In this document: piece by piece, positions 1 to 64,000 of the stretch
How the letters are laid out: every line of letters starts with the position of its first letter
Position numbering within the stretch: the stretch's first letter is position 1
DNA from: Shigella phage JK32
Reading direction: 5' to 3' (one strand)
Length of the DNA: 64,000 nucleotides
Sequence record: MK962753.1
Program-made: the position numbers and the translations under genes
The notes under the pieces: generated by a model
The model's input: the letters and a program-made list of their open reading frames with translations, nothing else
The model's database searches: none
What the model was told of the DNA's origin: nothing

Positions 1-1409
1 GGAACTCTCTAACACAACAATTTTACAGCACCGACCAGAAGATTAGCAATACTAAACAGCTAATTAACACCTACCGTGGATTAATGAATAACCATGAAGT
101 AGAAAACGCCGTTCAGAATATTGTTAATGATGCGATTGTATTCGAGGAAGGGCACGATGTTGTATCTCTGAATCTGGATTCTACCGGATTTAGTGAATCG
201 GTTAAAGAGCGTATTCACGAAGAATTTAAAGATCTCTTAAACACTATCCAGTTTGATAAACGCGGTCAGGATATGTTCCGGCGCTGGTATGTTGATTCCC
301 GCATTTTCTTCCATAAAATCATCGGAAAGAATCCGAAAGATGGAATTGTGGAATTACGACAACTCGATCCGCGTAATCTGGAATATGTTCGCGAGATTAT
401 CACAGAAGATACACCGGAAGGTAAAATTTATAAAGCAACGAAAGAATATTTCATTTACAAGGTAGGAAGTGGTTCTTATTGCGCGGGTGGTCAAGTATTC
501 TCTCCGAATAGTCGCGTTAAAATCCCACGTAGCGCCATCACATATGCGCATAGCGGCTTGATGGATTGCGACGATAAATATATCATTGGTTATTTGCATC
601 GGGCGGTTAAACCTGCTAACCAGCTTAAATTGCTGGAAGATGCTATGGTCGTTTTCCGTATTACCCGCGCACCTGAACGTAGGGTATTTTTTATCGATAC
701 CGGAAACATGAACAACCGCAAGGCTGCGCAGCACATGAACTCAGTGGCACAGTCTTTTAAAAACCGCGTTGTTTATGATGCGTCTACGGGTAAATTGAAG
801 AATCAGCAAGCCAATATTTCTATGACCGAGGATTATTGGTTACAGCGTCGTGATGGTAAGGCTATTACCGATGTAACTACATTACCAGGCGCATCCGGTA
901 TGAGTGATATCGATGATGTTCGCTACTTTAATCGCAAACTTTATGAAGCATTGCGCGTGCCATTGTCACGTAGTAATCTCTCAGAAGCAAATATGGTTAT
1001 TGGCGGTGACGGTAATGAAATTACCCGCGATGAGCTAGAATTTTCTAAATTCATTCGTACTCTACAGACTCAATTTTCGGAAGTCCTGCGCGATCCTCTT
1101 AAATACAATCTGATTCTCAAAAATGTTATAACAGAAGACGATTGGGATCGTGAAATAAATAATATCAAGGTTGTTTTCCATCGGGACTCTTATTATACAG
1201 AAGTTAAAGACGCGGAAATTTTAGAACGTCGAATCAACCTGATCGAGCGTATCGCCCCTTACATTGGTAAGTATTTCTCTAACCAGACAGTAATGCGCGA
1301 TATTCTGAAATATACCGATGACCAGATGGACACCGAGAAGAAACAGATCGAAGAAGAAGCGAACGATCCGCGCTTTAAACAAACTCCCGATGAAATAGAG
1401 GATTTTTAA
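1..1409 (+). CDS. 20: Portal vertex protein gp20 (5'-truncated at window edge)
   Basis: Reading frame of ORF 84..1409 is open back to the window start; resembles T4 gp20 C-terminal region; followed by 67-68-21-22-23 in T4 order. Confidence 0.9.
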   Translation, partial: NSLTQQFYSTDQKISNTKQLINTYRGLMNNHEVENAVQNIVNDAIVFEEGHDVVSLNLDSTGFSESVKERIHEEFKDLLNTIQFDKRGQDMFRRWYVDSRIFFHKIIGKNPKDGIVELRQLDPRNLEYVREIITEDTPEGKIYKATKEYFIYKVGSGSYCAGGQVFSPNSRVKIPRSAITYAHSGLMDCDDKYIIGYLHRAVKPANQLKLLEDAMVVFRITRAPERRVFFIDTGNMNNRKAAQHMNSVAQSFKNRVVYDASTGKLKNQQANISMTEDYWLQRRDGKAITDVTTLPGASGMSDIDDVRYFNRKLYEALRVPLSRSNLSEANMVIGGDGNEITRDELEFSKFIRTLQTQFSEVLRDPLKYNLILKNVITEDDWDREINNIKVVFHRDSYYTEVKDAEILERRINLIERIAPYIGKYFSNQTVMRDILKYTDDQMDTEKKQIEEEANDPRFKQTPDEIEDF

Positions 1410-1628
1410 ATGGAAAAATTTATCGAAGCAATTAAAACCCGCGATCTAACGCTGATCGAAAAAGAATTTGATAAGATCATGGAGGCTAAAAAAGCCCAGA
1501 TCATCGAATCCCAGCGTGTAGAAATCGCTTCCAGCGTCATGATCGAAGGTGAAGAAGAAAAAGATCATGACGATGATGAAGCCGAGGAAGAAGATCACGA
1601 AGACGACGAAAAAGACGAAGAAGAATAA
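1410..1628 (+). CDS. 67: Prohead core protein gp67
   Basis: 72 aa with highly acidic C-terminus (D/E-rich), position directly after portal gene as in T4. Confidence 0.8.
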   Translation: MEKFIEAIKTRDLTLIEKEFDKIMEAKKAQIIESQRVEIASSVMIEGEEEKDHDDDEAEEEDHEDDEKDEEE

Positions 1629-1640
1629 CAGGAAGCCAAC

Positions 1641-2048
1641 ATGATTAAAGATTTTACTCCTAAAGCCGAATTAGAAACATTTCTACCGGAAGCACGGGAA
1701 AAGCTCGACATGTTGGCTATGTTTGAGTCAGAAGAACTGTTGAAAATCGTTGAGGGTATTTCCGCAGATGAGCCAGAATTAGCGGTTGCAATGCTGTCTA
1801 TTATCGACGGAATTACTGTAAACGAGGCAATGGTAAAACATGTTAATGCCCGTGGTGAAGTCGCCCGTAAAAAAGACCGTAAAACCCGCGAGCGTAATGC
1901 ATACATGACTACTGGCTTAAGCAAGGCTAAACGCCGTCAGATTGCCCGTCGCGCGGCTAAAACAAAACGCGCTAATCCATCTATCGAACGTCACGCAGAA
2001 CGCAAGCGCAAAAAAGCAATGCGTAAGCGTAAGGCGCTAGGATTATAA
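1641..2048 (+). CDS. 68: Prohead core protein gp68
   Basis: 135 aa, basic C-terminal tail, syntenic position between 67 and 21. Confidence 0.75.
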   Translation: MIKDFTPKAELETFLPEAREKLDMLAMFESEELLKIVEGISADEPELAVAMLSIIDGITVNEAMVKHVNARGEVARKKDRKTRERNAYMTTGLSKAKRRQIARRAAKTKRANPSIERHAERKRKKAMRKRKALGL

Positions 2049-2059
2049 CAGGAAACAAC

Positions 2060-2755
2060 ATGGAAAAGAACGAATTACTGATCGAACAATGGGGCGCTCC
2101 TTGTGCTCGCGGTAGTTCGTCATTGCTTGAATCATTTGATGATAAGGCTACAGGAAATCTCTATATTCAAGGGATTTTCCTACAAGCCGAAACAGTAAAC
2201 CGTAATAAACGCTGGTATCCACGCGCGGTACTGGAAAAAGCGGTTACTAAATACATTCATGAACAAGTTGAGACACATCAAGCTCTGGGCGAACTGAATC
2301 ATCCAGCAAGGGCAACACCAGATCCATCTAATGCTTGCATCATAATTGAAAAATTGTGGTGGGAAGGTAATAACGTTATGGGTAAAGCTCGCGTTATTGA
2401 AGGTGATAAAGGGGTCGGTGATAAACTCGCTGCATTGATTCGCGCTGGCTGGATTCCTGGCGTTTCCTCCCGTGGATTGGGTCGTTTGAAAGATTCTGGA
2501 CGCGGTTACAATATTGTACAGGAAGGTTTTGTGTTAACGGTTGGTGTCGATGTTGTTTGGGGTCCAAGTGCTCCTGATGCGTGGGTCAAACCAGTGGTTG
2601 AATCAGAAGATATTGATTCTAGCGTCTCAGACGCACCAGAAATCGATAAATTCGAAAAAACGATTAACCCTACACCCTCACAAGAAAACATCGTAGAATC
2701 GAATAATAACGCGTTTATGGCGTTGGCAGAGGCGCTATCTAAACGATATAAATAA
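2060..2755 (+). CDS. 21: Prohead core scaffold protease gp21
   Basis: Resembles T4 gp21 (LIEQWG..., GELNHPA... region), synteny. Confidence 0.88.
   Translation: MEKNELLIEQWGAPCARGSSSLLESFDDKATGNLYIQGIFLQAETVNRNKRWYPRAVLEKAVTKYIHEQVETHQALGELNHPARATPDPSNACIIIEKLWWEGNNVMGKARVIEGDKGVGDKLAALIRAGWIPGVSSRGLGRLKDSGRGYNIVQEGFVLTVGVDVVWGPSAPDAWVKPVVESEDIDSSVSDAPEIDKFEKTINPTPSQENIVESNNNAFMALAEALSKRYK
2747..2754 (+). promoter_or_regulatory. T4-type late promoter (TATAAATA) for gene 22
   Basis: Exact TATAAATA about 30 nt upstream of gene 22 start, overlapping the end of gene 21. Confidence 0.6.
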
Positions 2756-2785
2756 TATTACGTTATCAACAAGAAGGTTATAACC

Positions 2786-3580
2786 ATGCTTAAAGAAATG
2801 CTGCTCGAAGAAGCAAAACAGATCACCGTCGATGTTGCTCTCGATGATCTGTTTGAATCCGTCGAACTGTCGCCGGAAGTAAAAGAAAACTTTGGTACTA
2901 TCTACGCTCAAGCGGTAAAAGCTAATGCAGTTGCACTGGCAGAAAGCCACATTGAAAAAATTGCCGCTAAAGCCGATGAACTGGTAGAATCAAAGGTAGA
3001 AGAAGCTCGCACCGAAATCGAAGCTAAACTCTACGAAGATGCAGATAAATTCCTGAATCATCTGGGCGCTAAATGGCTGGCTGAAAATAAAGAAGCTGTT
3101 ACCCGTAATATTAAAGCGGATCTGTGCGAATCCCTGATTGGTTCCCTGAAAGATGTTTTCGTTACTCACAATGTTGTAGTACCGGAAGAATCTGTAGACG
3201 TTGTTGCGGAACTGGACGAAGCACTGAAAGAAGAAAAAGAGAAAACCGCTGAACTCTTTGACGCTAAACTGACTCTGGAAAGCGAAATTCGCGGCATGAA
3301 GCGTGAGCAAGCTATTACTGAAAGCACTCGTGATCTGTCCGATACCCAGAAAGAAAAAGTTACCGCGCTGATCGAAGGTCTGGAATATAGCGAAACCTTT
3401 GATAAGAAATTGACTGCAATTGTTGAGATGGTTGCCAAGAAAGAAGAAAAACCAACTCACATTGAAGAATCACTAAATACTGATGCCGACAAGCTGAATG
3501 TTATTGTTGAAGCTGTCGAAGAATCAGAGAAAAAAGCAACTGTAGATACTGGCGTTTCTCGCTACCTGAATTATCTCTAA
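2786..3580 (+). CDS. 22: Prohead core scaffold protein gp22
   Basis: 264 aa highly acidic, alpha-helical (E/K/A-rich) protein between 21 and 23. Confidence 0.85.
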   Translation: MLKEMLLEEAKQITVDVALDDLFESVELSPEVKENFGTIYAQAVKANAVALAESHIEKIAAKADELVESKVEEARTEIEAKLYEDADKFLNHLGAKWLAENKEAVTRNIKADLCESLIGSLKDVFVTHNVVVPEESVDVVAELDEALKEEKEKTAELFDAKLTLESEIRGMKREQAITESTRDLSDTQKEKVTALIEGLEYSETFDKKLTAIVEMVAKKEEKPTHIEESLNTDADKLNVIVEAVEESEKKATVDTGVSRYLNYL

Positions 3581-3597
3581 TATAATTCGATCTACTT

Positions 3598-3605
3598 TAT
3601 AAATA
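3598..3605 (+). promoter_or_regulatory. T4-type late promoter (TATAAATA) for gene 23
   Basis: Exact TATAAATA about 32 nt upstream of the gene 23 ATG. Confidence 0.7.
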
Positions 3606-3637
3606 CTTTAGGTTAACAACAAACAAGGTTTAAAAAC

Positions 3638-5224
3638 ATGAAAACTACCAAAGAACTGATGGAAAAATGGTCTCCGCTGCTGGAAAACGAAAAACTGCCG
3701 GAGATTGCAACCGCATCTAAACAGAAACTGGTTGCTAAAATTCTGGAATCTCAGGAAGCAGATTTTGCAGTAGATCCGATTTATAAAGATGAGAAAGTAG
3801 TAGAAGCGTTTGGTGGCTTTATCACCGAAGCAGAAGTTGCTGGCGACCACGGTTACGATGCTTCCAAAATTGCCGCAGGTCAGACTACTGGCGCAATCAC
3901 CAACGTAGGTCCGGCTGTTATCGGTATGGTTCGTCGTGCTATCCCTAACCTGATCGCATTTGACATTTGCGGCGTTCAGCCGATGAGCACCCCGACTAGC
4001 CAGATCTTTGCAATCCGTTCCGTATATGGTGGCGATCCGCTGAAAGAGGGTGCTAAAGAAGCATTCCATCCGATGTATTCCCCGGATGCGTTCCATAGCT
4101 CTCTAGCTGCTAAAGATGCAACCGCTGCTAACCCGGTAGGTACTGCATTCGCTAAACTGACTATGAATACTGCAATCAATGGAGGTGATATTGTTCATCA
4201 CACCTTTGCAGAAACTGGTATTGCATATCTGCAAAACGTAAGCAGTCAGGCTGTTACCCCGTCTAAACAGGGTCAGGAATCCGACGATGAAGCAGTAATG
4301 AAACTGATCGAAGAAGGCAAACTGGCTGAAATCGCACACGGTATGGCTACTTCCATCGCGGAACTGCAAGAAGGCTTTAACGGTTCCCAGAATAACCCGT
4401 GGAACGAAATGTCAATGCGTATTGACAAACAGGTTGTTGAAGCGAAATCTCGTCAACTGAAAGCCCGTTATTCTATCGAAGTTGCTCAGGATCTGCGTGC
4501 TGTACACGGTATGGACGCTGACGCCGAATTGAATGCTATCCTGGCTAACGAAGTTCTGCTGGAAATCAACCGTGAAATCGTTGACGTAATCAACTTTACC
4601 GCTCAGGTTGGTAAGACTGGCATGACTCAGACCGTTGGTTCTAAAGCTGGTGTATTCGATCTGCAAGATCCGATTGATACCCGTGGTGCTCGTTGGGCTG
4701 GTGAATCCTTCAAATCTCTGATCTACCAGATTGACAAAGAAGCTGCTGAAATCGCTCGTCAGACTGGTCGCGGTGCTGGTAACTTCATTATCGCTTCCCG
4801 TAACGTTGTAAACATTCTGGCTTCTGCTGATCAGGGTATTAGCGTAGCAATGCAGGGCGCTGCTCGTGGTCTGAATACCGACACCACTAAAGCTGTTTTC
4901 GCTGGTGTTCTGGCTGGTAAGTATAAAGTATTCATCGACCAGTATGCTCGTCAGGACTACTTCACCGTAGGTTACAAAGGCGACAACGAAATGGATGCTG
5001 GTATCTACTACGCACCGTATGTTGCTCTGACTCCGCTGCGTGCAACTGATCCGCAGTCTTTCCACCCGGTTCTGGGCTTCAAGACTCGTTACGGTATCGG
5101 TATTAACCCGTTTGCTGATAGCAAGTCTCAGTATCCGAGTGCTCGTATCACTTCCGGTATGTTGAGCAAAGAAAGCGTAGGTAAAAACGCTTACTTCCGC
5201 CGCGTATGGGTGAAAGGTTGCTAA
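3638..5224 (+). CDS. 23: Major capsid protein gp23
   Basis: 528 aa; long stretches match recalled T4 gp23 (e.g. GPAVIGMVRRAIPNLIAFDICGVQPM, SIAELQEGFNGS, NAYFRRVWVKG). Confidence 0.97.
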   Translation: MKTTKELMEKWSPLLENEKLPEIATASKQKLVAKILESQEADFAVDPIYKDEKVVEAFGGFITEAEVAGDHGYDASKIAAGQTTGAITNVGPAVIGMVRRAIPNLIAFDICGVQPMSTPTSQIFAIRSVYGGDPLKEGAKEAFHPMYSPDAFHSSLAAKDATAANPVGTAFAKLTMNTAINGGDIVHHTFAETGIAYLQNVSSQAVTPSKQGQESDDEAVMKLIEEGKLAEIAHGMATSIAELQEGFNGSQNNPWNEMSMRIDKQVVEAKSRQLKARYSIEVAQDLRAVHGMDADAELNAILANEVLLEINREIVDVINFTAQVGKTGMTQTVGSKAGVFDLQDPIDTRGARWAGESFKSLIYQIDKEAAEIARQTGRGAGNFIIASRNVVNILASADQGISVAMQGAARGLNTDTTKAVFAGVLAGKYKVFIDQYARQDYFTVGYKGDNEMDAGIYYAPYVALTPLRATDPQSFHPVLGFKTRYGIGINPFADSKSQYPSARITSGMLSKESVGKNAYFRRVWVKGC

Positions 5225-5242
5225 TCCACTTTAATTAATCCG

Positions 5243-5262
5243 GTCGGGTGCAATGCCCGACT
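5243..5262 (+). terminator. Hairpin downstream of gene 23 (first of two)
   Basis: GTCGGG..CCCGAC inverted repeat followed by TT. Confidence 0.4.
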
Positions 5263-5305
5263 TATATGTAAACTTGATAGTGTAGTTACTAAAAGTTTTC
5301 TTTAA

Positions 5306-5336
5306 GGGAGATCCGAAAGGGTCTCCCTTTTCTTTT
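5306..5336 (+). terminator. Rho-independent terminator after gene 23
   Basis: 9-bp GC-rich stem (GGGAGATCC/GGGTCTCCC) with GAAA tetraloop followed by TTTTCTTTT. Confidence 0.75.
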
Positions 5337-5351
5337 GTCTAAAAAACACAT

Positions 5352-5359
5352 TATAAATA
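5352..5359 (+). promoter_or_regulatory. T4-type late promoter (TATAAATA) for the accessory module 5397-10265
   Basis: Exact TATAAATA about 38 nt upstream of ATG 5397; RBS AAGGGGAG precedes the ATG. Confidence 0.6.
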
Positions 5360-5396
5360 AGATTGCAAGCCTATATTCTAAGGGGAGCGAAAATAG

Positions 5397-5705
5397 ATGC
5401 ACACACTTATAAAGACCAAAACTCCCGCCGTGTCTGCACCAATTAGCTGCATTCATAGTACCCATATGACGGTACAAATGACAGTTGAAAGTGCTGTACA
5501 AGGGCAAAAAGTTGTCGCAGAGGCTGTTTTAGAAGGTTCTCTCGATGGCAAAGGTTGGTTCACTATTTCAGAATTGAAAGCTGATGGTAATGAATATGCA
5601 ACTGATGGTGGAGCGTTTGAAACATTATGGTCATTTATTCGGGCTAAGGTAAAATCATTATCCAATGGTTCTACCGTAAATGTGTATCTTGCGAAACGGG
5701 GGTAA
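5397..5705 (+). CDS. Hypothetical small late protein (first gene of module between 23 and 24)
   Basis: ORF with good RBS (AAGGGGAG) after a late promoter; no recognisable homologue. Confidence 0.5.
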   Translation: MHTLIKTKTPAVSAPISCIHSTHMTVQMTVESAVQGQKVVAEAVLEGSLDGKGWFTISELKADGNEYATDGGAFETLWSFIRAKVKSLSNGSTVNVYLAKRG

Positions 5706-5708
5706 TGC

Positions 5709-7427
5709 ATGAAGCTAAATCCAGATGCGGTTATTAATGCTGGTTCTGTTGGCGGTGGTACTGGTTCCGGCGGTGGTGGTATTCAGGTCGGAACTAATGT
5801 ACCATGCGGAATTAAAAATACTCATCGTTTCGAAAATGAAGCTGAACGAGACGCATATTTTACCACTAAATTTGCGGAATTGGATCGCCTAAAAACAATT
5901 ATTGTTTGCGGTGGTAAACTTCAATTGTGGACAGGTGCGACTGCCGCATCACCTTATGATAATACCAAATGGGTCGATATGACCTGGGTAATTCAAGGAG
6001 AACAGGGTACTACTGGTGAAAAAGGCGAGAATGGACGAGGTATTGCCAGAATTGAAGCGCAAATCTCTGATGATGATCGCGAATGGAAACTAGAAATTAC
6101 CTACTCAGATTCTACCACAGAAACATTAACTTTCCCTGTACCTGATGTGTTAGCTAATGTTGCGCAACGTCTTACTGCATTAGAGGTAAGATGGACAGCA
6201 ACTGGTCAGCCAGTTAATAACCTTGATGCGACTGTAGATCAGGGTCGTTATCCGGTTGGAGATAACACATACGGTAAGCCACCAATGATGGCAAATAAGG
6301 GGTCTGCTGATGTATATGTCATTGAGGGTAGCATTATTCAAGTGGTTCGTTCTATTGACGGTGGCGTGTACTCTCGTATCCGACACAACGGTCATTGGAG
6401 CGAGTGGGTCTCGCAAAGTGGCGGTGGAAATGGTAGCGGTGGAGGCTTGACGGGTGATCAAGAAGCTATGTTAACTAGCTTAGTTAATCGTCTACCGGAA
6501 ATTTCACCAAATACACGCGATCTTAACACTCTACAGAAGCAAGGTCGTTTCTGTTATGATGAACGTACTACAAACCGCCCTAATGGTACTCAGGTACACG
6601 GGTCGGTAGATGTTCATGCTTGCAAAGATCATGTATTACAAATCGCAACCAGTCTCGATGGTGTCATGTCACATCGCGCACTGGACAAAGCAAACGGTAC
6701 ATGGTCTGAATGGTTGCAGATAAGCGATCATACTGGTGGGGCTACGATTTACGCGTTTCCTAGAGTTTCTAGTGTATTCACCACTTCGCAAAACTTGATT
6801 GAAGTCACAAAACCGGGCGCTGGATTCTTTTATATTCCGTGGAAATATGTTATTCATGATAACTATGGATGCACTCCACAGATCCAACACCCAGACCGTC
6901 AACAAGATGCGGATCATTGGTGGGTATGCCCGAAATCCGGTAGCTATGACATGGAATTATTGCTTGATATGAGTTTTATCAAGACACAAGCAACTATTCC
7001 GGTTCTTGCTGCTGTAACGGCATGGCACAGGAAAGCAGACGGAAGCGAGACAGAAGCCGCACGTTATCAAATCCCGTTTGATGTTACCCAGAAAAACCAG
7101 AAAACAAGATCCGCTAAACTCCGCATTAATAATTTGCCATCCGGCGAGATGATCCGCTGGCAGGTAAAACTCAGTGGTTATAGCTGGAGCGAAACTGATA
7201 ACCCAGACGTAGCATTTGCACCCTTCCGCACTATGCTGATGGTCGATGAAGCAGAATACGACACAGCAAAACGAATTGGTGCTCTTGCGTTCAATACATG
7301 GGCTAACTTCCATGCGAAAAAAGGTTTTGCTGCCGCTGTAAGTGAGGACGAAAATCAGAAAGCACGTCTTAACGCCGTTAAATGGGGTGCTGTCATTGAA
7401 TCCGTCCAAGCTCAGTCACAACCATAA
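5709..7427 (+). CDS. Hypothetical structural protein with Gly-rich and collagen-like (G-X-Y) segments
   Basis: 572 aa; starts 4 nt after previous stop; N-terminal GSVGGGTGSGGGG, five consecutive G-X-Y triplets (GEQGTTGEKGENGRG), second Gly-run GGGNGSGGG. Confidence 0.6.
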   Translation: MKLNPDAVINAGSVGGGTGSGGGGIQVGTNVPCGIKNTHRFENEAERDAYFTTKFAELDRLKTIIVCGGKLQLWTGATAASPYDNTKWVDMTWVIQGEQGTTGEKGENGRGIARIEAQISDDDREWKLEITYSDSTTETLTFPVPDVLANVAQRLTALEVRWTATGQPVNNLDATVDQGRYPVGDNTYGKPPMMANKGSADVYVIEGSIIQVVRSIDGGVYSRIRHNGHWSEWVSQSGGGNGSGGGLTGDQEAMLTSLVNRLPEISPNTRDLNTLQKQGRFCYDERTTNRPNGTQVHGSVDVHACKDHVLQIATSLDGVMSHRALDKANGTWSEWLQISDHTGGATIYAFPRVSSVFTTSQNLIEVTKPGAGFFYIPWKYVIHDNYGCTPQIQHPDRQQDADHWWVCPKSGSYDMELLLDMSFIKTQATIPVLAAVTAWHRKADGSETEAARYQIPFDVTQKNQKTRSAKLRINNLPSGEMIRWQVKLSGYSWSETDNPDVAFAPFRTMLMVDEAEYDTAKRIGALAFNTWANFHAKKGFAAAVSEDENQKARLNAVKWGAVIESVQAQSQP

Positions 7428-7439
7428 TGGGGGTGTATA

Positions 7440-8363
7440 GTGGAACATACAGGAAAAAGGTTGCTAGATCTTAGAAATGGTTTTAATCAGGGTGAAATCA
7501 CAGAAATCACTGGTATGCCAGCTAGTGCTCTCATGGAGGCAGACGTAGGCCGCATATCTAATCAAATCAACACCGAACTAATTGATCCGGTGATTGATTT
7601 TATTATTGCTTGCGATGAAGTTATCGCAAATGCAGCCGAGGATGCTTTAAACAAAGCCGAGAGCGCCGAGAGTATGGCAGAAGTCGCAGACCGAACGGCA
7701 GGTCAATCTATGAGCAAGGCAACCGATGCTCTAGACAAAGCGACGACCGCAGAATCGGAAGCAGGGCGAGCGCATGATCGCTTAGACAAGTTGAACATTC
7801 CACAAATCCCGAACTTAGACGGGCACACATGGAATTGGCTACCACGTTCTTTCGATAGCGTGTCTATTCAGTTGGGAAGCGGTATCACATTAGTTGATCC
7901 AGTGAACGGCAAGCCTCACATTACATGGACACCAATTAGACAGAACTACGAGACAGGAAGATATTACATCGAGGGTCGTTTTGAAGCCAGATTTAAAGTA
8001 ATGTTAATGGACTGGATTCAACAATCATCCGGTGGTCATATTTTCTATCTAGGTGGTGGTCAAAGTCTGGCATCATTTAACGGACGCGTGTCACTGGTGA
8101 ATATCTCGAATGATATAATGAAGCCGACTAATATACAAGTCAACGCATACACTGCCAAAGATACTCAGGTTATTTTCGGTGCGTGTGCTGATGCGGCAAT
8201 TTCAACATCAAGGGAAGTTAAACTAGCTTTCATGGTTGATACTGGAACAGATAAATTTGACCGATATAATGATCCTGTATATGTTGATTTGGTAATGACA
8301 TTCCAACGCGACGGGGAAGGAAATTTCGGATTCGGAAATCTTTTCCCAAGCCTAAATCCTTGA
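7440..8363 (+). CDS. Hypothetical fibre-like protein sharing an N-terminal domain with the next gene (GTG start)
   Basis: 307 aa; GTG start with GGGGG RBS; N-terminal ~50 aa (ALME.D...IS..IN..LI.PVIDFI..CD) conserved with ORF 8421..10265. Confidence 0.55.
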   Translation: MEHTGKRLLDLRNGFNQGEITEITGMPASALMEADVGRISNQINTELIDPVIDFIIACDEVIANAAEDALNKAESAESMAEVADRTAGQSMSKATDALDKATTAESEAGRAHDRLDKLNIPQIPNLDGHTWNWLPRSFDSVSIQLGSGITLVDPVNGKPHITWTPIRQNYETGRYYIEGRFEARFKVMLMDWIQQSSGGHIFYLGGGQSLASFNGRVSLVNISNDIMKPTNIQVNAYTAKDTQVIFGACADAAISTSREVKLAFMVDTGTDKFDRYNDPVYVDLVMTFQRDGEGNFGFGNLFPSLNP

Positions 8364-8370
8364 TCCTATT

Positions 8371-8400
8371 GTCGGGGAGAAATCCCCGACAACGTTTTCT
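8371..8400 (+). terminator. Rho-independent terminator
   Basis: 8-bp stem GTCGGGGA/TCCCCGAC with GAAA loop then ..CGTTTTCT. Confidence 0.6.
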
Positions 8401-8420
8401 AATATCAACGAGGATATGAT

Positions 8421-10265
8421 ATGTTAAGAAACCGTGCAATCAAGTCAACCCCTAATTTCATTCAAGGGGATATGGGAAATATTACCTCAAGAGATAATCA
8501 TGCATTAATGGAGCATGATATTCCAACAATCTCTGACACAATTAACAGGGATCTAATTACACCAGTAATTGATTTTATCAACGAATGCGATAATATTCTA
8601 CTCGATGGAATCGGGACGGTCGCAGATACTGTTGATATTATCGAACGGAAAGCTGATAATGCAACCGAAATTTCTAATTACGCCAGTGAAAAAGCTATCG
8701 AGGCATTGGCAAAATCAAAAGAAAGTTTGACGAAAGCGGAAGAAGCAAACACGGTAGCAAATAGTGTTGCTGGTGATGCGCAAACAGCATTAACTAAAGC
8801 TAATGAGGCTAAAACGCTAGCAGAAAGTCTTAAAACAAAAGTTGATGGTTATGACACCAGAATCACAGAAATTGATTCTAAGGCAACTACAGCTCAATCT
8901 GACGCGTCTTTAGCAAAAGATAAAGCTGATGCACTGGAAACAACGGTCAATAGCGAGAAAACTAAACTGACAGCATTGACTACTAAGGTCGATACTCTAG
9001 AAGGTGATATTATCGATGCTGTGGATCTGGCTGAACAAGCAAAGAATAAAGCCGATTCAGTAGAAACACAAGCCATTAATAACACCACAGAGATTACCGC
9101 TTTAAAAGGCCGTGTATCAACTGTAGAGACACAATCAGCAGAAGCCAATAGACTGGCTACCCAAGCCGATAAAAATGCGTCTACGGCGCTCTCAGACGTT
9201 TCTACGTTATCTTCAAAGGTTGATGATGTTAAGGCTACAGCCGACGCAGCAAGCGCAAGCGTGGCGGGATTAACTCAGGATATCGGAGAAGTGCGGACAC
9301 TGGCAGAAACAGCCACGACAAACATCACAACTCTTTCCGGTAAAGTTGATACCATAAAGACAACCGCAGATACAAACAAGACCAATATTGAAGCATTAAC
9401 CACTCAGGTTAATGAACACACAACTAAGATCGGAGAGTTGGAAACTGGTGTATCTAACGTTAATGGTGAACTTACCACGGTTCAGGAAACCGCAGCTAAT
9501 GCACTTCAAAAGGCCACCAGCGCAGAAACAAAGGCAGGTAATGTAGAGACACTAATTAATAGTCTTACACCGCGTGTGGACGCGTTAGAAGGCGATTTAG
9601 GTACATTAGAGAGCACTGTTGCTGATTTATCTCCTAAAGTGACAGCAGCAACCGAAAAAGCGACTATGGCATTCAACAAAGCAACTGCCTTAGAGCAAAA
9701 AACGGAATCGATGGAAACAGAAATCGAAGATGTTCGCCTCGATGCTGGGACCGCGATGGCAGAAGCGACACAAGCTAATAGTGAGATCGCCACGTTAAAA
9801 ACTAAAGTCGGTGAACTGGAAAGCGATGTTGACACAGCCGATACAATCGCAAATGAAGCATTAGCAGTTGCACAAAGGGCGGATACTAATGCAAATACAG
9901 CCAATACAAATCTTGCAACGATAACACCAATCGTGGAAAGATTGAATGGTGCATTTGTCGGTATGATTCGAATCAGATACAAGGAAACTCGAACTATAAC
10001 GAAAGCTGGCGGCAACACTCGTCGTAAGTTGATAATCCCACAAGTTCGAAAAGGTGATATGGCATTTGCGGCATTTTTAAACGTACCAGATAAACGAGAT
10101 AGTATTCTGTTTAACTGTATGATTCCTGTCGACGGCGAAGTTCACATGGCAATAAAAAATCTGCATACCGCTGCATTAGATTTTAACGATTGGGTTCAAA
10201 TATTGGTATTCCAGACAAGTACGGGTAATCCTATTGTTGACCCAGAAACAAGCCTAACAAACTAA
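8421..10265 (+). CDS. Coiled-coil fibrous protein (fibritin-like architecture), paralogous N-terminal domain
   Basis: 614 aa; conserved N-terminal domain shared with 7440..8363, then roughly 400 aa of A/T/E/K-rich heptad-like repeats, globular C-terminus. Confidence 0.6.
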   Translation: MLRNRAIKSTPNFIQGDMGNITSRDNHALMEHDIPTISDTINRDLITPVIDFINECDNILLDGIGTVADTVDIIERKADNATEISNYASEKAIEALAKSKESLTKAEEANTVANSVAGDAQTALTKANEAKTLAESLKTKVDGYDTRITEIDSKATTAQSDASLAKDKADALETTVNSEKTKLTALTTKVDTLEGDIIDAVDLAEQAKNKADSVETQAINNTTEITALKGRVSTVETQSAEANRLATQADKNASTALSDVSTLSSKVDDVKATADAASASVAGLTQDIGEVRTLAETATTNITTLSGKVDTIKTTADTNKTNIEALTTQVNEHTTKIGELETGVSNVNGELTTVQETAANALQKATSAETKAGNVETLINSLTPRVDALEGDLGTLESTVADLSPKVTAATEKATMAFNKATALEQKTESMETEIEDVRLDAGTAMAEATQANSEIATLKTKVGELESDVDTADTIANEALAVAQRADTNANTANTNLATITPIVERLNGAFVGMIRIRYKETRTITKAGGNTRRKLIIPQVRKGDMAFAAFLNVPDKRDSILFNCMIPVDGEVHMAIKNLHTAALDFNDWVQILVFQTSTGNPIVDPETSLTN

Positions 10266-10294
10266 TTAATTTCATCAACTATAGGGGAATTAAC

Positions 10295-10447
10295 ATGAGC
10301 AAGAAAAAAGATAGCTATGTTCAAATTACCAAGAAACAGTATGATGAATTAATGTTAGCGGTGGCCTATGCCATAATGCGATCTGATTTGGCGATCCAGC
10401 AAATCGAAAAGACAAATAAAAGTCTTGAGAATGTAGCAGCAAATTAA
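10295..10447 (+). CDS. Small hypothetical protein (50 aa)
   Basis: ATG with upstream GGGGA; below the ORF-track length cutoff; ends just before terminator hairpin. Confidence 0.3.
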   Translation: MSKKKDSYVQITKKQYDELMLAVAYAIMRSDLAIQQIEKTNKSLENVAAN

Positions 10448-10453
10448 TTTTTT

Positions 10454-10486
10454 GGGGAATCCTTAACTGGATTCCCCTTTCTTTTA
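10454..10486 (+). terminator. Rho-independent terminator before the gene 24 late promoter
   Basis: 9-bp stem GGGGAATCC/GGATTCCCC followed by TTTCTTTT. Confidence 0.7.
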
Positions 10487-10492
10487 TAAATA
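10485..10492 (+). promoter_or_regulatory. T4-type late promoter (TATAAATA) for gene 24
   Basis: Exact TATAAATA about 38 nt upstream of gene 24 ATG. Confidence 0.65.
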
Positions 10493-10530
10493 CAACCATA
10501 TCCATCAATAAAAATACAGGATTCATAAAC

Positions 10531-11772
10531 ATGGCACAGATTTTCAATGAACTGTTAAAGGAATCGACTTCCTCAGTAGCAAACCAGACAGCAAGACCAC
10601 AATTATTGGCACTTACCCGCGCGGTTAACAACCTGATTTTCTCCGATCTGGTGGCAATTCAGCCAACAAATCAGCCTATTTGTGCATTATTCGGACTTCG
10701 TTATGTTAACCGTGATGGTCAAATGACTTATCGTACCGCAGGAACGTATGGTGGTGCGGCTGGTAATCGTGATGTTTTTGAAGATTTTCAGAAAGATAAA
10801 GAATATCAGGTCGGTGATCATTTCAAATTTGATAATGTTGTATATGAAGTGATTACAGAAGGTGCAGTAGGACAGGATATTTCTACCGAAGAAGAAGCGA
10901 TCTTTAAGGGAGTAGTGTCAAATAAAATTCGTTTCTTTAGTGATTATGCACCGACTGAATATTTCGAAGATGCAAACACTGAAATTTCTACTACCGATTT
11001 TGATTTTGAAAAATGGCAAGTTAATGTCGGATCTCGTAAACTGAAAACAGAATTTACTACCGAATTGATGCAAGACCTGGAAGCAAACCAGATGAACTCT
11101 GAAAATACCGTTTTGGATCTTCTTGCTACCGTTGCATCCGAAGAAATCAATAAAGATATTATCCAGAAACTGATTACGGTATCAACTCGTTATAAAGTTA
11201 AGAGCATTACACCTGATGGCGTTCTTTCACTGGTTAACGTTCAGGACGCACCAGCACAAGCGCGTGAACTTTATCGCTATGCATGTGAAATGAGTAATCA
11301 AATGCTTCGCACTTCGTCTTTCGGTGGTACTTATGTTCTTGCATCTTCTCGTGTTGTTGGCCTCCTGCAAGCTAGTGGCTGGATGGAAGAAACTGACAAT
11401 GCACTAAGTGAAGGTCGTTTACGTTGTGGTTTAGAAGTTTATGCGGACACTGTAACCCCGTTTGATTATATGATCGTTGGTTGTAAGCATATGGTTGGTG
11501 ATATGGAGAGCGTAGGTTCTCTGTTCTACTCCCCATATACAGAATCAGACGGAGCGGGTGCATATAAGAGCATCATCGATCCTAATAGCTTCAACCATAA
11601 AGTAGCGATTATGAATAGATATGCTCTTTCTGTCAACCCATACACAACCAAAGCTGATCAAGAAAACAACCAAGTAATCAAGGGTGACGAGTGGGGCAAA
11701 CTTGCCGGACGTTCAGAAATGTCCTACATGCTGGGTATAGAACTGCCACCGCTTGAGATTGACAACGCTTAA
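10531..11772 (+). CDS. 24: Capsid vertex protein gp24
   Basis: 413 aa; aligns along its length with recalled T4 gp24 (e.g. ...LVAIQPTNQP..., KSRKLKT.FT.ELMQDLEAN, FYSPYTE). Confidence 0.92.
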   Translation: MAQIFNELLKESTSSVANQTARPQLLALTRAVNNLIFSDLVAIQPTNQPICALFGLRYVNRDGQMTYRTAGTYGGAAGNRDVFEDFQKDKEYQVGDHFKFDNVVYEVITEGAVGQDISTEEEAIFKGVVSNKIRFFSDYAPTEYFEDANTEISTTDFDFEKWQVNVGSRKLKTEFTTELMQDLEANQMNSENTVLDLLATVASEEINKDIIQKLITVSTRYKVKSITPDGVLSLVNVQDAPAQARELYRYACEMSNQMLRTSSFGGTYVLASSRVVGLLQASGWMEETDNALSEGRLRCGLEVYADTVTPFDYMIVGCKHMVGDMESVGSLFYSPYTESDGAGAYKSIIDPNSFNHKVAIMNRYALSVNPYTTKADQENNQVIKGDEWGKLAGRSEMSYMLGIELPPLEIDNA

Positions 11773-12360
11773 CTAAATATCTAACCAAGACAAATCAGAT
11801 CCGCCCAAGATTTTTTCAACGGCGGATCTATTTTCTTGATGATACAAGTTAAAGCATGGTATCCCATGTCTACGAGCAACATAAACAGCAATTCGAGTCC
11901 CGCCAGAAACAATCCCATTAACTTCTTTCGCCCAAAATAACACACAATCTACAGGATCATCAAGTGTCTCACCTAAGACTTGAGCAACATTTCTAGAAAA
12001 CAGATTTTGCATGTATAACGGTATAGAACGAGGATTATCATAAACGTGTTCTAATTCATCCATCGCCAGATTTTTTTGTTCTAAGGTTTGCCATGCAATC
12101 ACATCATGACCGTTATGCTTGTGGTCATAAAACTTCCAATTTGGAATGAAAATTTTTCTATAATCTGGATCGTAATACTTCATGAAAGCATTGTCCATAC
12201 CGTAAGCCCCTCCAGAATGCGCTACAACGCGATTTTCTGACAATACCCTCCCAATGGTACTAGCCATTATCAAAATGTCGCTAGGCGCTTTTCTAGAGCC
12301 GATTAAAGCACATCTACGAAGCGGTTTTACTCCAACTAGATCTTGTAACTGGTCAAACAT
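11773..12360 (-). CDS. SLOG-superfamily (DprA/Smf/YpsA-like Rossmann) protein
   Basis: 195 aa; motif LIGSRKAPSD...AHSGGAYGMDNA resembles the DprA/SLOG GSR...SGGA.G.D signature; occupies the position of rnlB in T4. Confidence 0.55.
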   Translation of the reverse strand: MFDQLQDLVGVKPLRRCALIGSRKAPSDILIMASTIGRVLSENRVVAHSGGAYGMDNAFMKYYDPDYRKIFIPNWKFYDHKHNGHDVIAWQTLEQKNLAMDELEHVYDNPRSIPLYMQNLFSRNVAQVLGETLDDPVDCVLFWAKEVNGIVSGGTRIAVYVARRHGIPCFNLYHQENRSAVEKILGGSDLSWLDI

Positions 12361-12512
12361 AATATTTCCTCCATAGAAAGCAATATCATACTACAAGTTA
12401 ATAACAAATACAAGTATCCGCGTAGCGGAAGCGAGCACAGCGAGCAATAAAACACTTCCAGTAATTGATTAATAAATGTTCGAAACAAATTTTTATTATT
12501 CTATAAGATAAG

Positions 12513-12538
12513 TCTTCGTTTTGATCATAATTTAATCA
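12513..12538. repeat. 26-nt direct repeat, copy 1 (TCTTCGTTTTGATCATAATTTAATCA)
   Basis: Identical 26-mer recurs at 12662..12687 inside a 410-bp ORF-free AT-rich intergenic region. Confidence 0.8.
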
Positions 12539-12661
12539 TACATGTAAAAACTACACAAAAGGATATCGCTTCGCGAACTCCTACGGAGTATAACATTTGT
12601 GTTACAATATGTATTGATTAATAATTAATCAAAGATACATTTTCTATGTTCTAAAGATCTT

Positions 12662-12687
12662 TCTTCGTTTTGATCATAATTTAATCA
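12662..12687. repeat. 26-nt direct repeat, copy 2
   Basis: Identical to 12513..12538; both copies followed about 20 nt later by ACATGTAAA. Confidence 0.8.
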
Positions 12688-12740
12688 AACAGTATTAATA
12701 TTGTGCACATGTAAACTAAAATTATGTTAATAACAGATAC

Positions 12741-12765
12741 AAAAAAGCCGCCCCGAAGGACGGCT
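12741..12765 (-). terminator. Rho-independent terminator (minus strand)
   Basis: AGCCGCCCCGAAGGACGGCT hairpin with A6 run on + strand (U-run on minus transcript), 9 nt beyond stop of 12774..13211. Confidence 0.65.
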
Positions 12766-12773
12766 AATGTTAA

Positions 12774-13211
12774 TTATTTGTTGATAACGATCTGATTTCG
12801 GCGAATGGTAACATTACTCTTAGAGATGATCAGATCATCCGGCACTACGTTAGTTTTGTATGGCTGGAAGCGAACAAGCATCTGATTGCGTTTAGACCCT
12901 TCCTTAATCTTGATTTCCATCTGGATATTGTTGCCTACGTGAGCAACCGCAATTTCACCTTTATTCTCATAGACCCACTTGCTGGTAACGTCTCCAGCAA
13001 AAGCCTTAATAACTTGCAATGCTTCGTCGTATGCGGTAGAGCTGTGAACTTTCAGAAGGCCAGCCGTCGCCAGACGTGAGCAAGTGATCGCCGGAGACTG
13101 CCAAACATCAACATTAATTTGCTCAATCAGAGTAACACCGCCCTGATCAACTGCTTTGAATGCTTCGAACATTGCTTTTTTCATTGCTACGTGGTTTTTA
13201 CGGAATTTCAT
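12774..13211 (-). CDS. Hypothetical protein (145 aa)
   Basis: Clean ORF bounded by terminator; no recognised domain. Confidence 0.6.
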   Translation of the reverse strand: MKFRKNHVAMKKAMFEAFKAVDQGGVTLIEQINVDVWQSPAITCSRLATAGLLKVHSSTAYDEALQVIKAFAGDVTSKWVYENKGEIAVAHVGNNIQMEIKIKEGSKRNQMLVRFQPYKTNVVPDDLIISKSNVTIRRNQIVINK

Positions 13212-13257
13212 AATTAGTCACCTCTATTGATTAGTTATTCAGAATATTAATTACAAA

Positions 13258-13533
13258 TTAGGACATTGCCCGTTTGAATGCGTCCATTATAACAGTGTTA
13301 TTTGGCTTGTCAACACGTTTTTGAACTTTATTTTTAAATTTTTTGTTGATGTGGTGTTTACGATAAACAACCTTTTCACGGTTGGCGTAAGCCTCTCGTG
13401 CATCTTTTACCATCAACCATGCCTTAGCCGCATCTTGTCCGCTGATCCCGCCAATCTTTTTAGCAATATCAACAAAATTAAGACCGTGGTCTTCGCGTAG
13501 CATGTAAACCATTAACGCTGTTTTCTTGTCCAT
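13258..13533 (-). CDS. Hypothetical protein with helix-turn-helix-like segment
   Basis: Start chosen at internal ATG overlapping upstream stop (TGATG coupling); ORF track gives a longer form 13258..13641; HTH-like FVDIAKKIGGISGQDAAKAW. Confidence 0.45.
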   Translation of the reverse strand: MDKKTALMVYMLREDHGLNFVDIAKKIGGISGQDAAKAWLMVKDAREAYANREKVVYRKHHINKKFKNKVQKRVDKPNNTVIMDAFKRAMS

Positions 13534-13730
13534 CACTTCGCCCCATTGACGATTAACAGGATAGTGATCAGTACCGGAAACTGGATCATGACAGTACCAA
13601 TAAACCGGATAAACGCATTTTCTGACTTCCACACATGACATGCGACTAGCTGATAGACCATTGTTGCAACCAAAGCCAGAAAATACATCTCGATTGGTGC
13701 TTCTTTGATCAATCGTACAATCTCATTCAT
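13533..13730 (-). CDS. Small membrane protein (65 aa)
   Basis: Two hydrophobic helices; stop overlaps start of next ORF. Confidence 0.45.
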   Translation of the reverse strand: MNEIVRLIKEAPIEMYFLALVATMVYQLVACHVWKSENAFIRFIGTVMIQFPVLITILLIVNGAK

Positions 13731-13888
13731 ACTTCACCTCATACATTCATAAACACAACAACGAATAGGACAGTAACAGTTATTAAAGCCATTTTCAACC
13801 CCATATTCATAATATTTTCCTCATAAGGTAACGCCCTGTTGATGTGTGCCATTATAAGCCACTAAATCACACTGTCAAGCACTAAAAA

Positions 13889-13914
13889 CAAAAAAGCCAC
13901 CCCGAAGGATGGCT
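13889..13914 (-). terminator. Rho-independent terminator (minus strand)
   Basis: AGCCACCCCGAAGGATGGCT hairpin preceded on + strand by an A-run; 12 nt beyond hoc stop. Confidence 0.65.
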
Positions 13915-13925
13915 GATAGATTTCA

Positions 13926-15152
13926 TTAAGCAGGAGGCGTTTCACGAATGCGTAGAACTCGCTCTAACGTCTCTCGGTCCAGTTTATGGAAATCTTTGGA
14001 CTGATACATGAAACCATTGCGAGATTCCATGCAAGTGCAATCACTATATTTTTCTTCCGCTGCTGCGATCGTCTCCAGATCTTTGGCGTACTTGCTGGTT
14101 GAATAAACTTCTCGGTGACGCCACTCTAAACCAGCCTCATTGAATTTAACAATCTCGTCAAATACCCACCATCCAATATAGATGAATGAAGTTTTGCGCC
14201 ACGGGATCGGGTGCACGTAACGGAACATTTTATGAAGAGATTCAACAACTTCCATTGAACACTTTCTGCTTGTATGTGCTGCAACTTCTACTGTTGCGCT
14301 TTCGATCTGTTGGTATAATTTAGCAACACACCAGAATTTGGCTGTGTCATCGTAAGTAGCACGCTCTTTGAACAGATGACCGTCTGGCATGATAGAAAAT
14401 CCTTCCAGTGCTTCGCCGACCTCACTACCGATCAGAGTCGGTGACGGCTGTCCTTCACGTTGCAAATACCAGTTATGTTTGATAGTCAATTTAGGCATAC
14501 CGCTAGAATCGCCTACAATGTCCTCTGATACAACATAATTAAGTAAGATTTCCTTACCTAGTGCTACGGTCTTTGATTCCACCACATCCTGATCTACGCT
14601 CATTGTAGCCAGCATGATTTTAGTCGATGCACTATCGGCTGAATCTTCCGATTCGCCCCATACTTTGACAGTATACACACCGTTGTTATCTGCTGTAAAT
14701 TCTTGGATCGTGATATCCTGTGTTGTGTCTATAACTTCTTCGCCCTTACTCCAACTATAATGTAGTTCATAGTTGTCTGTTGGAGTCTTCCCGCCAGAGA
14801 ATTTGACGGTTGCGTGTAATTCTACGTCTGTGTGAGTAGGAACATAGAATTGCGGCGGTTCGGTGATCTTAACGATTAATTCAGCTTCTTCCATACGGAA
14901 AACGTCAGATTCTACAGATTCCCCGCTGTCGGTATCTTGTACGGTGACTTTATAGTTACCCGCATTTTCACTTGTTGCACCTGCTACAGTTAGCGTAGCG
15001 GTGTTATTTTCATGCGGTTTGTTGTCTTTTGTCCATGTATAGGACAAATTGCTGGGTAATGGTTCGTCACCTGCTACAGTCGCTGTTAATGTGAAACCAT
15101 CTCCAGCAAGAAAACATCTTTTGTTCGATTTAATTGATACTGTGAAAGCCAT
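13926..15152 (-). CDS. hoc: Highly immunogenic outer capsid protein Hoc (3 Ig-like domains + capsid-binding domain)
   Basis: C-terminal domain RYVHPIPWRKTSF.Y.GWWV.DEI...ESRNG matches T4 Hoc C-terminus (PYVHPLPHRSSAYIWCGWWVMDEI...ESRNGY); start placed at second ATG which has a GGAG RBS. Confidence 0.8.
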   Translation of the reverse strand: MAFTVSIKSNKRCFLAGDGFTLTATVAGDEPLPSNLSYTWTKDNKPHENNTATLTVAGATSENAGNYKVTVQDTDSGESVESDVFRMEEAELIVKITEPPQFYVPTHTDVELHATVKFSGGKTPTDNYELHYSWSKGEEVIDTTQDITIQEFTADNNGVYTVKVWGESEDSADSASTKIMLATMSVDQDVVESKTVALGKEILLNYVVSEDIVGDSSGMPKLTIKHNWYLQREGQPSPTLIGSEVGEALEGFSIMPDGHLFKERATYDDTAKFWCVAKLYQQIESATVEVAAHTSRKCSMEVVESLHKMFRYVHPIPWRKTSFIYIGWWVFDEIVKFNEAGLEWRHREVYSTSKYAKDLETIAAAEEKYSDCTCMESRNGFMYQSKDFHKLDRETLERVLRIRETPPA

Positions 15153-15167
15153 ATAAAGCCACTCCAT

Positions 15168-15191
15168 ATAAAAGCCGACCCGAAGGTCGGC
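15168..15191 (-). terminator. Rho-independent terminator between the two hoc paralogues
   Basis: GCCGACCCGAAGGTCGGC hairpin plus U-run on minus transcript. Confidence 0.6.
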
Positions 15192-15201
15192 GTTTAATTA
15201 A

Positions 15202-17742
15202 TTAAAATAGTTGAGTACCATCAACCAGATAACCATTACGAGATTCCAATACATGAGTATTAGAATAGTGATGCAACGAGGCTGCAATAGTCTCGATCTC
15301 GTCCGGGTATTTGGTGTGTTCAAAGTCTTCTAACCAGTTAAGCCCTTCGCGGTTGCAACGGTCAATTTCATCAAGTACCCAATAGCCTTGATACTGGAAC
15401 GAAGTACGACGCCACGGAATCGGGTGTACATAGCGTTTTAATTTCGCGGTAGTAAACACTACACGAACTTTTTCACTATGTTTAACATGTCCTTCGTCGT
15501 CAGTAACTTCTGCATAATAGGTTGCTTGATGTGTCTCCTTGCTAATTTGTTCTTTAGGAATAGTATACACCTTACTATTCGCGCCAGGAATAACAGTATC
15601 TTTACCGCCCTGAATTTTATGCCACTTCCATTGAACTTCTTTTTCATCATCAACGTGTTCGGCATGAGCTTCTAAGGTAATATCCTGTTTCTGTCCTTCT
15701 TTAGCAACCACATCCACCGGATGTTTCAGAATATTGATATTTGAATGATGAGTCATTGTCACTAATGCAGGATTAGATTCAATGGTATTCTCACCAGCCG
15801 TAATTACCGCTGTGTAGCTGCCTACGTCAGACGGTTTTGCGTGATCAATAATCAACACATCTGAATTTGCACCAGGAATAATTTCACCGTCTTTTTTCCA
15901 TTGATATGATGGTTTAATACCAATAGATGTTTGTGCGGCAGCGTGTAACATAATTTTTTCATTATATTTCACATGCGCATCTTGTGGGTGAGTTGTTATT
16001 GCTAGGTCATTTGGAACAACCGTTACATCGTCGGAGATCAACACCCTAACCGCTTCTGACATTTTAGAAACTCGATGTTCACCGAATCCAGCCGATACAC
16101 GGCATGTATAAACGCCAGTAGATGTTAATTGTGCATGATCTTCGCCATATACATTTCGTTGTTCAATTCCTGCTGGGAAAAGATCCTCACCATCTTTAAA
16201 CCAACGGTAACGAACTGGCAAAGCATCATTAGACGTTGCCTTGATGGTAAGCGCCCATTGTCCACCGGAGCGAACTTTAACTGCTTTCGGTTGTACAGTG
16301 ATCTCTAACGTTGCCTTTGAGTTATCAACTGTCACCTGAACTGCATTAGACTCAGCCGAAATTCTGTGATTCTGGATACCCATAGAAACTTTACATTTAT
16401 ATTGACCTTCGTCTGCTTTAGTGATTGAGGAAAAATGCAAAGTTTTAGATGTTTTTCCAGGAATCAACTCATCATTTTTATACCACTGATAATCAAGTTT
16501 ATAATGTTCGTAGTCTGTCTCTGCTTCACAAATAAGAGTTTGTGAGGAACTAACTCGAACATTGGTTAACTGCTGTGGTTGTTGAGTGATTCGAATTGTT
16601 GGCGCAGCACCGACAAGAAGATCCGCTTCTTGTGATTCTGAAACCATATTATCACCGTAAGTCACTTTTGCTTTATATTTCGCCTGATTTAATTCCGCAG
16701 TTGCTGGTGCAATGTGGAGATCTTTATTAGTTGCGCCAACAATTGGTTTAAATTCATCTTCACCATTTTTCTTGATGTACCATTGAACTTTTACTGGTTC
16801 ATAGTTTGTTGCATAATCAACACTGAACAAACCTAAAGCACCAGCACCCACATTTATTGTGAGTGGTTGTTTAGTGAATCGAAAGAACGATCGACCTTCG
16901 ACTGTAACGTGACAATCTTTTGAATAGATCGTTGTTTCTGCTTGACGAACTTCAAGACGCCATACACCCTCGTCTTTTTTCGTGACGTGGGTTATAGTTA
17001 ATGCAGTGCCGTCTTGATCCAACACCATCCTATCGTTGTGAATCCACACATATGATAAAGGACGAGTTTTGTCATCGGTTGTCACCTGTGCTTGTAGTTC
17101 AAGTCTTCCATCTTCTGGAACTGTAACCGCTGATGGGTAATGTTCCTGAATATGAACTTTAGGAGCATCTTTATTTTGTTCCACTACTACAGGACTGATC
17201 CAATAGTGAGAACGTGCATCATCGGTAACAAATACCTTACAAGTATAGTTGCCAAAATCCTCATAACCAACTCGATCTACATGCACGTTTTTTTGACGGA
17301 TTTTATCTGGATTTAACTGAATGTGGTTTTTATACCAAATAGTATCAAATTGCTTGTTATCTTCGATGAACGGAGTAACAAAAATATCCAATTCTTCGCC
17401 TAAACGCTTATAAATGTAGGTCGGAGATTGATCCTGTGGTGCAAGGAAGGTGCGACGTTCAACAAGAATAGGCTTAATATCAACCGATTCAAGCGGATTA
17501 TCTTTCAGCTTAACTTTCGCTGTATACGTGCCGAATTGATCTTGAGTCATTTCAGCAATATACAGAGATTGATCTGGTTCTGCAACCTGATCTGATGGTA
17601 CGCTTTGACCGTTTAGCTTCCATTCTACGATATAGTCTTTAAAATCTGCGGTACTTACTACGAGCTTAAGAACAAGTTCATGTCCTACAGACGCGTAGAC
17701 CGGACCCATAGTTTGATGTAAAATATTGATTTTATCAGACAT
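15202..17742 (-). CDS. Hoc-like giant paralogue (multiple Ig-like domains + Hoc capsid-binding domain)
   Basis: 846 aa; repeated ~90-aa Ig-like units with conserved W/Y/C pattern; C-terminus KRYVHPIPWRRTSFQYQGYWVLDEI...ESRNGY homologous to Hoc C-domain; RBS AAGAGGA. Confidence 0.8.
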   Translation of the reverse strand: MSDKINILHQTMGPVYASVGHELVLKLVVSTADFKDYIVEWKLNGQSVPSDQVAEPDQSLYIAEMTQDQFGTYTAKVKLKDNPLESVDIKPILVERRTFLAPQDQSPTYIYKRLGEELDIFVTPFIEDNKQFDTIWYKNHIQLNPDKIRQKNVHVDRVGYEDFGNYTCKVFVTDDARSHYWISPVVVEQNKDAPKVHIQEHYPSAVTVPEDGRLELQAQVTTDDKTRPLSYVWIHNDRMVLDQDGTALTITHVTKKDEGVWRLEVRQAETTIYSKDCHVTVEGRSFFRFTKQPLTINVGAGALGLFSVDYATNYEPVKVQWYIKKNGEDEFKPIVGATNKDLHIAPATAELNQAKYKAKVTYGDNMVSESQEADLLVGAAPTIRITQQPQQLTNVRVSSSQTLICEAETDYEHYKLDYQWYKNDELIPGKTSKTLHFSSITKADEGQYKCKVSMGIQNHRISAESNAVQVTVDNSKATLEITVQPKAVKVRSGGQWALTIKATSNDALPVRYRWFKDGEDLFPAGIEQRNVYGEDHAQLTSTGVYTCRVSAGFGEHRVSKMSEAVRVLISDDVTVVPNDLAITTHPQDAHVKYNEKIMLHAAAQTSIGIKPSYQWKKDGEIIPGANSDVLIIDHAKPSDVGSYTAVITAGENTIESNPALVTMTHHSNINILKHPVDVVAKEGQKQDITLEAHAEHVDDEKEVQWKWHKIQGGKDTVIPGANSKVYTIPKEQISKETHQATYYAEVTDDEGHVKHSEKVRVVFTTAKLKRYVHPIPWRRTSFQYQGYWVLDEIDRCNREGLNWLEDFEHTKYPDEIETIAASLHHYSNTHVLESRNGYLVDGTQLF

Positions 17743-17820
17743 GTAATATCCTCTTTTTTAATTGCATAACGGAACTACAATTAAAAACATAACAAATATT
17801 TCACAACTTTTACACTCTTA

Positions 17821-18546
17821 TTATTTAAGCGTGTGGAATTGGCTGTGTTTAGTCTCTCGCACCTTGACAGACCCATCGCGTTTGATATAATAGATCAGTG
17901 ACTTGAGGGTGTCGTGTACATACGCGTGCGGGAAACGTTCTGGATACTTCTTCCAATCTGGAGTATTAACGATCCAGTCGAAAATCCACCACGGGCAGGA
18001 GTAGTAACCACGACCGCCACCGATCAAGCAAATGGTCGGACGGAAACCAGTAAGATCGCAAAATGAGTCAGTGTCATGTGCTGGGGAACGATGCTCTGCT
18101 TCGTCAGAGAAAATGTTTGCTACCGGAGATTCCGCTTTAACTTCCGATGCTTCTTCAAAATCTAACTTAACTTCTTCGACCACTGGTTCAACTGCTGGAG
18201 ATTCTTCTTTTGTTTCTTCAATGACGATCTCAGGTTCTTTCATTGCTTCAACCAGAGACGGATCAACTTCGTCGAATACCACTTTATCATCTGCGGTGTC
18301 TGCTGCCAGAATAAGATCGTTAATACTGGTTCCCTCTTCTGGGGTTTCTTCTTCCATTTCGGACGCCAGTTTAGTTAATTCGGTTTCTACGAACTCGATC
18401 ATATTCTCTAGCGAGAGCGTCTTTTTGACCTTGATATCAAATTGTTTTGCGTAGTCCGCTAATTCTGTTTTAGCGGTTTTCTGTGCTTCTTTGTCGTCGG
18501 ACGCCGCAATAGCGCGGAGTTCTTCGAAATATTCTTTATCAAACAT
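17821..18546 (-). CDS. Hypothetical protein, acidic N-terminal half, Cys/Trp-rich C-terminus (occupies inh position of T4)
   Basis: 241 aa ORF between hoc genes and uvsW; assignment to Inh is by position only. Confidence 0.55.
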   Translation of the reverse strand: MFDKEYFEELRAIAASDDKEAQKTAKTELADYAKQFDIKVKKTLSLENMIEFVETELTKLASEMEEETPEEGTSINDLILAADTADDKVVFDEVDPSLVEAMKEPEIVIEETKEESPAVEPVVEEVKLDFEEASEVKAESPVANIFSDEAEHRSPAHDTDSFCDLTGFRPTICLIGGGRGYYSCPWWIFDWIVNTPDWKKYPERFPHAYVHDTLKSLIYYIKRDGSVKVRETKHSQFHTLK

Positions 18547-18572
18547 GTTATTCTCCTGATTGGGGGTGTTTG

Positions 18573-18580
18573 TATAAATA
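18573..18580 (+). promoter_or_regulatory. T4-type late promoter (TATAAATA) for uvsW
   Basis: Exact TATAAATA about 36 nt upstream of uvsW ATG. Confidence 0.6.
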
Positions 18581-18616
18581 TTTGTATACTGTATTTATTG
18601 AGTGAGGCTATTCGCT

Positions 18617-20119
18617 ATGCAAGATATTAAAATTCACTTTCTGAACTACTCTCATGTTCAAATTGAATGTAGCGATTCAATTTTATTAGAAATGCGAGAT
18701 TATTTTAGTTTTGAAGTCGAGGGAGCGCGGTTTCAAAAAAGATTTAAGTATGGTGGATGGGATGGGCGTATTCGTCTTTTAGATTACAATGGAAAGCTGC
18801 CAATCGGCCTAACTAAAACCGTGGGAATCTTCGCTAAAAATATGGGCTATAGCGTATGGGTAGACCCTCGCTTATTCGAAAAAGAACAAGTTACAGAAGA
18901 AGAAATTACAAAATGGTGTAATGATCTGGAATTATATTCCGGTGCTAACAGGATCACCCCGCATTGGTATCAATCAAAGGCTGTCTTTGAAGGTATTCAT
19001 CATAAACGCCGTATGTTAGTTTTGCCTACGTCCGCTGGTAAATCTGCGATTGCTTGTATGTTGTCTCGCTGGTACTTAGAGAACTACGAAGGGAAAGTGC
19101 TGATCATCGTTCCTACCACGTCGCTAGTGCTGCAAATGCGTGATGATTTTGTTGATTATCGCCAGTTTCCTTATGAAGCAATTCATACTATCATGAGCGG
19201 TACTAGTAAACACGTAGGTGATCGCCTGATCGTTGTTAGTACATGGCAATCTGCATGTAAACAGCCTCGTGAGTGGTTCCAACAATTTGGGATGGTAATT
19301 GTTGATGAATGTCACAAGGCCACTGCTAAAAACCTGCTAAACATCGTTACTGATATGGATCATTGCCAATTTAAGATCGGCATGACTGGTTCCCCTCGTG
19401 ACGGGAAAGCTAACATGATGCAGTATGTCGGGCTTTTCGGTGATATTTCTAAGATCGTGAGTATTGACCGCCTGATGGAAGAAGGTCAAGTGACAAAACT
19501 GAAAATTAACTGTCTTTTCCTTCGTTATACCGATGAGGAATGTAGCGCGGTTAAGGGGAGAGAATATGCGGAAGAGATCAAGTATATTACATCTAACCCA
19601 CGACGAAATAAGTTTGCTTGCAATTTGGCGCTAAAACTCGCTAAGAAGGGCGAAAACGTATTCCTTATGTTCCGCAATACTAAGCACGGAAAACTTATGT
19701 ATGACGCGTTACAGAAGGTACACGACAAGGTTTATTATATTGACGGTGGAGTTAAGACAGAAGAACGTGATGAATTTAAGAAAATGGCGGAGGGTGACAC
19801 CGGGATCATTTGTGTTGCGTCTTATGGTGTGTTCTCTACTGGTGTTTCCATCAAGAACTTGCACCATGTTATTTTCGGGCATCCAGTTAAAGAATCAACC
19901 ATTGTTAGACAGAGTATCGGTCGTGCATTGCGTAAACATGGTTCTAAGGATATTGCTACCGTTTGGGATCTTATCGATCATTTGGCGGTTAAGACAAAGA
20001 GCAAGAATGCTAAGAAACAGTTTAGCCACCTTAATTATGCTCTTAAACATGCGCTTTTGAGGATACAGCTTTACAATACCGATAAATTTGAGTATGCTAC
20101 CAAGACTATAGAAATCTAA
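18617..20119 (+). CDS. uvsW: UvsW recombination/repair helicase
   Basis: Aligns with recalled T4 UvsW (MQDIKIHF..., YFSFE, WDGRIRLLDYN, helicase motifs LPTSAGKS, DECH); start moved to ATG 18617. Confidence 0.92.
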   Translation: MQDIKIHFLNYSHVQIECSDSILLEMRDYFSFEVEGARFQKRFKYGGWDGRIRLLDYNGKLPIGLTKTVGIFAKNMGYSVWVDPRLFEKEQVTEEEITKWCNDLELYSGANRITPHWYQSKAVFEGIHHKRRMLVLPTSAGKSAIACMLSRWYLENYEGKVLIIVPTTSLVLQMRDDFVDYRQFPYEAIHTIMSGTSKHVGDRLIVVSTWQSACKQPREWFQQFGMVIVDECHKATAKNLLNIVTDMDHCQFKIGMTGSPRDGKANMMQYVGLFGDISKIVSIDRLMEEGQVTKLKINCLFLRYTDEECSAVKGREYAEEIKYITSNPRRNKFACNLALKLAKKGENVFLMFRNTKHGKLMYDALQKVHDKVYYIDGGVKTEERDEFKKMAEGDTGIICVASYGVFSTGVSIKNLHHVIFGHPVKESTIVRQSIGRALRKHGSKDIATVWDLIDHLAVKTKSKNAKKQFSHLNYALKHALLRIQLYNTDKFEYATKTIEI

Positions 20120-20130
20120 TGATACAAAAA

Positions 20131-20151
20131 TACCCCGCGCTATGCGGGGTA
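20131..20151 (+). terminator. GC-rich hairpin after uvsW (no clear U-tract)
   Basis: CCCCGC..GCGGGG stem; could be a terminator or an mRNA-stability structure. Confidence 0.35.
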
Positions 20152-20167
20152 TGGAGGAAAGAAAATC

Positions 20168-21253
20168 ATGGAACTTGTATTTGCTAAAGATATAGAATTT
20201 GTAAAGAAAACAAACAATAAGTCCCCTCAATATTATGAAGACCTTATTATCAAACGCTGTGCTGATCTGAAACTTAACTTTGATGGATTTATTCTTCCGT
20301 GGACTGGTGCTAAGACTAAATTAATTATATCAAATCCAGAAAACGGTTTGACACAGACAATAAATGTTAACAGAATGATAACTTCTACAAATCCAGGTGA
20401 CAAACTAAAACGAGCAAATGAATTGCACTACAAGTCAGAAGCAACAAAATATCTGTTAAACGCTGGTCTTGAATTTATTGGTTGGAATGGGGAATATAAT
20501 AAAAGTAATTCTCTGTCTACATGGTGCGACGCTAAATGTTTGATTCATGGAACTACTCATCGATATTTATTGCGAACTATAGTTCAGCATAAAGATATGG
20601 TAAAGACAAAATGTGTTGAATGTTATCGGATCAATGAATTGACGGAAAAATACGGTAGTGTTGATGCAGCAATAGAAGACCAAGAAAAGCGAGTTTTCGA
20701 TATTGTTTCTAAGTTGGGGTATGAAATAAAACATTTCACTGGAGACCGATTGAGAGACAGCGAAACTGATGTAGTTCTATATTGCCCTAAACATGATGTT
20801 GAGTTTAGTCGAAATGTTTGCGACCTGGTTTATAAGAAATTTGTATACTGTCCTACATGCATTTCTGTTAATAAAGGAATGAGAAGTGGAATAATCCATT
20901 CCTCCAATATAGGGGCATCTAAACCGACTTCAATCTATTTGCAAAATTTGAGCGATAAGTTTTGTAAGTTTGGCGTTAGCGTTCGCCCAAAAGTTAGGAT
21001 GTATGAGCAACAAAAAGTTTCTCAATATAACCACTCTCTTGTGTATGTTCACACTTTCGAAAAAGGCTGGATGGCTGCCGATGTGGAATATGGGATAAAA
21101 CTTAACTTTAAAGGGCGTGGTGCTAGCCCTACAGCCGTTCCTGATGGGTATACGGAAACGAGAGATATTAGTATGCTCGATAGTATAAAACAGTTTATAG
21201 AAAACTATATAAGAGAGAATCCAGAAAATCCTCTATACCTAACAGAAATTTAA
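20168..21253 (+). CDS. Zn-ribbon-repeat protein with conserved C-terminal domain ending PDGYTET (paralogue of 55545..56783)
   Basis: 361 aa; several C..C......C..C modules; C-terminal IYLQ...KFGVS...R..R..Y...PDGYTET shared with ORF 55545..56783. Confidence 0.6.
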   Translation: MELVFAKDIEFVKKTNNKSPQYYEDLIIKRCADLKLNFDGFILPWTGAKTKLIISNPENGLTQTINVNRMITSTNPGDKLKRANELHYKSEATKYLLNAGLEFIGWNGEYNKSNSLSTWCDAKCLIHGTTHRYLLRTIVQHKDMVKTKCVECYRINELTEKYGSVDAAIEDQEKRVFDIVSKLGYEIKHFTGDRLRDSETDVVLYCPKHDVEFSRNVCDLVYKKFVYCPTCISVNKGMRSGIIHSSNIGASKPTSIYLQNLSDKFCKFGVSVRPKVRMYEQQKVSQYNHSLVYVHTFEKGWMAADVEYGIKLNFKGRGASPTAVPDGYTETRDISMLDSIKQFIENYIRENPENPLYLTEI

Positions 21254-21258
21254 TAAAT

Positions 21259-21283
21259 AGGGGCATATAGCCCCTATATTTTT
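21259..21283 (+). terminator. Rho-independent terminator
   Basis: AGGGGC-ATATA-GCCCCT hairpin followed by ATATTTTTA. Confidence 0.6.
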
Positions 21284-21298
21284 ACGGAGATTAAAATA

Positions 21299-21538
21299 AT
21301 GAGTATTAGCTTTAAAAGATTCCTTGTAGAAGCGGTTATTGATGGTTTCATGAATAAAATCTATTCTTGTAATACTATGGAAGGTTTGGACGAGCTTGAA
21401 AAATATTATGAAAAGCGCAAGAAAGAGACCGATCTCAAACCGTCAGATGATATCTCTATTCGTGATGCAATAGCAGGTCGGAGAAAACAGTTAGAGAGTG
21501 AAAACGAGCCGGAGGAGGAGCCGGAAGAGGATTTTTAA
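21299..21538 (+). CDS. Hypothetical protein (79 aa, acidic C-terminus)
   Basis: ORF with upstream GGAG; no recognised homologue. Confidence 0.5.
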   Translation: MSISFKRFLVEAVIDGFMNKIYSCNTMEGLDELEKYYEKRKKETDLKPSDDISIRDAIAGRRKQLESENEPEEEPEEDF

Positions 21539-21552
21539 TAAATCATCGGATA

Positions 21553-21580
21553 CAAAAAAAAGCCCCATCAATGATGGGGC
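21553..21580 (-). terminator. Rho-independent terminator (minus strand)
   Basis: 8-bp stem GCCCCATC/GATGGGGC; A8 on + strand gives a U-run on the minus transcript. Confidence 0.6.
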
Positions 21581-21618
21581 AAACAAAACCAATTAAAATC
21601 GGTTATCAACAAATTCCT

Positions 21619-21810
21619 TTAGAGAATCAAAGTAGTTTCTACCAGTTGTTCTTGTTCTTCTGCACTTGATTCGCTCAAATGATTCCGGTTTGCAAATTCT
21701 TCGCAATATCCCGGATGAACAACATGATTTTCGATTTTAACAGCCAACGCCATTTCGACTGGCTGTTTACATACAGCACAAATACAAGTCATAAATCCTT
21801 CCTCCTGCAT
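21619..21810 (-). CDS. Small Cys-rich hypothetical protein
   Basis: 63-aa ORF with CxxC and HxxxC; start uncertain. Confidence 0.4.
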   Translation of the reverse strand: MQEEGFMTCICAVCKQPVEMALAVKIENHVVHPGYCEEFANRNHLSESSAEEQEQLVETTLIL

Positions 21811-21822
21811 ATATTTAGTGTC

Positions 21823-22230
21823 TTACTTTCCAGACTCAAGCATACGCAACTCTATAGCATTCTTGATCGCGAATCCTCGCGATTTGATTATATCAAGAGC
21901 CTTGCCAGCAAAATCCATAACCATTTGATAATAAGCAATTTTTGTGTCCAATGGTAGGATATCATCATCTGCCGCCATCACAACTTTCAATTCTGATGTG
22001 GCGTACTCAACTCTACACCATTCATCACTACGATTAGTGTAAAAGTCAAGTTTATTTTTTGTGGCTTTCTTTTTCTTTGCTTCCAGCGCAATGATCTCGC
22101 GCTTTGCTTCACTATACACACGAAGCCATTTAGAGTAAACTACAGGGTTATTAAGTGCTTCCCATTGTAGCTTTGTTGCGTCGATCTTGACGTCAGCGTC
22201 AAGCTGGTCTTTGAGTTCATTCAGGTCCAT
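21823..22230 (-). CDS. uvsY: UvsY recombination mediator
   Basis: C-terminus IKSRGFAIK...E.GK matches T4 UvsY; start moved to ATG 22230 (RBS GAGGTG). Confidence 0.88.
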   Translation of the reverse strand: MDLNELKDQLDADVKIDATKLQWEALNNPVVYSKWLRVYSEAKREIIALEAKKKKATKNKLDFYTNRSDEWCRVEYATSELKVVMAADDDILPLDTKIAYYQMVMDFAGKALDIIKSRGFAIKNAIELRMLESGK

Positions 22231-22245
22231 AGTAAAACACCTCAA

Positions 22246-22632
22246 TCATTTAGACAATCTAACTCTAAGTTGTTCTAACTCATCTGGATTGTCTATAACA
22301 GAAAAATAAACCGTTACGATAATCGAGTTCTCATCATACTGCGGAGTTACGTCTACGTCAAGCCTTTTTACTCGTGGTTCGTAGTTTCTTATCGATTCTG
22401 TGATATTCTTAGACAAGGTATCCACAGTCAATGGGTTGATGTTTTCGAATAGTGCGCGGTTTAGATCACATCCAAAGTTAGGATCAAACGGGCGAGATCC
22501 CTTAGCCGTGGTTATGATCAGCAATATGGAATCTTTAACCGCTTTAATCCCTGTGTTCTTTTTAATATCGTTGTTCCATGCTCGCTTAAACTCTAGATTT
22601 AAGTCAGTGTACATCTGGTTAACTGTTGTCAT
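22246..22632 (-). CDS. 25: Baseplate wedge subunit gp25
   Basis: Matches T4 gp25 (IITTAKGSRPFDPNFGCDL, RNYEPR, FSVIDNPDE). Confidence 0.9.
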   Translation of the reverse strand: MTTVNQMYTDLNLEFKRAWNNDIKKNTGIKAVKDSILLIITTAKGSRPFDPNFGCDLNRALFENINPLTVDTLSKNITESIRNYEPRVKRLDVDVTPQYDENSIIVTVYFSVIDNPDELEQLRVRLSK

Positions 22633-22639
22633 AACTACC

Positions 22640-23278
22640 TCAAAGGATCGTCAGAAATTCATTAAGACCCCTGATCGAATGAATACCGGACTCCCCGCAC
22701 TCACACTTGATCGGCACTGCCAGTGTGATTTGTGGTCCTGTCAACTCATCGATGATAGTCTCTACATGTTCTGTTGTCAACATGCTTAGTATGGTGTCGA
22801 AGTCTTGCTCGTTTAGGTCATTAATATCAAATTCCTGATTATCTATGACAATATAATCAATACAAGCAATTACCATCTGCATGATATCGTCATCTTCTGT
22901 AAAACGCGGAGGACGGAATTTAATTTTAACCCCTCCTAAATCTAACAGATATGGTTCTGTGTCTGGGATCTGTGTCCGTTCAACGTTAAGATTGTATTCT
23001 TTCTCTTTGTTACATACTCCACACACCCACGTAGATTTGAAATTTTCTTTTGCTAGGCTATGACACCATAGCATAAGGAATAGATATTCAGCCTCGCACT
23101 TCTCTAGCTCTAATGCGTTAATTCCTGTACATTCATTGATAATGTCTAATACCGCTTCCTTAAGACGTCCAGTGCTCTTATATTCTACTAATTTTTGAAA
23201 TTCTTCATAGGTGAATGCTCTAGCGGTGATCGTCTTATCACCTAACTTGATCTTGAAAATATGTTGCATAGTATACAC
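22640..23278 (-). CDS. 26: Baseplate hub subunit gp26
   Basis: 212 aa, position between 25 and 51, CxxC motif, paralogous to the downstream gp51-like protein. Confidence 0.75.
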   Translation of the reverse strand: MYTMQHIFKIKLGDKTITARAFTYEEFQKLVEYKSTGRLKEAVLDIINECTGINALELEKCEAEYLFLMLWCHSLAKENFKSTWVCGVCNKEKEYNLNVERTQIPDTEPYLLDLGGVKIKFRPPRFTEDDDIMQMVIACIDYIVIDNQEFDINDLNEQDFDTILSMLTTEHVETIIDELTGPQITLAVPIKCECGESGIHSIRGLNEFLTIL

Positions 23279-23310
23279 CTCTTATGATACATAGAAATTA
23301 TTTAGTATTT

Positions 23311-23318
23311 TATAAATA
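23311..23318 (+). promoter_or_regulatory. T4-type late promoter (TATAAATA) for gene 51
   Basis: Exact TATAAATA about 20 nt upstream of gene 51 ATG, in the divergent 26/51 intergenic region. Confidence 0.6.
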
Positions 23319-23338
23319 CCCGAAAGGGGGATTGTATT

Positions 23339-24112
23339 ATGAATGTTATACGAATTAAAATGCCAGATGGCGGGGCTAAACGTTTTAAGCCATTCACTGT
23401 AAAAGATTATCGTGATTTTCTTTTAGTTTCGGCTGATATGAAAGGCAATCCATCGGAGGAACAACTGATTCTGGATGAATTGCTGGAGGAATTATACCCT
23501 GATGTGGACCCGATATTCCGAGAATATATTTTCCTGAACGTTTTTACTAGCTCAATAGGCAAAACAAAATTACCACTTTCTTTTAAGTGTCCAACCTGTG
23601 GTAAGGAAAAACGAATACTGTTAAACCTTGCTGTTCCGGCACTGCAACCAATCGTCCTAGAAACGGCTGGGCTTAAAATTAAGTTTAAGTATGTGAAACC
23701 ATCAAGCGACTACGCAAAAACGTTTCTAGAAGCTATTGAGAGCGTTTCTGACGGTGATCATGAGTATGTATGGACCGAATTGCCGGAGGAAGTGCGCGAT
23801 CAGGTTATAGATTCGATATCCTTCGCAGAATTTGAAACCATAGTAAAGAAAATGCACACCATTTTGATTGAGCAGAAGATCAAATGTTGTGATACACACG
23901 AATTAAGATATACTGATTTGTTGGGGTTATATAAACTAATCCTTAATCCAGATGAGCTTTTTACTTTTTATAGGATTAATCATTTGCTTGTAAAAAGTAG
24001 TTATACGTTTGGTGATCTAATGGATATGTTGCCAGTAGAAAGAAATATCGCCCTAACATTAGTAGAAAAAGACGTTAAAGAGGCAAATAATGCAAAGACC
24101 CGGATTTCCTAA
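23339..24112 (+). CDS. 51: Baseplate hub assembly protein gp51
   Basis: 257 aa; synteny (26 | 51-27-28-29-48-54); shares CPTCGKEK...LKIKFKY..P module with gp26. Confidence 0.75.
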   Translation: MNVIRIKMPDGGAKRFKPFTVKDYRDFLLVSADMKGNPSEEQLILDELLEELYPDVDPIFREYIFLNVFTSSIGKTKLPLSFKCPTCGKEKRILLNLAVPALQPIVLETAGLKIKFKYVKPSSDYAKTFLEAIESVSDGDHEYVWTELPEEVRDQVIDSISFAEFETIVKKMHTILIEQKIKCCDTHELRYTDLLGLYKLILNPDELFTFYRINHLLVKSSYTFGDLMDMLPVERNIALTLVEKDVKEANNAKTRIS

Positions 24113-25199
24113 CGTCTCTATAAAGCTATATCAGGACTATGAAGCATTTTTGGAAAATAGATTTGTTGAATTGGGAGCAACCTTCATTACAATGACATTA
24201 CGAGATTCTCTTCGTGGTGTCAATGAAGGTCTACTACAGATCTATGATTCTAAGGCGCTTCATACGAAATTAGCAGGAACAGAGATTATACAAATTTCAT
24301 TATCAACGGCTAATACTGAACAAGTATTCAACCGGATATATGGTATCGCGCATAGTAATGTGACCGTTGACTCTAAGGCCGATAATATAATAACCTTCCA
24401 GTTAAAGAGCTACCATGAAACGCTGAATCTAAAGTTTTCTCGCGCTACCGACACTAACGCGATGAATAACATCACCAGTATGATAGACGCGATCTATAAG
24501 AATGTTCCCTTGTGGAAACCTACCATTACAGGAGTAAACGTATTCATTCCTAAGTGTCCGTGGGTTAGTACCGTCAATGACTATTTTGAATATGTGAGAA
24601 CACATGGTCAGAGTGTAGACAACGAATCGTTCGTTTACTGTTGGGAAGACTTTGACGGGATCAAGATCACCGATCATAAACTACTAATGCAGGGTGATCC
24701 AATTCCTGCTATCGTCACCGAGCCTACCCTAACAGGACAATTCATGGATATGAGCGAATATTTGATGGTGTTTAACTTTGAGTGGGATACTAAGAGTAAT
24801 GCGGTAACAAAAAACTCATTCGCTAATGTCACTTACACAACAATTGATTTCATCACGAAGCAGTATAACAAGATTGTAGTGGGTAATGGTGATAACATAG
24901 CTCATTTTGCACATGGTGGTGCCTATGGTAATTTGACATATAAAAACGCGTATCTTGAAGGTTCTAAACTGGCAACTTTTGGACAATTTGATTCCTATGC
25001 CAGCGCGGTGTGTCATGGTAATTTCTCTCTACGTCCGGCACAAAAGCTAAGATTCTTTGATGCTAAACAGCAAATTCGCACCGACTTTATTGTCGATGAA
25101 GTTGTTCATGAAATTTGTCGAGAACAATCATTAACACATATTCACATGTTTAGTCATAGTGAGATTTTGAAAGATGTACAATTTGAAGGTAAAATGTGA
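24090..25199 (+). CDS. 27: Baseplate hub subunit gp27
   Basis: 369 aa; synteny and size; overlaps gene 51 end. Confidence 0.8.
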   Translation: MQRPGFPNVSIKLYQDYEAFLENRFVELGATFITMTLRDSLRGVNEGLLQIYDSKALHTKLAGTEIIQISLSTANTEQVFNRIYGIAHSNVTVDSKADNIITFQLKSYHETLNLKFSRATDTNAMNNITSMIDAIYKNVPLWKPTITGVNVFIPKCPWVSTVNDYFEYVRTHGQSVDNESFVYCWEDFDGIKITDHKLLMQGDPIPAIVTEPTLTGQFMDMSEYLMVFNFEWDTKSNAVTKNSFANVTYTTIDFITKQYNKIVVGNGDNIAHFAHGGAYGNLTYKNAYLEGSKLATFGQFDSYASAVCHGNFSLRPAQKLRFFDAKQQIRTDFIVDEVVHEICREQSLTHIHMFSHSEILKDVQFEGKM

Positions 25200-25717
25200 T
25201 GACTGATACTAAACCATCTCTAAAATTTGTTGTTCCTGTTAAAAATATTACCGTTAACGGGAAACATATCAAGATCCCTAAAATGGGGATCAAACAGCAC
25301 AGATTATTAAAAGATGTTCGTAGCTGTGAAGAGACTTTAAAAATTCTACTTGATTCCATTCACCCAGGACTAAATGCAGCCGAAGCAGAATATGTTATGC
25401 TTCACTTATGCTCTTTTAATGGCAAATGCCTAGAAGAAAAAGATGGTTTGCGATTGGATGATGTTTATATCTGTACAGAATCGGAGTTTGAATTTAATGG
25501 CGAGAAATTCAAGTTCACGCCTCCTATGCTCTCTTCTGAATATACACATGATGATGCAAATTTCCTAAGCAATCACTATCACGATCCTAGTGTAGACTTT
25601 CATAAATTCCCAGCGTTTATTATGAATTGGGCTACAGGATTAAGAAAAACCGTTGCCTTAGATACTCCAGAAGGTACTATCTATGGTGGCATTAACATAT
25701 TGGATCGCCTATCATGA
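25196..25717 (+). CDS. 28: Baseplate hub distal subunit gp28
   Basis: 173 aa; synteny and size; ATGA overlap with gene 27. Confidence 0.75.
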   Translation: MMTDTKPSLKFVVPVKNITVNGKHIKIPKMGIKQHRLLKDVRSCEETLKILLDSIHPGLNAAEAEYVMLHLCSFNGKCLEEKDGLRLDDVYICTESEFEFNGEKFKFTPPMLSSEYTHDDANFLSNHYHDPSVDFHKFPAFIMNWATGLRKTVALDTPEGTIYGGINILDRLS

Positions 25718-27393
25718 ATGACACATTAACATCATTTCGCGGAATGCGTAAAGACGCAGAAAATGATCCGCTTGATAAATTAGAAAAATTGGACAAACTA
25801 GATTCTATTGATAATCTTCAAGCTGCAAGCGAATTGGTAGCAGAGACAGTAGAACAAAAATCTAATGAAGTTATTGGAGCGGTGGAGGATAACACCGCCG
25901 CCAACGAATTAACGGCAGAAAACACACAATCAACTGCTGGTAATACTCAAAAAACCTATGAAGAATTGCAGAAGTTGAACAGCTTTTCTTCTCAGATGAA
26001 TGAGAAATTACGCGGTTTTGGTGTTATGATGGAACGTAGATTCAGCGTAGTTTCTAAGATCACCAGTGGTCTTGATGCAATTGAAAAGGCCATCAAGGAT
26101 GAGAAACAGCCGGAACAAACTATGCCATCACCGCAACCAGTTTTGCCGAGTGTACCGGAACAACAAAATAACGATAACTACCCTACGTTACCTAAGAAGC
26201 CTAAAGACGATAAGAAAAAGAAAGATAAGAACAGCGACCGTGACAATAATATGCAAATGCTAATAAAAGCGGTTCGCGGTGGATTTAAAGAGACTGTTGG
26301 TGTATCCAACAAGATATTCTCTATGCTGTTTAAAATGACCGTAACTGCATTGCTGGAAGTTGCCAAATGGGGAGCTATTCTTCTGGGGATCGTTGTTGCT
26401 ATTGATACTCTTATGATTCATTTTAGATACTGGAGCACGCAGTTTAACGAGAACTTTGGCGGGTTTATGAAGAAGGCCGGAGGATGGGGTACATCACTAA
26501 CAAGTATTTTAGCTAGTGTTGACGCGATTAAAGATTTTTGGGCTAAAAAACAATATGGTGATCTAGTTTGGGAAATTGTTAAAGGCATCGGTAAATCATT
26601 AAAAGATGCATTCTTCCAGTTAGATAAAATTGTCACTCAAGGCGTAGCGTCTGTATTGCGAACTATTCCTATGATGGGTGATGTTGCTGATACTATGGAA
26701 TATAACGCGCTAAAACAAGCTAAAGAGCATGGTGGATATAAACTTACACCAGAAGAAAATAAACTTTATCTTCGTAAGAAAAAAGAAGAAGATATGGAAA
26801 AAGGTAAACTTGCTAAAGCTAAATTAGCCGTTGAGAAATATAATCAGCCTTTGGGGATGCAAACAGAAATTTTGTTGTCGCCCGAAGAACAAAATGCTGT
26901 AGATAGATATGAAGAATTGAAGTCTGTGAGTGAGGAAAAATATTTGCGTAGTGGTGCTATTACTAGCGATGCAGAATCTGACTTAAAAAGAAATATTTCT
27001 ATGTTGGATTCGCTTAAGCCAAACTTACATGACAAACAGATTGCCGAACTTGATGCTAATGTAAATGAATATCGATCTTTGGTTAATGATGACTCATTGC
27101 TTTCTACTGATCGCAGAATGATTCAGGATCTGCTTAATCGTTATGACAAACTTCGTGCGGATAAAAACGCTAAGGTAACAGTAACCGCGCCTCCACCGGA
27201 TGAAACCGATACAGCAAAACAAGCAACGGCAATAGAACAGGGGCAATTACAGAATATCAGGAATGATAATTCTATTTCTAATACAGCCAACGTTGCAAAC
27301 ACGCAGATCTATAACAATAATAGAACGGTGCAGATAACACGGCCTCAAACTAGTACGCCTTCTCCCGGCCTATTACAGAAAGGAATAGTTTAA
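25714..27393 (+). CDS. 29: Baseplate hub subunit / tail length determinator gp29
   Basis: 559 aa; synteny and size; internal hydrophobic segment and helical regions. Confidence 0.8.
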   Translation: MNDTLTSFRGMRKDAENDPLDKLEKLDKLDSIDNLQAASELVAETVEQKSNEVIGAVEDNTAANELTAENTQSTAGNTQKTYEELQKLNSFSSQMNEKLRGFGVMMERRFSVVSKITSGLDAIEKAIKDEKQPEQTMPSPQPVLPSVPEQQNNDNYPTLPKKPKDDKKKKDKNSDRDNNMQMLIKAVRGGFKETVGVSNKIFSMLFKMTVTALLEVAKWGAILLGIVVAIDTLMIHFRYWSTQFNENFGGFMKKAGGWGTSLTSILASVDAIKDFWAKKQYGDLVWEIVKGIGKSLKDAFFQLDKIVTQGVASVLRTIPMMGDVADTMEYNALKQAKEHGGYKLTPEENKLYLRKKKEEDMEKGKLAKAKLAVEKYNQPLGMQTEILLSPEEQNAVDRYEELKSVSEEKYLRSGAITSDAESDLKRNISMLDSLKPNLHDKQIAELDANVNEYRSLVNDDSLLSTDRRMIQDLLNRYDKLRADKNAKVTVTAPPPDETDTAKQATAIEQGQLQNIRNDNSISNTANVANTQIYNNNRTVQITRPQTSTPSPGLLQKGIV

Positions 27394-27394
27394 T

Positions 27395-28441
27395 ATGAAA
27401 ATTAAAATTTTGGATGATGCTAATGACGCCTTAAAAAAAGGCGTCAAAGCGTCTGCTGGGTTTACTCAAAAACAAGACAAGTCAACTTTAACCGCTCAAT
27501 TTCCATCTGAACGAGCTAGCGGTAATGATTCGTCTGGTATATACATAAATGACCTTTATAGTAATGGCTTGTTGTTTACTGCCTATGATTATAGAGAACG
27601 TGTTACTAGTTCTCTTCGTGATTTTAGAAATGAGCACAGTACATTACGTGGATTTGGTGCGAATGGGAAAATAGGGTCAAAAGATTTTTATAAAACATCG
27701 TTTGACCGTGATGCTGTTGCTAATATCCTGCTTCCTCGTAGTCAATCAGATGTTGATGCGGTAAGTCACAAGTTTAATGATGTTGGTGAATCTCTCGTTA
27801 CTCGTGGTGGTGGTACTATTTCTGGTGCATTATCTGCTATGGCATCGACCGCAGTATTTGGTGGTTTGGAAAGTTTGACAGGTGGTTATCTTGCGGATAA
27901 AAACGAGCAGATCTATAATACCGCTCGTAGTATGTATGCTGGGGCAGATCCTAGAACTAAAAACTACGTCTGGCACTTAACCCCACGTAGTATTGAAGAC
28001 CTGCGAAATATCCTGATTATCTATGAAACGTTTGTAGAATTGTCTTATGGATCTAGTGGTATTTCCAGTACCGCAAAACAATTAAAAGCGGAAGTTGATG
28101 CATGGTATAAAAAGACAATTCTTTCTAAAACGGTTCCAGAAGGTGCTGATACAACGGGTACTGTATTTGAGGGAATAACTGACTTTTTGACAAACGTAAC
28201 CACTGTGTCGAATCCTACTATATGGATGGTCTCAAATTTCGGTAAGAGATCTGCTTATGAGGGACGTAATGACTCTTTCGGACCAGCGCAGATCACTAAC
28301 GTAAGACTTGATAAATCACCAGATGGTAAATTTGGTGGCCTGGCAATATCTCCTAACTTACCGAGTACCTTTGTTTTGGAAGTATCGTTTAGGGAGATTC
28401 TTACTCTTTCCCGTGGTACTGTATTTGGGAGTCAATTATAA
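27395..28441 (+). CDS. 48: Baseplate tail tube cap gp48
   Basis: 348 aa; synteny and size. Confidence 0.8.
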   Translation: MKIKILDDANDALKKGVKASAGFTQKQDKSTLTAQFPSERASGNDSSGIYINDLYSNGLLFTAYDYRERVTSSLRDFRNEHSTLRGFGANGKIGSKDFYKTSFDRDAVANILLPRSQSDVDAVSHKFNDVGESLVTRGGGTISGALSAMASTAVFGGLESLTGGYLADKNEQIYNTARSMYAGADPRTKNYVWHLTPRSIEDLRNILIIYETFVELSYGSSGISSTAKQLKAEVDAWYKKTILSKTVPEGADTTGTVFEGITDFLTNVTTVSNPTIWMVSNFGKRSAYEGRNDSFGPAQITNVRLDKSPDGKFGGLAISPNLPSTFVLEVSFREILTLSRGTVFGSQL

Positions 28442-29370
28442 TGTTTGATTTAAATGATTTCAACGAACAAGCCGCTAATCTAGACTTTCAGCGATCTAAT
28501 CTATTTTCGGTGGCGTTTGCCACCGTTCCTAGTAGCAAGACACAGCAAATTCTAGAAAATTTTGGTGGTGCTATTCATGATATTATACCTGGTAAATTAA
28601 ATGATTATTTTGGTATTACAGAGGGTGATTATACCGATGCCGTAACAAATTTGGCTATACATGGAGTGCGTAGAGCCGTTACATCGTCCGGTGTCAAAAA
28701 GTATCTTTTAGGTGCAATGTCATCCCGCGTAGTTCAATCTCTTCTGGGGCAATTTGAAGTTGGTACATATGTCATGGATTGGTTCAATATGGCATATAAG
28801 ACAAGCGGTTTGATGGTATATGCTGTTAAAGTTCCAGAAAACCGATTGAGTTATGAAATGGACAGAAACCACAATGCGCCTAACATTAGAATTACTGGAC
28901 GTGATTATGACCCGTTGATTCTTAGCTTTAGAATGGACGCTAGCGCGTCTAATTACAGGGCGATGCAGGATTGGGTTAACTCAGTAGAAGACCCCGTTAC
29001 AGGGCTTCGTGCGCTTCCTGTTGACGTTGAAGCAGATATTCAGGTCAACTTACATAACCGAATGGGAGTTCCTCACACGATCATGATGTTTAATGGTTGT
29101 GTTCCTGTTGGTGTGAGTTCCCCTGAATTAAGCTATGAAAATAACAACGAAATCACAACATTCGATGTTACTTTTGCGTATAGGACTATGCAAACTGGTG
29201 CTGTAGGAGAGCAAGCCGCGCGAGAATGGATTGAGGATAAGGCAATAAACCTGATTCAAAATACTATTGGTGATGGTACATCTGGATCGTTGACCGCTGC
29301 TGGTAGTGCGTTATCTCGCCTACAGGGTGTTGGTGGTAGGATAGTTAATTCTATTACTAGGTTGTTTTAA
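28441..29370 (+). CDS. 54: Baseplate tail tube initiator gp54
   Basis: Strong match to recalled T4 gp54 (FQR.N.FS..FAT.PS, NMAY..SGLM.Y.VK.PENRLSYE, YRAMQDWVNSV.DPVTGLRALP). Confidence 0.92.
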   Translation: MFDLNDFNEQAANLDFQRSNLFSVAFATVPSSKTQQILENFGGAIHDIIPGKLNDYFGITEGDYTDAVTNLAIHGVRRAVTSSGVKKYLLGAMSSRVVQSLLGQFEVGTYVMDWFNMAYKTSGLMVYAVKVPENRLSYEMDRNHNAPNIRITGRDYDPLILSFRMDASASNYRAMQDWVNSVEDPVTGLRALPVDVEADIQVNLHNRMGVPHTIMMFNGCVPVGVSSPELSYENNNEITTFDVTFAYRTMQTGAVGEQAAREWIEDKAINLIQNTIGDGTSGSLTAAGSALSRLQGVGGRIVNSITRLF

Positions 29371-29374
29371 TGTT

Positions 29375-29397
29375 AAAAGGGGCATTGCGCCCCTTTT
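29375..29397. terminator. Bidirectional rho-independent terminator between gene 54 (+) and lipoprotein gene (-)
   Basis: AAAAGGGGC-ATTGC-GCCCCTTTT: perfect stem flanked by A4/T4 on both sides. Confidence 0.75.
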
Positions 29398-29399
29398 AA

Positions 29400-29912
29400 T
29401 TAATTTAGTATATCTTCACACTGTTTACGCAGTTTATACCGGTATTCTTTAGAACTCAGCAATTGAACTTTTTCATAATCTCCAGACTCATATGCACTTG
29501 ACAGGTCGTCTTGATATGCTGCCTCTACCCCGATTCGACAAATGTCATATTTTCGTGCTTTCTTCAAGTCCAATTGTTCTCGCTCAAACTCTTTTCTTCT
29601 TTTCTCTAAATCTTCCTGATAGCTCTTATTTCTGCGATCTATCTTATCTTGAATCTCTGCGATTCTTTGTTGTGCTTCTTGTGGTAGTCCTATACGCGCT
29701 GCTGCCTCATCTTTTTTCTGTAGCATATCAATCACGCAATGTTCAGGGTCTTGATATACAAATTGCTTGACTTGCGAATGATTGTACCATTGAACACAAT
29801 ATTCTTCAACTTGCTGTATTGATGCTGTTGCGACTCGATAATCTTTTAACCCAGCGCACCCATTAAGCATAGCCACTAAAGCCGCAAGACCAATCAGTTT
29901 AATAATTTTCAT
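29400..29912 (-). CDS. Predicted lipoprotein with coiled-coil region
   Basis: N-terminal signal peptide ending in lipobox LNGC; K/E/R-rich helical middle; ATGA-coupled to upstream ART gene. Confidence 0.65.
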   Translation of the reverse strand: MKIIKLIGLAALVAMLNGCAGLKDYRVATASIQQVEEYCVQWYNHSQVKQFVYQDPEHCVIDMLQKKDEAAARIGLPQEAQQRIAEIQDKIDRRNKSYQEDLEKRRKEFEREQLDLKKARKYDICRIGVEAAYQDDLSSAYESGDYEKVQLLSSKEYRYKLRKQCEDILN

Positions 29913-30742
29913 TTAGTCACCTCACCGAAAATTGTAAATTGTCTACGATTCTCATCGCCGAAGGATTCTACTACGTCGTTTACCTTTATGCAAGTCCCGC
30001 GCGGTAAAATTACTTCACATTCGCAAGGATTCCACGCAATCGACCCAACAACAAAACCTTTATGATCTTTTACATCAATTACCCATGATACATTACAAGA
30101 ATGTTGCATCTTTCCGGTCATCGATTCATATCGATTCTCACAATAAAGGCTAGTGCTGTTTGAAAGCCATCCTCCAAAAATGATCGGTGTCATGCTGGTC
30201 GACACAAAGTTTTTAAAGGTAAATTCCTTATCTTCAATAATACGCTCTATTGTTTGAATGTCAAGATGTTGACCACGATAAAGAGTACCGTTTAACTTTT
30301 CGGTTTTATCCATGACACAATCCATCAAATCGACAATCTCTGATATCTCGTCGGTCATGTCTTCCTCGCCTAAGAGAGCACCATTTACCCATTCGTATTG
30401 TTCAGACACATAATCACAGATTGCATTATATTCTGCTGGGGTTATGTTGTTATGTTTGTAATATTTGAATACATTATCTCCAAAATCTTCGGAGTGTACT
30501 TCATACATCACATTAATGATTTTCTTGACAAATCCATAATCTTGTGTCTCTCGCTCAAGGAAGCGGATAATCTTCACATAATCATCAAAGTTAATCTGAT
30601 CGCTGATCATCTCAGTGATCATGTAACCATTAATCCCCTCAATGCCATATGTTTCGATGTAATTATCCATACGTTCCATCATTGATTCGCGTGAATCTTC
30701 TGAAAGACGAAAATCCTGTAATTGTTTGAACATTTTGAACAT
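29909..30742 (-). CDS. ADP-ribosyltransferase-like protein (R-S-E class, Alt/Mod-like)
   Basis: 277 aa; motifs LYRG, F.NFVSTSMTP..FGGW, ECEVILPRG parallel those in the adjacent Alt C-terminal domain. Confidence 0.7.
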   Translation of the reverse strand: MFKMFKQLQDFRLSEDSRESMMERMDNYIETYGIEGINGYMITEMISDQINFDDYVKIIRFLERETQDYGFVKKIINVMYEVHSEDFGDNVFKYYKHNNITPAEYNAICDYVSEQYEWVNGALLGEEDMTDEISEIVDLMDCVMDKTEKLNGTLYRGQHLDIQTIERIIEDKEFTFKNFVSTSMTPIIFGGWLSNSTSLYCENRYESMTGKMQHSCNVSWVIDVKDHKGFVVGSIAWNPCECEVILPRGTCIKVNDVVESFGDENRRQFTIFGEVTK

Positions 30743-30761
30743 TTTAAACCTCCCATATAAC

Positions 30762-30796
30762 AGAAAACGGGGCTAGTATAAAACTAGTCCCCGTTT
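30762..30796 (-). terminator. Hairpin terminator between alt and the ART paralogue
   Basis: Long imperfect stem ACGGGGCTAGT/ACTAGTCCCCGT with flanking A/T runs. Confidence 0.5.
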
Positions 30797-30820
30797 GAGT
30801 CAACCATTATTTCTTAAAAA

Positions 30821-32872
30821 TTACATTTTAAATTTATCTGGCATTGCGTCTACAGATACCAGATCAGCGATAAGCTGACGTAGAGTTGCCTTATCTGCTT
30901 TCTTACGTTCGGTTTTAGCTTCGGTAATAAAGCTGGAGAAAGACAGGTCAGAAGCAGGTTTAACAACACCTTCACGGATGAATGCATCACCGTCCGCGAT
31001 CATCTCGCCAGATTCTTGTAATGCTGCCAGTTCATTTTTGTTCATAATATGTGCCTCAATGTAATAAGTTTCTTGTGAATCCGTCGATGCCGTAGCACGA
31101 GTTACCGTATCAAAGGATAACACAACACCGCGAGGAAGTAAAATCTCGCATTCTTTGTAAGCAAATGCTTTGTTACCTACTGGCAATACGGGGATGTTTT
31201 CCGCGCCAGCAATGGAGAAAGCAACATTAGCGCCACCTTCACCGCGAGATCCAGCCATAGAATCTACACCAGCAACGGCACTAGCCACGTTTGCATTCCA
31301 GCCGCCAAAAATGTTAGGTGCAAGGGAAGTGCTCACATAGTTTTTAAAGTAAAACGCTTTTTGCTTACGTGCAGTTTCCCACATTTGCGACCGGAAGTCC
31401 ATACCACGATACAGAATAGTACCAGGATCAAGTTTAACGCCATAGTTGGAGAAGGCATTATCCAGTGCATCGCACATCTTGACCAATTCTTCTGGATCTG
31501 CGATGCCTTCAAACTCTTCCAGCTTACGGTCGGTTAGGAAGTTGTTCATATTGATGTATGCTGCATCGGCATATTCGCTCAACACAAAACCTTCCGCGCC
31601 CGGCAGATCAAGATCAATATCTGCCATCATTTCACCCATGTTGCTAGCAATTGCTTCAAACATACCGGAAGCAACATTACGTAGGGCATCGGTTTTAATC
31701 TGTGTGATGTGACTACGCAGCATTTCAGCTTTTACATCTGCTGGCATAGACTGGTCTACTCGATCCATTGCCAGGGCGGTGATCTTGTTTTCGAATACTT
31801 CCTCGCTCATGATTTCTTTTAAGCGTTTGATTGATGCTGCGATAACTTCCGCAGACAACGGATCATATTGATCCTGAACTTTTACCAGTTCGCTTACTGC
31901 ATATTTTGCATCGGCTTCGCTTTCAAAAATAGTACGCATGAAACCATAGCGAGTGATAATATCACTTGTCCAGTCATTCAGAGAACGAGCGGTTGAACGT
32001 TCTAAGGCTTGACGATCAATCAGAGTATTAAACTGTTTCTTAGGTTCGGCTTCGGTGATATCTTCTTCTGGTTTAAGATTAATTTTTTCTGGATGATTCA
32101 CGTAGTCGCTGTTATATGTCGCTTGAGTTTTCAGCATTTCTTCTTTAGTCAAACGAGATTTAGCCGCTACGCGTTGTTCCGCTTCCGCGTTTCGTTCTTC
32201 TTCTGACACAAGACTAGCCGCATACGCCTCATCTTTAGTCAGAGATTCACCAGTAGCCTTAGATACCCAGCGATCACCTAAATCACTTTCTACTTTAGTG
32301 AACAAGGATTCATCAAGTTTAATCCCTTTAATCTTATCAATCGCCATCCCGCGACGCTTGACAACAACTAAAGCGATCTTTTTGCTGGTCATTACTTCCT
32401 GCTGGAATACTTCAAACTTCGGTGTACGACGCACCAAACGCTCTATAACGCGCTTAACCAGTTCGGTCTTACCTTTCATGCGGGATACGTTAAAACGGAA
32501 CATAACAGCGTCTAATTGCGCTTTACGGGCTGTTTCCATAACCACATCAAAAGCACTTGCCATAACTGCAATCGGGTTATCGCCTAGACCATTTTTAAGC
32601 TGTACAATACGACCGCTTTTGTTCATTTCGCACAGTACAACATGTGCGGTCTTGTCACCCATACGAATGATTTTAGGTGTTTTGTTGGTGAAGTTACAAA
32701 GACGGACAATCACATCTTTATCGCGTGTCTGTACTGCAAAAAGCTGTTTAGGATTCTGCTTAGGCTTTAAGCACTGTACCGGAGCAATACTGCCAAAGTT
32801 TTCTTCCTCTTCCGTCAACAGCCATTTCTCGAAAGATTCAATCATTAGATCGTCGATTTCTAAGTTAAACAT
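30821..32872 (-). CDS. alt: Alt ADP-ribosyltransferase (capsid-packaged)
   Basis: 683 aa (T4 Alt is about 680 aa); C-terminal ART motifs LYRG...YVSTSLAP..FGGW...ECEILLPRG; position after gene 54. Confidence 0.85.
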   Translation of the reverse strand: MFNLEIDDLMIESFEKWLLTEEEENFGSIAPVQCLKPKQNPKQLFAVQTRDKDVIVRLCNFTNKTPKIIRMGDKTAHVVLCEMNKSGRIVQLKNGLGDNPIAVMASAFDVVMETARKAQLDAVMFRFNVSRMKGKTELVKRVIERLVRRTPKFEVFQQEVMTSKKIALVVVKRRGMAIDKIKGIKLDESLFTKVESDLGDRWVSKATGESLTKDEAYAASLVSEEERNAEAEQRVAAKSRLTKEEMLKTQATYNSDYVNHPEKINLKPEEDITEAEPKKQFNTLIDRQALERSTARSLNDWTSDIITRYGFMRTIFESEADAKYAVSELVKVQDQYDPLSAEVIAASIKRLKEIMSEEVFENKITALAMDRVDQSMPADVKAEMLRSHITQIKTDALRNVASGMFEAIASNMGEMMADIDLDLPGAEGFVLSEYADAAYINMNNFLTDRKLEEFEGIADPEELVKMCDALDNAFSNYGVKLDPGTILYRGMDFRSQMWETARKQKAFYFKNYVSTSLAPNIFGGWNANVASAVAGVDSMAGSRGEGGANVAFSIAGAENIPVLPVGNKAFAYKECEILLPRGVVLSFDTVTRATASTDSQETYYIEAHIMNKNELAALQESGEMIADGDAFIREGVVKPASDLSFSSFITEAKTERKKADKATLRQLIADLVSVDAMPDKFKM

Positions 32873-32913
32873 TTTATATCCTCTAGTTGATAACCTATAA
32901 ACCTATATTTATG

Positions 32914-32938
32914 AAAAAGGGGCTTAACGCCCCCTTTT
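32914..32938 (-). terminator. Rho-independent terminator (minus strand)
   Basis: AAAAAGGGGC-TTAAC-GCCCCCTTTTT hairpin; the same GGGGCTTAACGCCCCC core recurs near 36707. Confidence 0.6.
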
Positions 32939-32940
32939 TA

Positions 32941-33153
32941 TTATAATGCACCATCAAGCAATTGCTCTAAGGTGTATCCTGAATAGTCTTTTTCAATCAG
33001 GATATATTTTCCTACTCGTTTAATCCAACCGCGCATTTCAACGTATTCTGCGTAGTTGATGGTACGAGTTGTTCCATCTTCCAGTAATGCAGTACCGATT
33101 TCGTTGATGCGGTCATAAGTTACGTCGGTAATGATGATTTCGATGTTAGCCAT
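32941..33153 (-). CDS. Hypothetical early protein (70 aa)
   Basis: ORF immediately downstream of an early promoter cassette with RBS AAGGAG. Confidence 0.55.
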   Translation of the reverse strand: MANIEIIITDVTYDRINEIGTALLEDGTTRTINYAEYVEMRGWIKRVGKYILIEKDYSGYTLEQLLDGAL

Positions 33154-33184
33154 TTGATACTCCTTAGTAGTTCGTTTCGGTATG

Positions 33185-33225
33185 TGTGCATTATAGGGGA
33201 TCGATGATCCCCTGTCAACAACTTT
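33185..33225 (-). promoter_or_regulatory. Early sigma70-type promoter cassette with palindromic spacer (PeSL-like), copy 1
   Basis: Minus strand TTGACA-17 nt (GGGGATCATCGATCCCC)-TATAAT, then conserved leader ..CGAAACGA..AAGGAG..ATG. Confidence 0.65.
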
Positions 33226-33744
33226 TTAGTTATTTTTTAATTGCTCATCTTGCAATAAAGCAATCACATGCTGGCGATGTTCTTCCGATTGAGGCACACC
33301 GAAAAAGTTTGTTTTGTAGAAATACTCTAATCGGTCTTCTCGTGTGCTCTCTTCCATCATGATCGCGGGTAGTCCGAGATTTCGGAAACGTCGCTTTTCT
33401 GCTGGCGTAAAATCGCTGTAATACAGCATAGAATCATCATTACCAGCAATGCTAAACTCATCCTTCATGAAGGAGAATATTGCGTTTAAACGCTGTTTAC
33501 CGTCCACTATTTCGATTTCATAGCGAGAGCCATCATCAATCTTAGCCATTGCGATAGCACCAACCGGAAAATCATTAATCAGGTTTTCGATAAACATACG
33601 TTTGTTTTCTGTGTCCCATACTAAAGGACGCTGATAATCTGGGTTCATGTTGATATAGCCATCTTCTAACCATGCATCATAAACAGAGATGACAAAGTTT
33701 TTAGTATTGGTATAGTAACGGCGTTTAGGCGTTAAACGGTTCAT
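33226..33744 (-). CDS. DUF262/ParB-like nuclease domain protein
   Basis: Motifs DYQRPLVW...FPVGAI...IVDGKQRLNAI match the DUF262 (GmrSD N-terminal-like) signature; start at ATG 33744 with RBS AGGAGA (ORF track gives 33780). Confidence 0.6.
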   Translation of the reverse strand: MNRLTPKRRYYTNTKNFVISVYDAWLEDGYINMNPDYQRPLVWDTENKRMFIENLINDFPVGAIAMAKIDDGSRYEIEIVDGKQRLNAIFSFMKDEFSIAGNDDSMLYYSDFTPAEKRRFRNLGLPAIMMEESTREDRLEYFYKTNFFGVPQSEEHRQHVIALLQDEQLKNN

Positions 33745-33745
33745 G

Positions 33746-34078
33746 TTATAGTCTCCTGAATGGATCATCACGTAAATCAATATCTTTTAAGAACTCATCC
33801 CATGAATGGCGGATATTGTTCTTAATTCTCCAGATAAGCGCAGGGATTGAACGCTCTCCCATCTGGAAGTAAGGATCATATGATCCGTATGCCCAATATG
33901 CTACTACAATTCCACAATCAGCGCAATAGTATTCTATTTCACTTGCTGGCGACCAAAGTCCATCAATATGATCGGTGATCTTGCTTTCGATGTTATGGCT
34001 ATGGCAATCAGGGCAACGGATGCAATGACCTTGTTTATCGTAATTTGACGTTAGCGAATACTTAAACAATCTCATCAT
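33746..34078 (-). CDS. Zn-ribbon protein (CxxC...CxxC)
   Basis: 110 aa with CIRCPDCHSH and CADCG pairs; stop abuts next start. Confidence 0.5.
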   Translation of the reverse strand: MMRLFKYSLTSNYDKQGHCIRCPDCHSHNIESKITDHIDGLWSPASEIEYYCADCGIVVAYWAYGSYDPYFQMGERSIPALIWRIKNNIRHSWDEFLKDIDLRDDPFRRL

Positions 34079-34791
34079 AGATCCTTATTGGCTTCAAATA
34101 CTGCCTTTGCGAATCCTCGCGGGGTAAGTGACCTGATAGTCTTTGTTCTGGTTCCTTTTCCGCCTAGCTTAGAATGCTGTTTGCTGTACCCTTTATTAAT
34201 CGGCAACGGTTTCTTTTCTGGCATTATAAAGCCTTGTCCGGTCCATAAGCAAGTCTTTTTCGGGTACATATCACGGGAGGCAATATACTCAGGAAACGTA
34301 GGATGTATATCATCTTCCGGCAAATAACCGCCATATTCCCACGGATGGAACATGTAATCAGGCTTACGCCACATACTAGAGATAACGCTTACAGGATTCT
34401 CTATCATGTAGGGAACTCCTAGCCATTCACCCAAATAAGCGGTTATTTTAGCTGCCCGTACATCATGAACTTGAATCAATGGTCCTTGCTCTCGTTTCTT
34501 TCGTTCAAAGTGTGCAGCGCCACTAACAGCTAAATTGGTGCACGGTGGGAATGCAAATATAATATCCGGTTTCCCCCATTCAAGGTCCATTGCTCTTTCC
34601 AGCCAGTTCAAATCAATCCATGTGTTTACATAGGTAATGTTTGGATGTTCAAATCGGGTATTATACTTTTTGTATGTGCCGTGGTCGCCATCGTCAGCAT
34701 TAAAGCAGATCACCTTATGACCTGCTTTAGCCCATTCTAGCCCCATTATCCCCGATCCGTCAAAGTTGCAGAATATTAATTTTTGTTTCAC
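34075..34791 (-). CDS. C5-cytosine methyltransferase-like protein (motifs I, IV, VI only)
   Basis: FCNFDGSGIMGLEWAKAG (motif I-like), IIFAFPPCTNLAVSGA (PC motif IV-like), VPYMIENPVS (ENV motif VI-like); only 238 aa, no recognisable target-recognition domain. Confidence 0.5.
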   Translation of the reverse strand: MKQKLIFCNFDGSGIMGLEWAKAGHKVICFNADDGDHGTYKKYNTRFEHPNITYVNTWIDLNWLERAMDLEWGKPDIIFAFPPCTNLAVSGAAHFERKKREQGPLIQVHDVRAAKITAYLGEWLGVPYMIENPVSVISSMWRKPDYMFHPWEYGGYLPEDDIHPTFPEYIASRDMYPKKTCLWTGQGFIMPEKKPLPINKGYSKQHSKLGGKGTRTKTIRSLTPRGFAKAVFEANKDL

Positions 34792-35039
34792 GCTGCCCCC
34801 ATTGGTTTGATAGTAACAGAATCTAAAAGACCTTTGTTAGCCAGTTCGCGGCAAGTTTTCAGATCCGTAACTTCCCAGCCAGCCGCAATCAGGTTATCGA
34901 TGAGGATGTTAGCAACTTCCTCGCTCATGAAAGAGCACTGTTTGCCGATGGTGTAGCGTACACGCTGTAATTTCAGTTTACGGAAGCCTTTAACGTTCAG
35001 GTCTTTAGCGATTTTCTTTGCGGTTTCGATGTTAGCCAT
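34788..35039 (-). CDS. Hypothetical early protein (83 aa), first gene of coupled operon
   Basis: Preceded by promoter cassette and RBS AGGAGA; ATGA overlap with next gene. Confidence 0.55.
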   Translation of the reverse strand: MANIETAKKIAKDLNVKGFRKLKLQRVRYTIGKQCSFMSEEVANILIDNLIAAGWEVTDLKTCRELANKGLLDSVTIKPMGAA

Positions 35040-35074
35040 TGTTTGATTCTCCTAAGTAGTATCTCGTCTTGATG

Positions 35075-35115
35075 TGTGTAGTATAGGGGATCTCCCGATC
35101 CCCGTCAACAACTTT
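35075..35115 (-). promoter_or_regulatory. PeSL-like early promoter cassette, copy 2
   Basis: TTGACG-17 nt (GGGATCGGGAGATCCCC)-TATACT on minus strand. Confidence 0.6.
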
Positions 35116-35123
35116 TTTTAAAA

Positions 35124-35405
35124 TTATTCGTGATTAGTTTCGATGTTGTACATTTTGCACCAGTTCAGCCAATCGCCCAGATCTTGATAGTTGATGCTTT
35201 TATCTGCTGCCATCGTTTTTGTCTTGATACCCATATGTGCGTTATGAGTAAGCATTTTTACAGTGAACTCAATTTTATCGCCTTTAGCTTTAACATCAAC
35301 CAGTTTGGTCCACTGGCTACCAGCGCCGCGAATGTTCATACCAACGATGTTTCCGATGTATGCTTCTTTGTTTTTCAGGATTTCGGTTGCTTTGATGAAT
35401 TTCAT
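35124..35405 (-). CDS. Hypothetical early protein (93 aa)
   Basis: ORF with RBS GGAGAG downstream of promoter cassette. Confidence 0.55.
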   Translation of the reverse strand: MKFIKATEILKNKEAYIGNIVGMNIRGAGSQWTKLVDVKAKGDKIEFTVKMLTHNAHMGIKTKTMAADKSINYQDLGDWLNWCKMYNIETNHE

Positions 35406-35434
35406 TTTTGACTCTCCAGTTCGTTTCGGTATGG

Positions 35435-35475
35435 GTGTATTATGCTATGTTCTTACTTTGGTGTCAACAACTTTT
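35435..35475 (-). promoter_or_regulatory. Early promoter cassette, copy 3 (no palindrome in spacer)
   Basis: TTGACA-17 nt-CATAAT with conserved CGAAACGA leader. Confidence 0.55.
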
Positions 35476-35745
35476 TTAGATATTTTCAGAAATAAATTTT
35501 AAAACTTGACGTAAATGCTTCTCATCTTTGATAGTCGCCGGAAGTTCTTCTTTTACTTCCTGTGCAAGATAGATATTGCCGTTCCAAGTGAAAGATCCGT
35601 CTTCGTTTACGCGATAGCTGAACATCCATTCGCAATCATTTTCGATTTCATATACACACAGAAGGGTGTAATCTTCAAAGCTATTGATTTCAAGGTCGAG
35701 GCCGTGACGTTTTGCAAAGTTGGTAGTGGTTTTAGTCAATGCCAT
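35476..35745 (-). CDS. Hypothetical early protein (89 aa)
   Basis: ORF downstream of promoter cassette. Confidence 0.55.
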   Translation of the reverse strand: MALTKTTTNFAKRHGLDLEINSFEDYTLLCVYEIENDCEWMFSYRVNEDGSFTWNGNIYLAQEVKEELPATIKDEKHLRQVLKFISENI

Positions 35746-35779
35746 TGTTTGATTCTCCTAAGTAGTATCTCGTTTCGAT

Positions 35780-35820
35780 GGGTGTATTATGATATAGGCG
35801 TGATCTGGTGTCAACAACTT
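35780..35820 (-). promoter_or_regulatory. Early promoter cassette, copy 4
   Basis: TTGACA-17 nt-CATAAT. Confidence 0.55.
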
Positions 35821-35835
35821 TTTTAAAATTTAGGC

Positions 35836-35859
35836 AATAAAAAGCCGACACTAAGGTCG
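35836..35859 (-). terminator. Rho-independent terminator (minus strand)
   Basis: GCCGAC-ACTAAG-GTCGGC hairpin plus U-run on minus transcript; near-identical copy at 36341..36364. Confidence 0.6.
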
Positions 35860-35866
35860 GCACATT

Positions 35867-36184
35867 TTAAAAATTCTTGCTATATATGCAAGCCTCATAA
35901 TCTAGAGGATGACCGCCAATCCTACCAGGCTTAATATTCCAACCGCATCGATATTTGCTGACCATGCTAACCGTTTCGGTTCTTAGAGCATTTCTTTGCA
36001 AATCATACCCCCTAAATTCTTGTCTATAAGGACAGTCCGCTTTGCAAGTTGGCGGTTCTACGTCATTTAGCGGGTCAGAAGCAGTTGGCTTTATTATCAA
36101 TTCTTTGTTTGCAATAATCATAAGCACATCCCATTGAAGGCAATTTAACATCTTCGCAATAAGTGTTGAATCCGTCAAATACAA
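35867..36184 (-). CDS. Hypothetical Cys-rich protein (start uncertain)
   Basis: 105-aa ORF; overlaps upstream small ORF so the true start may be internal. Confidence 0.4.
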   Translation of the reverse strand: MYLTDSTLIAKMLNCLQWDVLMIIANKELIIKPTASDPLNDVEPPTCKADCPYRQEFRGYDLQRNALRTETVSMVSKYRCGWNIKPGRIGGHPLDYEACIYSKNF

Positions 36185-36254
36185 TCACTTCGTATTTGAC
36201 TCCATCGGCGATAGCTTTTACTTTATACCATCCATGCTTGTATAAAATCTTCAT
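36075..36254 (-). CDS. Small hypothetical protein (59 aa)
   Basis: ATG with RBS GAGGGA downstream of promoter cassette. Confidence 0.4.
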   Translation of the reverse strand: MKILYKHGWYKVKAIADGVKYEVIVFDGFNTYCEDVKLPSMGCAYDYCKQRIDNKANCF

Positions 36255-36284
36255 CTTTATTTCCCTCAATCTCGTTTCGATGGG

Positions 36285-36325
36285 TGTATTATGCTATACA
36301 CAGGATCTAGTGTCAACAACTTTTT
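36285..36325 (-). promoter_or_regulatory. Early promoter cassette, copy 5
   Basis: TTGACA-17 nt-CATAAT. Confidence 0.55.
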
Positions 36326-36340
36326 AAAATTTTATGCAAT

Positions 36341-36364
36341 AAAAAAGCCGACACTAAGGTCGGC
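36341..36364 (-). terminator. Rho-independent terminator (minus strand)
   Basis: Same GCCGACACTAAGGTCGGC hairpin as at 35836. Confidence 0.6.
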
Positions 36365-36372
36365 TAATAAAA

Positions 36373-36678
36373 TCATTTAGACAAATAATCATTCTGTGCA
36401 ATCCGGTCGGCATGTTCCGGCGTTACGTCAATTGCAATCACTTTAACGCGCGCTTTCTTGACTGAATTTTCTCGTAGCCAGTGCGTGTGACCGTGCACAT
36501 TTTTATATTTTGATGCGGTTTCGAAGGTACGGATCGGACCTGGGTAATCAGCGTAAAGGATCTCTAGGTCATCGGTGATGTAAAAATATACGTTGTAATT
36601 ACTGTTCTCTAGCTTAAGCAGAGACTTTCGGAACATTGGGAGATTTTCGCGGGTAAATTCAAAGATATTATCTTTCAT
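36373..36678 (-). CDS. HxHW-family paralogue 1 (uncharacterised small protein family)
   Basis: 101 aa; conserved Y.Y(I/V)D..L......HGHTHW......VIAIDV signature shared with five neighbouring ORFs. Confidence 0.6.
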   Translation of the reverse strand: MKDNIFEFTRENLPMFRKSLLKLENSNYNVYFYITDDLEILYADYPGPIRTFETASKYKNVHGHTHWLRENSVKKARVKVIAIDVTPEHADRIAQNDYLSK

Positions 36679-36728
36679 AGTATTATCCTCAATAGTTGGA
36701 TGAAAAGGGGGCTTAACGCCCCCATATA

Positions 36729-37016
36729 TTAAAACAGTCCTTCCTGTACACCGTAGTAGAGTTCGTCGCTGATAATTTCATTAATGCGACGGTGTGCATA
36801 TTCCTGATTTGCGAAGTTGTCAGCAAGTTCTACTTTAGTTTCGCCGTCATGAGTCCATTTAGTGATAACTTTACCGTCTGCAAATTTGAAGTTGAACTCT
36901 TTAGCTACTGCATCGCGTACCAGACGTGCAAACTTATTGTTGCGGATTGCATTATCGGTTTCGTGTGCAGCGTGAGCAAATTTGTTAACTTTCAGCGTGA
37001 TAGTGATGTATGCCAT
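36729..37016 (-). CDS. Hypothetical early protein (95 aa)
   Basis: ORF with RBS GGAGAA downstream of promoter cassette. Confidence 0.55.
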   Translation of the reverse strand: MAYITITLKVNKFAHAAHETDNAIRNNKFARLVRDAVAKEFNFKFADGKVITKWTHDGETKVELADNFANQEYAHRRINEIISDELYYGVQEGLF

Positions 37017-37059
37017 AATTTGATTCTCCTAGTTAGAAAGTGTATCTCGTTTCGATGGG

Positions 37060-37100
37060 TGTATTATGCAATACACCCGATCTTATGTCAACACTTTTTA
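37060..37100 (-). promoter_or_regulatory. Early promoter cassette, copy 6
   Basis: TTGACA-17 nt-CATAAT. Confidence 0.55.
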
Positions 37101-37391
37101 TAAAATAATTTTTTGATATTTTTCTATGATGTTCGTGTAATCCACATCAACCGCTATCACCGTTGCTTCGAATCCACCGTTTAGCCAATGGCTATGGTCA
37201 TGATCGTGAAAGAAACCAAGACCAGTACGAAGACCTTCTTTATATTCGGCGCGTACATTTAGATCATCATCGATAAACAGATAAAACCATGAATTTTTAC
37301 TAGGATTGATGATACAACCTTTCAGATTAGGGAGAATATCACGACTAAGAATAAACTTATCACCTACTTTGAACATAATATTAGTCCTCAC
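37098..37391 (-). CDS. HxHW-family paralogue 2
   Basis: 97 aa; FYLFIDDDL...HDHDHSHW...VIAVDV. Confidence 0.6.
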   Translation of the reverse strand: MRTNIMFKVGDKFILSRDILPNLKGCIINPSKNSWFYLFIDDDLNVRAEYKEGLRTGLGFFHDHDHSHWLNGGFEATVIAVDVDYTNIIEKYQKIIL

Positions 37392-37701
37392 TTATAAGGT
37401 CAAACCAATTGTTTTTCGCATAATGCTTAATGCGTGCTTGATCTGCTTCCGCTGGTGATAGATTCCATGCAACCACTACAACTTCTGACGCATCGTCATC
37501 CGTTTCTGATACCCAATGATTATGATTCATACAATTGTTTGCTATCGCGTGAGCAAATGATTTCATCACTGGAGACGTATAATCATAGTAACGGATTTTC
37601 AGATTTTCATCAACGTACAAATAGATCGTATAAGGTTTATATTCAGTAACCAGTAACAGACAGTTACGCAATTCTGGGAAAATATTTTTAGTTAATTTCA
37701 T
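37381..37701 (-). CDS. HxHW-family paralogue 3 (divergent)
   Basis: 106 aa; IYLYVDENL...NHNHW...VVVVAWNL. Confidence 0.55.
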   Translation of the reverse strand: MKLTKNIFPELRNCLLLVTEYKPYTIYLYVDENLKIRYYDYTSPVMKSFAHAIANNCMNHNHWVSETDDDASEVVVVAWNLSPAEADQARIKHYAKNNWFDLISED

Positions 37702-37903
37702 ATTCTAGTTCTCCGTAATACACGGTAATCCATTTTTCTTCATACTTTGTATCTTTCCAACACACAATCCCGTTTACTGTGCAATCTTTGGAATTGACGA
37801 ATGATTCATATTGTTCTGCATCTTCCATCATTGCATGAGCGGTCTTTTCATCGAATATATCGCAGATCGCTTTATATGCTCGATAATCTTTAAATTTGCT
37901 CAT
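37688..37903 (-). CDS. Small protein, tandem paralogue A (MSKFKDY...)
   Basis: Start placed at ATG 37903; homologous to next ORF (MSKFKDY.AY, MMEDA, GIV.WK.T.Y...WI.V). Confidence 0.5.
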   Translation of the reverse strand: MSKFKDYRAYKAICDIFDEKTAHAMMEDAEQYESFVNSKDCTVNGIVCWKDTKYEEKWITVYYGELEYEIN

Positions 37904-37905
37904 AA

Positions 37906-38115
37906 TTAAGACCACTCAAGAGTTTTTGAAAACACATCTATCCATTGTTGAGTATATGCGGTTTCTTTCCATGATACAATACCAGTCGAATAATGGTTTT
38001 TGTTTCCAGAAAAGGACGGGCATTTTGAGGCATCTTCCATCATCTTTTCGGCGAACTCTGGTTCGTATACTCGCAAGATCTGTTGATATGCTTTATAATC
38101 TTTAAATTTGCTCAT
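37906..38115 (-). CDS. Small protein, tandem paralogue B (MSKFKDY...)
   Basis: 69 aa; paralogue of 37688..37903. Confidence 0.5.
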   Translation of the reverse strand: MSKFKDYKAYQQILRVYEPEFAEKMMEDASKCPSFSGNKNHYSTGIVSWKETAYTQQWIDVFSKTLEWS

Positions 38116-38380
38116 AATTGTTAACTACCTTATCAGCTTCTTTTATTGTTTTTACATCAACTGCGATAATCCGTAAAGGTTCGTCGAAGGTCCACCAATG
38201 ATCGTGAATATCGGCTTGTGATTTATCACCAAAGGAATCACGAATATCATTTTTACATTTATAGCTAATGTGACCTTCATAGTCAACATAAAGGTAATTA
38301 TCGAAAATCGGCGTTTTTAAGATCATACCGAAAAATCTTTCTTTGTGTGTCTTATCCAGTGTTGCAGTAATTCTCATCAT
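38102..38380 (-). CDS. HxHW-family paralogue 4
   Basis: 92 aa; YLYVDYEG...IHDHWW...IIAVDV. Confidence 0.6.
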   Translation of the reverse strand: MMRITATLDKTHKERFFGMILKTPIFDNYLYVDYEGHISYKCKNDIRDSFGDKSQADIHDHWWTFDEPLRIIAVDVKTIKEADKVVNNYEQI

Positions 38381-38392
38381 AATATATTCCTC

Positions 38393-38572
38393 TTAGAAAG
38401 GGATGGTCATTTCTTGAGCTTGTACATTCTCGTTAGGATTAAACTTCATCCAACCGATATTGTCTACCAGCATATGCACATTTTTATCATATCCTACGTG
38501 AGTAGTCAATACTGTATGTGCTTTACCTTCAACGATGATTTCCATGTACTTCTGAACTTCGATAGCTTTCAT
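38393..38572 (-). CDS. Small hypothetical protein (59 aa)
   Basis: ATG preceded by GGAGAATCAAA leader of a promoter cassette; not in ORF track (below cutoff). Confidence 0.4.
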   Translation of the reverse strand: MKAIEVQKYMEIIVEGKAHTVLTTHVGYDKNVHMLVDNIGWMKFNPNENVQAQEMTIPF

Positions 38573-38599
38573 TTTGATTCTCCGTTTGTTGTCTTGATG

Positions 38600-38640
38600 G
38601 GAGTATCTTACTACTCCCTTTAATCATTGTCAACGATTAT
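38600..38640 (-). promoter_or_regulatory. Early promoter cassette, copy 7 (weaker -10)
   Basis: TTGACA-17 nt (palindrome GGGAGTA..TACTCCC)-TAAGAT. Confidence 0.45.
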
Positions 38641-38804
38641 TTGTTAATTTCCGGTGCGTTGCTTGGATAGTAACCTTCTTTAACACCCAGATATTTTGCA
38701 ACCATTCCGGTGATCTTCTGTGCTACTACGATATCGAATTTCAGGTAGTCTTCACCGTGGTTTGCTACAATGTATGCTTCGCATTCTGCTTTAGTCTGGA
38801 ACAT
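38637..38804 (-). CDS. Small hypothetical protein (55 aa)
   Basis: Start at ATG 38804 with RBS GGAGAA; the longer ORF-track form 38637..38840 would translate the promoter -10. Confidence 0.45.
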   Translation of the reverse strand: MFQTKAECEAYIVANHGEDYLKFDIVVAQKITGMVAKYLGVKEGYYPSNAPEINK

Positions 38805-38834
38805 TTTTGATTCTCCTATATCTCGTTGGTATGT

Positions 38835-38875
38835 GTGCATTATAGGGGATCGGTGACCCCCCTGTCAACAACTTT
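38835..38875 (-). promoter_or_regulatory. PeSL-like early promoter cassette, copy 8
   Basis: TTGACA-18 nt (GGGGGTCACCGATCCCC)-TATAAT. Confidence 0.6.
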
Positions 38876-39178
38876 TTATTCTTCGTCTTTATCTTTATAT
38901 GCGTATTTCATAAATTTGTCTGCCACTTCGTCCGCGTTTTCAGGTTCTACGTCTGACGCTAGGACAACAGCTAGTTCGGTTTTGTCGTTTCCATCATACC
39001 AATGATTATGAGTGTCGTTTTCTTCGATATAAAACGAATCATTTGGAGATGGGCGACAATATACGTCTAAATTCCCATCGATATAAAAGATCCAATCCGA
39101 ATACAAAATGATTGTTTTAGCCAGATTTTTATTGTCTCTTACAAAAGGTTCCGCGACAAATAGCTTAGTTTGTTCCAT
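38876..39178 (-). CDS. HxHW-family paralogue 5
   Basis: Start at ATG 39178 with RBS GAGGAG; IFYIDGNL...DTHNHW...AVVLASDV. Confidence 0.6.
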   Translation of the reverse strand: MEQTKLFVAEPFVRDNKNLAKTIILYSDWIFYIDGNLDVYCRPSPNDSFYIEENDTHNHWYDGNDKTELAVVLASDVEPENADEVADKFMKYAYKDKDEE

Positions 39179-39194
39179 AGTAATCTCCTCAAAA

Positions 39195-39386
39195 TTATAC
39201 AACTTCGTAAACTTCCCAATGTCCAACACCGGAACGCTTAACGAAAAGGTTTTCTTTGATGTTATTCATAAACGTCTGGATGGATTTAATGCGGTTGGAA
39301 GGTTTCCAGTCTTCGTTGGCATTGCGGCGATACATAATAACATTACCAGTTCTCTTATATTCAGCAACCATTTTAAGACCACACAT
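39195..39386 (-). CDS. Small hypothetical protein (63 aa)
   Basis: ATG with RBS GAGGA. Confidence 0.45.
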   Translation of the reverse strand: MCGLKMVAEYKRTGNVIMYRRNANEDWKPSNRIKSIQTFMNNIKENLFVKRSGVGHWEVYEVV

Positions 39387-39443
39387 AATATTATCCTCAA
39401 TTTATGGGAGAGTATTACCCCTCCCAATGATTGTTATATTACA

Positions 39444-39764
39444 TCACATAAAATGGCGTTTCAATGCTTCTTTTGCGGTTCCGCTAAGACTTTCGATCTC
39501 GCCTGGCATAACATCAACTGCCAGAACTTCTACAACATCCTCTGACCCCAACCAGTGAGTATGACCTTTGTAGAACTTGATAACCAGACTACCTTCCTCA
39601 TCCCATTTAACGCTATCGCTAGCCCACCACACATCACCGTCGATAAAGTTGATGTAAAGCACACTACGCCACATTGAATTAATTACTTTCAATACTGCGC
39701 CTTTCATATCTTCCACGGTGTGGTCTTCCATTTTGAAGACCTCGCCTACCTGAACTTTTGCCAT
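39444..39764 (-). CDS. HxHW-family paralogue 6
   Basis: 106 aa; LYINFIDGDV...KGHTHW...VLAVDV. Confidence 0.6.
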   Translation of the reverse strand: MAKVQVGEVFKMEDHTVEDMKGAVLKVINSMWRSVLYINFIDGDVWWASDSVKWDEEGSLVIKFYKGHTHWLGSEDVVEVLAVDVMPGEIESLSGTAKEALKRHFM

Positions 39765-39781
39765 TTAGTCACCTCTCTTTA

Positions 39782-39961
39782 TTACATAACAATCACGCCA
39801 GCCGTTGAAAGTTGATGTTTCAACTGAGCATTTTCTGCTACTGTCAAATCAATGATTTCTTGTGACGCTGCAATCATATAACCATTGGTGATATTGTTTT
39901 GCATCAGTTCAATGGTTTCTTCGTTGTAGCGGATTTTAGCGATGATTTCGTTGAAGTTCAT
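39782..39961 (-). CDS. Small hypothetical protein (59 aa)
   Basis: ATG directly after promoter-cassette leader GGAGAATCAAAC; below ORF-track cutoff. Confidence 0.4.
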   Translation of the reverse strand: MNFNEIIAKIRYNEETIELMQNNITNGYMIAASQEIIDLTVAENAQLKHQLSTAGVIVM

Positions 39962-39989
39962 GTTTGATTCTCCTAGTTCGTTTCGGTAT

Positions 39990-40030
39990 GTGTGTAGTAT
40001 AGGGGATCACCGATCCCCTGTCAACAACTT
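39990..40030 (-). promoter_or_regulatory. PeSL-like early promoter cassette, copy 9
   Basis: TTGACA-17 nt (GGGGATCGGTGATCCCC)-TATACT. Confidence 0.6.
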
Positions 40031-40037
40031 TTTTGAA

Positions 40038-40514
40038 TTATTTTTCTTGATGCTCGCGCTCGTACTTTTCGAAATAAAATTCTACTGGCTGGTCGTGGAT
40101 TGACAGTAAGCCAAAGCGTTTAGCCGCTCGCAACCCCATATTGCGCTGAATGTACTTCTGGAAGTTCTCGCGTATACACTTACGCCAGTATTCTAAGCCC
40201 ATACAGCTTTTATAAAGATTGCATTGCACACACGCCGGATTCATGTTATCAAGTATATCATGCTCCGGTTTATGCATTCCTACAACCTTATACTTCCACG
40301 ATCCATCATCATTACGGGCAATTCGTCCATTTTCATCATAGACTACTTTTGAGCGTCGTAATACTGGTTTGATGTGGTCTGCGTGCCAGCGATCCCCTAG
40401 TTCCTCGCCACAATAGGCACAACGTCCACCATATTTCATTTTCAGGATCTGGCGTTGCTCTTTCTTTGACAATTTTTTAGGTTTAGGGGCTTTCGCCCCT
40501 TCATTATCACACAT
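40038..40514 (-). CDS. HNH endonuclease
   Basis: CAYCGEEL....WHADHIKP......CVQCN is a classic HNH motif; sits directly upstream of DNA ligase, overlapping its stop. Confidence 0.7.
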   Translation of the reverse strand: MCDNEGAKAPKPKKLSKKEQRQILKMKYGGRCAYCGEELGDRWHADHIKPVLRRSKVVYDENGRIARNDDGSWKYKVVGMHKPEHDILDNMNPACVQCNLYKSCMGLEYWRKCIRENFQKYIQRNMGLRAAKRFGLLSIHDQPVEFYFEKYEREHQEK

Positions 40515-42009
40515 CGAATACCTCTTTTACTGTATTTGCAGTGGTCTTGTCGTAGCGAATACGTTTGATGATCGGGAGAAATAAAGAGAACTCCGGTTCA
40601 TCTTCTTTACGTGATTTGCTGCGGATATACCCGTTGCATGTCATCTCAATGACTTTTCCAATCAGGTTATGACGGTCAGCCCATAACATTTCTCGGTCAA
40701 GTTCATTTCGACGATCGAACGGAATTACACGTTCGATACCATCATCACCTTTTTCGGTTGTAGTGTCGGTTAATCCCGATCCGGTGTTAGTCATCATTCG
40801 TCCACACGCACTACGGACAGTAAAACCGCCTACCTTATTGGGGTCTTTACTATGCGGATATACATCAACAATTTCCGCGTCGAAGTCAATCACTTCTTTA
40901 AATTTAACCTGATCTTTACTACGGCGATCTTCAAATACACCATGCAGATTTTTAAGGATAATACCTTCTAAGCCCATGTTTACATAGCGATGATATACTT
41001 CGCGAGCTTCATCGATATTGTTAACTACAGTATTTTCGATTATCTGAACACGAGGATCGTTAAGTTCTTCAACAATCTGTTTTAGTTCTTCGAATCGATC
41101 TTTATATTGCTTCGTTGCTTTCTCGTTTCCGTAATACACATCACGGTCGATAACATCCCAGACAGTGTAAACAATACATTGGGCTTCTTCTTTTGGAATA
41201 GTTCCTTTCAGTGATTTGTTGAGGATACCATTTCCGGTCTGACGATCTGCAACAACGGATTCTTTCACTGCTTCCGCTACTGGCGTTAATGGCATTTCCT
41301 CTTCTTCAAATATCCATGACAGAGTACCATCATAAACGCTCTCAACGAAGTTCTGCGCTGGTGTTTGCGAAAGGGTAGGCATATATACCAATTCGCCATC
41401 TAGAACAATTCCACGGCCTCGTAGACGCTCTAAAACCGCAAACAAATCATCAAGCCCCTGATAGGTATTACCTGAACGGGTATAGATTGCTAATGTTTCC
41501 CCGTCAATATCAGCCATACCACGAGCGCCATCGCTTTTAAGTTGTGCATATGCAGGATATTTGATATTAGCAATGGCCTTATCAGAATATGACGATGCAA
41601 GGTGGCACGGCTGCTGGGGGATCAGTTTCTTCCATACCTTGTTTGCAGTGGTAGCGGAACAACCGCATTCCAGATCACGATTCAGGACCATCATTGCAAC
41701 TTTAGCATCATCTTCTGACAAGCAAGTCAGAGTATCGGTAACTAGCTGTAATGCTGCATTACCAGTTACTTGACGCGTGGCAAGTTTATTTTTAAAGACC
41801 TGTAATGCACCGGATAAAGACAATACAGACGAATAACGCGATGGTTTATCGTATTTCTTTACGCCAAACGTAACCTGTTTGCAATATGCCAGATAAAAGC
41901 ATTCTTTCAGCGTTTCATTGCTTGCAGATTCTTTCAGAATCTTTTCTTTCAGCGATGTTTTGTCTGTTGCTGCAAGCTGATTAATGATATTAAGAATTGA
42001 CATTTTCAC
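40507..42009 (-). CDS. 30: ATP-dependent DNA ligase gp30
   Basis: 500 aa; KxDG adenylation motif (AQLKSDGARG); T4 gene 30 position. Confidence 0.9.
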   Translation of the reverse strand: MKMSILNIINQLAATDKTSLKEKILKESASNETLKECFYLAYCKQVTFGVKKYDKPSRYSSVLSLSGALQVFKNKLATRQVTGNAALQLVTDTLTCLSEDDAKVAMMVLNRDLECGCSATTANKVWKKLIPQQPCHLASSYSDKAIANIKYPAYAQLKSDGARGMADIDGETLAIYTRSGNTYQGLDDLFAVLERLRGRGIVLDGELVYMPTLSQTPAQNFVESVYDGTLSWIFEEEEMPLTPVAEAVKESVVADRQTGNGILNKSLKGTIPKEEAQCIVYTVWDVIDRDVYYGNEKATKQYKDRFEELKQIVEELNDPRVQIIENTVVNNIDEAREVYHRYVNMGLEGIILKNLHGVFEDRRSKDQVKFKEVIDFDAEIVDVYPHSKDPNKVGGFTVRSACGRMMTNTGSGLTDTTTEKGDDGIERVIPFDRRNELDREMLWADRHNLIGKVIEMTCNGYIRSKSRKEDEPEFSLFLPIIKRIRYDKTTANTVKEVFDV

Positions 42010-42469
42010 CTCGTTTTGTTAAACGTTCACGAATATCATTGAGGATACTACAAAATTCCGATTCGGTCAATATGGTCTTTAACGGATCTGATCCACCTAT
42101 GCTATGACGTAATTTCTTATTTCCGGTAGCGAGTAATGCTTTACAAAATTCTGGGTTATTCCGTGCCATCGTAACAAATGCCAGATGTACCAGTCTGTAA
42201 TAATGCTCACTCATTCGATGAATCTGGCGACCCTGAAAATATAACATGTGATTCTCAACCTTTTCAGTCCTTCCGGTTCTTTTTGCTTTGCCACCGTGCA
42301 TCAAAAAGATTTCTCTTTGTCTCTGAGGGTTCTTAAATCTTAGACCCTGTAAAAATCCTTCTGTGCTGTTAATATCGCAACCAAATAGACGGAATGGTCT
42401 TTTATTGAAGTTGCTCAATTCACCCGATGGATAAGGTCCACCCGCATAGATATCAATTTCAGAAGTCAT
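41990..42469 (-). CDS. NADAR/YbiA-like (DUF1768) protein
   Basis: YAGGPYPSGELSNFNKRPF...SEHYYRLVHLAF resembles the NADAR domain signature (G..LSNF ... EH.YQ). Confidence 0.55.
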   Translation of the reverse strand: MTSEIDIYAGGPYPSGELSNFNKRPFRLFGCDINSTEGFLQGLRFKNPQRQREIFLMHGGKAKRTGRTEKVENHMLYFQGRQIHRMSEHYYRLVHLAFVTMARNNPEFCKALLATGNKKLRHSIGGSDPLKTILTESEFCSILNDIRERLTKRGENVNS

Positions 42470-42623
42470 TGAAACTAATCTCGCTAATCAGAGAGAACGG
42501 ATCATAATCGTCATTAGGAATATCGATAGTAATCGAGTGAGGATTTACCCATACACCAAACTGGTCTTCTTCGGTGAATACTTCGGTATGGATTTCGTGG
42601 ATGTTTACATTCATAGTTTTCAT
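42459..42623 (-). CDS. Small hypothetical protein (54 aa)
   Basis: ATG with RBS AAGGAA; overlaps start of NADAR-like gene. Confidence 0.35.
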   Translation of the reverse strand: MKTMNVNIHEIHTEVFTEEDQFGVWVNPHSITIDIPNDDYDPFSLISEISFNDF

Positions 42624-42704
42624 AATAAAATTCCTTAATAATCAATAACTTACAAAATCATATAGCCAAAATATAGGCGGGATTATTTCCCGCCGTTTAA
42701 ATCA

Positions 42705-43028
42705 TTAACCGTAAACTACCACAATATTCTGTTTGTGTGTTACAGTCCATTTCAGGTCGATCTCTTCTTCCTTCTTAACGCCGTTAATAACGTCTGGATG
42801 AGGAACTTTATTAAGTTTCCCATGAGGAAGCAATACAGTCTTGCCCAGCAATTCTTTATCTACAGTTTCACCAATATCAATAATCTTACCTACCAGCGGA
42901 ATCTCGCCCATAGTGCGCTTTTGCTCAATAATGATCCCCATAGAGCTTTTTACTTCGGTCCCTGCGCTTTCTGCTTTAGCTTCGATAATTACATAATCAC
43001 CAAGTGCTTTAGGAGTTTTAACGGTCAT
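42705..43028 (-). CDS. 31: Co-chaperonin gp31 (GroES-like)
   Basis: 107 aa; GroES/gp31-like pattern (YVIIE...GIII...VPHP) and T4 synteny. Confidence 0.8.
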   Translation of the reverse strand: MTVKTPKALGDYVIIEAKAESAGTEVKSSMGIIIEQKRTMGEIPLVGKIIDIGETVDKELLGKTVLLPHGKLNKVPHPDVINGVKKEEEIDLKWTVTHKQNIVVVYG

Positions 43029-43069
43029 AATTTTATTACCTCTTCAAATCAATACAGTTTAATGATGAA

Positions 43070-43390
43070 TTATTTATAAATTTCGACGATCTGCGCTGGA
43101 GTCAGCCCGTCTACATTAATCAGACTATCAAGCCCAAAACTACGGAAACCTTCAACTGCAATTTCATATACTGGCAAAGATGTTTCTGATTCTTTACGCG
43201 GTTTTTCAACATTCGGAACTAACCACTTTTCGTATGTTTCAAACGGCATCAGTGCCGGATCTCTCGTAGCGATCATCTCGCGGACAGTACCATCTTTCTT
43301 AGTAAACTGCAAAGAGTGAGTACCGACCGAAAACATTTTCTTTAGTGCTTCACGAAGTGCGATATTATCAATTTGTTCGGTCATTATCAA
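43070..43390 (-). CDS. Hypothetical protein (106 aa)
   Basis: ORF between cd and 31; start uncertain (overlaps cd end). Confidence 0.5.
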   Translation of the reverse strand: MIMTEQIDNIALREALKKMFSVGTHSLQFTKKDGTVREMIATRDPALMPFETYEKWLVPNVEKPRKESETSLPVYEIAVEGFRSFGLDSLINVDGLTPAQIVEIYK

Positions 43391-43883
43391 TACCCTTCAA
43401 ATCAGTCAATAATGCTTTTGGAATACGCGTGATCGTAATATCTGCATTATTAAGAATATCAGCCCAATCACGCCCACCATTTCGATCATATGTGTCGCAA
43501 TAGTATAGATGTTTAATTCCACTGTTTGCAATTGCTTTAGCGCAATCTGGACACGGTGAAGCAGTACACCACATACTAGCACCTTCAATCGATACACCGC
43601 TACGGGCAGCAAACAAAATAGCATTTAATTCAGCATGGATCTCGTTTTTCTGTGACCATGCACTATGTTCTGGTCGTTTTTCTGGGATCATTTTGCCGTC
43701 ATCATCCAGCCAACCGCTTTTATGTGCATGACAGCTACAATTTACTTGCCCTGCTGGAGTGCCGTTAAATCCAGTAGAAATGATTCGCCCGTCTTTTTCA
43801 ATTAGTGCGCCTACCTTCCACGAAACGCATTTAGAGTTCTTTGCGATTAGATAGGCGATCTGCATGTAAGTTTGTGACAACAT
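43368..43883 (-). CDS. cd: dCMP deaminase
   Basis: Zn-binding deaminase motifs HAELNAI and SPCPDCAKAI. Confidence 0.88.
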   Translation of the reverse strand: MLSQTYMQIAYLIAKNSKCVSWKVGALIEKDGRIISTGFNGTPAGQVNCSCHAHKSGWLDDDGKMIPEKRPEHSAWSQKNEIHAELNAILFAARSGVSIEGASMWCTASPCPDCAKAIANSGIKHLYYCDTYDRNGGRDWADILNNADITITRIPKALLTDLKGIDNDRTN

Positions 43884-43904
43884 AATATAATCCTCACATA
43901 TTAA

Positions 43905-44108
43905 TTAACCGTATACGCGAAAGTATTCTACTGATCCGTCGCTATACTGTTTTACATTGAATGTATTCACACCATGATCATTGCTCATAATGACATATAC
44001 ACTACGACGCTCATCACCAAACGGGTTAACTGGTGCGGGTTCAATTTCAACATTAAAACCACGTTTAGCAAGTGCTTCGCCTAATTGCTTGAGTTTATCG
44101 GTAAACAT
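43905..44108 (-). CDS. Hypothetical protein (67 aa)
   Basis: ORF upstream of cd. Confidence 0.5.
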   Translation of the reverse strand: MFTDKLKQLGEALAKRGFNVEIEPAPVNPFGDERRSVYVIMSNDHGVNTFNVKQYSDGSVEYFRVYG

Positions 44109-44986
44109 TAAAAGTCTCCGTAGTTAACCTGAAAACATTCTACACCAATTGATCGGTACATGTCAACCACTTGATCACGGTCATCTACTGCCAACACAAC
44201 ATGATAACGCGGTGCAATTTCAGAGAAGAAAATCTCTTTCTTCACTTCATGATCAGGACGACGATCATTAGTTTCACGTTGAAAGTGATCACTAGGTTCG
44301 ATACCTTGTTCACGCAACCATTGCAGCGTATCTTCCTCGCAAACATCCTCACGTCCTGAGCACGTAATGATACGATAGCCATTATCACGATACAGTTTAA
44401 GCATTTCGATCACTTGCGGACGCGGTTTATCTTCTTTGACCTTTGTCCAGTCAAACGGATGACGACCGCCCTTATCCGCTAATGTTCCATCAATATCAAA
44501 GATCACTGCCTTCGGCAGCATGGTATTCGGTTTGTATACTTCTTGACCCATATATTCCTGCATCAGATAAAATTGGTTACGCAAATGAGAAAGTGGAATT
44601 GCTTTCTCGCCGCGATAGAAATTACGTTTCTTTAGTGTCTCAAATGATTCATTGAACACCTGTTCAGTATACACCGCGTTAAATTCTTTTGCAAGTTCTT
44701 TGTAGAATACACGATGTTTTTCTTTCAGGTTAGTATCAGAGACAATGATACTCAATCCGCGTGATAGAGTCTCACGAGCAATCATTCTCTGAATAGACTC
44801 TACCAGCTTTTCTTTTTCCTTAGTATACTTGTATTTCAAAAGTGAGTCAACACCAAACAACATAAGACGAAGATCATCGCGATTCACATTACGATAATTA
44901 CTAAACCGTTTACATGTTTCCATAGCCCATGTAGTTTTACCAGACCCAGAACAACCAACGGTTAAAATCACTTCACATTTCGGCAT
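44108..44986 (-). CDS. pseT: Polynucleotide kinase / 3'-phosphatase
   Basis: Walker A TVGCSGSGKTTWA, phosphatase motif VIFDIDGTLA, C-terminal VECFQVNYGDF resemble T4 Pnk; start at ATG 44986 with RBS AAGGAGA. Confidence 0.9.
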   Translation of the reverse strand: MPKCEVILTVGCSGSGKTTWAMETCKRFSNYRNVNRDDLRLMLFGVDSLLKYKYTKEKEKLVESIQRMIARETLSRGLSIIVSDTNLKEKHRVFYKELAKEFNAVYTEQVFNESFETLKKRNFYRGEKAIPLSHLRNQFYLMQEYMGQEVYKPNTMLPKAVIFDIDGTLADKGGRHPFDWTKVKEDKPRPQVIEMLKLYRDNGYRIITCSGREDVCEEDTLQWLREQGIEPSDHFQRETNDRRPDHEVKKEIFFSEIAPRYHVVLAVDDRDQVVDMYRSIGVECFQVNYGDF

Positions 44987-45438
44987 TATTTCTCCTTCGG
45001 TTTGCACCGTTCCTCATTAAGTTCTTTGCGATAATAACACATGATCAACTTACTTTCAAGTGTATATCTCTTGATATCCGCAAGCCAGACTCTGAATTTT
45101 TGGGAGTCCTCCCACGACATAGAAACTCTAGGTTTACCGTCTATTGTATCCACTTTCAGGTCAATGTCAACTTTTTCTATTGGTGCTGGTAGTGGAGGAT
45201 GTAATTTCGGTTCCTGTGAATAATGGTCCATTGTACACGAAGAAAGAGCAAATACAATAGGTACAGCGAAGACATGGATTATGGCGGTCTGAAAATTCTT
45301 ATGTGCTTTCTTAAACATCCAGTGTATCACGAAAATTGAAAACACCATCAGGATAATAATGCTTGCACCTATCCCCAGATAATCAACCAGATTAAAATTG
45401 CTTATCTGCTCTTGCGTAGGCAATATTTCTATGCTCAT
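44986..45438 (-). CDS. Outer-membrane lipoprotein, o-spanin candidate (start uncertain)
   Basis: Internal signal peptide with lipobox (FALSSC) followed by Pro-rich region; an internal start around 45318 is possible. Confidence 0.45.
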   Translation of the reverse strand: MSIEILPTQEQISNFNLVDYLGIGASIIILMVFSIFVIHWMFKKAHKNFQTAIIHVFAVPIVFALSSCTMDHYSQEPKLHPPLPAPIEKVDIDLKVDTIDGKPRVSMSWEDSQKFRVWLADIKRYTLESKLIMCYYRKELNEERCKPKEK

Positions 45439-45756
45439 TTAGTAGCCTCCTTTAATTCTTCGGTAAACTCCTTAAATGAATCATTAAGCTGTTTCTCTAC
45501 CAACTTGGGTTTTTGTGCTACTACATAGCCTCGTGTAGCGTCTTTCATTGCTTTGTTTTGTTCTTCGGCAAACTTAGTTCTTATTCCGTACATCTCCTTT
45601 TGTAGCGAGTCTACAATCTTCATCTTCTCATCTGTCTTTTTCTTATACTCTGTAAATTCCTGATTCAGTCGATCTACCTCCTTTTTATTTTCCCACCACA
45701 TATTGCCACCTATCCCCAACAACACAGATATGATAACAATGTATATCAGCTTTGAC
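45435..45756 (-). CDS. Type II membrane protein with coiled coil, i-spanin candidate
   Basis: Start at ATG 45756; single N-terminal TM helix then K/E-rich helical domain; ATGA-coupled to next gene. Confidence 0.5.
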
Positions 45757-45773
45757 ATATTACCCCCAACGAC

Positions 45774-45800
45774 AAAAGGCGGGGAACTAGCCCCGCTTAT
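45774..45800 (-). terminator. Hairpin terminator after rnlA
   Basis: GCGGGG-AACTAG-CCCCGC flanked by A-run and TTATTATT. Confidence 0.55.
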
Positions 45801-45802
45801 TA

Positions 45803-46972
45803 TTACCAATCAATCTTATCAGCCGGAATTAGTTTCTTATAATTCCGTAGATAGTAAGTTTTCATTGAAGCCAGAATACGGTCATAATCAAGACCATCAA
45901 ATGCAATCATCAGACACATGAAAATATATGCTTGTGCATCACCATGTTTACGTGATTCGATAGTCGCATTGGATGCATATGTCTTTCTGTCTTCTCCCGC
46001 GTGTGCGTTATAAAATTCTGTTGCTGTCGTGAAGGCATTGCGAAGAATAGACCTGAATGCTTCCTCGAATAGCTCGATTCGTTCCAGTGCTTCCGGTTCG
46101 CCTTCATATGCAGCACGCAAATCATCGGTTTCACTTTCTACGACATAGTAGATCAGGTTATTAGGAAACATCGATGTGTTTTTAATGTTATGCACACCAA
46201 TATACCATTCACTCTTCACCTTGAACATTTGACCGTCTTTAGTGCGTGCAACAATTCCTTCGATACCTTCTGCGGTCCGAACTTCATCAAGAATATTGCT
46301 AAAACGCGCTGAATCAACCTGTAACGCATTTACCAGATGAGGACGTAGGATTGCATCAGCAAATAGCATTTGATGCGGTACATACTCTCCTGTGACGTTA
46401 TGGCGTACATTCAGAAGTGTTAGCGACGGTTCAGAATATTCTACAACAATTCGGTTGCTGGGTGCTGTATATTCAAAGTTGAAAGTATAATCAGACCCGA
46501 TATCGGCGATCTTAGCGCGTAGATCCGCATACTTCTCTGAATACAGAAGACCGTTTGCTCTCTCCGCTTGGCTTGAGTACAAGGCCGCTTTAGACTTCAA
46601 CTGAACATAGCCGTTATCAATGTATGTGCTTACTAGACTACCGTCCATTTTGTCCATGACCATTTCCACATCTTCCGGCTTAAAGCGAGAGCGTTCATTC
46701 TCACCTAAATTAAAAAACTTCTCCATAGGACGAGATGCAATGCGGACAGGTCGGTCTTTATCATCGATTTCAAACATGATCCCGCGACACTCTAACGCAT
46801 CTGGTTTATTCCACATTTCCGGTTTGCTCAAGTACAAATAACTAAAAATGCGCATACGGGTTTGCATCGCCGTAATTTCATCTTTGTAATAGAACGTATC
46901 AGATCCGTCACATAGTGTCATCAGATTTTTGAACAATGCTAAAACTTTTTTGTTGTTTTCTTTTGTTGACAT
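45803..46972 (-). CDS. rnlA: RNA ligase 1 (gp63)
   Basis: Resembles T4 RnlA (PDALECRGIMFE, VRIASRPMEKFFNL, KxDG-type motif DKMDGSL). Confidence 0.88.
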   Translation of the reverse strand: MSTKENNKKVLALFKNLMTLCDGSDTFYYKDEITAMQTRMRIFSYLYLSKPEMWNKPDALECRGIMFEIDDKDRPVRIASRPMEKFFNLGENERSRFKPEDVEMVMDKMDGSLVSTYIDNGYVQLKSKAALYSSQAERANGLLYSEKYADLRAKIADIGSDYTFNFEYTAPSNRIVVEYSEPSLTLLNVRHNVTGEYVPHQMLFADAILRPHLVNALQVDSARFSNILDEVRTAEGIEGIVARTKDGQMFKVKSEWYIGVHNIKNTSMFPNNLIYYVVESETDDLRAAYEGEPEALERIELFEEAFRSILRNAFTTATEFYNAHAGEDRKTYASNATIESRKHGDAQAYIFMCLMIAFDGLDYDRILASMKTYYLRNYKKLIPADKIDW

Positions 46973-47369
46973 AATTTGTGTTCCATTCTGGTTTAAATTT
47001 GGTGATCAAAACAGGTTCTTCGATATCGGCAGTGCTTATAATATCTTTACCCGTTGGATTCTCTATGTACAACTCAAAGCACTGGCGGTAATAGAATGTT
47101 ACTGTCTTCCCTTCCTCTAGCGCCTTATGAATATTCTTACTCTTGCGAGTATCCGCCGTTGGTGTCTGTCTGTTAATGCTAGTCCGGTAATAGTTGATCC
47201 GCTTTCTGAGATTAACAGTCTGACCAATGTATACCAGTTCATCATCAACCGCAATAGCGTAAAGAACATTTAAACGGTTCTTCTGAGGCGGTAGAATCAC
47301 ATCACCATCTTTACACTCTAAACATGAATATTTAACGAATCCATAGTTTTCTATTAGCTCATTAATCAT
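46908..47369 (-). CDS. GIY-YIG homing-endonuclease-like protein
   Basis: VLYAIAVDDELVYIGQT....R fits the GIY-(10 aa)-YIG spacing plus conserved Arg; overlaps rnlA start. Confidence 0.6.
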   Translation of the reverse strand: MINELIENYGFVKYSCLECKDGDVILPPQKNRLNVLYAIAVDDELVYIGQTVNLRKRINYYRTSINRQTPTADTRKSKNIHKALEEGKTVTFYYRQCFELYIENPTGKDIISTADIEEPVLITKFKPEWNTNYVNKRKQQKSFSIVQKSDDTM

Positions 47370-47391
47370 TATCCTTTCCTCACGTCACAAC

Positions 47392-47412
47392 AAAGGCGGG
47401 ATTTCTCCCGCC
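47392..47412 (-). terminator. Hairpin (minus strand)
   Basis: GGCGGG-ATTTCT-CCCGCC. Confidence 0.45.
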
Positions 47413-47419
47413 CACCTTA

Positions 47420-47818
47420 TTAACTTTCCAGAATATCGCGAGCTTCGTTACGCTCCTTGATGATTTTCAGGACAAATTCCAGTTTTTCTTTGTTCAGTGT
47501 TCCGTTTTCCATTGCTTCTTTGACGGTAAGCACTCCGCCACCTTGCCCGTATACAGTGACAGTGATTTCACCTAACATCGTGGTATGAAAACCGCCAATT
47601 TTCGGTGATTCGAAAGAAACAATCACCTCACGGATAGTATTGCCATCGTTGATTTCTTCCAGCGTAATATCGCTTTTGTAAGCGGTTGCTTTAACCATAC
47701 GGATCAGCATAGTCTGATCTGGGGAGATGGTCATTTTGTCCATTGCATGTTGCAATGCAGCGTAACCGAAAACTTTAACGAAGTCCAGAACGTCTTTGCG
47801 AGTTTGAAATTTAATCAT
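47420..47818 (-). CDS. Hypothetical early protein (132 aa)
   Basis: ORF with RBS AAGGAG downstream of promoter cassette. Confidence 0.55.
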   Translation of the reverse strand: MIKFQTRKDVLDFVKVFGYAALQHAMDKMTISPDQTMLIRMVKATAYKSDITLEEINDGNTIREVIVSFESPKIGGFHTTMLGEITVTVYGQGGGVLTVKEAMENGTLNKEKLEFVLKIIKERNEARDILES

Positions 47819-47854
47819 CTTGATACTCCTTAGTAAGTTAGTTTCGTTTCGATG

Positions 47855-47895
47855 GGGGTATATTACTACCCCCGTTTCAGGCTGTCAACTACTTT
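47855..47895 (-). promoter_or_regulatory. PeSL-like early promoter cassette, copy 10
   Basis: TTGACA-17 nt-TAATAT; palindrome GGGGGTA..TACCCCC overlaps the -10. Confidence 0.6.
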
Positions 47896-48107
47896 TTAAT
47901 GACAAGTTCGAATTTTGCTACCTTACGTCCTCGTTTATTGAAAGCAACCCACGGACGGTTTTCAATGTAGAACAATTCTTCACCAATAATGAATACTGGC
48001 TGATTGTAAAGGCGACCCATCAGGTCACGCTGGCGAATGGTAGTAGATTCGTATACTTCGCCTACTACAAAGTGTTTGCTGATAGAGTCGGTGCAGATAA
48101 ATTTCAT
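47889..48107 (-). CDS. Hypothetical early protein (72 aa)
   Basis: Start at ATG 48107 with RBS AAGGAGA; the ORF-track N-terminal extension (..SKQRRIKMK) would translate the promoter leader. Confidence 0.5.
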   Translation of the reverse strand: MKFICTDSISKHFVVGEVYESTTIRQRDLMGRLYNQPVFIIGEELFYIENRPWVAFNKRGRKVAKFELVIKK

Positions 48108-48129
48108 TTTGATTCTCCTTTGTTTCGAT

Positions 48130-48170
48130 GGGGGTATATTACTACCCCCGCTATTCAGTGTCAACTACTT
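48130..48170 (-). promoter_or_regulatory. PeSL-like early promoter cassette, copy 11
   Basis: Near-identical to copy 10: TTGACA-17 nt-TAATAT with GGGGGTA..TACCCCC. Confidence 0.6.
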
Positions 48171-48171
48171 T

Positions 48172-48390
48172 TTACTTGTTGTATTCATTCCACCATTGGG
48201 TTAGCTTATCAATTATTTTTGTGTTTCTATCCAACTTCTCCCACCGTTTTCGAGGGTTTATCAACCGGAATAGGTAAGGTGTACTTGTTAAGTGAACTCG
48301 GTCAATGTAGTGATTGATGTACTGCTTTTCAATTCTAAGTTTCATCTTTTTACGATGAAAATATGCAATGACTTGTTCTTCTGTTTCCAT
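48172..48390 (-). CDS. Hypothetical early protein (72 aa)
   Basis: ORF with RBS GGAGGA downstream of promoter cassette. Confidence 0.5.
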   Translation of the reverse strand: METEEQVIAYFHRKKMKLRIEKQYINHYIDRVHLTSTPYLFRLINPRKRWEKLDRNTKIIDKLTQWWNEYNK

Positions 48391-48409
48391 ATGTTCCTCC
48401 GTTTCGATG

Positions 48410-48450
48410 TGCGTATTATGCTATGGTAAGATCCGATTGTCAACACCCAA
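48410..48450 (-). promoter_or_regulatory. Early promoter cassette, copy 12
   Basis: TTGACA-17 nt-CATAAT. Confidence 0.55.
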
Positions 48451-48454
48451 TAAC

Positions 48455-48479
48455 AAAAAAGTCGCCACTATGGGCGACT
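48455..48479 (-). terminator. Rho-independent terminator (minus strand)
   Basis: AGTCGCC..GGCGACT hairpin plus U-run on minus transcript. Confidence 0.6.
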
Positions 48480-48490
48480 TTGAACAAACA

Positions 48491-48967
48491 TTAATCATGA
48501 CCGTGATTTGCAATATCCGCTCGCGTCTTGTCTTTGTGATTTCCTACGTCAAAGACACGATAGCCGTTTTCTCTAAGAACTTTAATCACTTCTGGGTTAT
48601 CCTCAAAGACTCCGACAACTTCATCTTTATCAAAGGATTTAATTACCTCTAATTTGATGTGATAGTCTTTACGGGAATCGGTACGGCCTCTCATAAAGAT
48701 TTTATCAAAACACACTCCGTTAGAAATTAACCAATCAATTGTTTCCATGTAAGCATGTGAACTTCGTCCGGTGAGGATGTAAATCAAATGACCGTTGTCA
48801 GAAAGAGCATTGATAACACGAATTACATCGTAAATGGGGGAATCTCCCCCACATGCCTTGTTATATTCGATCCATGACTCGACTTTATCAAGATTTTCGG
48901 TTGGCATCTTTGCTAGTCGATGCGTTGGATCTGTGATCGTAAAATCTAAATCGACAAAATATATCAT
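48491..48967 (-). CDS. HAD-superfamily phosphatase-like protein
   Basis: N-terminal DxDxT motif (FVDLDFTIT) and downstream ILTGRS. Confidence 0.5.
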   Translation of the reverse strand: MIYFVDLDFTITDPTHRLAKMPTENLDKVESWIEYNKACGGDSPIYDVIRVINALSDNGHLIYILTGRSSHAYMETIDWLISNGVCFDKIFMRGRTDSRKDYHIKLEVIKSFDKDEVVGVFEDNPEVIKVLRENGYRVFDVGNHKDKTRADIANHGHD

Positions 48968-50124
48968 AGATATTTCCCGAATCGGTTGTAGTCGTCGTCT
49001 GTTAAATCGGTATTAACCTGAGATACCAGATACATAATCTCTACTTCTTGCGCCGCGTTTTGAACTTCGTCAGAGTTCAACCATTTACGCATCCACGGTA
49101 AAGGATGACGACGAACACTAAACGGGCTTTTCAGTCCGGCAGCACGCATACGGGAATCTGCCAGGTATTCTACATAGGTTTTCAGAATTTCCGGTGACAG
49201 GTTAGGAATTGCCCCCATTGCGAATAGGTGGTCTACCCATTCTTTTTCTTGCTCGACAACATCCAGAAAGATTTTCGTTGCTTCGTCTTCAAGTTCTTCC
49301 GCAATCTGTTTCCACTCATCACCGTCAGCCCCCGTTTGCCATTGACGAATAATGTATTGTGTGCCTTTTAAGTGAAGTTGTTCATCACGCGCAATAAATT
49401 TCATGATCTTCGCGTTACCTTCCAGTAAACCACGTTCGGCAAAGCTGAAAGTACATGCAAAGGACACATAAAAACGGATTGCTTCCAAAGCATTAACGCA
49501 GTGTGCACACAGATAAATCGACGCCATCAGATCTCGTTTTGTATCTTCAAAAAATCTTCTTGCATCATCTAATGCTGTCTGGTCTTCTCGGTCTTCCCAA
49601 TAGCGGAGATCTTCTTTTGCATTCTCATACTTACGAATCCAATAAAGAACATCATCATAATATTGCCCGATAGATTCCGCTCGCTTCATGATAGCAGGGT
49701 TATCGATGATCTGGTCAAACTCACTAGCCGGATCAATGAAACAGTTACGCATAATGTGAGTATAACTGCGGCTATGAATTGTCTCGCTGAATGTCCATGT
49801 TTGCAACCATGTATCGAGAGTCGGATCAGATACAATTGGACCAAATGCTGCGGACGGTGCGCGACCTTGAATAGAATCAAGTAATGTCTGATACTTCAAG
49901 TTTTCTGTAAAGAAACGTTTTTCAACATCGCCCATATTAAGATATTGAATACGGTCGGTTGCAAGTGAAATCTCTTCTGGACGCCAGAAAAATGACAGAG
50001 ATTTTTCAATTAATTCTTCAAATACTTGATGACGCTGAATATCATAGCGAGCGATACCCAACCCACTACCCAGAAACATTGGTTCGTTCATAATATCAAC
50101 ATGTTCGCGGTTAAATACGCTCAT
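48964..50124 (-). CDS. nrdB: Ribonucleotide reductase small subunit NrdB
   Basis: 386 aa; di-iron RNR beta-subunit features; synteny with nrdA. Confidence 0.9.
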   Translation of the reverse strand: MSVFNREHVDIMNEPMFLGSGLGIARYDIQRHQVFEELIEKSLSFFWRPEEISLATDRIQYLNMGDVEKRFFTENLKYQTLLDSIQGRAPSAAFGPIVSDPTLDTWLQTWTFSETIHSRSYTHIMRNCFIDPASEFDQIIDNPAIMKRAESIGQYYDDVLYWIRKYENAKEDLRYWEDREDQTALDDARRFFEDTKRDLMASIYLCAHCVNALEAIRFYVSFACTFSFAERGLLEGNAKIMKFIARDEQLHLKGTQYIIRQWQTGADGDEWKQIAEELEDEATKIFLDVVEQEKEWVDHLFAMGAIPNLSPEILKTYVEYLADSRMRAAGLKSPFSVRRHPLPWMRKWLNSDEVQNAAQEVEIMYLVSQVNTDLTDDDYNRFGKYL

Positions 50125-50139
50125 TAATTCACCTCACTA

Positions 50140-50307
50140 TCACTTTTTAACACAAAAGAACTTAGTATTTCTGTTTATTTCTCTATCCTGTTGCAATTCC
50201 TGCATGGCTTCAAAACAACTTTGATGTGATGAAAACTCTACGCTGGTAACAGTTCCTTTATTATATACCCCGACACTAACGGAAAGCAATAACCATAATG
50301 TAGCCAT
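50140..50307 (-). CDS. Small hydrophobic-N-terminus protein (55 aa), paralogue pair member
   Basis: MATLWLLLSVSV...; TAATG coupling; homologous to 50307..50480. Confidence 0.4.
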   Translation of the reverse strand: MATLWLLLSVSVGVYNKGTVTSVEFSSHQSCFEAMQELQQDREINRNTKFFCVKK

Positions 50308-50480
50308 TAGTTCACCTTCTGCTTTTCAATGCAATACAGATTCATAAAGCGTTTATTGTCTTCGCGGATAATCTCGCGAGCTTTAACGCAATCCTGCTTT
50401 GTTGCAAATTCAATGCTTGACATGTTTCCGTAATTATACATTGAATTGCTTATTGCAATCAATAACCATACAGTAGCCAT
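50307..50480 (-). CDS. Small hydrophobic-N-terminus protein (57 aa), paralogue pair member
   Basis: MATVWLLIAISNS...; TAATG coupling at both ends. Confidence 0.4.
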   Translation of the reverse strand: MATVWLLIAISNSMYNYGNMSSIEFATKQDCVKAREIIREDNKRFMNLYCIEKQKVN

Positions 50481-50647
50481 TATCCGACAACCTCAAAACA
50501 TTTATCATCAGGAAGAATAGCCCATTCTACGCCGTATTCATCCTCAACGTAGTAGCAAGTCCCATCATGTCGAGCATCATATACATCACCGACAACAAAG
50601 CTATCAGCTAGCTCAAAATCTACAGCAACACATTTTAATTTTGCCAT
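50480..50647 (-). CDS. Small hypothetical protein (55 aa)
   Basis: Start at ATG 50647 with RBS GAGGA; the ORF-track upstream extension would translate the promoter. Confidence 0.45.
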   Translation of the reverse strand: MAKLKCVAVDFELADSFVVGDVYDARHDGTCYYVEDEYGVEWAILPDDKCFEVVG

Positions 50648-50674
50648 AATAAAATCCTCATTTGTTTTTGATGG

Positions 50675-50712
50675 TTGTATTATAGCGGGGATTTCTCCCC
50701 GCGTCAACACTT
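50675..50712 (-). promoter_or_regulatory. PeSL-like early promoter cassette, copy 13
   Basis: TTGACG-17 nt (CGGGGAGAAATCCCCGC)-TATAAT. Confidence 0.6.
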
Positions 50713-50715
50713 ATT

Positions 50716-52959
50716 TTACAGTTTGCAAGATGAACATTCGCTAGCGTCTTCCGTACCATCAGCACCATCACGCACGTTAGCGTAATACAGTGTCTTGAGA
50801 CCGTAATATTGAGCAAACAACATATCATCTAATACATCAGCAATATCGACTTTACCAGTCTTATAAGTGCTTGGATCGTAGGATGTATTGGAACTAATCG
50901 CCTGATCTACAAACTTCTGCATGATCGCTGCCAGTGTCAGATAAGGCTTGTTACCTTTCTTGATCAGTGTCCAAAGCAGGTCAATAACATCAGCATTATT
51001 CTCTACGTTCGGAATAACCTGATTAAATTGCCCTTCTTTCGATCCTTTAACCGATACAATCCCGCGAGGCGGTTCAATACCGTTTGTGCTGTTAGACACC
51101 TGAGAAGACGACTCACAAGGCATCAGAGCCGAAAGCGTACTGTTACGAATGCCATATTTTTTCAGGTCTTCGCGCAGTTCTTCCCAATCCATCTCATACA
51201 CCGGATCAACCAGTTCATCTACTGTCTTTTTGTACCAGTCGATAGGCAGTTCACCGCGACCATAACGTGTTTCGTGCATCAGTTCGCAAGCACCCTTCTC
51301 TTTAGCCAGTTGCACACTAGCCTTAATCAGAGCATATTGCAAGCGTTCAAACGTTTTATGCGTAAACTCGTTAGCGTCTTCATATGTGAAGAAATTATCC
51401 GCCAGATACGATGCAAAGTTAGTCACGCCAACACCCAGAGAGCGACGTTTTTTGGCTGTCAGAGCTTGTTCTACAGGATAATCCTGATAATCTAACAGGT
51501 TGTCAAGTGCACGCACCATAACCATAGCAATGCGTTCTACTTCTTCCATGTTTTCGATATCGAAATTACCTAAAACATATGCTGCCAAAGTACATAGGCT
51601 GATCTCTGAATCATCACGCCCCATTGGTTTAGTAGGCAGTGCAATTTCGCAACACAGGTTAGATTGTTTAATCGGTGCTACATTGCGAATAAACGCCCCG
51701 TGATTGTTCATGTTGTCTGTGAATGCTGGATAGATTCGACCAGTGTTAAAACGTTCAATCGCCACCGCTAAAAATAGGTCTTCGGCTTTAACACGAGTTT
51801 TACGAACACTCGGATCTTTTTCCAGTTTTTCGTAAAGCTGGCGGAAACCTTCCTCATCTCGGAAGTACAGATCCCACAACAAGCCACCCGCAACATCTGG
51901 ACTAAACAGAGTAATGTAATCCCGTTTAAGGAATCGCTCTACCATCAGGTTATTAATCTGTACGCCGTAATCAAGATGACGAATGCGGTTATCTTCTACC
52001 CCTTTGTTATTCTTCAACACAATAAGACTTTCAAATTCTAAATGCCACATTGGGTAATAGAGAGTCGCTGCCCCGCCACGAATACCGCCTTGTGAGCATG
52101 ACTTAACGGCAGTCTGAAAATGTTTCCAGAATGGGATAACGCCAGTATGACGAACTTCACCATGCCCGATCTTAGATCCTTCCGCGCGAATCATGCCAGC
52201 GTTGATACCGATACCAGCACGCTTGCTAATATACTTGATGATTGCATTTGCGGTTTCATTAATACCCTGCAATGAATCATCAGATTCGATCACCACACAC
52301 GAACTAAATTGTCGTGTTGGAGTACGCACACCCGCCATAATCGGAGTAGGCAGAGAGATTTGCTTATTCGCAACAGCATTATAAAAATCAATCACATGTT
52401 CAAGTCGATTTTCTGTCTCTTCTTGATGTAAGCACATACCGATCAACATATACGCAAATTGCGGTGTTTCAATGATTTTCTTAGTGCTGCGATCCTGAAC
52501 AAGATATTTCTCTTTTAACTGCATCGCACCCGCATAGGTCATTTTAAAATCAAGTTTATGGTCGATAAATTTCTCCAAATATTCCACTTCTTCACGGGAA
52601 TACTTTTGCAGAATTTCACGATCATATTTTCCGGTTGCAATATTACGCTCAATATGGCTGTAAAAATCACTCGGTTGGAATTGACCGTATACTGATTTAC
52701 GAAGCGCGAACATTGCAAGGTTACTTGCTACATATTGATAATCAGGAGTTTCTACAGTGATGTTATCTGCGGCGACCTTAATCAATACTTTCTGGATATC
52801 ATTGGTAGACATACCTTCTGTCAGAAGTGGTTCAACCATATCAAACAATTCATATGGATCAACGTTATGACCTTCGGCTGCCGCTTCCAAAATTTTCATT
52901 ACTTTTTCTTTTTCAAACGGAACAGTCAGACCGGAAGACTTAACAACATTTTTAATCAT
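50716..52959 (-). CDS. nrdA: Ribonucleotide reductase large subunit NrdA
   Basis: 747 aa; ATP-cone N-terminus, class I RNR alpha features, C-terminal CSSCKL-type tail. Confidence 0.92.
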   Translation of the reverse strand: MIKNVVKSSGLTVPFEKEKVMKILEAAAEGHNVDPYELFDMVEPLLTEGMSTNDIQKVLIKVAADNITVETPDYQYVASNLAMFALRKSVYGQFQPSDFYSHIERNIATGKYDREILQKYSREEVEYLEKFIDHKLDFKMTYAGAMQLKEKYLVQDRSTKKIIETPQFAYMLIGMCLHQEETENRLEHVIDFYNAVANKQISLPTPIMAGVRTPTRQFSSCVVIESDDSLQGINETANAIIKYISKRAGIGINAGMIRAEGSKIGHGEVRHTGVIPFWKHFQTAVKSCSQGGIRGGAATLYYPMWHLEFESLIVLKNNKGVEDNRIRHLDYGVQINNLMVERFLKRDYITLFSPDVAGGLLWDLYFRDEEGFRQLYEKLEKDPSVRKTRVKAEDLFLAVAIERFNTGRIYPAFTDNMNNHGAFIRNVAPIKQSNLCCEIALPTKPMGRDDSEISLCTLAAYVLGNFDIENMEEVERIAMVMVRALDNLLDYQDYPVEQALTAKKRRSLGVGVTNFASYLADNFFTYEDANEFTHKTFERLQYALIKASVQLAKEKGACELMHETRYGRGELPIDWYKKTVDELVDPVYEMDWEELREDLKKYGIRNSTLSALMPCESSSQVSNSTNGIEPPRGIVSVKGSKEGQFNQVIPNVENNADVIDLLWTLIKKGNKPYLTLAAIMQKFVDQAISSNTSYDPSTYKTGKVDIADVLDDMLFAQYYGLKTLYYANVRDGADGTEDASECSSCKL

Positions 52960-53006
52960 ATTACCTCACTTCATATTTTAGCAGGAACAAGTTTATCCTC
53001 CATATT

Positions 53007-53022
53007 GGGGGCTTTCGCCCCC
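53007..53022. other. GC hairpin in the td-nrdA intergenic region
   Basis: GGGGGC-TTTC-GCCCCC; the T-run lies on the + strand side, so orientation relative to minus-strand genes is ambiguous. Confidence 0.35.
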
Positions 53023-53027
53023 TTTGT

Positions 53028-54248
53028 TTATACTGCCATTTGAGCGGTGATCGCTGGATGGCTTTGATAGTTGTGAATTTTAAAGTCTTTCGGAGTCTTT
53101 GTCAATACCTCATCTAAAGACTTAAATTCCGGCAACTCAATTGTTGGTTTATCAAACGGAACACGGTTTAATTGTTCCATAACTTGATCAAAGTGGTTTT
53201 TGTAAATGTGAGTATCTCCACCAGAGAAAATCAGTTCTCCTACCTCAAGATCACACATTTTCGCTATGATGTGGGTTAAAAGTGCATAGCTGGCAACATT
53301 AAAGGGCAAGCCCAAAAAGCTGTCTACGCTTCTCTGAAACCACATACAAGACAGTTTACCTTCATTGACGTAGAATTGCACGAAAGGATGACATACACCT
53401 AACACAGCATTATGTGTTCCTTGTACGTTCCATGAGTCAATAATGATCCGGCGATCCGTTGGATTGTTTTTAATTTGTTCAATCACGTTTTGTAACTGGT
53501 CTTCCCAAATCTTCGGTCGATAGATATATTCTTCATCGTCTTTAGGGCTTGATGTGTCTACGTCCATATTAACAAAGATCGTGGTATCCGGTGCGAACAT
53601 ATCCCCACCCAGATAATCACTATCAAGCAGATAACCGAAATAACCATCATCTACCCATTCCTGGAATCCCCACAAGCAATATGCATCATTAACAAAATTA
53701 GATTGAGTCTTCCAGTGGTCTGCTACCAGAATATAATCAAACTCTTCATAACGCATACCACGCCAGATAGCACATAAACGGTCTTCTGTGTCATTGGTTG
53801 GCGTAAAGTCTTCTACCCACGGGTGCTTAAATGTATGTGTATATTTGCTCTTAACGCGCTTAATTTTGATTTCACCGTGTGGATGAATCGGTTTGCGTCG
53901 CCAAGCCATACCATACATATTGCCGACATTATAACCATTGAATCGCAAAGGATTCTTTTCTTTCATATCAAGACAGTTGCCGCGCCAAATGTCGAAGGCT
54001 TCTTCGTCAAACTTACCGCGTGTAATTTCCTGTAAGCGACGGCGGTCAAGTGATCCCTCCATAAACCATAGCAACTCGCCAATTACAGAGGCTGTAGCCA
54101 TCTTTTTAGTGGTCAGTAAGGGGAAACCCTTGCTTAAATCGATTCGCATCTCTGCGCCGAATTTAGAGAGCGTACCTACCCCCGTGCGGTCTTCACGAGG
54201 CCAGCCATTATCAAGAACATCACGCAACAGTTTCAAATATTCTTTCAT
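53028..54248 (-). CDS. td: Thymidylate synthase with a large in-frame insertion
   Basis: N- and C-terminal parts align with T4 Td (DRTGTGT, catalytic C in GVCHPFVQFYV, RSVDSFLGLPFNVASYALL, PKDF...HP.I...MAV); roughly 125 extra residues between the YG..WR and NDRR motifs. Confidence 0.85.
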   Translation of the reverse strand: MKEYLKLLRDVLDNGWPREDRTGVGTLSKFGAEMRIDLSKGFPLLTTKKMATASVIGELLWFMEGSLDRRRLQEITRGKFDEEAFDIWRGNCLDMKEKNPLRFNGYNVGNMYGMAWRRKPIHPHGEIKIKRVKSKYTHTFKHPWVEDFTPTNDTEDRLCAIWRGMRYEEFDYILVADHWKTQSNFVNDAYCLWGFQEWVDDGYFGYLLDSDYLGGDMFAPDTTIFVNMDVDTSSPKDDEEYIYRPKIWEDQLQNVIEQIKNNPTDRRIIIDSWNVQGTHNAVLGVCHPFVQFYVNEGKLSCMWFQRSVDSFLGLPFNVASYALLTHIIAKMCDLEVGELIFSGGDTHIYKNHFDQVMEQLNRVPFDKPTIELPEFKSLDEVLTKTPKDFKIHNYQSHPAITAQMAV

Positions 54249-54489
54249 CCCACTTCACCTTTTTCTTATTGATTGCTTTCTTACGCAGTTTTGCTACTGT
54301 CTCGTCAATATCGATAAAGACAACGCCCGGATCGAATACAGTAACAGGTCTTGAAATGTCGCTATTTTCCTGTACTGGAAGCCATGACGCTTTAGCTTCA
54401 TCATAGAGATATTGTAAACCGTAATAATCTACGGCTACTGCGTAGTTTTCACTGGTAGCTGACCATAATTGAATAATGGTTATTTTCAT
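54220..54489 (-). CDS. Hypothetical protein (89 aa)
   Basis: Start at ATG 54489, TAATG-coupled to upstream mini-ORF. Confidence 0.45.
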   Translation of the reverse strand: MKITIIQLWSATSENYAVAVDYYGLQYLYDEAKASWLPVQENSDISRPVTVFDPGVVFIDIDETVAKLRKKAINKKKVKWDERIFETVA

Positions 54490-54581
54490 TATTGTTCCCG
54501 TCCGCAATGTAAACACCGACTACCAGCAAACATCAAAGATTCACCACAATGTTTGCACTCATAATCTGTCAGAATTTTCAT
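54489..54581 (-). CDS. Mini zinc-ribbon ORF (30 aa, CxxC...CxxC)
   Basis: ATG with RBS GAAGGTG; two CxxC pairs. Confidence 0.3.
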   Translation of the reverse strand: MKILTDYECKHCGESLMFAGSRCLHCGREQ

Positions 54582-54582
54582 G

Positions 54583-55152
54583 TTACACCTTCTTACGTTC
54601 TAAAATTTGTTCGCTGATCAGGTAATCATCAAGGAAGTAATTATGTTCTTCTTTTGTTGCAAAGTCAAAATATAATTCCTGAATCATTTCCTTAGAGATA
54701 CCAACATCATATTCAAATGGATCGTTGATTCCTGAACGTTGAACATACGTTAACACAATACGATCCGCAAAGTCAACCGCTTTTTCAATCAGGGAAGGTC
54801 CACCGATAACACTTACCAAACCTTGCGTTTTCTCTAGGGCTTTTAACAGATCCTTCAATTCAATTCCAGTGTACACATCAGGTTGGTCGCCGTTTTTGGC
54901 TTTAGGTGTCGGTTTGCTGGCATCGGTACTAATAACCACATTAAGACGACCTTCCAGTGCTTTAGGCAGACTTTCAAAGGTATTACGTCCCATTACTACC
55001 GCCGCAAGATCAACATCTCCCATAGTGCGCATTTTAAAGTTTTCCATGTCCTTTTTGATTGGACGACCCCACGGTAAACCGCCTTTAAAACCAAAAGCCC
55101 AGTTTTCATCTGACATTTTAGTGTCACCAATCGCAAATACACATTGAATCAT
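54583..55152 (-). CDS. frd: Dihydrofolate reductase
   Basis: DHFR motifs (GGLPWGRP, VMGRNTFESLP, VIGGPSL); synteny td-frd. Confidence 0.88.
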   Translation of the reverse strand: MIQCVFAIGDTKMSDENWAFGFKGGLPWGRPIKKDMENFKMRTMGDVDLAAVVMGRNTFESLPKALEGRLNVVISTDASKPTPKAKNGDQPDVYTGIELKDLLKALEKTQGLVSVIGGPSLIEKAVDFADRIVLTYVQRSGINDPFEYDVGISKEMIQELYFDFATKEEHNYFLDDYLISEQILERKKV

Positions 55153-55167
55153 AATATAAATCTCCCA

Positions 55168-55497
55168 TCAAATCAGTTTGAAATAGTTTTCGTTTACATT
55201 TTCTTCTGTGATTGCTGTCTTAAATTCTTGACCGTTATCCGGTGTGATGAAATAACGGTCAGAATAATCACGAAAACGTTTTAAGTGAGATACCCCAACA
55301 TTAACACCATTTTCCCAGAAACGAAAGGTAATCATTTTTGGTTCATATCGATAGTCGCTGGTTAACACAGTACCATCCCCGCGACGGGCTTCATAAACCG
55401 TAATACATTCACGATTGGCGGCTTTTAGGCATTCTTCAATAGTGCCACATGAGATAATACTTACTTTTTCATCTACGATTTGTTCTACAGTCCACAT
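55168..55497 (-). CDS. Hypothetical early protein (109 aa)
   Basis: Start at ATG 55497 with RBS AGAGGA downstream of promoter cassette. Confidence 0.5.
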   Translation of the reverse strand: MWTVEQIVDEKVSIISCGTIEECLKAANRECITVYEARRGDGTVLTSDYRYEPKMITFRFWENGVNVGVSHLKRFRDYSDRYFITPDNGQEFKTAITEENVNENYFKLI

Positions 55498-55524
55498 AAT
55501 ATAATCCTCTCTTTGTTTCGATAT

Positions 55525-55562
55525 GTACATTATACACTATTGCGTTACGCTGTCAACTCTTT
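55525..55562 (-). promoter_or_regulatory. Early promoter cassette, copy 14
   Basis: TTGACA-16 nt (contains GCGTAACGC palindrome)-TATAAT. Confidence 0.55.
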
Positions 55563-56783
55563 TTCAAAAGTTTTTACGATATACATGATAGTGCTCAATT
55601 CTGACGGCGCTACTGTTTCTGTGTAGCCATCCGGCATATCTTCTTTTGAGATATAGGAAGTTTTACCTTTCATCGCTTCCTTGATCTTGTTCTCTAATTC
55701 TAAGATCTTTTGACCATCTTGTAAAGTCAATTCATAAAAGATCTCGTGATCGAATTTAGATTTTGCTGATTGGTTTCTCATACGTTCTCTTGTTGTCAAA
55801 TTGGTTATTCCAAATTTAACACCTTCAAAAACGTCTCGTCTTAACAATTTTTGAATATATAATGTTCCTTGTTTTAAACGTTTGTAACCAGATTTCGTAC
55901 ACGAAGGACATCTCTTATGCGTTCTTGTTATGCTATGTATAGTTGGTGTCCAGACGCTACCACATCCACATAACATTGATATTCTTGTTGATGACCCGTT
56001 ATACTCATCGATAATTCCATTATATTTGATGTTTTCGGATTTACATATAGAGTATATTATTTTTTCATAGTGCTCTAATGGTTTAATTCTAAGACTTGAA
56101 TTATTTTTATATGCACATATTCTGCAATTATAACCTCTAAGAAAACTAGTTACATCAGTTGTATATGCGTGACCTCCGGTGCATTGTATAGTAAGTTTGG
56201 TATCATGTGTGATATCGTTATCAAGTAAAGTTATTATTTTGTAATTAATTGCTGAACATCTTTTCAAGATTTCTGATTTGTAATACGTTGATTTTTTATT
56301 CGTCTCTTGTATATTTTTTGTGTGACATTGTGGACATCTAGTTCCTTTCTTGGTGAAATGTGTTACTGTTGGTGTATATATGTGTCCATCTAAACATTCA
56401 ATCATTATTTTTGTTTTTAATTTATTCGAAGTCCATTCACCAACAACGCCACGATATTTCAACTTTTCGGATTTACATATTTCTATAATTTGTTTCTCTT
56501 GTTGTTCTTTTGTTATATATTCTCGCTTCTTGCTTTTTTGTTTTGCACATTTTGGGCATCTACTGCCTTGTTTTATACTAGATACGATAGGTTCCCAATA
56601 ATGACCGCACTTACAAAGTAAGGCCGTGCGAGTTCTATTCCCGATACATTCACCAATAAACCCCAAAAAGTTTATATCATCGGAAGAACACACATCGTGC
56701 ATAAATTTTTCATGTTCTAACATCTTTTTAATTTTGCTGGTGGATAGCATATTGACTATATCTTTAACGAAATATGTTTTCAT
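55545..56783 (-). CDS. Zn-ribbon-repeat protein with conserved C-terminal domain ending PDGYTET (paralogue of 20168..21253)
   Basis: Four tandem C.CGH.(W/Y).PT.........CP.C modules, then C-terminal LYIQKL...VKFGIT...R..R...PDGYTET domain; start at ATG 56783. Confidence 0.6.
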   Translation of the reverse strand: MKTYFVKDIVNMLSTSKIKKMLEHEKFMHDVCSSDDINFLGFIGECIGNRTRTALLCKCGHYWEPIVSSIKQGSRCPKCAKQKSKKREYITKEQQEKQIIEICKSEKLKYRGVVGEWTSNKLKTKIMIECLDGHIYTPTVTHFTKKGTRCPQCHTKNIQETNKKSTYYKSEILKRCSAINYKIITLLDNDITHDTKLTIQCTGGHAYTTDVTSFLRGYNCRICAYKNNSSLRIKPLEHYEKIIYSICKSENIKYNGIIDEYNGSSTRISMLCGCGSVWTPTIHSITRTHKRCPSCTKSGYKRLKQGTLYIQKLLRRDVFEGVKFGITNLTTRERMRNQSAKSKFDHEIFYELTLQDGQKILELENKIKEAMKGKTSYISKEDMPDGYTETVAPSELSTIMYIVKTFEKELTA

Positions 56784-56807
56784 TTTTATCCTCCGTTGTT
56801 TCGATGA

Positions 56808-56845
56808 GTGCATTATACATTATCTCGGATCGGTGTCAATACCTT
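56808..56845 (-). promoter_or_regulatory. Early promoter cassette, copy 15
   Basis: TTGACA-16 nt-TATAAT with conserved CGAAACAACGGAGGA leader. Confidence 0.55.
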
Positions 56846-56865
56846 TTCATAAAATTTTAGGCAAT

Positions 56866-56890
56866 AAAAAGCCTTCCCGAAGGAAGGCTT
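56866..56890 (-). terminator. Rho-independent terminator after gene 32
   Basis: GCCTTCC-CGAA-GGAAGGC hairpin plus U-run on minus transcript. Confidence 0.65.
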
Positions 56891-56909
56891 AAAATTACTT
56901 ATAAATCAA

Positions 56910-57857
56910 TCACATAGCCAACAAGCTATCAAGGTCATCCAGATCAGAAGCGGAGGAACTACCGCCACCCAGATCCAGAGATGTCATCAGATCATCAGCG
57001 GAAGAACTCGACGCGGTGCTCATTGCGCTAGTTCCTGCATCGAATGCATTCATCTGAGCATCAAAATCATCAAGCTGGCTGTTAATCGCTGCCGCAGCAC
57101 CAGAAGCCGAAGCACCAGCTACCAGACTTACACCTTTAACTTTCTTAAATTTAGCATCCAGTTCCTCGAAAGATTTAAACTGGTCTTTTGCTACGATAAC
57201 ATCAATATCTACCATGTTTTCGAACAGATATTTCTGGAATGCTTCATCTTCGATGTTCGGAATCGCTGATTGCTGCATGAAACGTGAATCATCGTAGTTC
57301 AGGAATTTATCTACTTTCTTAGCTTTCAGAAGGAAGTTAGCGCCTTCGAACGGACATACGATGTTTACAGGTTTTTCGCCCAATTCCGTGTTTACGTTGC
57401 TCATTGCCAGAATCTTGTCATAAATTTTCTTACCGAAGCGGAATTTAAATACTTTACCTTCGTTTTCCGGCGCTTTCGGATCTTTCATGACCAGAATGTT
57501 TGCGAAGTAAGAAGATTTACGCTTAACATCTTGATATTCTTTATTGTTGGTGTTGTACAGGTCATTTTCGCTAATGTATTTGCACACAGGGCAAGAATCA
57601 AAATCACCGTGGGTGCTAGGGCAGTTTTCCCAATAATACTTACCATTTACTTTGAAAGAATGGTTTACAAGGTTGATGATCGGTAAACCGTCTTCGGTGC
57701 GTGCTGGAAGAAAACGAATCACCGCTTCACCGTTACCCGCCGCGTCAGTTTTAATCTTCCACTCTTTCGGATCTTCTTTGGAGAAACCGTTGCTACCTTT
57801 CAGTGCTGCCAGTTGAGCTTGCAGTTTGGAAGAATCTTGACGACGAAAAATGTTCAT
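56910..57857 (-). CDS. 32: Single-stranded DNA-binding protein gp32
   Basis: Resembles T4 gp32 (Zn-site [25 protein letters not shown], acidic Ser/Asp-rich C-terminus); start at ATG 57857 with RBS AAGAGG. Confidence 0.92.
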
Positions 57858-57923
57858 AATTATACCTCTTTTATACATTAACTATTAATTTGCTAGACTA
57901 TTATACAGATTTAAATTTACTTG

Positions 57924-58604
57924 TCAACTATTTGTTTCGGCTTTTAATTGAGATATTTCTTTACACTCTTTAACTACTTTAACAAATAATGCTCTTGCTT
58001 TTGCGGCGTCAATAACAAGTAGTTTCTTGTACGCCTTCATTTTAACACTATAAGTTTGCCAAATCAAGTCTTTGGCTACCTTGTCGTGTTCGTCGATTAT
58101 ATTTAGAAAGCTATCTAACAACATAAACGACTCAAACGATATAATCCGATTTTGCAGTAGTTTAAAGATACCGCTAGTTTCGGTTGCGGGATTGTATGTA
58201 ATTAGCTCTTTAAGAGTAACCCCGCGTTTCTCGGAGAAGTATACCAGACTTTTAATGTCATCGTCAAATCTTGTTGCTGCATCGGTTATCTTTCCTATGT
58301 ATTCCATATAAAAGCCGTATGCGTCAACATCAGTGATTTCACCTACCCATGCATCGGTATTGGCTACCAGATTGCTTAGGAATAGAAAGTATAATTCTCT
58401 TAGATTGTACTTTTCCGCTAATTTTGCGAAATAATACTTATCTCTGCGTTTATTGAATGCGGCATCAGACAACCGCATCCTCCAATTGTATTTTACGCAA
58501 TCATAACGCCCGTTCATATGAGCTTTCATCATGCAATATAACATATACACAGATTTAGCATTAATTCGCATATCTGGATCTGGAGGAAGACGGTTTCTGA
58601 TCAT
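57924..58604 (-). CDS. 59: Helicase loader gp59
   Basis: Resembles T4 gp59 (KSVY.LY.M.K.HMNG.YD..KYNW.MR.SDAA..KRRDKY.F.KL). Confidence 0.88.
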   Translation of the reverse strand: MIRNRLPPDPDMRINAKSVYMLYCMMKAHMNGRYDCVKYNWRMRLSDAAFNKRRDKYYFAKLAEKYNLRELYFLFLSNLVANTDAWVGEITDVDAYGFYMEYIGKITDAATRFDDDIKSLVYFSEKRGVTLKELITYNPATETSGIFKLLQNRIISFESFMLLDSFLNIIDEHDKVAKDLIWQTYSVKMKAYKKLLVIDAAKARALFVKVVKECKEISQLKAETNS

Positions 58605-58613
58605 ACATACCCC

Positions 58614-58883
58614 TTAAATATCGAGAGTGTTGGTCGGTTCGTCGATCACTCCCTTCCTGAGCGTTCTATTTACTATACATTCTTGTGTGATCTTGTCAAT
58701 AATGGACACCGGAATATACTTCTGATAGTGACCATATTCGATAGAGTTTTCCTCTACAAACTGAGTTGTCGCTTCAAGATAAGTCAATCCCTCTTCAACA
58801 ACCAGTTTTTCGATTGCAAGACCGTTTGCTGTTTTGTTCGCGGCTTTTACCGCATGTTCATTAAGCATTGAACACCCGATCAT
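58614..58883 (-). CDS. 33: Late-transcription accessory protein gp33
   Basis: Resembles T4 gp33 core (IEKLVVEEGLTYLEATTQFVEENSI); exact start ambiguous. Confidence 0.75.
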   Translation of the reverse strand: MIGCSMLNEHAVKAANKTANGLAIEKLVVEEGLTYLEATTQFVEENSIEYGHYQKYIPVSIIDKITQECIVNRTLRKGVIDEPTNTLDI

Positions 58884-59136
58884 AGAGTTCTACTGCTTCG
58901 TCGCGTTCTGCTTCGAAGGTTTCGCGCTGTTGTTGGTGATACAGTTTAAACAGAATGCCCCACATTTTACCGTCTACGCCTAATTCTTCTTTAGCACGCT
59001 GCTTGATCTCTTTGATCTTATCGCCGTATGCTTCTTGAATGGTTTTCTGATCGCTGGCTTCTTTAATCAGTTGTGCCAGGGTATTTCCGTGCACTGCTTC
59101 ATCAAATACTACTTTTTCTTTTTTCTGTTCAGTCAT
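58861..59136 (-). CDS. dsbA: dsDNA-binding protein DsbA
   Basis: 91 aa, position between 33 and rnh as in T4. Confidence 0.7.
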   Translation of the reverse strand: MTEQKKEKVVFDEAVHGNTLAQLIKEASDQKTIQEAYGDKIKEIKQRAKEELGVDGKMWGILFKLYHQQQRETFEAERDEAVELYDRVFNA

Positions 59137-59140
59137 AATA

Positions 59141-59737
59141 TTAACCCTCTTTAATCATTAATTGAAAACCACGTTCAGCTTTTGAGATTTCGCTAGGACT
59201 TAAATCATCGCTGACATATTCTAGCATCATTTCTCTGATAATGTCAAGTGCTTTTTCATCACCTGATTTTAACTCGAACTCAAGTTCATAGTGGGCATCG
59301 CCCATTCCTTCGTCTAAACGTCGATAATAGAAAGTGTCTTTGCACATTTCCACTATACCACAACCCATATCTAGAGTCAATGACTTGCGATGTGTCATTA
59401 TCTGCATTAGAGGAATGACATGTTCTGAGTTCACCCCTAGACTATCAACAAAATGGGCGAACTCATCCCATTTTGAAAACGTCACTTCCTCACGGTTGAA
59501 CAGTCCAGATTCACTATCTCCAATTTTGACCATGACTAATGTTCTGTAAACGTCAAGTCGTGCATAAATTCCTTTTCGACGTAGTGCATGGTCTTCGGTG
59601 TCATAATAAAACTCGTGTTTTAATATGTTATCTCTGTCTACGAGATTGTACCCGTCATACATTGCTACCCACACATCATGGATTGTTTCTACACCTTCCT
59701 GTGAGTGTGCATAGTATTTTAATTCAAGTTCTTTCAT
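59141..59737 (-). CDS. CYTH-domain (triphosphate tunnel metalloenzyme) protein
   Basis: N-terminal ExExK (ELELK), central YYDTED..LRRKG, C-terminal acidic ELEFELK strand, as in CYTH/CyaB-ThTPase family. Confidence 0.6.
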   Translation of the reverse strand: MKELELKYYAHSQEGVETIHDVWVAMYDGYNLVDRDNILKHEFYYDTEDHALRRKGIYARLDVYRTLVMVKIGDSESGLFNREEVTFSKWDEFAHFVDSLGVNSEHVIPLMQIMTHRKSLTLDMGCGIVEMCKDTFYYRRLDEGMGDAHYELEFELKSGDEKALDIIREMMLEYVSDDLSPSEISKAERGFQLMIKEG

Positions 59738-59747
59738 GTGTCAACCC

Positions 59748-60695
59748 TTAGAACTCACCAATTTTCTGCAACATTTTAACTAACGCATTTGTTACAAAAT
59801 AGTTATAAATCTTACCGCGTGGTGCTGGTTTAGATTTTTCCCATTCTAACAAAATTTCATATTCGATGTTATCGGGAATAAATTCAAAATCAATAAGTTC
59901 GCGGTTTTCGTCAAAACGTCGTGCTTCTTCCTCTGTCATCAAAGACTTTGGATCTTCGGCATTGAAAATTTGCTCTAACCATTTGGTTGCAATTGGTTTA
60001 GCTCGTTCCCCTTCCAGTCGTGAGATAATGAAATCACTACGGCACTTGATAGAAGCTACACCGTCTTTTGCGTCACCCTTAACACATTTTACCATAAGGT
60101 CTTTGTAAGGGCTACCATATTTGCATTTCTTCCATGCTTTCTGTACTGGCGCCCACTGTTTCACGTTTTTGTATTTGTGCAACTGTGTGTAGTCACCATC
60201 GCCGGAGTTGATTAGCACCTGGCGACCTTCTACAGAAAACTTTTTAGTTAACACAGCGATTATATCATCCGCTTCAACTTTGTCAACCTTAATAACGTGA
60301 TAAGGCATGTTCTCTTTAAACTCTTCGGTGATCTTATTGATCGCAGCAAAGATCATCTCCCAATCACGCGGATCTGCGTCTCGTTTTTCCTTACGGTTAC
60401 GCTTGTAATAAGGTGCGATATCACGTCGCCAGTAACCTTTGCTTGAATCAAAAGCAAGTACCGTGATTGGGTATTGCTCTTTGAATTTTGTCATATTATA
60501 ACGCATGGTGTCAAGAATAAGATGACGGATCATGCCTTCACTAATAGGATCTTCCGGTTTAAAGGTATGCGAGATAGTAGCAATCATAAGCTGCGACATA
60601 TCAATCAAATGCACACCTTCCGGTAGTTTATCTTCTGGATCATCGAAGAAATCATTAAGTGTAGCGGTAGTTTTTGTAAACGGGTTATACGTCAT
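59748..60695 (-). CDS. rnh: RNase H / 5'-3' flap exonuclease
   Basis: Resembles T4 RNase H (GYWRRD.A.YYK.NR, HKYPNVKQW.P, RGKIY.YFV). Confidence 0.9.
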   Translation of the reverse strand: MTYNPFTKTTATLNDFFDDPEDKLPEGVHLIDMSQLMIATISHTFKPEDPISEGMIRHLILDTMRYNMTKFKEQYPITVLAFDSSKGYWRRDIAPYYKRNRKEKRDADPRDWEMIFAAINKITEEFKENMPYHVIKVDKVEADDIIAVLTKKFSVEGRQVLINSGDGDYTQLHKYKNVKQWAPVQKAWKKCKYGSPYKDLMVKCVKGDAKDGVASIKCRSDFIISRLEGERAKPIATKWLEQIFNAEDPKSLMTEEEARRFDENRELIDFEFIPDNIEYEILLEWEKSKPAPRGKIYNYFVTNALVKMLQKIGEF

Positions 60696-60697
60696 AA

Positions 60698-60883
60698 TTA
60701 AGTTCTCTCCACTCTCACAACAACATATTCGCCAAACGAGTTAGATACTTCACGATCATACCCGTATTTCTCCATAACTCGCAGAATTGCATTGTTTAAT
60801 TCGGCACGGAAATAATTGTAATCCTTATCAGGGATTCTGTCAACTATCCATTTTGCACCGTCTGACAAATCAACTTTAACCAT
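60698..60883 (-). CDS. Hypothetical protein (61 aa)
   Basis: ORF immediately upstream of rnh, divergent from gene 34. Confidence 0.5.
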   Translation of the reverse strand: MVKVDLSDGAKWIVDRIPDKDYNYFRAELNNAILRVMEKYGYDREVSNSFGEYVVVRVERT

Positions 60884-60921
60884 AATATATCATCCTCTTT
60901 TGTTTCTATCAAGCCTCATTT

Positions 60922-60929
60922 TATAAATA
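60922..60929 (+). promoter_or_regulatory. T4-type late promoter (TATAAATA) for gene 34
   Basis: Exact TATAAATA about 28 nt upstream of gene 34 ATG; RBS AAGGAGA. Confidence 0.65.
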
Positions 60930-60957
60930 TGAACATACTATAAAAGGAGACCCAATA

Positions 60958-63900
60958 ATGGCAGATTTTTCTCAACATTTCAAGGCCACATTTGGCTTTG
61001 ACGCTGGTAATGAAAAGGTCGTCAATGTAGCATTGGCTGATAAGAATGTCAACACCGATGCGGTCAACGTTGAATTTTTCAATTACCATAATGGTATTAC
61101 TCAGTATGACACAACTCGCGGTTATGATCAATACGGAACTACAATCTATCAAAACCGTCCGTATTATGCAAAAGAAGATATCACAAAGCCAGCAGGTGAT
61201 TTTGACCCGACTAAATGGCAAGCACTGCGCACGGACCCACGTTGGGATTATATTGCAGCAACTTCCGGTGATACTCCTTTAAAGTCTGGTGATTATATCG
61301 CAGCAGATGGTCAATTTGCAAACTTGACTTTCTCTATGCCAAATAAACCAGCCGAGGGAGACACTATAACAGTAAAAGATATCGGTGGCAAGTGTGGTGT
61401 TAACGAATTATCGTTCTTGAGTTCAGGACATGAGTTTTACCATAACGGTAATGTGTATAACCGAAAATGGTATTGCACTACCCCGTATGCAATGAACTAT
61501 TTCATCTTTGTTCGTAATCGTTGGCATGTTTATCAGACAGGAACAGAGCCACGCGGTGTGTACGCACAACCAGCGATTGATGCTATTCAAATGCAGAATG
61601 GTGATCAGGTATTTCGTCGTAGTTCATTGGGTAATATTACCTTAGTGCTTCCTAAGTTTGCCAACAATGGCGACATGATCCAGACTACAGATCTTGACGG
61701 GTTAACCGCAACCAACCACGTTACGGTTAAAGTTCATGAGCACGCAGAAGAACAATCAATTGGCACGTTCGGTCTAAAAGAGATTATCGGTAAGCGTAGC
61801 GGTCATGGTGTATTCATCTTTGATAAGCCTGAAAACTTATGGCGTGTGTGGGATGGTGATCAGTCTGTTCGTCTTAAACCGATCATCGATGACACTCGCT
61901 TGCAACCTAATAGTTATGTTGCTGTATTTGGTGATCATGATGTTACTCTGACGCTACCGACCAATGTCGAGCCGGGTGATCGTATTCAAGTTTCTATGCA
62001 GTATATGCACGGAAACCAGAATTGCCGTATTATCACCGCCGCAGAGGATACAAAAATCCTTATGCAGAAAAACATGGTTCAGTTTCCTAAGCGTAGCGAG
62101 TACCCATTCAACGGGACCGAGACGTGGAAGGAAGTGTCTGAATTGTCGTTCAATGCAGCTAGTGATTATGTTCCTTATCTGGAGTTCTCTTATTCAGAAG
62201 GTGATGATGGTAAGAAACATTGGTTGGTAGCACATGCTCACCCAATCGTAGAACGGGTAGATCCGACTCGTAAAGCGCGTGTTGGTGTAATTGCACTGGC
62301 TACCCAGAATGAAACGAATAAAAACCATGAAGAGAATCCTAGCGACGAAGTTGCAGTAACGCCAAAAATGCTGGCTAATAAAACAGCCAACGAAACTCGA
62401 CGCGGTATTGCTCGTATTGCTACTCAGGCGGAAACGCATCAAGATACTGGTTCCAGCTTCCTGGATGATGTTATCGTTACACCTAAAAAGTTAAATGACT
62501 GTGTTGCTACCGAAGCCCGTCGTGGTGTGATGGAAATTGCAACCCAGCACGAAACCAATGAAGGTTTAGATGATACCCGCGCTATTACTCCTAAGAAATT
62601 AGAAGAACGTCGCGCATCCGAGGATCTCGCTGGTATTGCTGAAATTGTTCAGGCTGGCGGTAGTGCTGCCGATCGACGTGGCGAAGCTGGTACAGGAATC
62701 TATAACATCAATGACCATGCTAAAATTGTTACGCCACAAAACATCAACGAAGTCAAGGCGACCGAAACTTCCCGTGGTGTTGGCTATCTGGCAACTGACG
62801 CGGAAGTGCAAGGTGCTACAGAATCAACCCCGCAAGATGCTTTACTAATCACGACTCGCACGCTAACGAAACGTACTGCTACCGAATCGCGTACTGGTAT
62901 CGCTGAAATTGCAACTCAGGAAGAAACAAACTTAGGTCAAAGTGATAACCATATCATCACGCCTAAAAAGCTGCATACTCGCCGCGCAACGGAAACTTTA
63001 CACGGTTTAGCAGAAATTGCAACTCAGCCGGAATTTGACGCAGGTCGTGACGACGCTCGCATTTCTACCCCGTTGAAGATTAAAACCTTCTTTGAGAATG
63101 CACAGCGTTTGAAAGTAGATCCGACTCAGGGGCTTAACCTTACTGGTGATTTGTGGCAAGGTATCATGATCAGCGGTCTGGATGCAACCGAAGACACAAA
63201 AGGTGTCGCGAAAGTTGCAACTACTCAGCTTACGGACGCTGGTCAAGATGATACTACAATCATTACTCCTAAAAAGCTGCAAGGCAAAAAGGCCACCGAA
63301 GGTAAAGAAGGTATTATCCGAGTTGGTACTCAAGCCGAAACCGTGGCTGGTGCACTGGCTAATGTAGCAATTTCTCCGAAGAACTTCAAATATGTTGTTC
63401 AGACAGAGGATACATGGAAAGCAACCGAAGCGCGTCGTGGTTTCTTGAAAGTTGCTACTCAGGAAAACTGTTTTGTTGGTGATAATCTACAAGGTTCTAC
63501 TCAAGAGCTAGGAAACTACCAGCATGACGGAATTGCTGTTACCCCGAAAGGATTAAACTACGCACTTGCTAATTTCTTGCCTAAGATGGCAACCGCTCAG
63601 AATAGTTTGAAATTGGGTAACGTAGAGGCCGCTAAATGGGCGCGTAGAGACATTGACCAGACCATTGAGAGCAATTACACGTTTAATAAAAACGTTAACG
63701 TGAAGGGCGATTTAGAGTGCTTAAAATCTGGTTCCTTTGAAACGCTGTTTGTGACTAAGAACTCAACCGACGATCCGAGTAATGGTCATCTGGTGTTGGG
63801 TGAGCGTGGAGTTGATGGTCACACCGGAATTACTCTGCATGGCACAACCGCATCGGAAGGCATGGAAAACTCATGGTCTATTATCGTTGGTGGTACTGGA

Positions 63901-64000
63901 ACAGCGCAAGTTGTTGATAGTGATGCTATCGCTTTCGGTAAGATTAACGATTCTGGATTCGTCGAGCATTACGCCTTTGCTATGGAACACAATGGCGACG
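60958..64000 (+). CDS. 34: Long tail fibre proximal subunit gp34 (3'-truncated at window edge)
   Basis: Frame open from ATG 60958 to window end; matches T4 gp34 including repeated ATE.R.GIAEIATQ.E...G.DD..I.TPKKL motifs and RISTPLKIKT; absent from ORF track because it has no stop in the window. Confidence 0.92.
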   Translation, partial: MADFSQHFKATFGFDAGNEKVVNVALADKNVNTDAVNVEFFNYHNGITQYDTTRGYDQYGTTIYQNRPYYAKEDITKPAGDFDPTKWQALRTDPRWDYIAATSGDTPLKSGDYIAADGQFANLTFSMPNKPAEGDTITVKDIGGKCGVNELSFLSSGHEFYHNGNVYNRKWYCTTPYAMNYFIFVRNRWHVYQTGTEPRGVYAQPAIDAIQMQNGDQVFRRSSLGNITLVLPKFANNGDMIQTTDLDGLTATNHVTVKVHEHAEEQSIGTFGLKEIIGKRSGHGVFIFDKPENLWRVWDGDQSVRLKPIIDDTRLQPNSYVAVFGDHDVTLTLPTNVEPGDRIQVSMQYMHGNQNCRIITAAEDTKILMQKNMVQFPKRSEYPFNGTETWKEVSELSFNAASDYVPYLEFSYSEGDDGKKHWLVAHAHPIVERVDPTRKARVGVIALATQNETNKNHEENPSDEVAVTPKMLANKTANETRRGIARIATQAETHQDTGSSFLDDVIVTPKKLNDCVATEARRGVMEIATQHETNEGLDDTRAITPKKLEERRASEDLAGIAEIVQAGGSAADRRGEAGTGIYNINDHAKIVTPQNINEVKATETSRGVGYLATDAEVQGATESTPQDALLITTRTLTKRTATESRTGIAEIATQEETNLGQSDNHIITPKKLHTRRATETLHGLAEIATQPEFDAGRDDARISTPLKIKTFFENAQRLKVDPTQGLNLTGDLWQGIMISGLDATEDTKGVAKVATTQLTDAGQDDTTIITPKKLQGKKATEGKEGIIRVGTQAETVAGALANVAISPKNFKYVVQTEDTWKATEARRGFLKVATQENCFVGDNLQGSTQELGNYQHDGIAVTPKGLNYALANFLPKMATAQNSLKLGNVEAAKWARRDIDQTIESNYTFNKNVNVKGDLECLKSGSFETLFVTKNSTDDPSNGHLVLGERGVDGHTGITLHGTTASEGMENSWSIIVGGTGTAQVVDSDAIAFGKINDSGFVEHYAFAMEHNGD

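What the first reader, a model, noticed from the sequence alone, without database searches (positions are those of the whole stretch)
13926..17742. Two tandem Hoc paralogues with very different numbers of Ig-like domains
Both ORFs end in the same capsid-binding C-terminal domain that matches T4 Hoc (YVHP(I/L)P.R...Y..GWWV.DEI...ESRNG). The first is 846 aa with about seven Ig-like repeats, the second about 408 aa with about three. Each has its own terminator. T4 has a single hoc. Two Hoc variants competing for the same capsid site would give a mosaic or extended capsid surface display, relevant to mucus or host-surface adherence and to phage display engineering.
Basis: partly seen in the sequence, partly recalled or inferred. 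Interest (0 to 1): 0.6.

Follow-up and report, generated by a model that had tools for sequence, protein, structure and literature searches.

The report
Long and short Hoc gene pair
This RB49-like T4-type phage carries two intact head-decoration (Hoc) genes side by side, one with eight and one with three antibody-like domains; this arrangement is already described in another T4-type phage, and here it turns out to be the ancestral state that the model phage RB49 lost by deletion.

Summary
Window 15202..17742 (-) encodes an 846-aa protein and 13926..15152 (-) a 408-aa protein. Both end in the T4 Hoc capsid-binding domain. The short one is the orthologue of RB49 Hoc, whose crystal structure is PDB 3SHS. 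The long one has eight Ig-like modules, not about seven. It is not an assembly artefact: the gene has no long DNA repeats, dN/dS is about 0.12, and 13 protein clusters of 60-97% identity are all 841-847 aa. The order inh, long hoc, short hoc is the same in every related contig examined.

The kind is already known. Fokine et al. 2023 (PMC10385173) describe Serratia phage Muldoon with a 1174-aa and a 314-aa Hoc. A Muldoon-type IMG/VR contig shows the same long-then-short tandem order.

Three points I did not find in the papers searched:
- RB49, Phi1 and most Krischvirus isolates carry deletion remnants of the long gene, annotated as ORFans.
- A GC-rich hairpin between the two genes is conserved in structure but not in sequence.
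- The Krischvirus and Muldoon-type pairs arose by separate duplications.

Display of both proteins on the capsid is inferred, not shown.

The parts
15202..17742 (-). Long hoc paralogue (hocL), 846 aa, about 96 kDa, pI 5.8
   Evidence: ORF. AGAGGA lies 7 nt before the ATG. PHROG 1149 Hoc-like, E 3.5e-52. dN/dS 0.11-0.13. Thirteen orthologue clusters of 841-847 aa. Mass and pI.
15451..17742 (-). Array of eight Ig-like modules of hocL. Approximate residue borders: 1-95, 96-191, 192-284, 285-379, 380-475, 476-571, 572-665, 666-764
   Evidence: Per-segment Pfam Ig/PKD hits for 7 of 8 segments. Every module has another module with shuffle Z of at least 7.9. AlphaFold2 model with pLDDT about 80-90 and beta strands throughout. 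Foldseek top hits are long multi-domain Ig strings, including DSCAM's eight Ig domains.
15205..15450 (-). Hoc-type capsid-binding C-terminal domain of hocL (residues 765-846)
   Evidence: Matches T4 Hoc residues 241-366, domain E 5e-10. It is the most conserved part of the protein: 93% mean identity against 64-80% for the Ig modules. The T4 contact residues Y293, H295, R300, W310 and ESRNG are kept, and W309 is replaced by Y.
15174..15191 (-). GC-rich tetraloop hairpin (GCCGACC-TTCG-GGTCGGC) followed by TTTTAT, between hocL and hocS. Read as a weak terminator, attenuator or RNA-stabilising hairpin
   Evidence: A hairpin at the same place but with different stem sequences occurs in SSG23, Brandy, UPWr_E1, L008, L009 and L010, always with a short T run. 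It is absent in Phi1 and RB49.
13926..15152 (-). Short hoc paralogue (hocS), 408 aa, about 46 kDa, pI 4.9. Orthologue of RB49 Hoc, with three Ig domains plus the C-domain. The open frame extends to 15167
   Evidence: Matches PDB 3SHS at E 6e-177 over residues 1-303. 91% amino-acid identity to RB49 Hoc and dN/dS 0.08-0.19. PHROG 1149, E 3e-78.
13929..14237 (-). Hoc-type capsid-binding domain of hocS, with a conserved basic C-terminal tail of about 22 aa that is absent from hocL
   Evidence: Matches T4 Hoc residues 291-363, domain E 6e-11. Subtype-specific features are conserved in the L008 and L009 orthologues.
13851..13914 (-). Strong terminator hairpin (13914..13895, followed by TTTTTTGTTTTT), then a perfect TTGACA-16-TATAAT promoter (13878..13851). 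This is a stem-loop plus early promoter cassette of the PeSL type
   Evidence: PeSL cassettes are reported to be associated with hoc in PMC2839356.
17821..18546 (-). inh (inhibitor of the prohead protease), the gene immediately upstream and probably co-transcribed
   Evidence: PHROG 1051, E 1.7e-76. Annotated as inh in relatives. In L008 only 12 nt separate inh from hocL.
18592..18599 (-). AATAAATA, a one-mismatch T4 late-promoter motif 46 nt upstream of inh. Candidate promoter for the inh-hocL-hocS unit (inferred)
   Evidence: No exact TATAAATA lies on the minus strand near either hoc gene.

Best explanation
The window comes from an RB49-like (Krischvirus) T4-type phage that keeps two functional hoc genes in one late head-gene unit. 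The order is inh, hocL, a weak hairpin, hocS, then a strong terminator. HocL is a string of eight Ig-like modules on a Hoc capsid-binding domain. HocS is the three-Ig RB49-type Hoc.

Shown:
- Both are intact, conserved Hoc family members under purifying selection.
- The pair is conserved in order and length down to about 60% identity.
- The capsid-binding domain is the most constrained part of HocL.
- The single-hoc state of RB49 and Phi1 is derived, by a deletion of about 2.3 kb and then a further 75-nt deletion.

Inferred:
- Both proteins dock through their C-domains at the centre of major-capsid-protein hexamers, one per hexamer. Virions would then carry a mixture of short fibres (about 18 nm) and long fibres (roughly 40 nm, scaled from T4 Hoc's 180 Angstrom for four domains).
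- The ratio is set by read-through of the intergenic hairpin and by the relative affinity of the two C-domain subtypes.
- The long fibre extends the reach of weak, reversible adhesion to bacterial or mucosal surfaces.
For: Identity as Hoc. Eight modules. Not an artefact. Purifying selection, with dN/dS 0.11-0.13 for the long gene and 0.08-0.19 for the short. Constant length of 841-847 aa over 13 clusters with only single-residue indels, and the C-domain at 93% identity against 64-80% for the Ig modules. Conserved synteny in L008, L009, L010 and L058. Deletion remnants in Phi1, GEC-3S, ECD7 and Makalu (type A) and in RB49, SAP and KFS-EC (type B, which is type A minus 75 nt between CAGAA repeats). 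PHROGs 19377 and 32100 are these remnant ORFs. Hairpin conserved in structure with different stems and short T runs, and only 12 nt between inh and hocL in L008. RB49 Hoc, with the same C-domain subtype as HocS, binds T4 capsids in vitro; Hoc contact residues are listed in the same paper: PMC10385173. Precedent of long plus short Hoc in Muldoon.
Against: There is no virion proteomics, imaging or binding data for HocL in any paper found. The two C-domains are only 46% identical and form two separately conserved subtypes. The long type has YQGYWV and no tail. The short type has GWWVF, a 2-aa insert and a basic tail. Equal use of the same site is therefore not guaranteed. The AlphaFold2 model gives the C-domain pLDDT below 50, so the shared fold rests on sequence homology only. 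No exact late promoter was found for the unit. Most isolates have lost hocL, so it is dispensable, at least on the hosts used for isolation.
Confidence: 0.7

Rival explanations
1. Both proteins are capsid decorations but do not compete. The two C-domain subtypes have diverged to prefer different hexamer classes of the prolate head (vertex-proximal against others, or caps against mid-section), or different binding orientations. The surface would then be patterned rather than randomly mosaic.
For: The C-domain subtypes are each conserved among orthologues but only 46-47% identical between paralogues. Subtype-specific features include the W309-equivalent changed to Y in the long type, and an insert and a basic tail of about 22 aa in the short type. 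T4 Hoc already shows orientation preferences at vertex-proximal hexamers (PMC10385173).
Against: Most of the gp23-contact residues named for T4 Hoc are identical or conservatively replaced in both. After hocL was lost, RB49-type phages keep the same HocS subtype, and purified RB49 Hoc restores T4 Hoc-minus particles' behaviour when added at a 20:1 excess over binding sites. Nothing in the sequence points to a second site.
Confidence: 0.15
2. HocL is not a capsid protein in practice. It is a soluble or cell-surface-directed Ig-string protein that merely retains a Hoc-derived domain, or it is made at negligible levels and is on its way to loss.
For: Most Krischvirus isolates have deleted it: of 58 records, only 3 cover at least 80% of the locus and UPWr_E1 covers 76%. 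The Ig segments also resemble PHROG 'tail protein' families.
Against: dN/dS is about 0.12. Length is strictly conserved at 841-847 aa down to 60% identity. The C-domain is the most conserved segment at 93%. This is the opposite of what a decaying gene or a vestigial anchor would show. The gene has a good Shine-Dalgarno sequence and sits inside the late head-gene cluster.
Confidence: 0.1
3. The long ORF is an assembly artefact, either a repeat mis-assembly or a chimera of hoc copies.
For: Modular Ig arrays can be mis-assembled when the repeats are near-identical.
Against: The longest internal DNA repeat is 35 nt at 71% identity and there are no tandem repeats. The same 846-847-aa gene occurs in four independent isolate genomes, in 13 protein clusters from independent runs and in an IMG/VR contig (L058).
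Confidence: 0.01

Closest known systems
T4 Hoc (highly immunogenic outer capsid protein; PDB 5VF3, 8T1X)
   Same: Both window proteins share its C-terminal capsid-binding domain, including YVHP, R300, W310 and the ESRNG motif. Both have an N-terminal string of Ig-like domains, lie next to inh and are acidic to mildly acidic.
   Different: T4 has one gene of 376 aa with three Ig domains. Here there are two genes, with eight and three Ig domains. The C-domains are only 36-38% (long) and 31-38% (short) identical to T4's.
RB49 Hoc (crystal structure 3SHS of its three Ig domains)
   Same: HocS is its direct orthologue: 91% amino-acid identity, E 6e-177, same locus.
   Different: RB49 has only this gene. 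Where the window has hocL, RB49 has a remnant of about 150 nt, annotated as ORF168.2.
Serratia phage Muldoon Hoc pair (1174 aa with 10 Ig domains, plus 314 aa with 2 Ig domains; Fokine et al. 2023, PMC10385173)
   Same: One very long and one short Hoc in a single genome. In a Muldoon-type IMG/VR contig (L035) they are tandem on the same strand, long first, 32 nt apart. That is the same layout as here.
   Different: The duplication is independent. The Muldoon-type pair's C-domains are 73% identical to each other and 22-32% identical to the Krischvirus ones. The Krischvirus pair's C-domains are 47% identical to each other. Module numbers also differ: 10 and 2 against 8 and 3.
Second Hoc-like genes of Dhakavirus and Gaprivervirus phages (JS10, VR7) and of Enterobacter phage PG7
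   Same: An extra gene carrying the Hoc capsid-binding domain lies next to hoc.
   Different: In JS10 and VR7 the second gene is convergent, short (272-287 aa) and lies next to a collagen-like or tail-fibre-like gene. PG7's longer protein carries a lipase domain instead of an Ig string. None has an eight-Ig array.

Membership tests
Hoc (T4-type head outer capsid decoration protein) | [quoted passage not shown] | tested here: met
   Long: domain E 5e-10 to 5vf3_Z residues 241-366. Short: 6e-11 to residues 291-363. ESRNG is invariant and YVHPIPWR is present in both. PHROG 1149, 14282 and 11091 'Hoc-like head decoration' match both. No Pfam model matched this domain at E up to 1.
Hoc (T4-type head outer capsid decoration protein) | N-terminal linear string of Ig-like domains | tested here: met
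   Long: eight modules. Short: three, from its match to the RB49 Hoc crystal structure 3SHS.
Hoc (T4-type head outer capsid decoration protein) | Position in the late head-gene cluster beside inh, between gene 24 and uvsW | tested here: met
   The window order is gp24, dprA-like, 24.3, hocS, hocL, inh, uvsW. This is collinear with RB49, Phi1 and SSG23.
Hoc (T4-type head outer capsid decoration protein) | One monomer bound at the centre of each major-capsid-protein hexamer of the mature head | not testable with these tools
   This needs virion proteomics, binding assays or cryo-EM. Indirect support: contact residues are conserved, and the C-domain is the most conserved segment of the long protein.
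Hoc (T4-type head outer capsid decoration protein) | Non-essential accessory protein that is variable between close relatives | tested here: met
   Most Krischvirus isolates have deleted hocL. Against UPWr_E1, both hoc genes are 66-68% identical while the adjacent inh is 97.5% identical.
Dual long plus short Hoc arrangement (as in Serratia phage Muldoon) | Two ORFs in one genome, each ending in a Hoc capsid-binding domain, with very different numbers of Ig domains | tested here: met
   846 aa with 8 Ig modules and 408 aa with 3 Ig domains. Muldoon: 1174 aa with 10 Ig and 314 aa with 2 Ig. The tandem order is the same in L035. Common descent of the two pairs was tested and not supported.

The most novel reading that the evidence does not exclude
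The eight-Ig HocL fibre, roughly 40 nm long, acts as a long-reach primary adhesin that changes which hosts or niches the phage can exploit. For example, it might help virions hold on to or work through O-antigen or mucus layers. Its presence or loss would then be an ecological switch within Krischvirus. One lead: of the four RB49-like phages compared in PMC9569957, only Brandy49 carries hocL, and only Brandy49 infects all the O-antigen-shielded strains by a mechanism the authors call elusive. A related unexcluded reading is that the two C-domain subtypes pattern the prolate head non-randomly.
Probability: 0.12. Interest if true: 0.7.

Novelty: new member of a known kind. Interest (0 to 1): 0.35.

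Why it matters
Hoc is a standard platform for phage display and the textbook example of phage adherence to mucus and cell surfaces. RB49 Hoc is the only Hoc whose Ig domains have a crystal structure. Showing that the RB49 lineage descends from phages with a second, eight-Ig Hoc has several consequences. It gives a natural isogenic-like series (Brandy49 or SSG23 against RB49, Cognac49 and Whisky49) for testing what a longer capsid fibre does. It explains two 'unknown function' PHROG families and the phi1 and RB49 ORFans 168.1 and 168.2 as pseudogene remnants. It shows that long plus short Hoc pairs arose more than once, which argues that mixed-length decoration is selected. For display engineering, it suggests the Hoc anchor tolerates a passenger of about 765 aa. 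The core idea of two Hocs of different length in one phage is already published.

Tried and rejected
- Exact T4 late promoter TATAAATA: none on the minus strand near inh or either hoc gene. Only one-mismatch motifs lie upstream of inh, so the promoter assignment stays an inference.
- Sigma-70 scan: no more sites than in shuffled sequence. The only relevant site is the perfect promoter after the hocS terminator.
- Tandem and direct repeat searches in the long gene found nothing significant. The collapsed-repeat idea is rejected.
- Pfam has no match for the Hoc C-domain. PDB sequence search and PHROGs were used instead.
- AlphaFold2 with a 14-sequence alignment modelled the Ig array well. The C-domain came out below pLDDT 50 and pTM was 0.34. 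No structural claim is therefore made on the C-domain or on fibre shape, and the fibre length is scaled from T4.
- Literature searches for a Krischvirus long Hoc, virion proteomics of SSG23, Brandy or UPWr_E1, or recognition of the remnant ORFs found nothing. The supplement of PMC10385173 held as text did not include the 650-sequence alignment, so I could not check whether Brandy's protein is listed there.
- Common origin of the Muldoon-type and Krischvirus pairs is rejected on C-domain identities.
- Rfam and tRNA scans of the window were empty.
Full report
**What is there**

On the minus strand the window carries inh (17821..18546), an 846-aa ORF (15202..17742) and a 413-aa ORF (13926..15167). 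The second ORF most likely starts at the second ATG, 15152, which gives 408 aa. That start has GGAG upstream and matches the annotated starts in relatives. uvsW follows on the plus strand (18602..20119).

The region is 94.5% identical over its full length to three Krischvirus records: Shigella phages SSG23 and SFHK24, and Enterobacteria phage Brandy. Escherichia phage UPWr_E1 covers 76% at 80% identity. The other 54 matching Krischvirus records, which include Phi1, GEC-3S, ECD7 and KFS-EC, cover only about half of the query. The window therefore comes from an RB49-like T4-type phage.

**Identity of the two proteins**

- The 408-aa protein is the orthologue of RB49 Hoc. It matches the RB49 Hoc crystal structure 3SHS, which contains that protein's three N-terminal Ig domains, at E 6e-177 over residues 1-303. 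It is 91% identical to the RB49 protein.
- Both proteins end in the T4 Hoc capsid-binding domain. The HMMER per-domain E-values against 5vf3_Z are 5e-10 for the long protein and 6e-11 for the short one.
- The two C-domains are 46% identical to each other (E 2e-23).
- Both match PHROG 1149, 'Hoc-like head decoration'.
- Fokine et al. 2023 name the T4 Hoc residues that contact the capsid. Y293, H295, R300, W310 and the ESRNG motif are identical in both proteins. Y304 is F and W306 is Y in both. W309 is W in the short protein and Y in the long one.

**Domain count of the long protein**

- When the protein is cut into eight segments of about 95 aa, seven hit Ig or PKD Pfam models on their own.
- The fourth segment has no Pfam hit but aligns to the fifth with a shuffle Z-score of 12.9.
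- Every module has at least one partner among the others with Z of 7.9 or more.
- AlphaFold2 with a 14-sequence alignment gives a beta-rich model for residues 1-763 at pLDDT about 80-90.
- The best Foldseek matches to solved structures are long multi-domain Ig strings, including DSCAM's eight Ig domains and a contactin-2 Ig1-6 plus FNIII1-2 structure.
- The count is therefore eight Ig-like modules plus the C-domain, not about seven.
- The modules resemble each other more than they resemble the short Hoc's domains. This points to old internal duplication.

**It is a real, maintained gene**

- The gene contains no tandem repeats, and its longest internal direct repeat is 35 nt at 71% identity. 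A collapsed or expanded repeat assembly is excluded.
- A search of the 5.8-billion-protein collection found 13 clusters of full-length orthologues at 60-97% identity. All are 841-847 aa long and differ only by single-residue indels.
- dN/dS is 0.11-0.13 for the long gene and 0.08-0.19 for the short one.
- The C-domain is the most conserved segment of the long protein, at 93% mean identity against 64-80% for the Ig modules. That pattern fits an anchor that must fit a fixed capsid site while the distal modules vary.
- The order inh, long hoc, short hoc, 24.3 recurs in the most diverged contigs (L008, L009, L010). It also recurs in an IMG/VR contig (L058).

**The single-hoc state of RB49 is derived**

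Between inh and hoc, Phi1 has a 54-codon ORF, phi1p168.1. Its first 34 residues match the N-terminus of the long Hoc. The rest of the ORF reads the last ~110 nt of the long gene out of frame.

Mapping seven single-hoc genomes onto the window gave two remnant types:
- Type A (Phi1, GEC-3S, ECD7, Makalu_002) keeps about 105 nt of the 5' end and about 130 nt of the 3' end. The junction lies in a stretch of about 14 nt that aligns to both sides, around AGACTTT. Its exact position is approximate.
- Type B (RB49, vB_Eco_SAP, KFS-EC) equals type A minus a further 75 nt between two CAGAA repeats. It shares type A's distinctive downstream sequence.

The simplest history is one deletion of about 2.3 kb followed by further erosion. 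The outgroups L008 and L009 have inh proteins only 61-67% identical to the window's, yet both carry the gene pair. The RB49-type short hoc is 91% identical to the window's. The loss therefore occurred inside a two-hoc lineage.

Arbiol et al. 2010 listed ORFan168.1 and RB49 ORF168.2 as ORFans near hoc (PMC2839356). PHROG families 19377 and 32100, both 'unknown function', match residues 1-34 and 809-846 of the long Hoc. I read all of these as remnants of the pseudogene.

**Expression signals (mostly inference)**

- Each hoc gene is followed by a GC hairpin with a T run.
- The hairpin after the short gene has a long T tract. It is immediately followed by a perfect TTGACA-16-TATAAT promoter. This is the stem-loop plus early promoter (PeSL) layout that Arbiol et al. 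associate with hoc.
- The hairpin between the two hoc genes occurs at the same place in all seven two-hoc sequences examined. The stems differ (GCCGACC, GGTCGCCC, AGCCAGTCC, ATGCCCCC) and only 2-4 T residues follow. It is missing from the single-hoc phages.
- No promoter motif lies between this hairpin and the short gene's start.
- In L008 only 12 nt separate inh from the long gene.
- No exact TATAAATA lies on the minus strand nearby. One-mismatch motifs AATAAATA and TACAAATA sit upstream of inh.
- I therefore infer one late transcription unit, inh-hocL-hocS, with the hairpin acting as a leaky terminator or stabiliser that tunes the ratio of the two proteins.

**Comparison with what is known**

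- Fokine et al. 2023 (PMC10385173) surveyed 650 Hoc homologues. They report that Serratia phage Muldoon encodes a 1174-aa Hoc with ten Ig domains and a second Hoc of 314 aa. They also report two Hoc-like proteins in Enterobacter phage PG7.
- JS10 and VR7 carry a second, convergent Hoc-like gene.
- In a tblastn search of 50,697 phage records, 1341 records gave 1596 Hoc C-domain places. Part of the excess is the Krischvirus remnants.
- In a sample of 45 IMG/VR Hoc loci, seven had two or more ORFs with a Hoc C-domain. One is a Muldoon-type contig with the 1174-aa and 314-aa genes in the same long-then-short tandem order. Another has three such ORFs.
- C-domain identities indicate separate duplications. 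The Krischvirus long and short domains are 47% identical to each other and 22-40% to all others. The Muldoon-type pair's C-domains are 73% identical to each other.
- The finding is therefore a new member of a known kind, with recurrent origin as an added point.

**Mechanism and open points**

The best-supported reading is that both proteins dock at hexamer centres and give a mixed coat of short and long fibres. The long fibre would be roughly 40 nm if extended, scaled from the 180 Angstrom of four-domain T4 Hoc. Display of the long protein on virions has not been shown anywhere I could find.

The two C-domain subtypes are separately conserved. The short type has a 2-aa insert and a basic tail of about 22 aa. 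Different site or orientation preferences therefore remain possible.

Against UPWr_E1, both hoc genes have diverged together (66-68% identity, dS about 1.8-1.9) while the adjacent inh is 97.5% identical. This suggests the pair moves as one recombining module.

One lead worth testing: among RB49, Cognac49, Whisky49 and Brandy49, only Brandy49 keeps the long hoc. Only Brandy49 infects all the O-antigen-shielded strains, by a mechanism the authors call elusive and attribute to gp38 (PMC9569957). This is a single correlation, not evidence.

**Verdict**

The kind is already published for other T4-type phages. The added value is the evolutionary history in the RB49 group and a ready experimental contrast between two-hoc and one-hoc phages. 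Interest is modest.

Noticed in passing
window 20168..21253 (+): A 361-aa ORF lies between uvsW and uvsW.1 (21299..21538). In SSG23, Brandy, Phi1 and RB49, uvsW.1 follows uvsW after about 44 nt, so this is an insertion of about 1.1 kb. Megablast finds it in only 1 of 50,697 phage records (Enterobacteria phage Whisky, 97.4%). Pfam gives only a sub-threshold CapR homology domain hit. Local GC is about 0.36. It is a candidate free-standing mobile gene.
   Followed up: partly
window 17864..17891 (+): A perfect sigma-70 consensus (TTGACA, 16-nt spacer with TG, TATAAT) lies inside inh and antisense to it, pointing toward uvsW. It could be an early promoter giving an antisense transcript across the 5' part of inh.
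   Followed up: no
L004 3943..4107 (phi1p168.1); L011 2695..2892 (RB49p168.2): PHROG families 19377 and 32100, both 'unknown function', match residues 1-34 and 809-846 of the long Hoc. The ORFans 168.1 and 168.2 of Arbiol et al. 2010 are the matching ORFs. I read all of these as remnants of the deleted long hoc gene.
   Followed up: yes
L034 6422..11014 (IMG/VR UViG_2706796116): Three adjacent ORFs each end in a Hoc capsid-binding domain: 279 aa, 944 aa and a convergent 285 aa. Their C-domains are only 38-43% identical to one another.
   Followed up: partly
L003 (Escherichia phage UPWr_E1) 2627..6447, compared with the window: Both hoc genes are 66-68% identical to the window's, with dS about 1.8-1.9. 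The adjacent inh is 97.5% identical, with dS 0.14. The hoc pair looks like a module exchanged as a unit.
   Followed up: partly
window 1..64000: The whole window has no tRNA genes and no Rfam family at gathering threshold. The lack of tRNA genes fits the reported absence of tRNA genes in Krischvirus (PMC11162368).
   Followed up: yes

What the first reader, a model, noticed from the sequence alone, without database searches (positions are those of the whole stretch)
20168..21253. Two dispersed paralogues of a Zn-ribbon-repeat protein with a conserved C-terminal domain (…PDGYTET): possible mobile nuclease-like genes
ORF 20168..21253 (+, after uvsW) and ORF 55545..56783 (-, between frd and gene 32) share tandem C..C/H…C..C zinc-ribbon modules and a C-terminal domain ((I/L)Y(L/I)Q..L, KFG(V/I)(T/S), R..R, PDGYTET). 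The YxQ…KFG.T…R pattern has GIY-YIG-like spacing. Both sit at positions where T4 has only small or no genes, which fits free-standing mobile elements such as homing endonucleases, but the nuclease assignment is tentative.
Basis: partly seen in the sequence, partly recalled or inferred. Interest (0 to 1): 0.5.

Follow-up and report, generated by a model that had tools for sequence, protein, structure and literature searches.

The report
Two homing-endonuclease-like genes in RB49-type phage
Two genes in this RB49-like (Krischvirus) coliphage encode a chain of zinc-finger DNA-binding modules followed by a divergent T5orf172/GIY-YIG-type nuclease domain, and they behave like selfish, movable homing-endonuclease genes sitting on recombination boundaries; this kind of gene is already described in other phages.

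Summary
ORF1 (20168-21253, +) and ORF2 (55545-56783, -) share a ~105-aa C-terminal domain (32% identity, E 2e-10) and repeated CapR-type zinc-finger modules: two intact and one degenerate in ORF1, four in ORF2.

Both genes are optional. ORF1 is a clean 1134-nt insertion between uvsW and uvsW.1 that 1 of 58 related phage records shares. It lies exactly where identity to RB49 falls from ~98% to ~74%. The frd/gene-32 site is empty, truncated, or holds very different alleles or unrelated genes in relatives.

The architecture was published for ICP1 and T5-like phages (Barth et al. 2023), and RefSeq already labels the RB49 homologue "endonuclease". I rate this a new member of a known kind. Cleavage and homing are inferred, not shown.

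The parts
18602..20119 (+). uvsW helicase gene, left flank of the ORF1 insertion. It is the RB49-type allele.
   Evidence: 97-99% identical to RB49, G2248 and Whisky over most of its length, but only 62-87% to AV108. The last ~300 nt fall to 85-91% against RB49.
20110..20120 (+). Left copy of an 11-nt direct repeat, AGAAATCTAAT. It spans the uvsW stop codon.
   Evidence: Read from the sequence. The empty sites of RB49, G2248 and AV108 have one copy (GA(A/G)ATTTAAT).
20121..20167 (+). Leader of the ORF1 cassette: hairpin ATACCCCGCGCTATGCGGGGTAT (20130-20152) immediately followed by a GGAGG ribosome-binding site.
   Evidence: Sequence. The hairpin is found by the scan. No sigma-70-like promoter of its own scores above the shuffled background, so ORF1 is probably read through from uvsW (inference).
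20168..21253 (+). ORF1, 361 aa. It has three CapR-like modules (residues ~20-75 degenerate, ~85-155, ~165-232), a flexible linker (235-248) and a nuclease domain.
   Evidence: PHROG 681 'endonuclease' at E 1.6e-36; CapR at 22.6 bits, just under the 24.2 cut-off. Full-length AlphaFold model has pLDDT 83 and pTM 0.40, with three repeats of helix, three strands and a short helix. Zinc ligands.
20915..21220 (+). ORF1 nuclease domain (residues 250-351). Conserved residues: Y257, K267, G269, R277, E307, D326, G327, E330.
   Evidence: Profile match at E 1.6e-25 for the near-identical P0001. Invariant columns, numbering.
21244..21254 (+). Right copy of the direct repeat, AGAAATTTAAT. It spans the ORF1 stop codon.
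   Evidence: The insertion relative to the empty sites is 1134 nt.
21299..21538 (+). uvsW.1, right flank of ORF1. It is the first gene of a divergent ~8.2-kb block running to about 29.5 kb.
   Evidence: Pfam UvsW-1 at E 5.8e-22. From here to ~29.5 kb identity is ~74% to RB49 and G2248, 96-99% to Whisky, and ~94% to AV108 and PTE-Eco09.
55529..55556 (-). Early promoter (TTGACA, 16 nt, TATAAT) for the downstream frd.1-like gene. It overlaps the last codons and stop of ORF2.
   Evidence: Sequence. It has the same layout as the promoter upstream of ORF2 and as the single promoter in the empty site of PHB13.
55545..56783 (-). ORF2, 412 aa. Four zinc-finger modules (residues 1-298) followed by the nuclease domain.
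   Evidence: Pfam CapR at 57.7 bits in 3 stretches, DUF4379 at 40.7 bits; PHROG 681 at E 1.7e-82. Four Cys/His...CxxC pairs. No phage record has a protein more than 47% identical. An identical protein exists in metagenomes (P0005).
55551..55889 (-). ORF2 nuclease domain (residues 299-411). Conserved residues: Y309, K323, G325, R334, E364, G386, E389.
56790..56890 (-). Expression signals taken over by ORF2: the gene 32 terminator hairpin (56866-56890), early promoter TTGACA (56834-56839) / TATAAT (56812-56817), and GGAGG (56790-56794).
   Evidence: Sequence. Homologous signals precede the unrelated 109-aa ORF of G2248 and the frd.1-like gene in the empty PHB13 site.
56910..57878 (-). Gene 32 (ssDNA-binding protein), flank of ORF2 and a mosaic allele.
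   Evidence: 57101-57900 is 99-100% identical to G2248 but 70-86% to RB49, Whisky, JEP8 and PHB13. The 3' ~190 nt (56910-57100) match none of six comparators better than 78-89%.

Best explanation
ORF1 and ORF2 are free-standing homing-endonuclease-type genes of the zinc-finger-array plus T5orf172-like (GIY-YIG superfamily) class.

Proposed mechanism:
1. A string of independently folded CapR-type treble-clef zinc-finger modules reads an extended DNA site. ORF1 has two intact modules and one degenerate; ORF2 has four.
2. A flexible linker tethers a small C-terminal nuclease whose active site uses the conserved Tyr, Arg and Glu (ORF1 Y257/R277/E307; ORF2 Y309/R334/E364).
3. During mixed infection the enzyme cuts the genome of a related phage that lacks the gene or carries another allele, near the insertion point.
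4. The T4-type recombination machinery repairs the break from the endonuclease-bearing genome. This copies the gene and a variable length of flanking DNA, which leaves the gene on a boundary between sequence types.

Shown here: the architecture, the fold, the conserved catalytic constellation, presence/absence with exact empty sites, a decayed copy, allele hyper-diversity, and location on recombination boundaries.

Inferred: that either protein cuts DNA, what it cuts, and that it homes today.
For: Architecture:
- CapR and DUF4379 domains, and PHROG 681 'endonuclease'.
- Repeated modules in the full-length model; the low pTM fits beads on a string.
- ICP1 gp122 (CapR x3 plus T5orf172) has the same layout. 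Barth et al. 2023 describe this class (PMC10448857).

Nuclease domain:
- Alignment of 27 relatives has invariant Y, G, R, E, G, E.
- Model at pLDDT 96.
- hhalign to Odn at E 1.8e-4 places the invariant E on E180, whose E180A change abolishes cleavage (PMC8263062).
- 13-14 of 27 relatives give sub-threshold T5orf172/MUG113 hits.
- BFVD neighbours with TM 0.74-0.9 include proteins named GIY-YIG, T5 Orf172 and homing endonuclease.

Mobility of ORF1:
- Only 1 of 58 Krischvirus records (Whisky) has it.
- RB49, G2248 and AV108 have a clean 42-43-nt empty junction.
- AV108 and PTE-Eco09 share the divergent right-hand block but lack the gene.
- The gene sits exactly at the switch from ~98% to ~74% identity to RB49.
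- Between the two carriers, the ~300-nt flanks are 93-94% identical against 98.1% for the gene itself (Fisher p ~6e-6).

Mobility of ORF2:
- Empty site in PHB13; a 182-aa remnant in MIZ4; alleles of 412, 485 and 541 aa; an unrelated 109-aa ORF in G2248.
- 34 allele clusters of 329-541 aa are 29% identical in the DNA-binding part, 57% in the first half of the nuclease domain and 89% in the last 66 aa.
- A 1.4-kb stretch (ORF2 5' part, spacer and gene 32 3' end) is unlike all comparators.
Against: - ORF1 and ORF2 themselves give no Pfam GIY-YIG or T5orf172 hit even at E <= 1. There is no sequence match to any solved structure.
- Foldseek against the PDB is not significant. hhalign to the I-TevI catalytic domain finds nothing. 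The link to Odn has only 49% hhalign probability.
- The second Tyr of the classical YIG motif is Phe or Ile here.
- No cleavage site is known. Barth et al. state that homing has not been shown experimentally even for the ICP1 members.
- The divergent block to the right of ORF1 also exists without the gene (AV108), so the gene need not have carried it. Its right end is not marked by a recognisable nuclease.
- The ORF2 site is framed by the early-promoter/terminator cassettes that are known to mediate gene shuffling in RB49-type phages without any nuclease (PMC2839356). Swapping there does not by itself prove homing.
Confidence: 0.75

Rival explanations
1. One or both genes are domesticated derivatives that now serve the phage, as ICP1 Odn does against its satellite. 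They would be sequence-specific nucleases aimed at competing phages (marker exclusion), satellites or host elements. The hypervariable zinc-finger arrays would then reflect an arms race rather than self-propagation.
For: Most Krischvirus genomes keep an intact allele at the frd/gene-32 site, expressed from a strong early promoter. The DNA-binding part is far more diverse than the nuclease tail. T5orf172 nucleases have been recruited in this way (PMC8263062; PMC10448857).
Against: Empty, truncated and replaced sites in close relatives show the gene is dispensable. ORF1 is in 1 of 58 records. No target outside the phage was looked for or found. Marker exclusion and homing are not mutually exclusive.
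Confidence: 0.15
2. They are catalytically dead DNA-binding proteins, for example transcriptional regulators like the satellite protein CapR, that merely retain a nuclease-like fold.
For: CapR, a relative of this class, acts as a repressor (PMC8096241 abstract and PMC10448857). Neither protein passes a Pfam nuclease model.
Against: The Tyr, Arg and Glu constellation is invariant across 27-30 diverse relatives and intact in both ORFs. It aligns with the residues needed for Odn cleavage. Conservation of these positions in a dead domain would be unexpected.
Confidence: 0.06
3. They are ordinary accessory genes moved only by the promoter/terminator (PeSL) cassette recombination typical of RB49-like phages. 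The nuclease plays no part in their spread.
For: ORF2 lies between two copies of the early-promoter/5'-UTR consensus, which recurs at least six more times in the window. An unrelated 109-aa ORF occupies the same slot in G2248 behind the same signals. PeSL-mediated shuffling is documented (PMC2839356).
Against: ORF1 is not framed by such cassettes; it is framed by an 11-nt repeat at a gene end. In AV108 a different nuclease gene marks the start of the same divergent block. The family as a whole shows the hallmarks listed for homing genes in ICP1.
Confidence: 0.04

Closest known systems
T5orf172 homing-endonuclease genes of vibriophage ICP1 and T5-like phages (Barth, Dunham & Seed 2023, PMC10448857), e.g. 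ICP1 gp122
   Same: N-terminal repeats of CapR/DUF723/DUF4379 zinc fingers followed by a small C-terminal GIY-YIG-superfamily nuclease. Variable presence, truncations, domain shuffling, and position next to essential genes and at boundaries of genetic exchange. The ICP1 ORF130 annotation cites similarity to RB49p240.
   Different: The nuclease domain here (PDGYTET type) does not reach the Pfam T5orf172 threshold in ORF1 or ORF2. The host lineage is a T4-type Krischvirus. RB49-group names (RB49, Krischvirus, Phi1, JSE, NC_005066) do not occur in that paper's text or held supplements. That paper notes that T4 itself lacks such genes.
ICP1 Odn (Gp88), origin-directed T5orf172 nuclease (PMC8263062)
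   Same: Nuclease domain alignable at E 1.8e-4. The Tyr, Gly, Arg and Glu positions coincide, including the catalytic E180.
   Different: Odn uses a RepA_N-type DNA-binding domain (Pfam DUF6945 here) and is a domesticated anti-satellite weapon. It has no zinc-finger array.
RB49p240 (ORF238c) and its alleles at the same frd/gene-32 site in Krischvirus; the T5 'RB49ORF238c-like' protein
   Same: Same family, same locus and same final ~66 aa as ORF2. RefSeq labels them 'endonuclease', and Skers labels its copy 'putative GIY-YIG nuclease family protein'.
   Different: ORF2 is at most 47% identical overall and has a different number and sequence of modules. ORF1 is at a different locus, which no other record but Whisky uses.
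T4 SegE and SegG (classical GIY-YIG free-standing homing endonucleases)
   Same: Free-standing genes in intergenic spacers next to uvsW and gene 32. AV108 has a SegE-like gene at the T4 segE position. From my own knowledge, SegE cuts uvsW and SegG cuts gene 32 of sister phages, with co-conversion of flanking markers.
   Different: Seg proteins have an N-terminal canonical GIY-YIG domain and a C-terminal DNA-binding region. Here the order is reversed, the binding part is a zinc-finger array, and the insertion points differ.
PeSL promoter/stem-loop cassettes of RB49-type phages (Arbiol et al. 2010, PMC2839356)
   Same: The ORF2 slot is framed by a terminator hairpin plus the early promoter/5'-UTR consensus on both sides.
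   Different: PeSLs are a recombination substrate, not a gene family. That paper does not discuss this gene.

Membership tests
GIY-YIG nuclease superfamily | Core fold beta1-beta2-alpha1-beta3-alpha2 | tested here: met
GIY-YIG nuclease superfamily | First-strand Tyr ('GIY') and catalytic Arg in helix 1 | tested here: met
   Y and R are invariant in 27 and 30 relatives. They are ORF1 Y257/R277 and ORF2 Y309/R334.
GIY-YIG nuclease superfamily | Second-strand Tyr ('YIG') | tested here: not met
   The motif is K-F/I-G. The Gly is invariant but the Tyr is replaced by Phe, Ile or Leu. Odn has K-V-G at the aligned position.
GIY-YIG nuclease superfamily | Metal-binding catalytic Glu | tested here: met
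   The invariant Glu (ORF1 E307, ORF2 E364) aligns with Odn E180. The E180A change abolishes cleavage (PMC8263062). The catalytic role in these two proteins is inferred.
GIY-YIG nuclease superfamily | Match to Pfam GIY-YIG (PF01541) at the gathering score | tested here: not met
   No hit at E <= 1 for either protein.
T5orf172 / MUG113 (Pfam PF10544 / PF13455) | Score at or above the Pfam gathering threshold | tested here: not met
   ORF1 and ORF2 have no hit at E <= 1. 13-14 of 27 relatives hit only weakly (best E 9e-5). The T5 and RB49 homologues also fail, whereas ICP1 Odn and gp122 pass.
T5orf172 / MUG113 (Pfam PF10544 / PF13455) | Homology to bona fide members by profile and by structure | tested here: inconclusive
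   hhalign to Odn gives E 1.8e-4 at 49% probability; to gp122, E 4.8e-4. BFVD neighbours include a 'T5 Orf172' protein (E 8.5e-7, TM 0.74) and the Mt1B1_P17 protein. The best reading is a divergent sister group.
CapR homology zinc-finger domain (PF21817) | Pfam gathering score; Cys/His...CxxC ligands; tandem repeats | tested here: met
   ORF2 scores 57.7 bits against a cut-off of 24.2, in 3 stretches, and has four ligand sets. ORF1 scores 22.6 bits, just below the cut-off, but has two ligand sets and three modelled repeats.
Free-standing homing endonuclease gene (functional class) | Presence/absence among close relatives with an exact empty site | tested here: met
   ORF1: 1 of 58 records carries it, with empty junctions in RB49, G2248 and AV108. 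ORF2: empty in PHB13, remnant in MIZ4.
Free-standing homing endonuclease gene (functional class) | Flanking co-conversion / location at a recombination boundary | tested here: met
   Identity steps occur at both genes. The immediate flanks are more divergent than the gene between the two carriers. These patterns are compatible with homing but do not prove it.
Free-standing homing endonuclease gene (functional class) | Site-specific cleavage of the gene-less allele and over-inheritance in crosses | not testable with these tools
   Needs protein biochemistry and phage crosses.

The most novel reading that the evidence does not exclude
The nuclease genes flanking uvsW govern which version of the ~8-kb baseplate-hub module a Krischvirus inherits. 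These are the T5orf172-like gene here and the SegE-like gene in AV108. At the other locus, the hypervariable zinc-finger arrays co-evolve with linked gene 32 alleles: each allele would cut competitors' gene 32 regions while its own linked allele is immune. That would be a multi-allelic marker-exclusion system rather than a simple selfish insertion.
Probability: 0.2. Interest if true: 0.55.

Novelty: new member of a known kind. Interest (0 to 1): 0.35.

Why it matters
It extends the zinc-finger-array/T5orf172-type homing-gene class, studied so far mainly in ICP1 and T5-like phages, to a T4-type lineage (Krischvirus), where these genes are poorly annotated.

It gives two clean natural examples of such genes on boundaries of genetic exchange next to core recombination and replication genes (uvsW/uvsW.1 and gene 32).

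The PDGYTET-type domain is large (more than 3000 clusters at 50% identity) and mostly escapes the Pfam nuclease models. A dedicated profile would improve phage annotation.

The many natural alleles with one constant nuclease tail and different finger arrays could serve as material for studying, or engineering, modular DNA recognition.

Tried and rejected
- Sequence searches of ORF2 and of the domain profile against all PDB chains found nothing.
- hhalign of the domain profile against the I-TevI catalytic domain gave no meaningful alignment.
- NCBIfam gave only noise.
- The AlphaFold-database library was unavailable.
- The word-indexed homologue search with ORF1 found only 4 proteins. The exhaustive profile search was needed.
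- I first recalled that T4 segG lies between frd and gene 32. The T4 record shows it lies between genes 32 and 59, so that statement was dropped.
- I tested whether the right end of the divergent block after ORF1 is also marked by a nuclease, which would make it a 'HEG island'. The 170-aa ORF there has no nuclease signature.
- I considered that the promoter duplication around ORF2 was a target-site duplication. The same promoter/5'-UTR consensus recurs at other early genes, so it is the general early-gene cassette.
- The closest relative of the ORF1 nuclease domain (P0002) lies on a short metagenomic contig next to a serine recombinase, which says nothing about a donor phage.

Full report
**Where the window comes from.** The window is a T4-type coliphage of the genus Krischvirus (RB49 group). 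A 3.7-kb piece around the finding matches 58 phage records, nearly all Escherichia/Shigella Krischvirus. The gene order is inh, uvsW, uvsW.1, uvsY, 25 ... td, frd, 32, 59, as in RB49.

**The observation.**
- ORF1 (20168-21253, +, 361 aa) and ORF2 (55545-56783, -, 412 aa) exist as described.
- The ORF2 start at 56783 is the one preceded by GGAGG. The longer reading frame begins inside the -10 box of the promoter.
- BLASTP aligns the C-terminal ~105 residues at 32% identity (E 2e-10), and short N-terminal pieces only weakly.
- phmmer with the N-terminal 248 residues of ORF1 recovers the ORF2 protein (E 1.7e-5) and dozens of family members. The two are therefore paralogues over their whole length, much diverged in the N-terminal part.
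- A profile scan of all reading frames finds this C-terminal domain only in these two ORFs of the window.

**N-terminal part.**
- Pfam finds the CapR homology domain in ORF2 (57.7 bits, three stretches) plus DUF4379, a treble-clef zinc finger. In ORF1, CapR scores just under threshold (22.6 against 24.2 bits).
- ORF2 has four Cys/His...CxxC ligand sets and ORF1 has two.
- A 30-sequence alignment shows that the first module of ORF1 has lost the ligands that at least 90% of relatives keep.
- The full-length ORF1 model (pLDDT 83, pTM 0.40) shows three repeats of helix, three strands and a short helix. These are followed by a disordered linker (235-248) and the C-terminal domain. This is a beads-on-a-string protein.

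**C-terminal domain.**
- An alignment of 27 diverse relatives has invariant Y, G, R, E, G and E.
- AlphaFold gives a very confident model (pLDDT 96) with a beta-beta-alpha-beta-alpha core.
- ORF1 and ORF2 themselves give no Pfam nuclease hit. About half of the aligned relatives give sub-threshold T5orf172 and MUG113 hits.
- hhalign of the profile against ICP1 Odn (Gp88) gives E 1.8e-4. It superposes Y11/G27/R36/E66/E91 of the domain on Odn Y127/G140/R148/E180/E202. E180A abolishes Odn cleavage in vitro and in vivo (PMC8263062).
- In the viral structure library, neighbours with TM 0.74-0.9 include proteins named CapR-homology, GIY-YIG, homing endonuclease and T5 Orf172, and the Mt1B1_P17 protein discussed by Barth et al..
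- An exhaustive profile search finds 3121 clusters at E <= 1e-3. In the 150 listed, the domain lies at or near the C-terminus of the protein.
- I conclude that this is a large, divergent sister group of T5orf172 within the GIY-YIG superfamily, with the catalytic residues intact in both ORFs. Activity itself is inferred.

**ORF1 locus.**
- RB49, G2248 and AV108 have 42-43 nt between uvsW and uvsW.1: a hairpin, a T-run and the ribosome-binding site. The window and phage Whisky have 1134 extra nucleotides there. Whisky is the only one of 58 records that covers the insertion.
- The cassette brings its own hairpin and GGAGG. It is bounded by an 11-nt direct repeat, AGAAAT(C/T)TAAT, made of the last codons and stop of uvsW on the left and of ORF1 on the right.
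- Sliding identity gives the most telling result. uvsW is 97-99% identical to RB49, G2248 and Whisky. From uvsW.1 to about 29.5 kb (uvsY, gene 25 and the baseplate-hub genes) the window is only ~74% identical to RB49 and G2248, yet 96-99% to Whisky. ORF1 therefore sits on the junction between two sequence types.
- AV108 and PTE-Eco09 carry the same divergent block (94%) without ORF1. In AV108 the block starts one gene earlier, at the start of uvsW. There, AV108 has a SegE-like canonical GIY-YIG gene, in the position where T4 has segE. Two different nuclease genes thus mark the left edge of the same block in two lineages.
- Between the two ORF1 carriers, the gene is 98.1% identical, but the 300 nt on either side are 93-94% identical (Fisher p ~6e-6 against the gene, ~9e-7 against distal flanks). 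This is what independent repair tracts around a moving gene would give.
- The right edge of the block carries no recognisable nuclease.

**ORF2 locus.**
- ORF2 follows the gene 32 terminator and a consensus early promoter. A second copy of the same promoter/5'-UTR overlaps its last codons and drives the next gene.
- In PHB13 the site is empty, with one promoter directly in front of the frd.1-like gene.
- In MIZ4 there is a 182-aa remnant. Stop codons follow the resident promoter and start codon.
- RB49 has a 485-aa allele and JEP8 a 541-aa allele.
- G2248, which carries the window's gene 32 allele, holds an unrelated 109-aa ORF behind the same signals. ECD7 and Brandy carry the same gene 32 allele, and their matches to this region are the same length as G2248's, ~0.9 kb shorter than the query, but their sites were not read.
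- Skers has HNH and GIY-YIG genes annotated in this region.
- No phage record encodes a protein more than 47% identical to ORF2. An identical one occurs in metagenomes.
- Across 34 allele clusters of 329-541 aa, the DNA-binding part is 29% identical on average, the first 48 aa of the nuclease domain 57%, and the last 66 aa 89%. The locus therefore keeps a constant nuclease tail and swaps finger arrays.
- At the DNA level, the frd side is 96-100% identical to all comparators. Window 55700-57100 (the ORF2 5' two-thirds, the spacer and the last ~190 nt of gene 32) matches none of six comparators. The rest of gene 32 is 99-100% G2248-type but 70-86% identical to RB49-type. Gene 59 is again common to all.
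- The promoter/5'-UTR consensus recurs at other early genes. It corresponds to the PeSL cassettes known to mediate shuffling in RB49-type phages (PMC2839356). Cassette recombination is therefore a sufficient alternative route for swaps at this particular site.

**Comparison with what is known.**
- The architecture and behaviour match the T5orf172 homing-endonuclease genes described for ICP1, T5-like and other phages. Those have repeated CapR/DUF723/DUF4379 fingers, domain shuffling, variable presence, and positions at boundaries of genetic exchange (PMC10448857).
- That paper notes that T4 has no T5orf172 genes. The names RB49, Krischvirus, Phi1, JSE and NC_005066 do not occur in its text or held supplements.
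- However, the ICP1 genome annotation already cites similarity of ORF130 to RB49p240. T5 has an 'RB49ORF238c-like' protein. RefSeq calls the RB49 homologue 'endonuclease'.
- Other Krischvirus genomes carry a third family member at another locus, outside this window.
- The finding is therefore a new member, with one previously unused insertion site, of a known kind.

**Verdict.**
- The most likely mechanism is a tethered GIY-YIG-type nuclease, directed by a zinc-finger array, that promotes its own spread and the co-conversion of neighbouring markers during mixed infection (confidence about 0.75).
- Domestication, as an exclusion or anti-satellite nuclease, is the main rival.
- Cleavage, target sites and homing have not been shown.

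Noticed in passing
window 21300-29500: An ~8.2-kb block (uvsW.1, uvsY, gene 25 and baseplate-hub genes through gp54) is only ~74% identical to RB49 and G2248. It is 96-99% identical to Whisky and ~94% to AV108 and PTE-Eco09. This is a module-sized mosaic segment in an otherwise 95-99% conserved region.
   Followed up: yes
L010 789-1520 (AV108), L016 1558-2175 (T4): AV108 has a SegE-like canonical GIY-YIG gene between inh and uvsW, exactly where T4 has segE. The AV108 divergent block begins right after it.
   Followed up: partly
window 53028-54248 (-): The thymidylate synthase gene encodes 406 aa. The Pfam match is split into two stretches, the second starting at residue 250, which leaves a large internal in-frame insertion with no Pfam hit. 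RB49 has a similarly long td. The insertion contains a W/F-rich stretch (AIWRGMRYEEFD...W...F) that reminded me of DNA-binding domains found in homing endonucleases. This was not tested.
   Followed up: partly
window 5400-10200 and 15300-17500: Two segments have no counterpart in the fetched RB49 and Whisky stretches and only 64-83% identity to G2248. The first lies after the major capsid gene region and the second near hoc/inh. They look like further variable insertions.
   Followed up: no
L014 3320-3916 (MIZ4): MIZ4 has an HNH endonuclease gene between genes 32 and 59, the position of segG in T4. Both sides of gene 32 are therefore insertion sites for nuclease genes in T4-type phages.
   Followed up: no
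window 35770-35814, 36272-36316, 37047-37091, 47844-47888, 48120-48164, 48399-48443 (-): A conserved early promoter plus 5'-UTR unit (TTGACA, 17 nt, TATAAT-like, 6 nt, ATCGAAAC) recurs on the minus strand. There are 6 matches against 0.01 expected. This fits the PeSL cassettes described for RB49-type phages (PMC2839356).
   Followed up: partly
proteins P0051, P0054, P0055 (relatives of ORF2): These share the zinc-finger N-terminal part, but end in a different C-terminal domain with an (I/L)EYDGxQH motif instead of the PDGYTET domain. The same binding arrays are thus joined to other effector domains. I did not identify that domain.
   Followed up: no
G2248 64906-65889, ECD7 64571-65539, Phi1 62928-63914, Skers 325-1287 (record coordinates): Many Krischvirus genomes carry a third family member (26-28% identical to ORF1 over ~95% of its length, E 1e-20 to 1e-24) at a locus outside this window.
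   Followed up: no
window 19801-20119 and 21254-21538: Between the window and Whisky, the ~300 nt on each side of ORF1 are 93-94% identical, while the gene and the more distant flanks are 97-98% identical.
   Followed up: yes
window 55168-55530 (-): The frd.1-like gene downstream of ORF2 most likely starts at the ATG at 55497 (MWTVEQ...), not at 55530. The PHROG match begins at residue 12, and the earlier ATG overlaps the -10 box of the promoter.
   Followed up: partly

Follow-up and report, generated by a model that had tools for sequence, protein, structure and literature searches.

The window, a stretch of 64,000 nucleotides from Shigella phage JK32 (MK962753.1), comes from an RB49-like phage (Krischvirus) whose nearest relative is phage Whisky. 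ORF calls place three consecutive genes on its minus strand (Table 1): alt (683 aa), a smaller ADP-ribosyltransferase gene (small ART, 277 aa) and the gene of a 170-aa putative lipoprotein, past which baseplate gene 54 is the convergent neighbour. The alt product covers phrog_802 over its full length (E = 8.5e-180), T4 Alt matches the gene by tblastn (E = 1.8e-57) and the window and RB49 Alt proteins are 99% identical. An earlier note on this DNA had spoken of an extra ART, but the arrangement is not peculiar to the window and neither the small ART gene nor the lipoprotein gene is new: GenBank already holds the pair as RB49p183/RB49p182, and it was found in 58 of 58 Krischvirus records. RB49p183 is annotated as 'ADP-ribosyltransferase, similar to C-terminal part of T4 Alt' and RB49p182 as a hypothetical protein; ORF183c was already listed in 2006 as a paralogous duplication of alt (PMC1524935). 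Within the RB49/Krischvirus literature searched, this was the only mention of the ART, the lipoprotein was absent and no experimental study of either gene was found. What is new here is a conserved unit with its own promoter and terminator, a tiny ART-linked lipoprotein family, and the contrast in rate and ancestry between ART and lipoprotein.

Table 1 Features between the alt promoter region and gene 54, in window coordinates
Feature	Position	Strand	Basis or remark
Late-promoter-like core CATAAATA, 33 nt 5' of the alt ATG, just past terminator hairpin	32906..32913	-	Sequence
alt, full-length Alt ADP-ribosyltransferase, 683 aa	30821..32872	-	ORF; context gene upstream of the ART-lipoprotein cassette
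Sigma-70-type promoter TTGACT-17 nt-TATACT of the ART-lipoprotein unit	30775..30803	-	Consensus scan, 10/12 matches
Hairpin overlapping the promoter, then U-run; probable alt-transcript terminator	30765..30796	-	Fold -20.9 kcal/mol, z = -2.3
Small Alt-paralogue ART, 277 aa (274 aa with start at 30733), RB49p183/ORF183c equivalent	29909..30742	-	ORF
9-bp tandem duplication ATGTTCAAA x2 at the ART start, two in-frame ATGs	30725..30742	-	Whisky/RB49 comparison
Catalytic Arg156 codon (LYRG)	30275..30277	-	Invariant in orthologue alignments
Ser181-Thr182-Ser183 codons (STS motif)	30194..30202	-	Invariant in orthologues; common to both Alt proteins
Glu241-Cys242-Glu243 codons (ExE motif)	30014..30022	-	Both Glu invariant in Alt, ModA, ModB and all small ARTs
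ATGA junction, ART stop overlapping lipoprotein start by 4 nt	29909..29912	-	Sequence
Putative lipoprotein precursor, 170 aa, RB49p182 family (phrog_16112)	29400..29912	-	ORF
Bidirectional intrinsic terminator, lipoprotein/gene 54 gap	29376..29397	.	Scan; fold -16.2 kcal/mol, z = -3.85

The promoter upstream of the small ART is annotated at the same site in the record of phage GEC-3S, and three distant relatives (L003, L013 and L016) keep a TTGAC -35 element and a TATxxT -10 element. The stem that overlaps it is preserved with differing sequences in the same three relatives. The promoter type differs between the two transferase genes, early-type at the small ART and late-type at alt: from 28 to 36 kb, the minus strand has a single ATAAATA, the one upstream of alt, and neither the small ART nor the lipoprotein gene is preceded by one. 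At the other end, the equivalent of the terminator next to gene 54 is annotated for both strands in the GEC-3S record. The earlier note was right that the ART stop overlaps the lipoprotein start and that the two genes are tightly joined, and a tight junction recurs in all relatives examined, with an overlap of 4 or 8 nt, an overlap of 1 nt, or one base between stop and start. Since 21 of the 77 same-strand neighbour pairs of this genome overlap, the ATGA is not used here as evidence of coupling. The predicted promoter, ART, lipoprotein and terminator form a conserved two-gene unit of RB49-like phages, which is probably transcribed early.

The small ART is recognized by the Pfam family PF03496 (ADPrib_exo_Tox; 59 bits for a cut-off of 23.4, E = 5.2e-16, residues 85-269) and by phrog_15144 'ADP-ribosyltransferase' (E = 4.5e-195), and its profile, motif order and modelled fold are those of the R-S-E clade of PF03496 (Alt/VIP2/C3 group). 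The description of a 277-aa ART with an R / S-T-S / E-x-E signature beside Alt, which had been made from the letters alone, is therefore upheld by the ORF, the profile matches and the motifs. R156, S181-T182-S183 and E241-x-E243 are unchanged in six orthologues with identities as low as 28%, and likewise in alignment A6; when the protein is aligned with Alt, ModA and ModB, its Arg and ExE line up with those of the T4 proteins and neither is missing. The active-site residues are complete and the enzyme is predicted to be catalytically intact, with a dN/dS of 0.00-0.06 (pairwise Nei-Gojobori). The AF2 model (pLDDT 78.8, pTM 0.75, with low confidence in the loop of residues 187-211) retrieved Vis, Certhrax, C3bot, CDTa, Iota and VIP2 in a Foldseek search of the PDB (E from 1e-9 to 3e-8, probability 1.00), and the predicted fold is of the C3/Vis/Iota type. 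A GGGAGG sits 6 nt 5' of the first ART ATG, and the length of 277 aa in the window compared with 274 aa in RB49 and Whisky is the effect of the 9-bp duplication. The protein has no signal peptide.

T4 Alt and the small ART have catalytic domains of one family, both with R / STS / ExE, but their BLASTP match (E = 2e-23) covers only Alt residues 413-593, and the match on phrog_802 spans positions 332-602 of 674. Relative to T4 Alt, the small ART lacks the N-terminal ~410 and the C-terminal ~90 residues. Among precomputed Pfam matches, the full-length Alt neighbours carry PF26846 (Tevenvirinae_ADPRT N-terminal) and the small ARTs carry only PF03496; the small ART does not have the architecture of an Alt orthologue (~680 aa with the N-terminal Tevenvirinae_ADPRT region). 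It is 37% identical to the Alt of the same genome over 109 residues, and the duplication must thus be old. By sequence, the small ART does not belong to the ModA or ModB families either. BLASTP detected no significant similarity to T4 ModA (E = 0.4), and a ModA-like N-terminus hinted at by the multiple alignment was discarded for want of BLASTP support. In a tblastn search of the window and the RB49 genome, T4 ModB matched RB49p014 (E = 1.3e-7) and left the small-ART locus unmatched. RB49 has a single Mod gene, this ModB-like RB49p014, which is separate from the small ART, and no ModA.

The earlier note had suggested that the small ART could be injected. In that scenario, it would be packaged in the head and injected like Alt after the prohead protease had cut an N-terminal capsid-targeting leader, and two different ARTs would be delivered with the phage DNA. 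The N-terminus MFK(MFK)QLQDFRLSE is similar to the leader of T4 IPII/IPIII, MKTYQEFIAE, with the protease motif [LI]-x-E at the end of that leader, and four of the six small-ART orthologues have [LI]xE within their first 16 residues compared with 16% of the window ORFs, although this enrichment is a small-sample count on related proteins. The gene also adjoins alt and structural genes, and ARTs in such a context have been linked with packaging (PMC9503650). Nevertheless, the N-terminal residues vary among the orthologues, the sigma-70-type promoter is conserved across lineages and the late core occurs only at alt. Given a promoter of its own, the absence of a late promoter and the loss of the N-terminal ~410 residues of Alt, injection is disfavoured and we consider it unlikely, although the leader-like N-terminus would favour packaging.

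The N-terminus of the 170-aa protein, MKIIKLIGLAALVAMLNGC, is laid out as a lipoprotein precursor, with a positive n-region (MKIIK), a hydrophobic h-region (LIGLAALVAML) and a final NGC. The signal peptide corresponds to residues 1-18 and the predicted lipidated residue is Cys19 (codon 29856-29858). The canonical lipobox follows the rule [LVI][ASTVI][GAS]C (PROSITE PS51257-type). The LNGC lipobox reported in the earlier note breaks the strict rule by its Asn at -2, while 30 of the 35 family members (LTGC and similar) satisfy it; yet its Gly-Cys is invariant, G18 and C19 being unchanged in 30 aligned members and in five more distant ones. Moreover, the LNGC/INGC type co-occurs with three different mature domains, which suggests that it is maintained. 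Position +2 is occupied by Ala, Val, Thr or Ser in 35 of 35 members and never by Asp, and Lol delivery to the outer membrane would thus be expected under the E. coli Lol rule. The mature protein has four Cys in every member, at conserved positions 39, 59, 125 and 165. Its AF2 model (pLDDT 86.7) is all-helical, with one 60-residue helix (residues 81-143), for which the 'coiled coil' of the earlier note is fair if read as coiled coil-like, and contains no C-terminal hydrophobic helix. The charged central helix differs in length between alleles, and the C-terminal residue is Lys in most members and Asn in the window copy and some others. Remote homology searches of Pfam, PHROG, NCBIfam and PADLOC gave nothing informative, and neither did single-sequence and profile searches of 5.8e9 indexed clusters.

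This architecture could be that of a structural or lysis-related envelope factor, for instance a helical spacer or tether of the Lpp kind with an effect on the link between outer membrane and peptidoglycan, the timing of lysis or vesiculation. NCBIfam NF040598 (Lpp/OprI alanine-zipper) aligns with residues 2-99 (21.5 bits, E = 2.5e-4), but the match does not reach the curated cut-off, which is 43, and the signal peptide contributes to the score. The single long helix, the variable length of its charged centre and the C-terminal Lys of most members, as in Lpp, fit such a tether; the terminal Asn of the window copy and others does not. As for lysis, RB49 already has spanins, holin, RI and endolysin and, since its pseT.2/pseT.3 are annotated as 'Rz-like spanin', the role is not vacant. 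The promoter is early rather than late, and the extreme allelic diversity described below would not be expected of a housekeeping tether. A tether or lysis function is accordingly quite improbable. The candidacy of the lipoprotein as a spanin itself was rejected in view of pseT.2/pseT.3, the lack of a C-terminal hydrophobic helix, the ART as upstream gene and the early-type promoter.

An exhaustive profile search of 1.84e9 representatives yielded only 10 clusters of the lipoprotein family. The family is confined to one phage lineage and occupies one genomic position throughout, directly following the small ART in every lineage examined (contig L017 is short and shows just the last 63 residues of the upstream ORF). 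At ~20% identity, its members still retain the lipobox Cys, the four Cys, D68, G75, G144 and Y146. Within the genus, amino acid identities reach 99% for Alt, 98-100% for the ART and 87-94% for gp54, but 25-44% for the mature lipoprotein, by far the most variable gene in a stretch that is otherwise 95-100% identical. The synonymous divergence of the lipoprotein is saturated (dS = 1.0-2.5, versus 0.10-0.19 for the ART), and its dN/dS of 0.17-0.55 (pairwise Nei-Gojobori) is relaxed; as this pairwise estimate never exceeds 1, positive selection was rejected. In genome comparisons, nucleotide identity drops at the lipobox, which together with the saturated dS indicates that alleles have been swapped; the nearby gp54 and gp48 genes are mosaic too. 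All six of the six combinations of signal-peptide type and mature-domain type were seen. The comparison with RB49 illustrates the contrast: its cassette lies at the same position and shares the ATGA junction, the promoter, the terminator and an ART 98% identical to that of the window, but RB49p182 is a different allele (25-30% identity), nearer to the alleles of phages with ARTs of only 44-62% identity. Conversely, the window lipoprotein is 96.5% identical to that of Whisky but differs from it in signal-peptide type. Since the frames are intact despite saturated dS, the alleles seem to be old and maintained rather than decaying. On these comparisons, the ART and the lipoprotein evolve independently.

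The invariable adjacency of both genes could be plain inherited synteny. Pushed further, the linkage might be functionally meaningless and the lipoprotein a fast-drifting marginal accessory gene at the recombination-prone boundary between early and late blocks. The dN/dS values are in the range of relaxed constraint, the neighbouring gp54 and gp48 genes are mosaic as well, and the restriction of the family to one lineage and one position agrees with this idea. Yet, the ORF is intact in 58 of 58 Krischvirus genomes and in deep relatives, the residues listed above persist, promoter and terminator are conserved, and the old alleles with intact frames point to maintenance rather than decay; this reading also has a rather low probability. 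A toxin-immunity or enzyme-partner pair comparable to Tre1-Tri1, in which the ART would be neutralised or guided by the lipoprotein or would modify it, is very improbable, for although the juxtaposition is tight and conserved, the lipoprotein is never found elsewhere and the nearest solved sequences and folds include ART toxins with cognate immunity proteins, namely 6dre Tre1 (E = 0.06) and 8za7, the ART without signal peptide and its exported partner belong to different compartments, nearly invariant ARTs stand beside highly divergent lipoproteins with a recombination break at the lipobox, gene overlaps are common in the genome and PADLOC gave no match. The toxin-immunity version was rejected on compartment and absent co-evolution, and the working pair envisaged in the earlier note is unlikely for the same separation and independent evolution.

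The explanation that we tentatively prefer is that of an early, probably unpackaged host modifier derived from Alt, accompanied by an independently evolving outer-membrane lipoprotein that serves in envelope protection or exclusion. The conserved two-gene unit would be an early transcription unit set between the late gene alt and baseplate gene 54. The small ART goes back to an old duplication of the catalytic part of Alt, having lost the N-terminal ~410 residues and kept the full active site. Host RNA polymerase would have it made in the cell soon after infection, where it may use NAD+ for the mono-ADP-ribosylation of host proteins, most likely on arginine, a job closer to that of ModA/ModB than to that of an injected enzyme such as Alt. 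The lipoprotein would be translated from the same mRNA, exported through Sec, Lgt and LspA thanks to its signal peptide, and probably carried by Lol to the inner face of the outer membrane. In the model, the mature protein consists of helices stapled by two predicted disulfides, and the long central helix could reach into the periplasm. Both proteins would have expression in common but not evolution: the ART is nearly frozen, and mature lipoprotein domains move between phages as cassettes, one recombination arm being the conserved signal peptide. At the outer membrane, the lipoprotein may shield the envelope of the infected cell, blocking injection or adsorption of rivals or the inactivation of progeny on debris, which would place it functionally alongside T4 Sp/Imm, T5 Llp or TraT.

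Superinfection exclusion or envelope protection is our best guess and the most plausible role for the lipoprotein. The circumstantial evidence for exclusion consists of the early promoter, the export, an allele diversity reminiscent of an arms race, the failure of T4 Imm and Sp to find a significant homologue in the RB49 genome and the spanins already encoded there. A tblastn search of the window and the RB49 genome with T4 Sp and Imm returned nothing for Imm and, for Sp, a best match of E = 0.06 within gene 41, and Pfam, PHROG and fold searches of the lipoprotein gave no match to characterised exclusion proteins. The negative result with T4 Sp/Imm bears on family membership, not on functional analogy. 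Among Krischvirus records, the lipoprotein allele groups show no association with the type of the gp38 adhesin, both gp38 types being found in groups B and C; the window and Whisky carry allele type A, AV108 type B and RB49 type C. That allele type does not track gp38 argues against a mask of the T5 Llp kind co-evolving with the receptor-binding protein, and a receptor-masking role was rejected on this ground. A more specific version of exclusion, which we regard as doubtful, is that RB49-like phages circulating together fall into exclusion (incompatibility) groups set by their alleles, whose products would be installed within minutes of infection as periplasmic blockers anchored in the outer membrane. 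In that case, particular rivals would be recognised by their injection apparatus through the variable hairpin at the N-terminus, and recombination within the conserved signal peptide and the conserved C-terminal hairpin would let phages trade alleles as cassettes.

The lipoprotein is the more interesting half of the locus, as an orphan family of a single phage lineage whose apparently ancient alleles are shuffled between phages. If it acts in exclusion, it would represent a new class of proteins for exclusion at the envelope. RB49-like phages find use in phage-therapy cocktails, and exclusion between phages would affect the choice of related phages that can be combined in one of them. If the alleles are exclusion groups, they would parallel, in lytic phages, the diversity of colicin immunity or prophage Sie, and the new class of exclusion protein would be a structurally unrelated one. 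Should there be no exclusion role, the locus would be an annotated, uncharacterised accessory pair.

In T4, the slot between alt and gene 54 is filled by alt.-1, alt.-2 and alt.-3, and the statement of the earlier note that alt directly follows gene 54 there was mistaken. T4 alt.-1 and alt.-2 are likewise annotated as a duplication of alt, but these copies derive from the first part of the gene and are broken by stops, whereas the RB49-type copy is an intact one of the catalytic part; unlike the second gene of the cassette, alt.-3 does not encode a lipoprotein. The ART sets differ too, with Alt, ModA and ModB in T4 and Alt, the Alt-derived small enzyme and a ModB-like enzyme in RB49-like phages. 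This three-ART set would make the small ART a natural experiment in which an injected effector was re-purposed into one made early inside the cell, and it may act on targets other than those established for T4. With T4 ModA and ModB, which we propose as a working analogy, it has in common a small size, the R...ExE residues and, in all likelihood, early expression. For the lipoprotein, the proposed analogues are T4 Sp, annotated as periplasmic, Imm, Llp and TraT, with which it shares no homology. Llp and TraT are outer-membrane lipoproteins, and TraT interferes with OmpA-specific phages. OmpA is a receptor used by RB49-like phages (PMC9569957). Like the predicted lipoprotein, the envelope exclusion proteins Sp, Imm, Llp and TraT are small, exported, made by the resident element and active at the envelope.

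At least 90% nucleotide identity to the region is found in 58 phage records, all from RB49-like coliphages (genus Krischvirus), and the whole 1.6 kb is matched by phage Whisky (MZ504878) only, at 96.6%. The plus-strand genes lie in the order 27-28-29-48-54, and alt, the small ADP-ribosyltransferase (ART) gene and a small ORF converge on the gene 54 side from the minus strand. An earlier note had reported the last two ORFs and their stop/start overlap, which are confirmed (ATGA), and had placed alt directly after gene 54 in T4, which is incorrect: alt.-3, alt.-2 and alt.-1 intervene there. The duplication that opens the small ART gene creates two in-frame ATGs (277 or 274 aa) and is absent from Whisky and RB49. 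Annotations for both genes exist already, and the ART has been published as an alt paralogue. The RB49 reference genome describes RB49p183, the small ART counterpart, as [quoted passage not shown] and RB49p182 as hypothetical, some records call the downstream product a "putative lipoprotein", and RB49ORF183c, 44RRORF188c and T4 alt.-1/-2 were considered paralogous duplications of alt (Nolan et al. 2006, PMC1524935). Literature searches found no published experimental work on the small ART or the lipoprotein. What is new is the demonstration of the lipoprotein gene as an orphan, ART-linked, cassette-like hypervariable and putatively early gene.

Coordinates of the features in the window (RB49p014 in the RB49 genome, L019), with protein identities within the genus
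Feature	Position	Strand	Protein identity	Remarks
Genes 48 and 54	27395-29370	plus	87-94% (gp54)	
Terminator hairpin	29376-29397	bidirectional		after lipoprotein gene; strong (-16.2 kcal/mol, z = -3.9)
Lipoprotein gene (170 aa)	29400-29912	minus	25-44% (mature)	ORF
Small ART gene (277 aa)	29909-30742	minus	98-100%	ORF
9-bp tandem duplication, ATGTTCAAA x2	30725-30742	minus		start of small ART
Sigma-70-type promoter, TTGACT-17 nt-TATACT	30765-30803 region	minus		between alt and small ART; consensus match
alt (683 aa)	30821-32872	minus	99%	ORF
Late-promoter-like core, CATAAATA	32906-32913	minus		C for T at first position; precedes alt, beside terminator hairpin
Second sigma-70-type promoter, TTGACA-GGGGATCATCGATCCCC-TATAAT	33190-33218	minus		perfect
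184-aa ORF	33226-33780	minus		GmrSD_N/DUF262
RB49p014, ModB-like	L019 8917-9420			T4 ModB match, E=1.3e-7

The identification of the 277-aa protein as a second ART with an R / S-T-S / E-x-E signature holds. It matches Pfam PF03496 (59 bits, cut-off 23.4) and, end to end, phrog_15144 (E=4.5e-195). [quoted passage not shown] All these residues are kept in 6/6 metagenomic orthologues, with identities falling from 62% to 28%. BLASTP aligns the protein with residues 413-593 of T4 Alt (E=2e-23) and 487-593 of its own genome's Alt (E=1e-16), so that some 410 N-terminal and 90 C-terminal Alt residues are lacking; no significant similarity to ModA was obtained by BLASTP. Likewise, precomputed Pfam hits assign PF26846 (Tevenvirinae_ADPRT) and PF03496 to the full-length Alts of related contigs and PF03496 alone to their small ARTs. 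The small ART is an Alt-type catalytic domain. Its dN/dS among Krischvirus genomes is 0.00-0.06. In its AF2 model (pLDDT 78.8) the N-terminal part is helical and the ART core rich in beta strands; Foldseek retrieves Vis, Certhrax, C3 exoenzymes, CDTa, Iota and VIP2 (E ~1e-9). Given the family matches, invariant catalytic residues, low dN/dS and modelled fold, the protein is very probably an active enzyme, and the R-S-ExE signature suggests, by family, a protein-arginine mono-ART. No signal peptide was found in its sequence.

The signals around these genes suggest two transcriptional regimes. The promoter upstream of the small ART and the bidirectional terminator after the lipoprotein gene were also marked by the annotators of phage GEC-3S, and the TTGAC -35 and TATxxT -10 persist in relatives whose ARTs are just 27-44% identical. 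A hairpin overlaps this promoter, its stem preserved by differing sequences in distant relatives, and is probably the alt terminator. The ATAAATA upstream of alt is the sole copy on the minus strand in the 8 kb scanned (28-36 kb). Most simply, alt would be a late gene, which fits the expectation for a packaged protein, and the host polymerase, still unmodified, would transcribe the ART-lipoprotein unit early. In both sigma-70-type promoters, a G+C-rich hairpin lies within or across the spacer and -10, which may represent a recurring terminator-plus-promoter design. The 184-aa ORF beside the second one matches GmrSD_N/DUF262 (ParB-like; Pfam E=6e-20) and the PADLOC models NsnA (2e-20) and PD-T4-2_A (6e-12); it is a phage-borne copy of a domain that characterises anti-phage nucleases, and the nuclease half is absent. 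The small ART itself might conceivably be packaged in the virion, because its N-terminus, MFK(MFK)QLQDFRLSE, resembles the capsid-targeting leader MKTYQEFIAE of T4 IPII/IPIII and [LI]xE occurs at most 16 residues from the start in 4/6 orthologues, against a background of 16%. Nevertheless, its unit has an early-type promoter and the late-type core precedes alt instead.

The lipoprotein, whose N-terminus is MKIIKLIGLAALVAMLNGC, belongs to a very small family: 48 clusters among 5.8e9 in an indexed profile search and 10 among 1.84e9 representatives in an exhaustive HMM search. All members have an n-region, an h-region, an invariant Gly-Cys, a +2 residue that is never Asp, and exactly four additional cysteines (C39, C59, C125, C165). 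The proposal of a lipoprotein gene gains support from this Gly-Cys and from the 30/35 members passing the PS51257-type lipobox rule, although the LNGC of the window fails it, as do four INGC/LNGC relatives, solely through Asn at -2. Since this signal-peptide type precedes three distinct mature domains (those of the window, AV108 and Skers), it is maintained, and presumably functional. The confident AF2 model (pLDDT 86.7) consists of two helical hairpins linked by a 60-residue helix; one disulfide staple per hairpin would suit the cysteine positions and fit a periplasmic protein. No method (Pfam, PHROG, PADLOC and fold search among them) retrieved an informative remote relative.

Nucleotide identity to RB49 is 97-100% in alt and mostly 95-98% in the small ART, and drops to 40-48% starting at the lipobox, which separates two blocks that differ in ancestry. 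On the alt and ART side identity is 95-100%; on the other, it climbs back to 65-100% in genes 54 and 48, whose match to RB49 is mosaic (64-100% per 100 nt; dS, about 0.5). The RB49 lipoprotein is 25% identical to that of the window, yet shares 38-44% identity with its counterparts in phages with ARTs only 44-62% identical. Since dS between lipoprotein alleles is saturated (1.0-2.5) and that of the adjacent small ART is 0.10-0.19, the alleles look like old lineages moved by recombination rather than one gene evolving fast in place. Their dN/dS (0.17-0.55) is above that of the neighbours and never exceeds 1. Comparison of window positions 29856-29912 with loci L002, L020 and L021 and protein P0005 shows 6/6 combinations of signal-peptide type (..LVAMLNGC or ..AAFMLTGC) with mature-domain type (A, window/Whisky; B, AV108; C, RB49) among sequenced phages, implying that recombination would be frequent and fall exactly at the lipobox. 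Alleles A and B have a conserved C-terminal hairpin in common but not the N-terminal part, a mosaic pointing to breakpoints within the coding sequence as well as at the lipobox.

The lipoprotein gene directly follows the small ART in every lineage examinable, with overlaps of 1, 4 or 8 nt or a single base between stop and start. The sample comprised six genomes of Krischvirus plus eight additional sets of metagenomic loci, including lipoproteins ~21-34% identical to the mature form of the window; in one short contig (L017) the upstream ORF is visible as a 63-residue end only. The small ART follows alt wherever the contig is long enough to show it, and the unit and gene 54 are convergent. By itself the overlap is weak evidence of coupling, because 21/77 same-strand neighbour pairs overlap in this genome, and the constant adjacency could be inherited synteny. 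On a more distant T4-like contig (L011 2366-4386), the sole Alt-like ART, a 316-aa protein with 31% identity to the small ART, overlaps a 356-aa ORF lying upstream, and no lipoprotein gene follows; together the two ORFs may represent a divided alt gene.

The earlier interpretation, a host-modifying pair or an exclusion module, is partly right. A physical partnership of the toxin-immunity kind is unlikely, because the compartments differ and identical ARTs adjoin very different lipoproteins. What remains is a lipoprotein apparently made early, anchored in the outer membrane facing the periplasm, with arms-race-like allele diversity. We tentatively favour, well short of conviction, envelope-level exclusion or protection, because of this timing, placement and diversity, because tblastn detected no T4 Imm homologue, and none of significance to T4 Sp, in RB49 or window DNA, because the receptors of RB49-like phages are OmpA and O-antigen (PMC9569957), and because other roles were set aside. 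Two other roles are the chief competitors: an Lpp-like factor acting on the envelope or modulating lysis, the sole hint of relationship being a sub-threshold match to the Lpp/OprI model (21.5 bits, cut-off 43), and an accessory gene whose function is marginal. RB49 already carries pseT.2/pseT.3, which makes a spanin role unlikely, and the idea of a receptor mask that evolves together with the adhesin is unsupported, both gp38 types being found in allele groups B and C.

The ART complement of RB49, made up of Alt, the small ART and a single ModB-like protein (RB49p014) without ModA, differs from the Alt/ModA/ModB set of T4. In T4, the annotation of alt.-1/-2 describes an old duplicate of the first part of alt that is now broken, and alt.-3, in the same slot, is not a lipoprotein.
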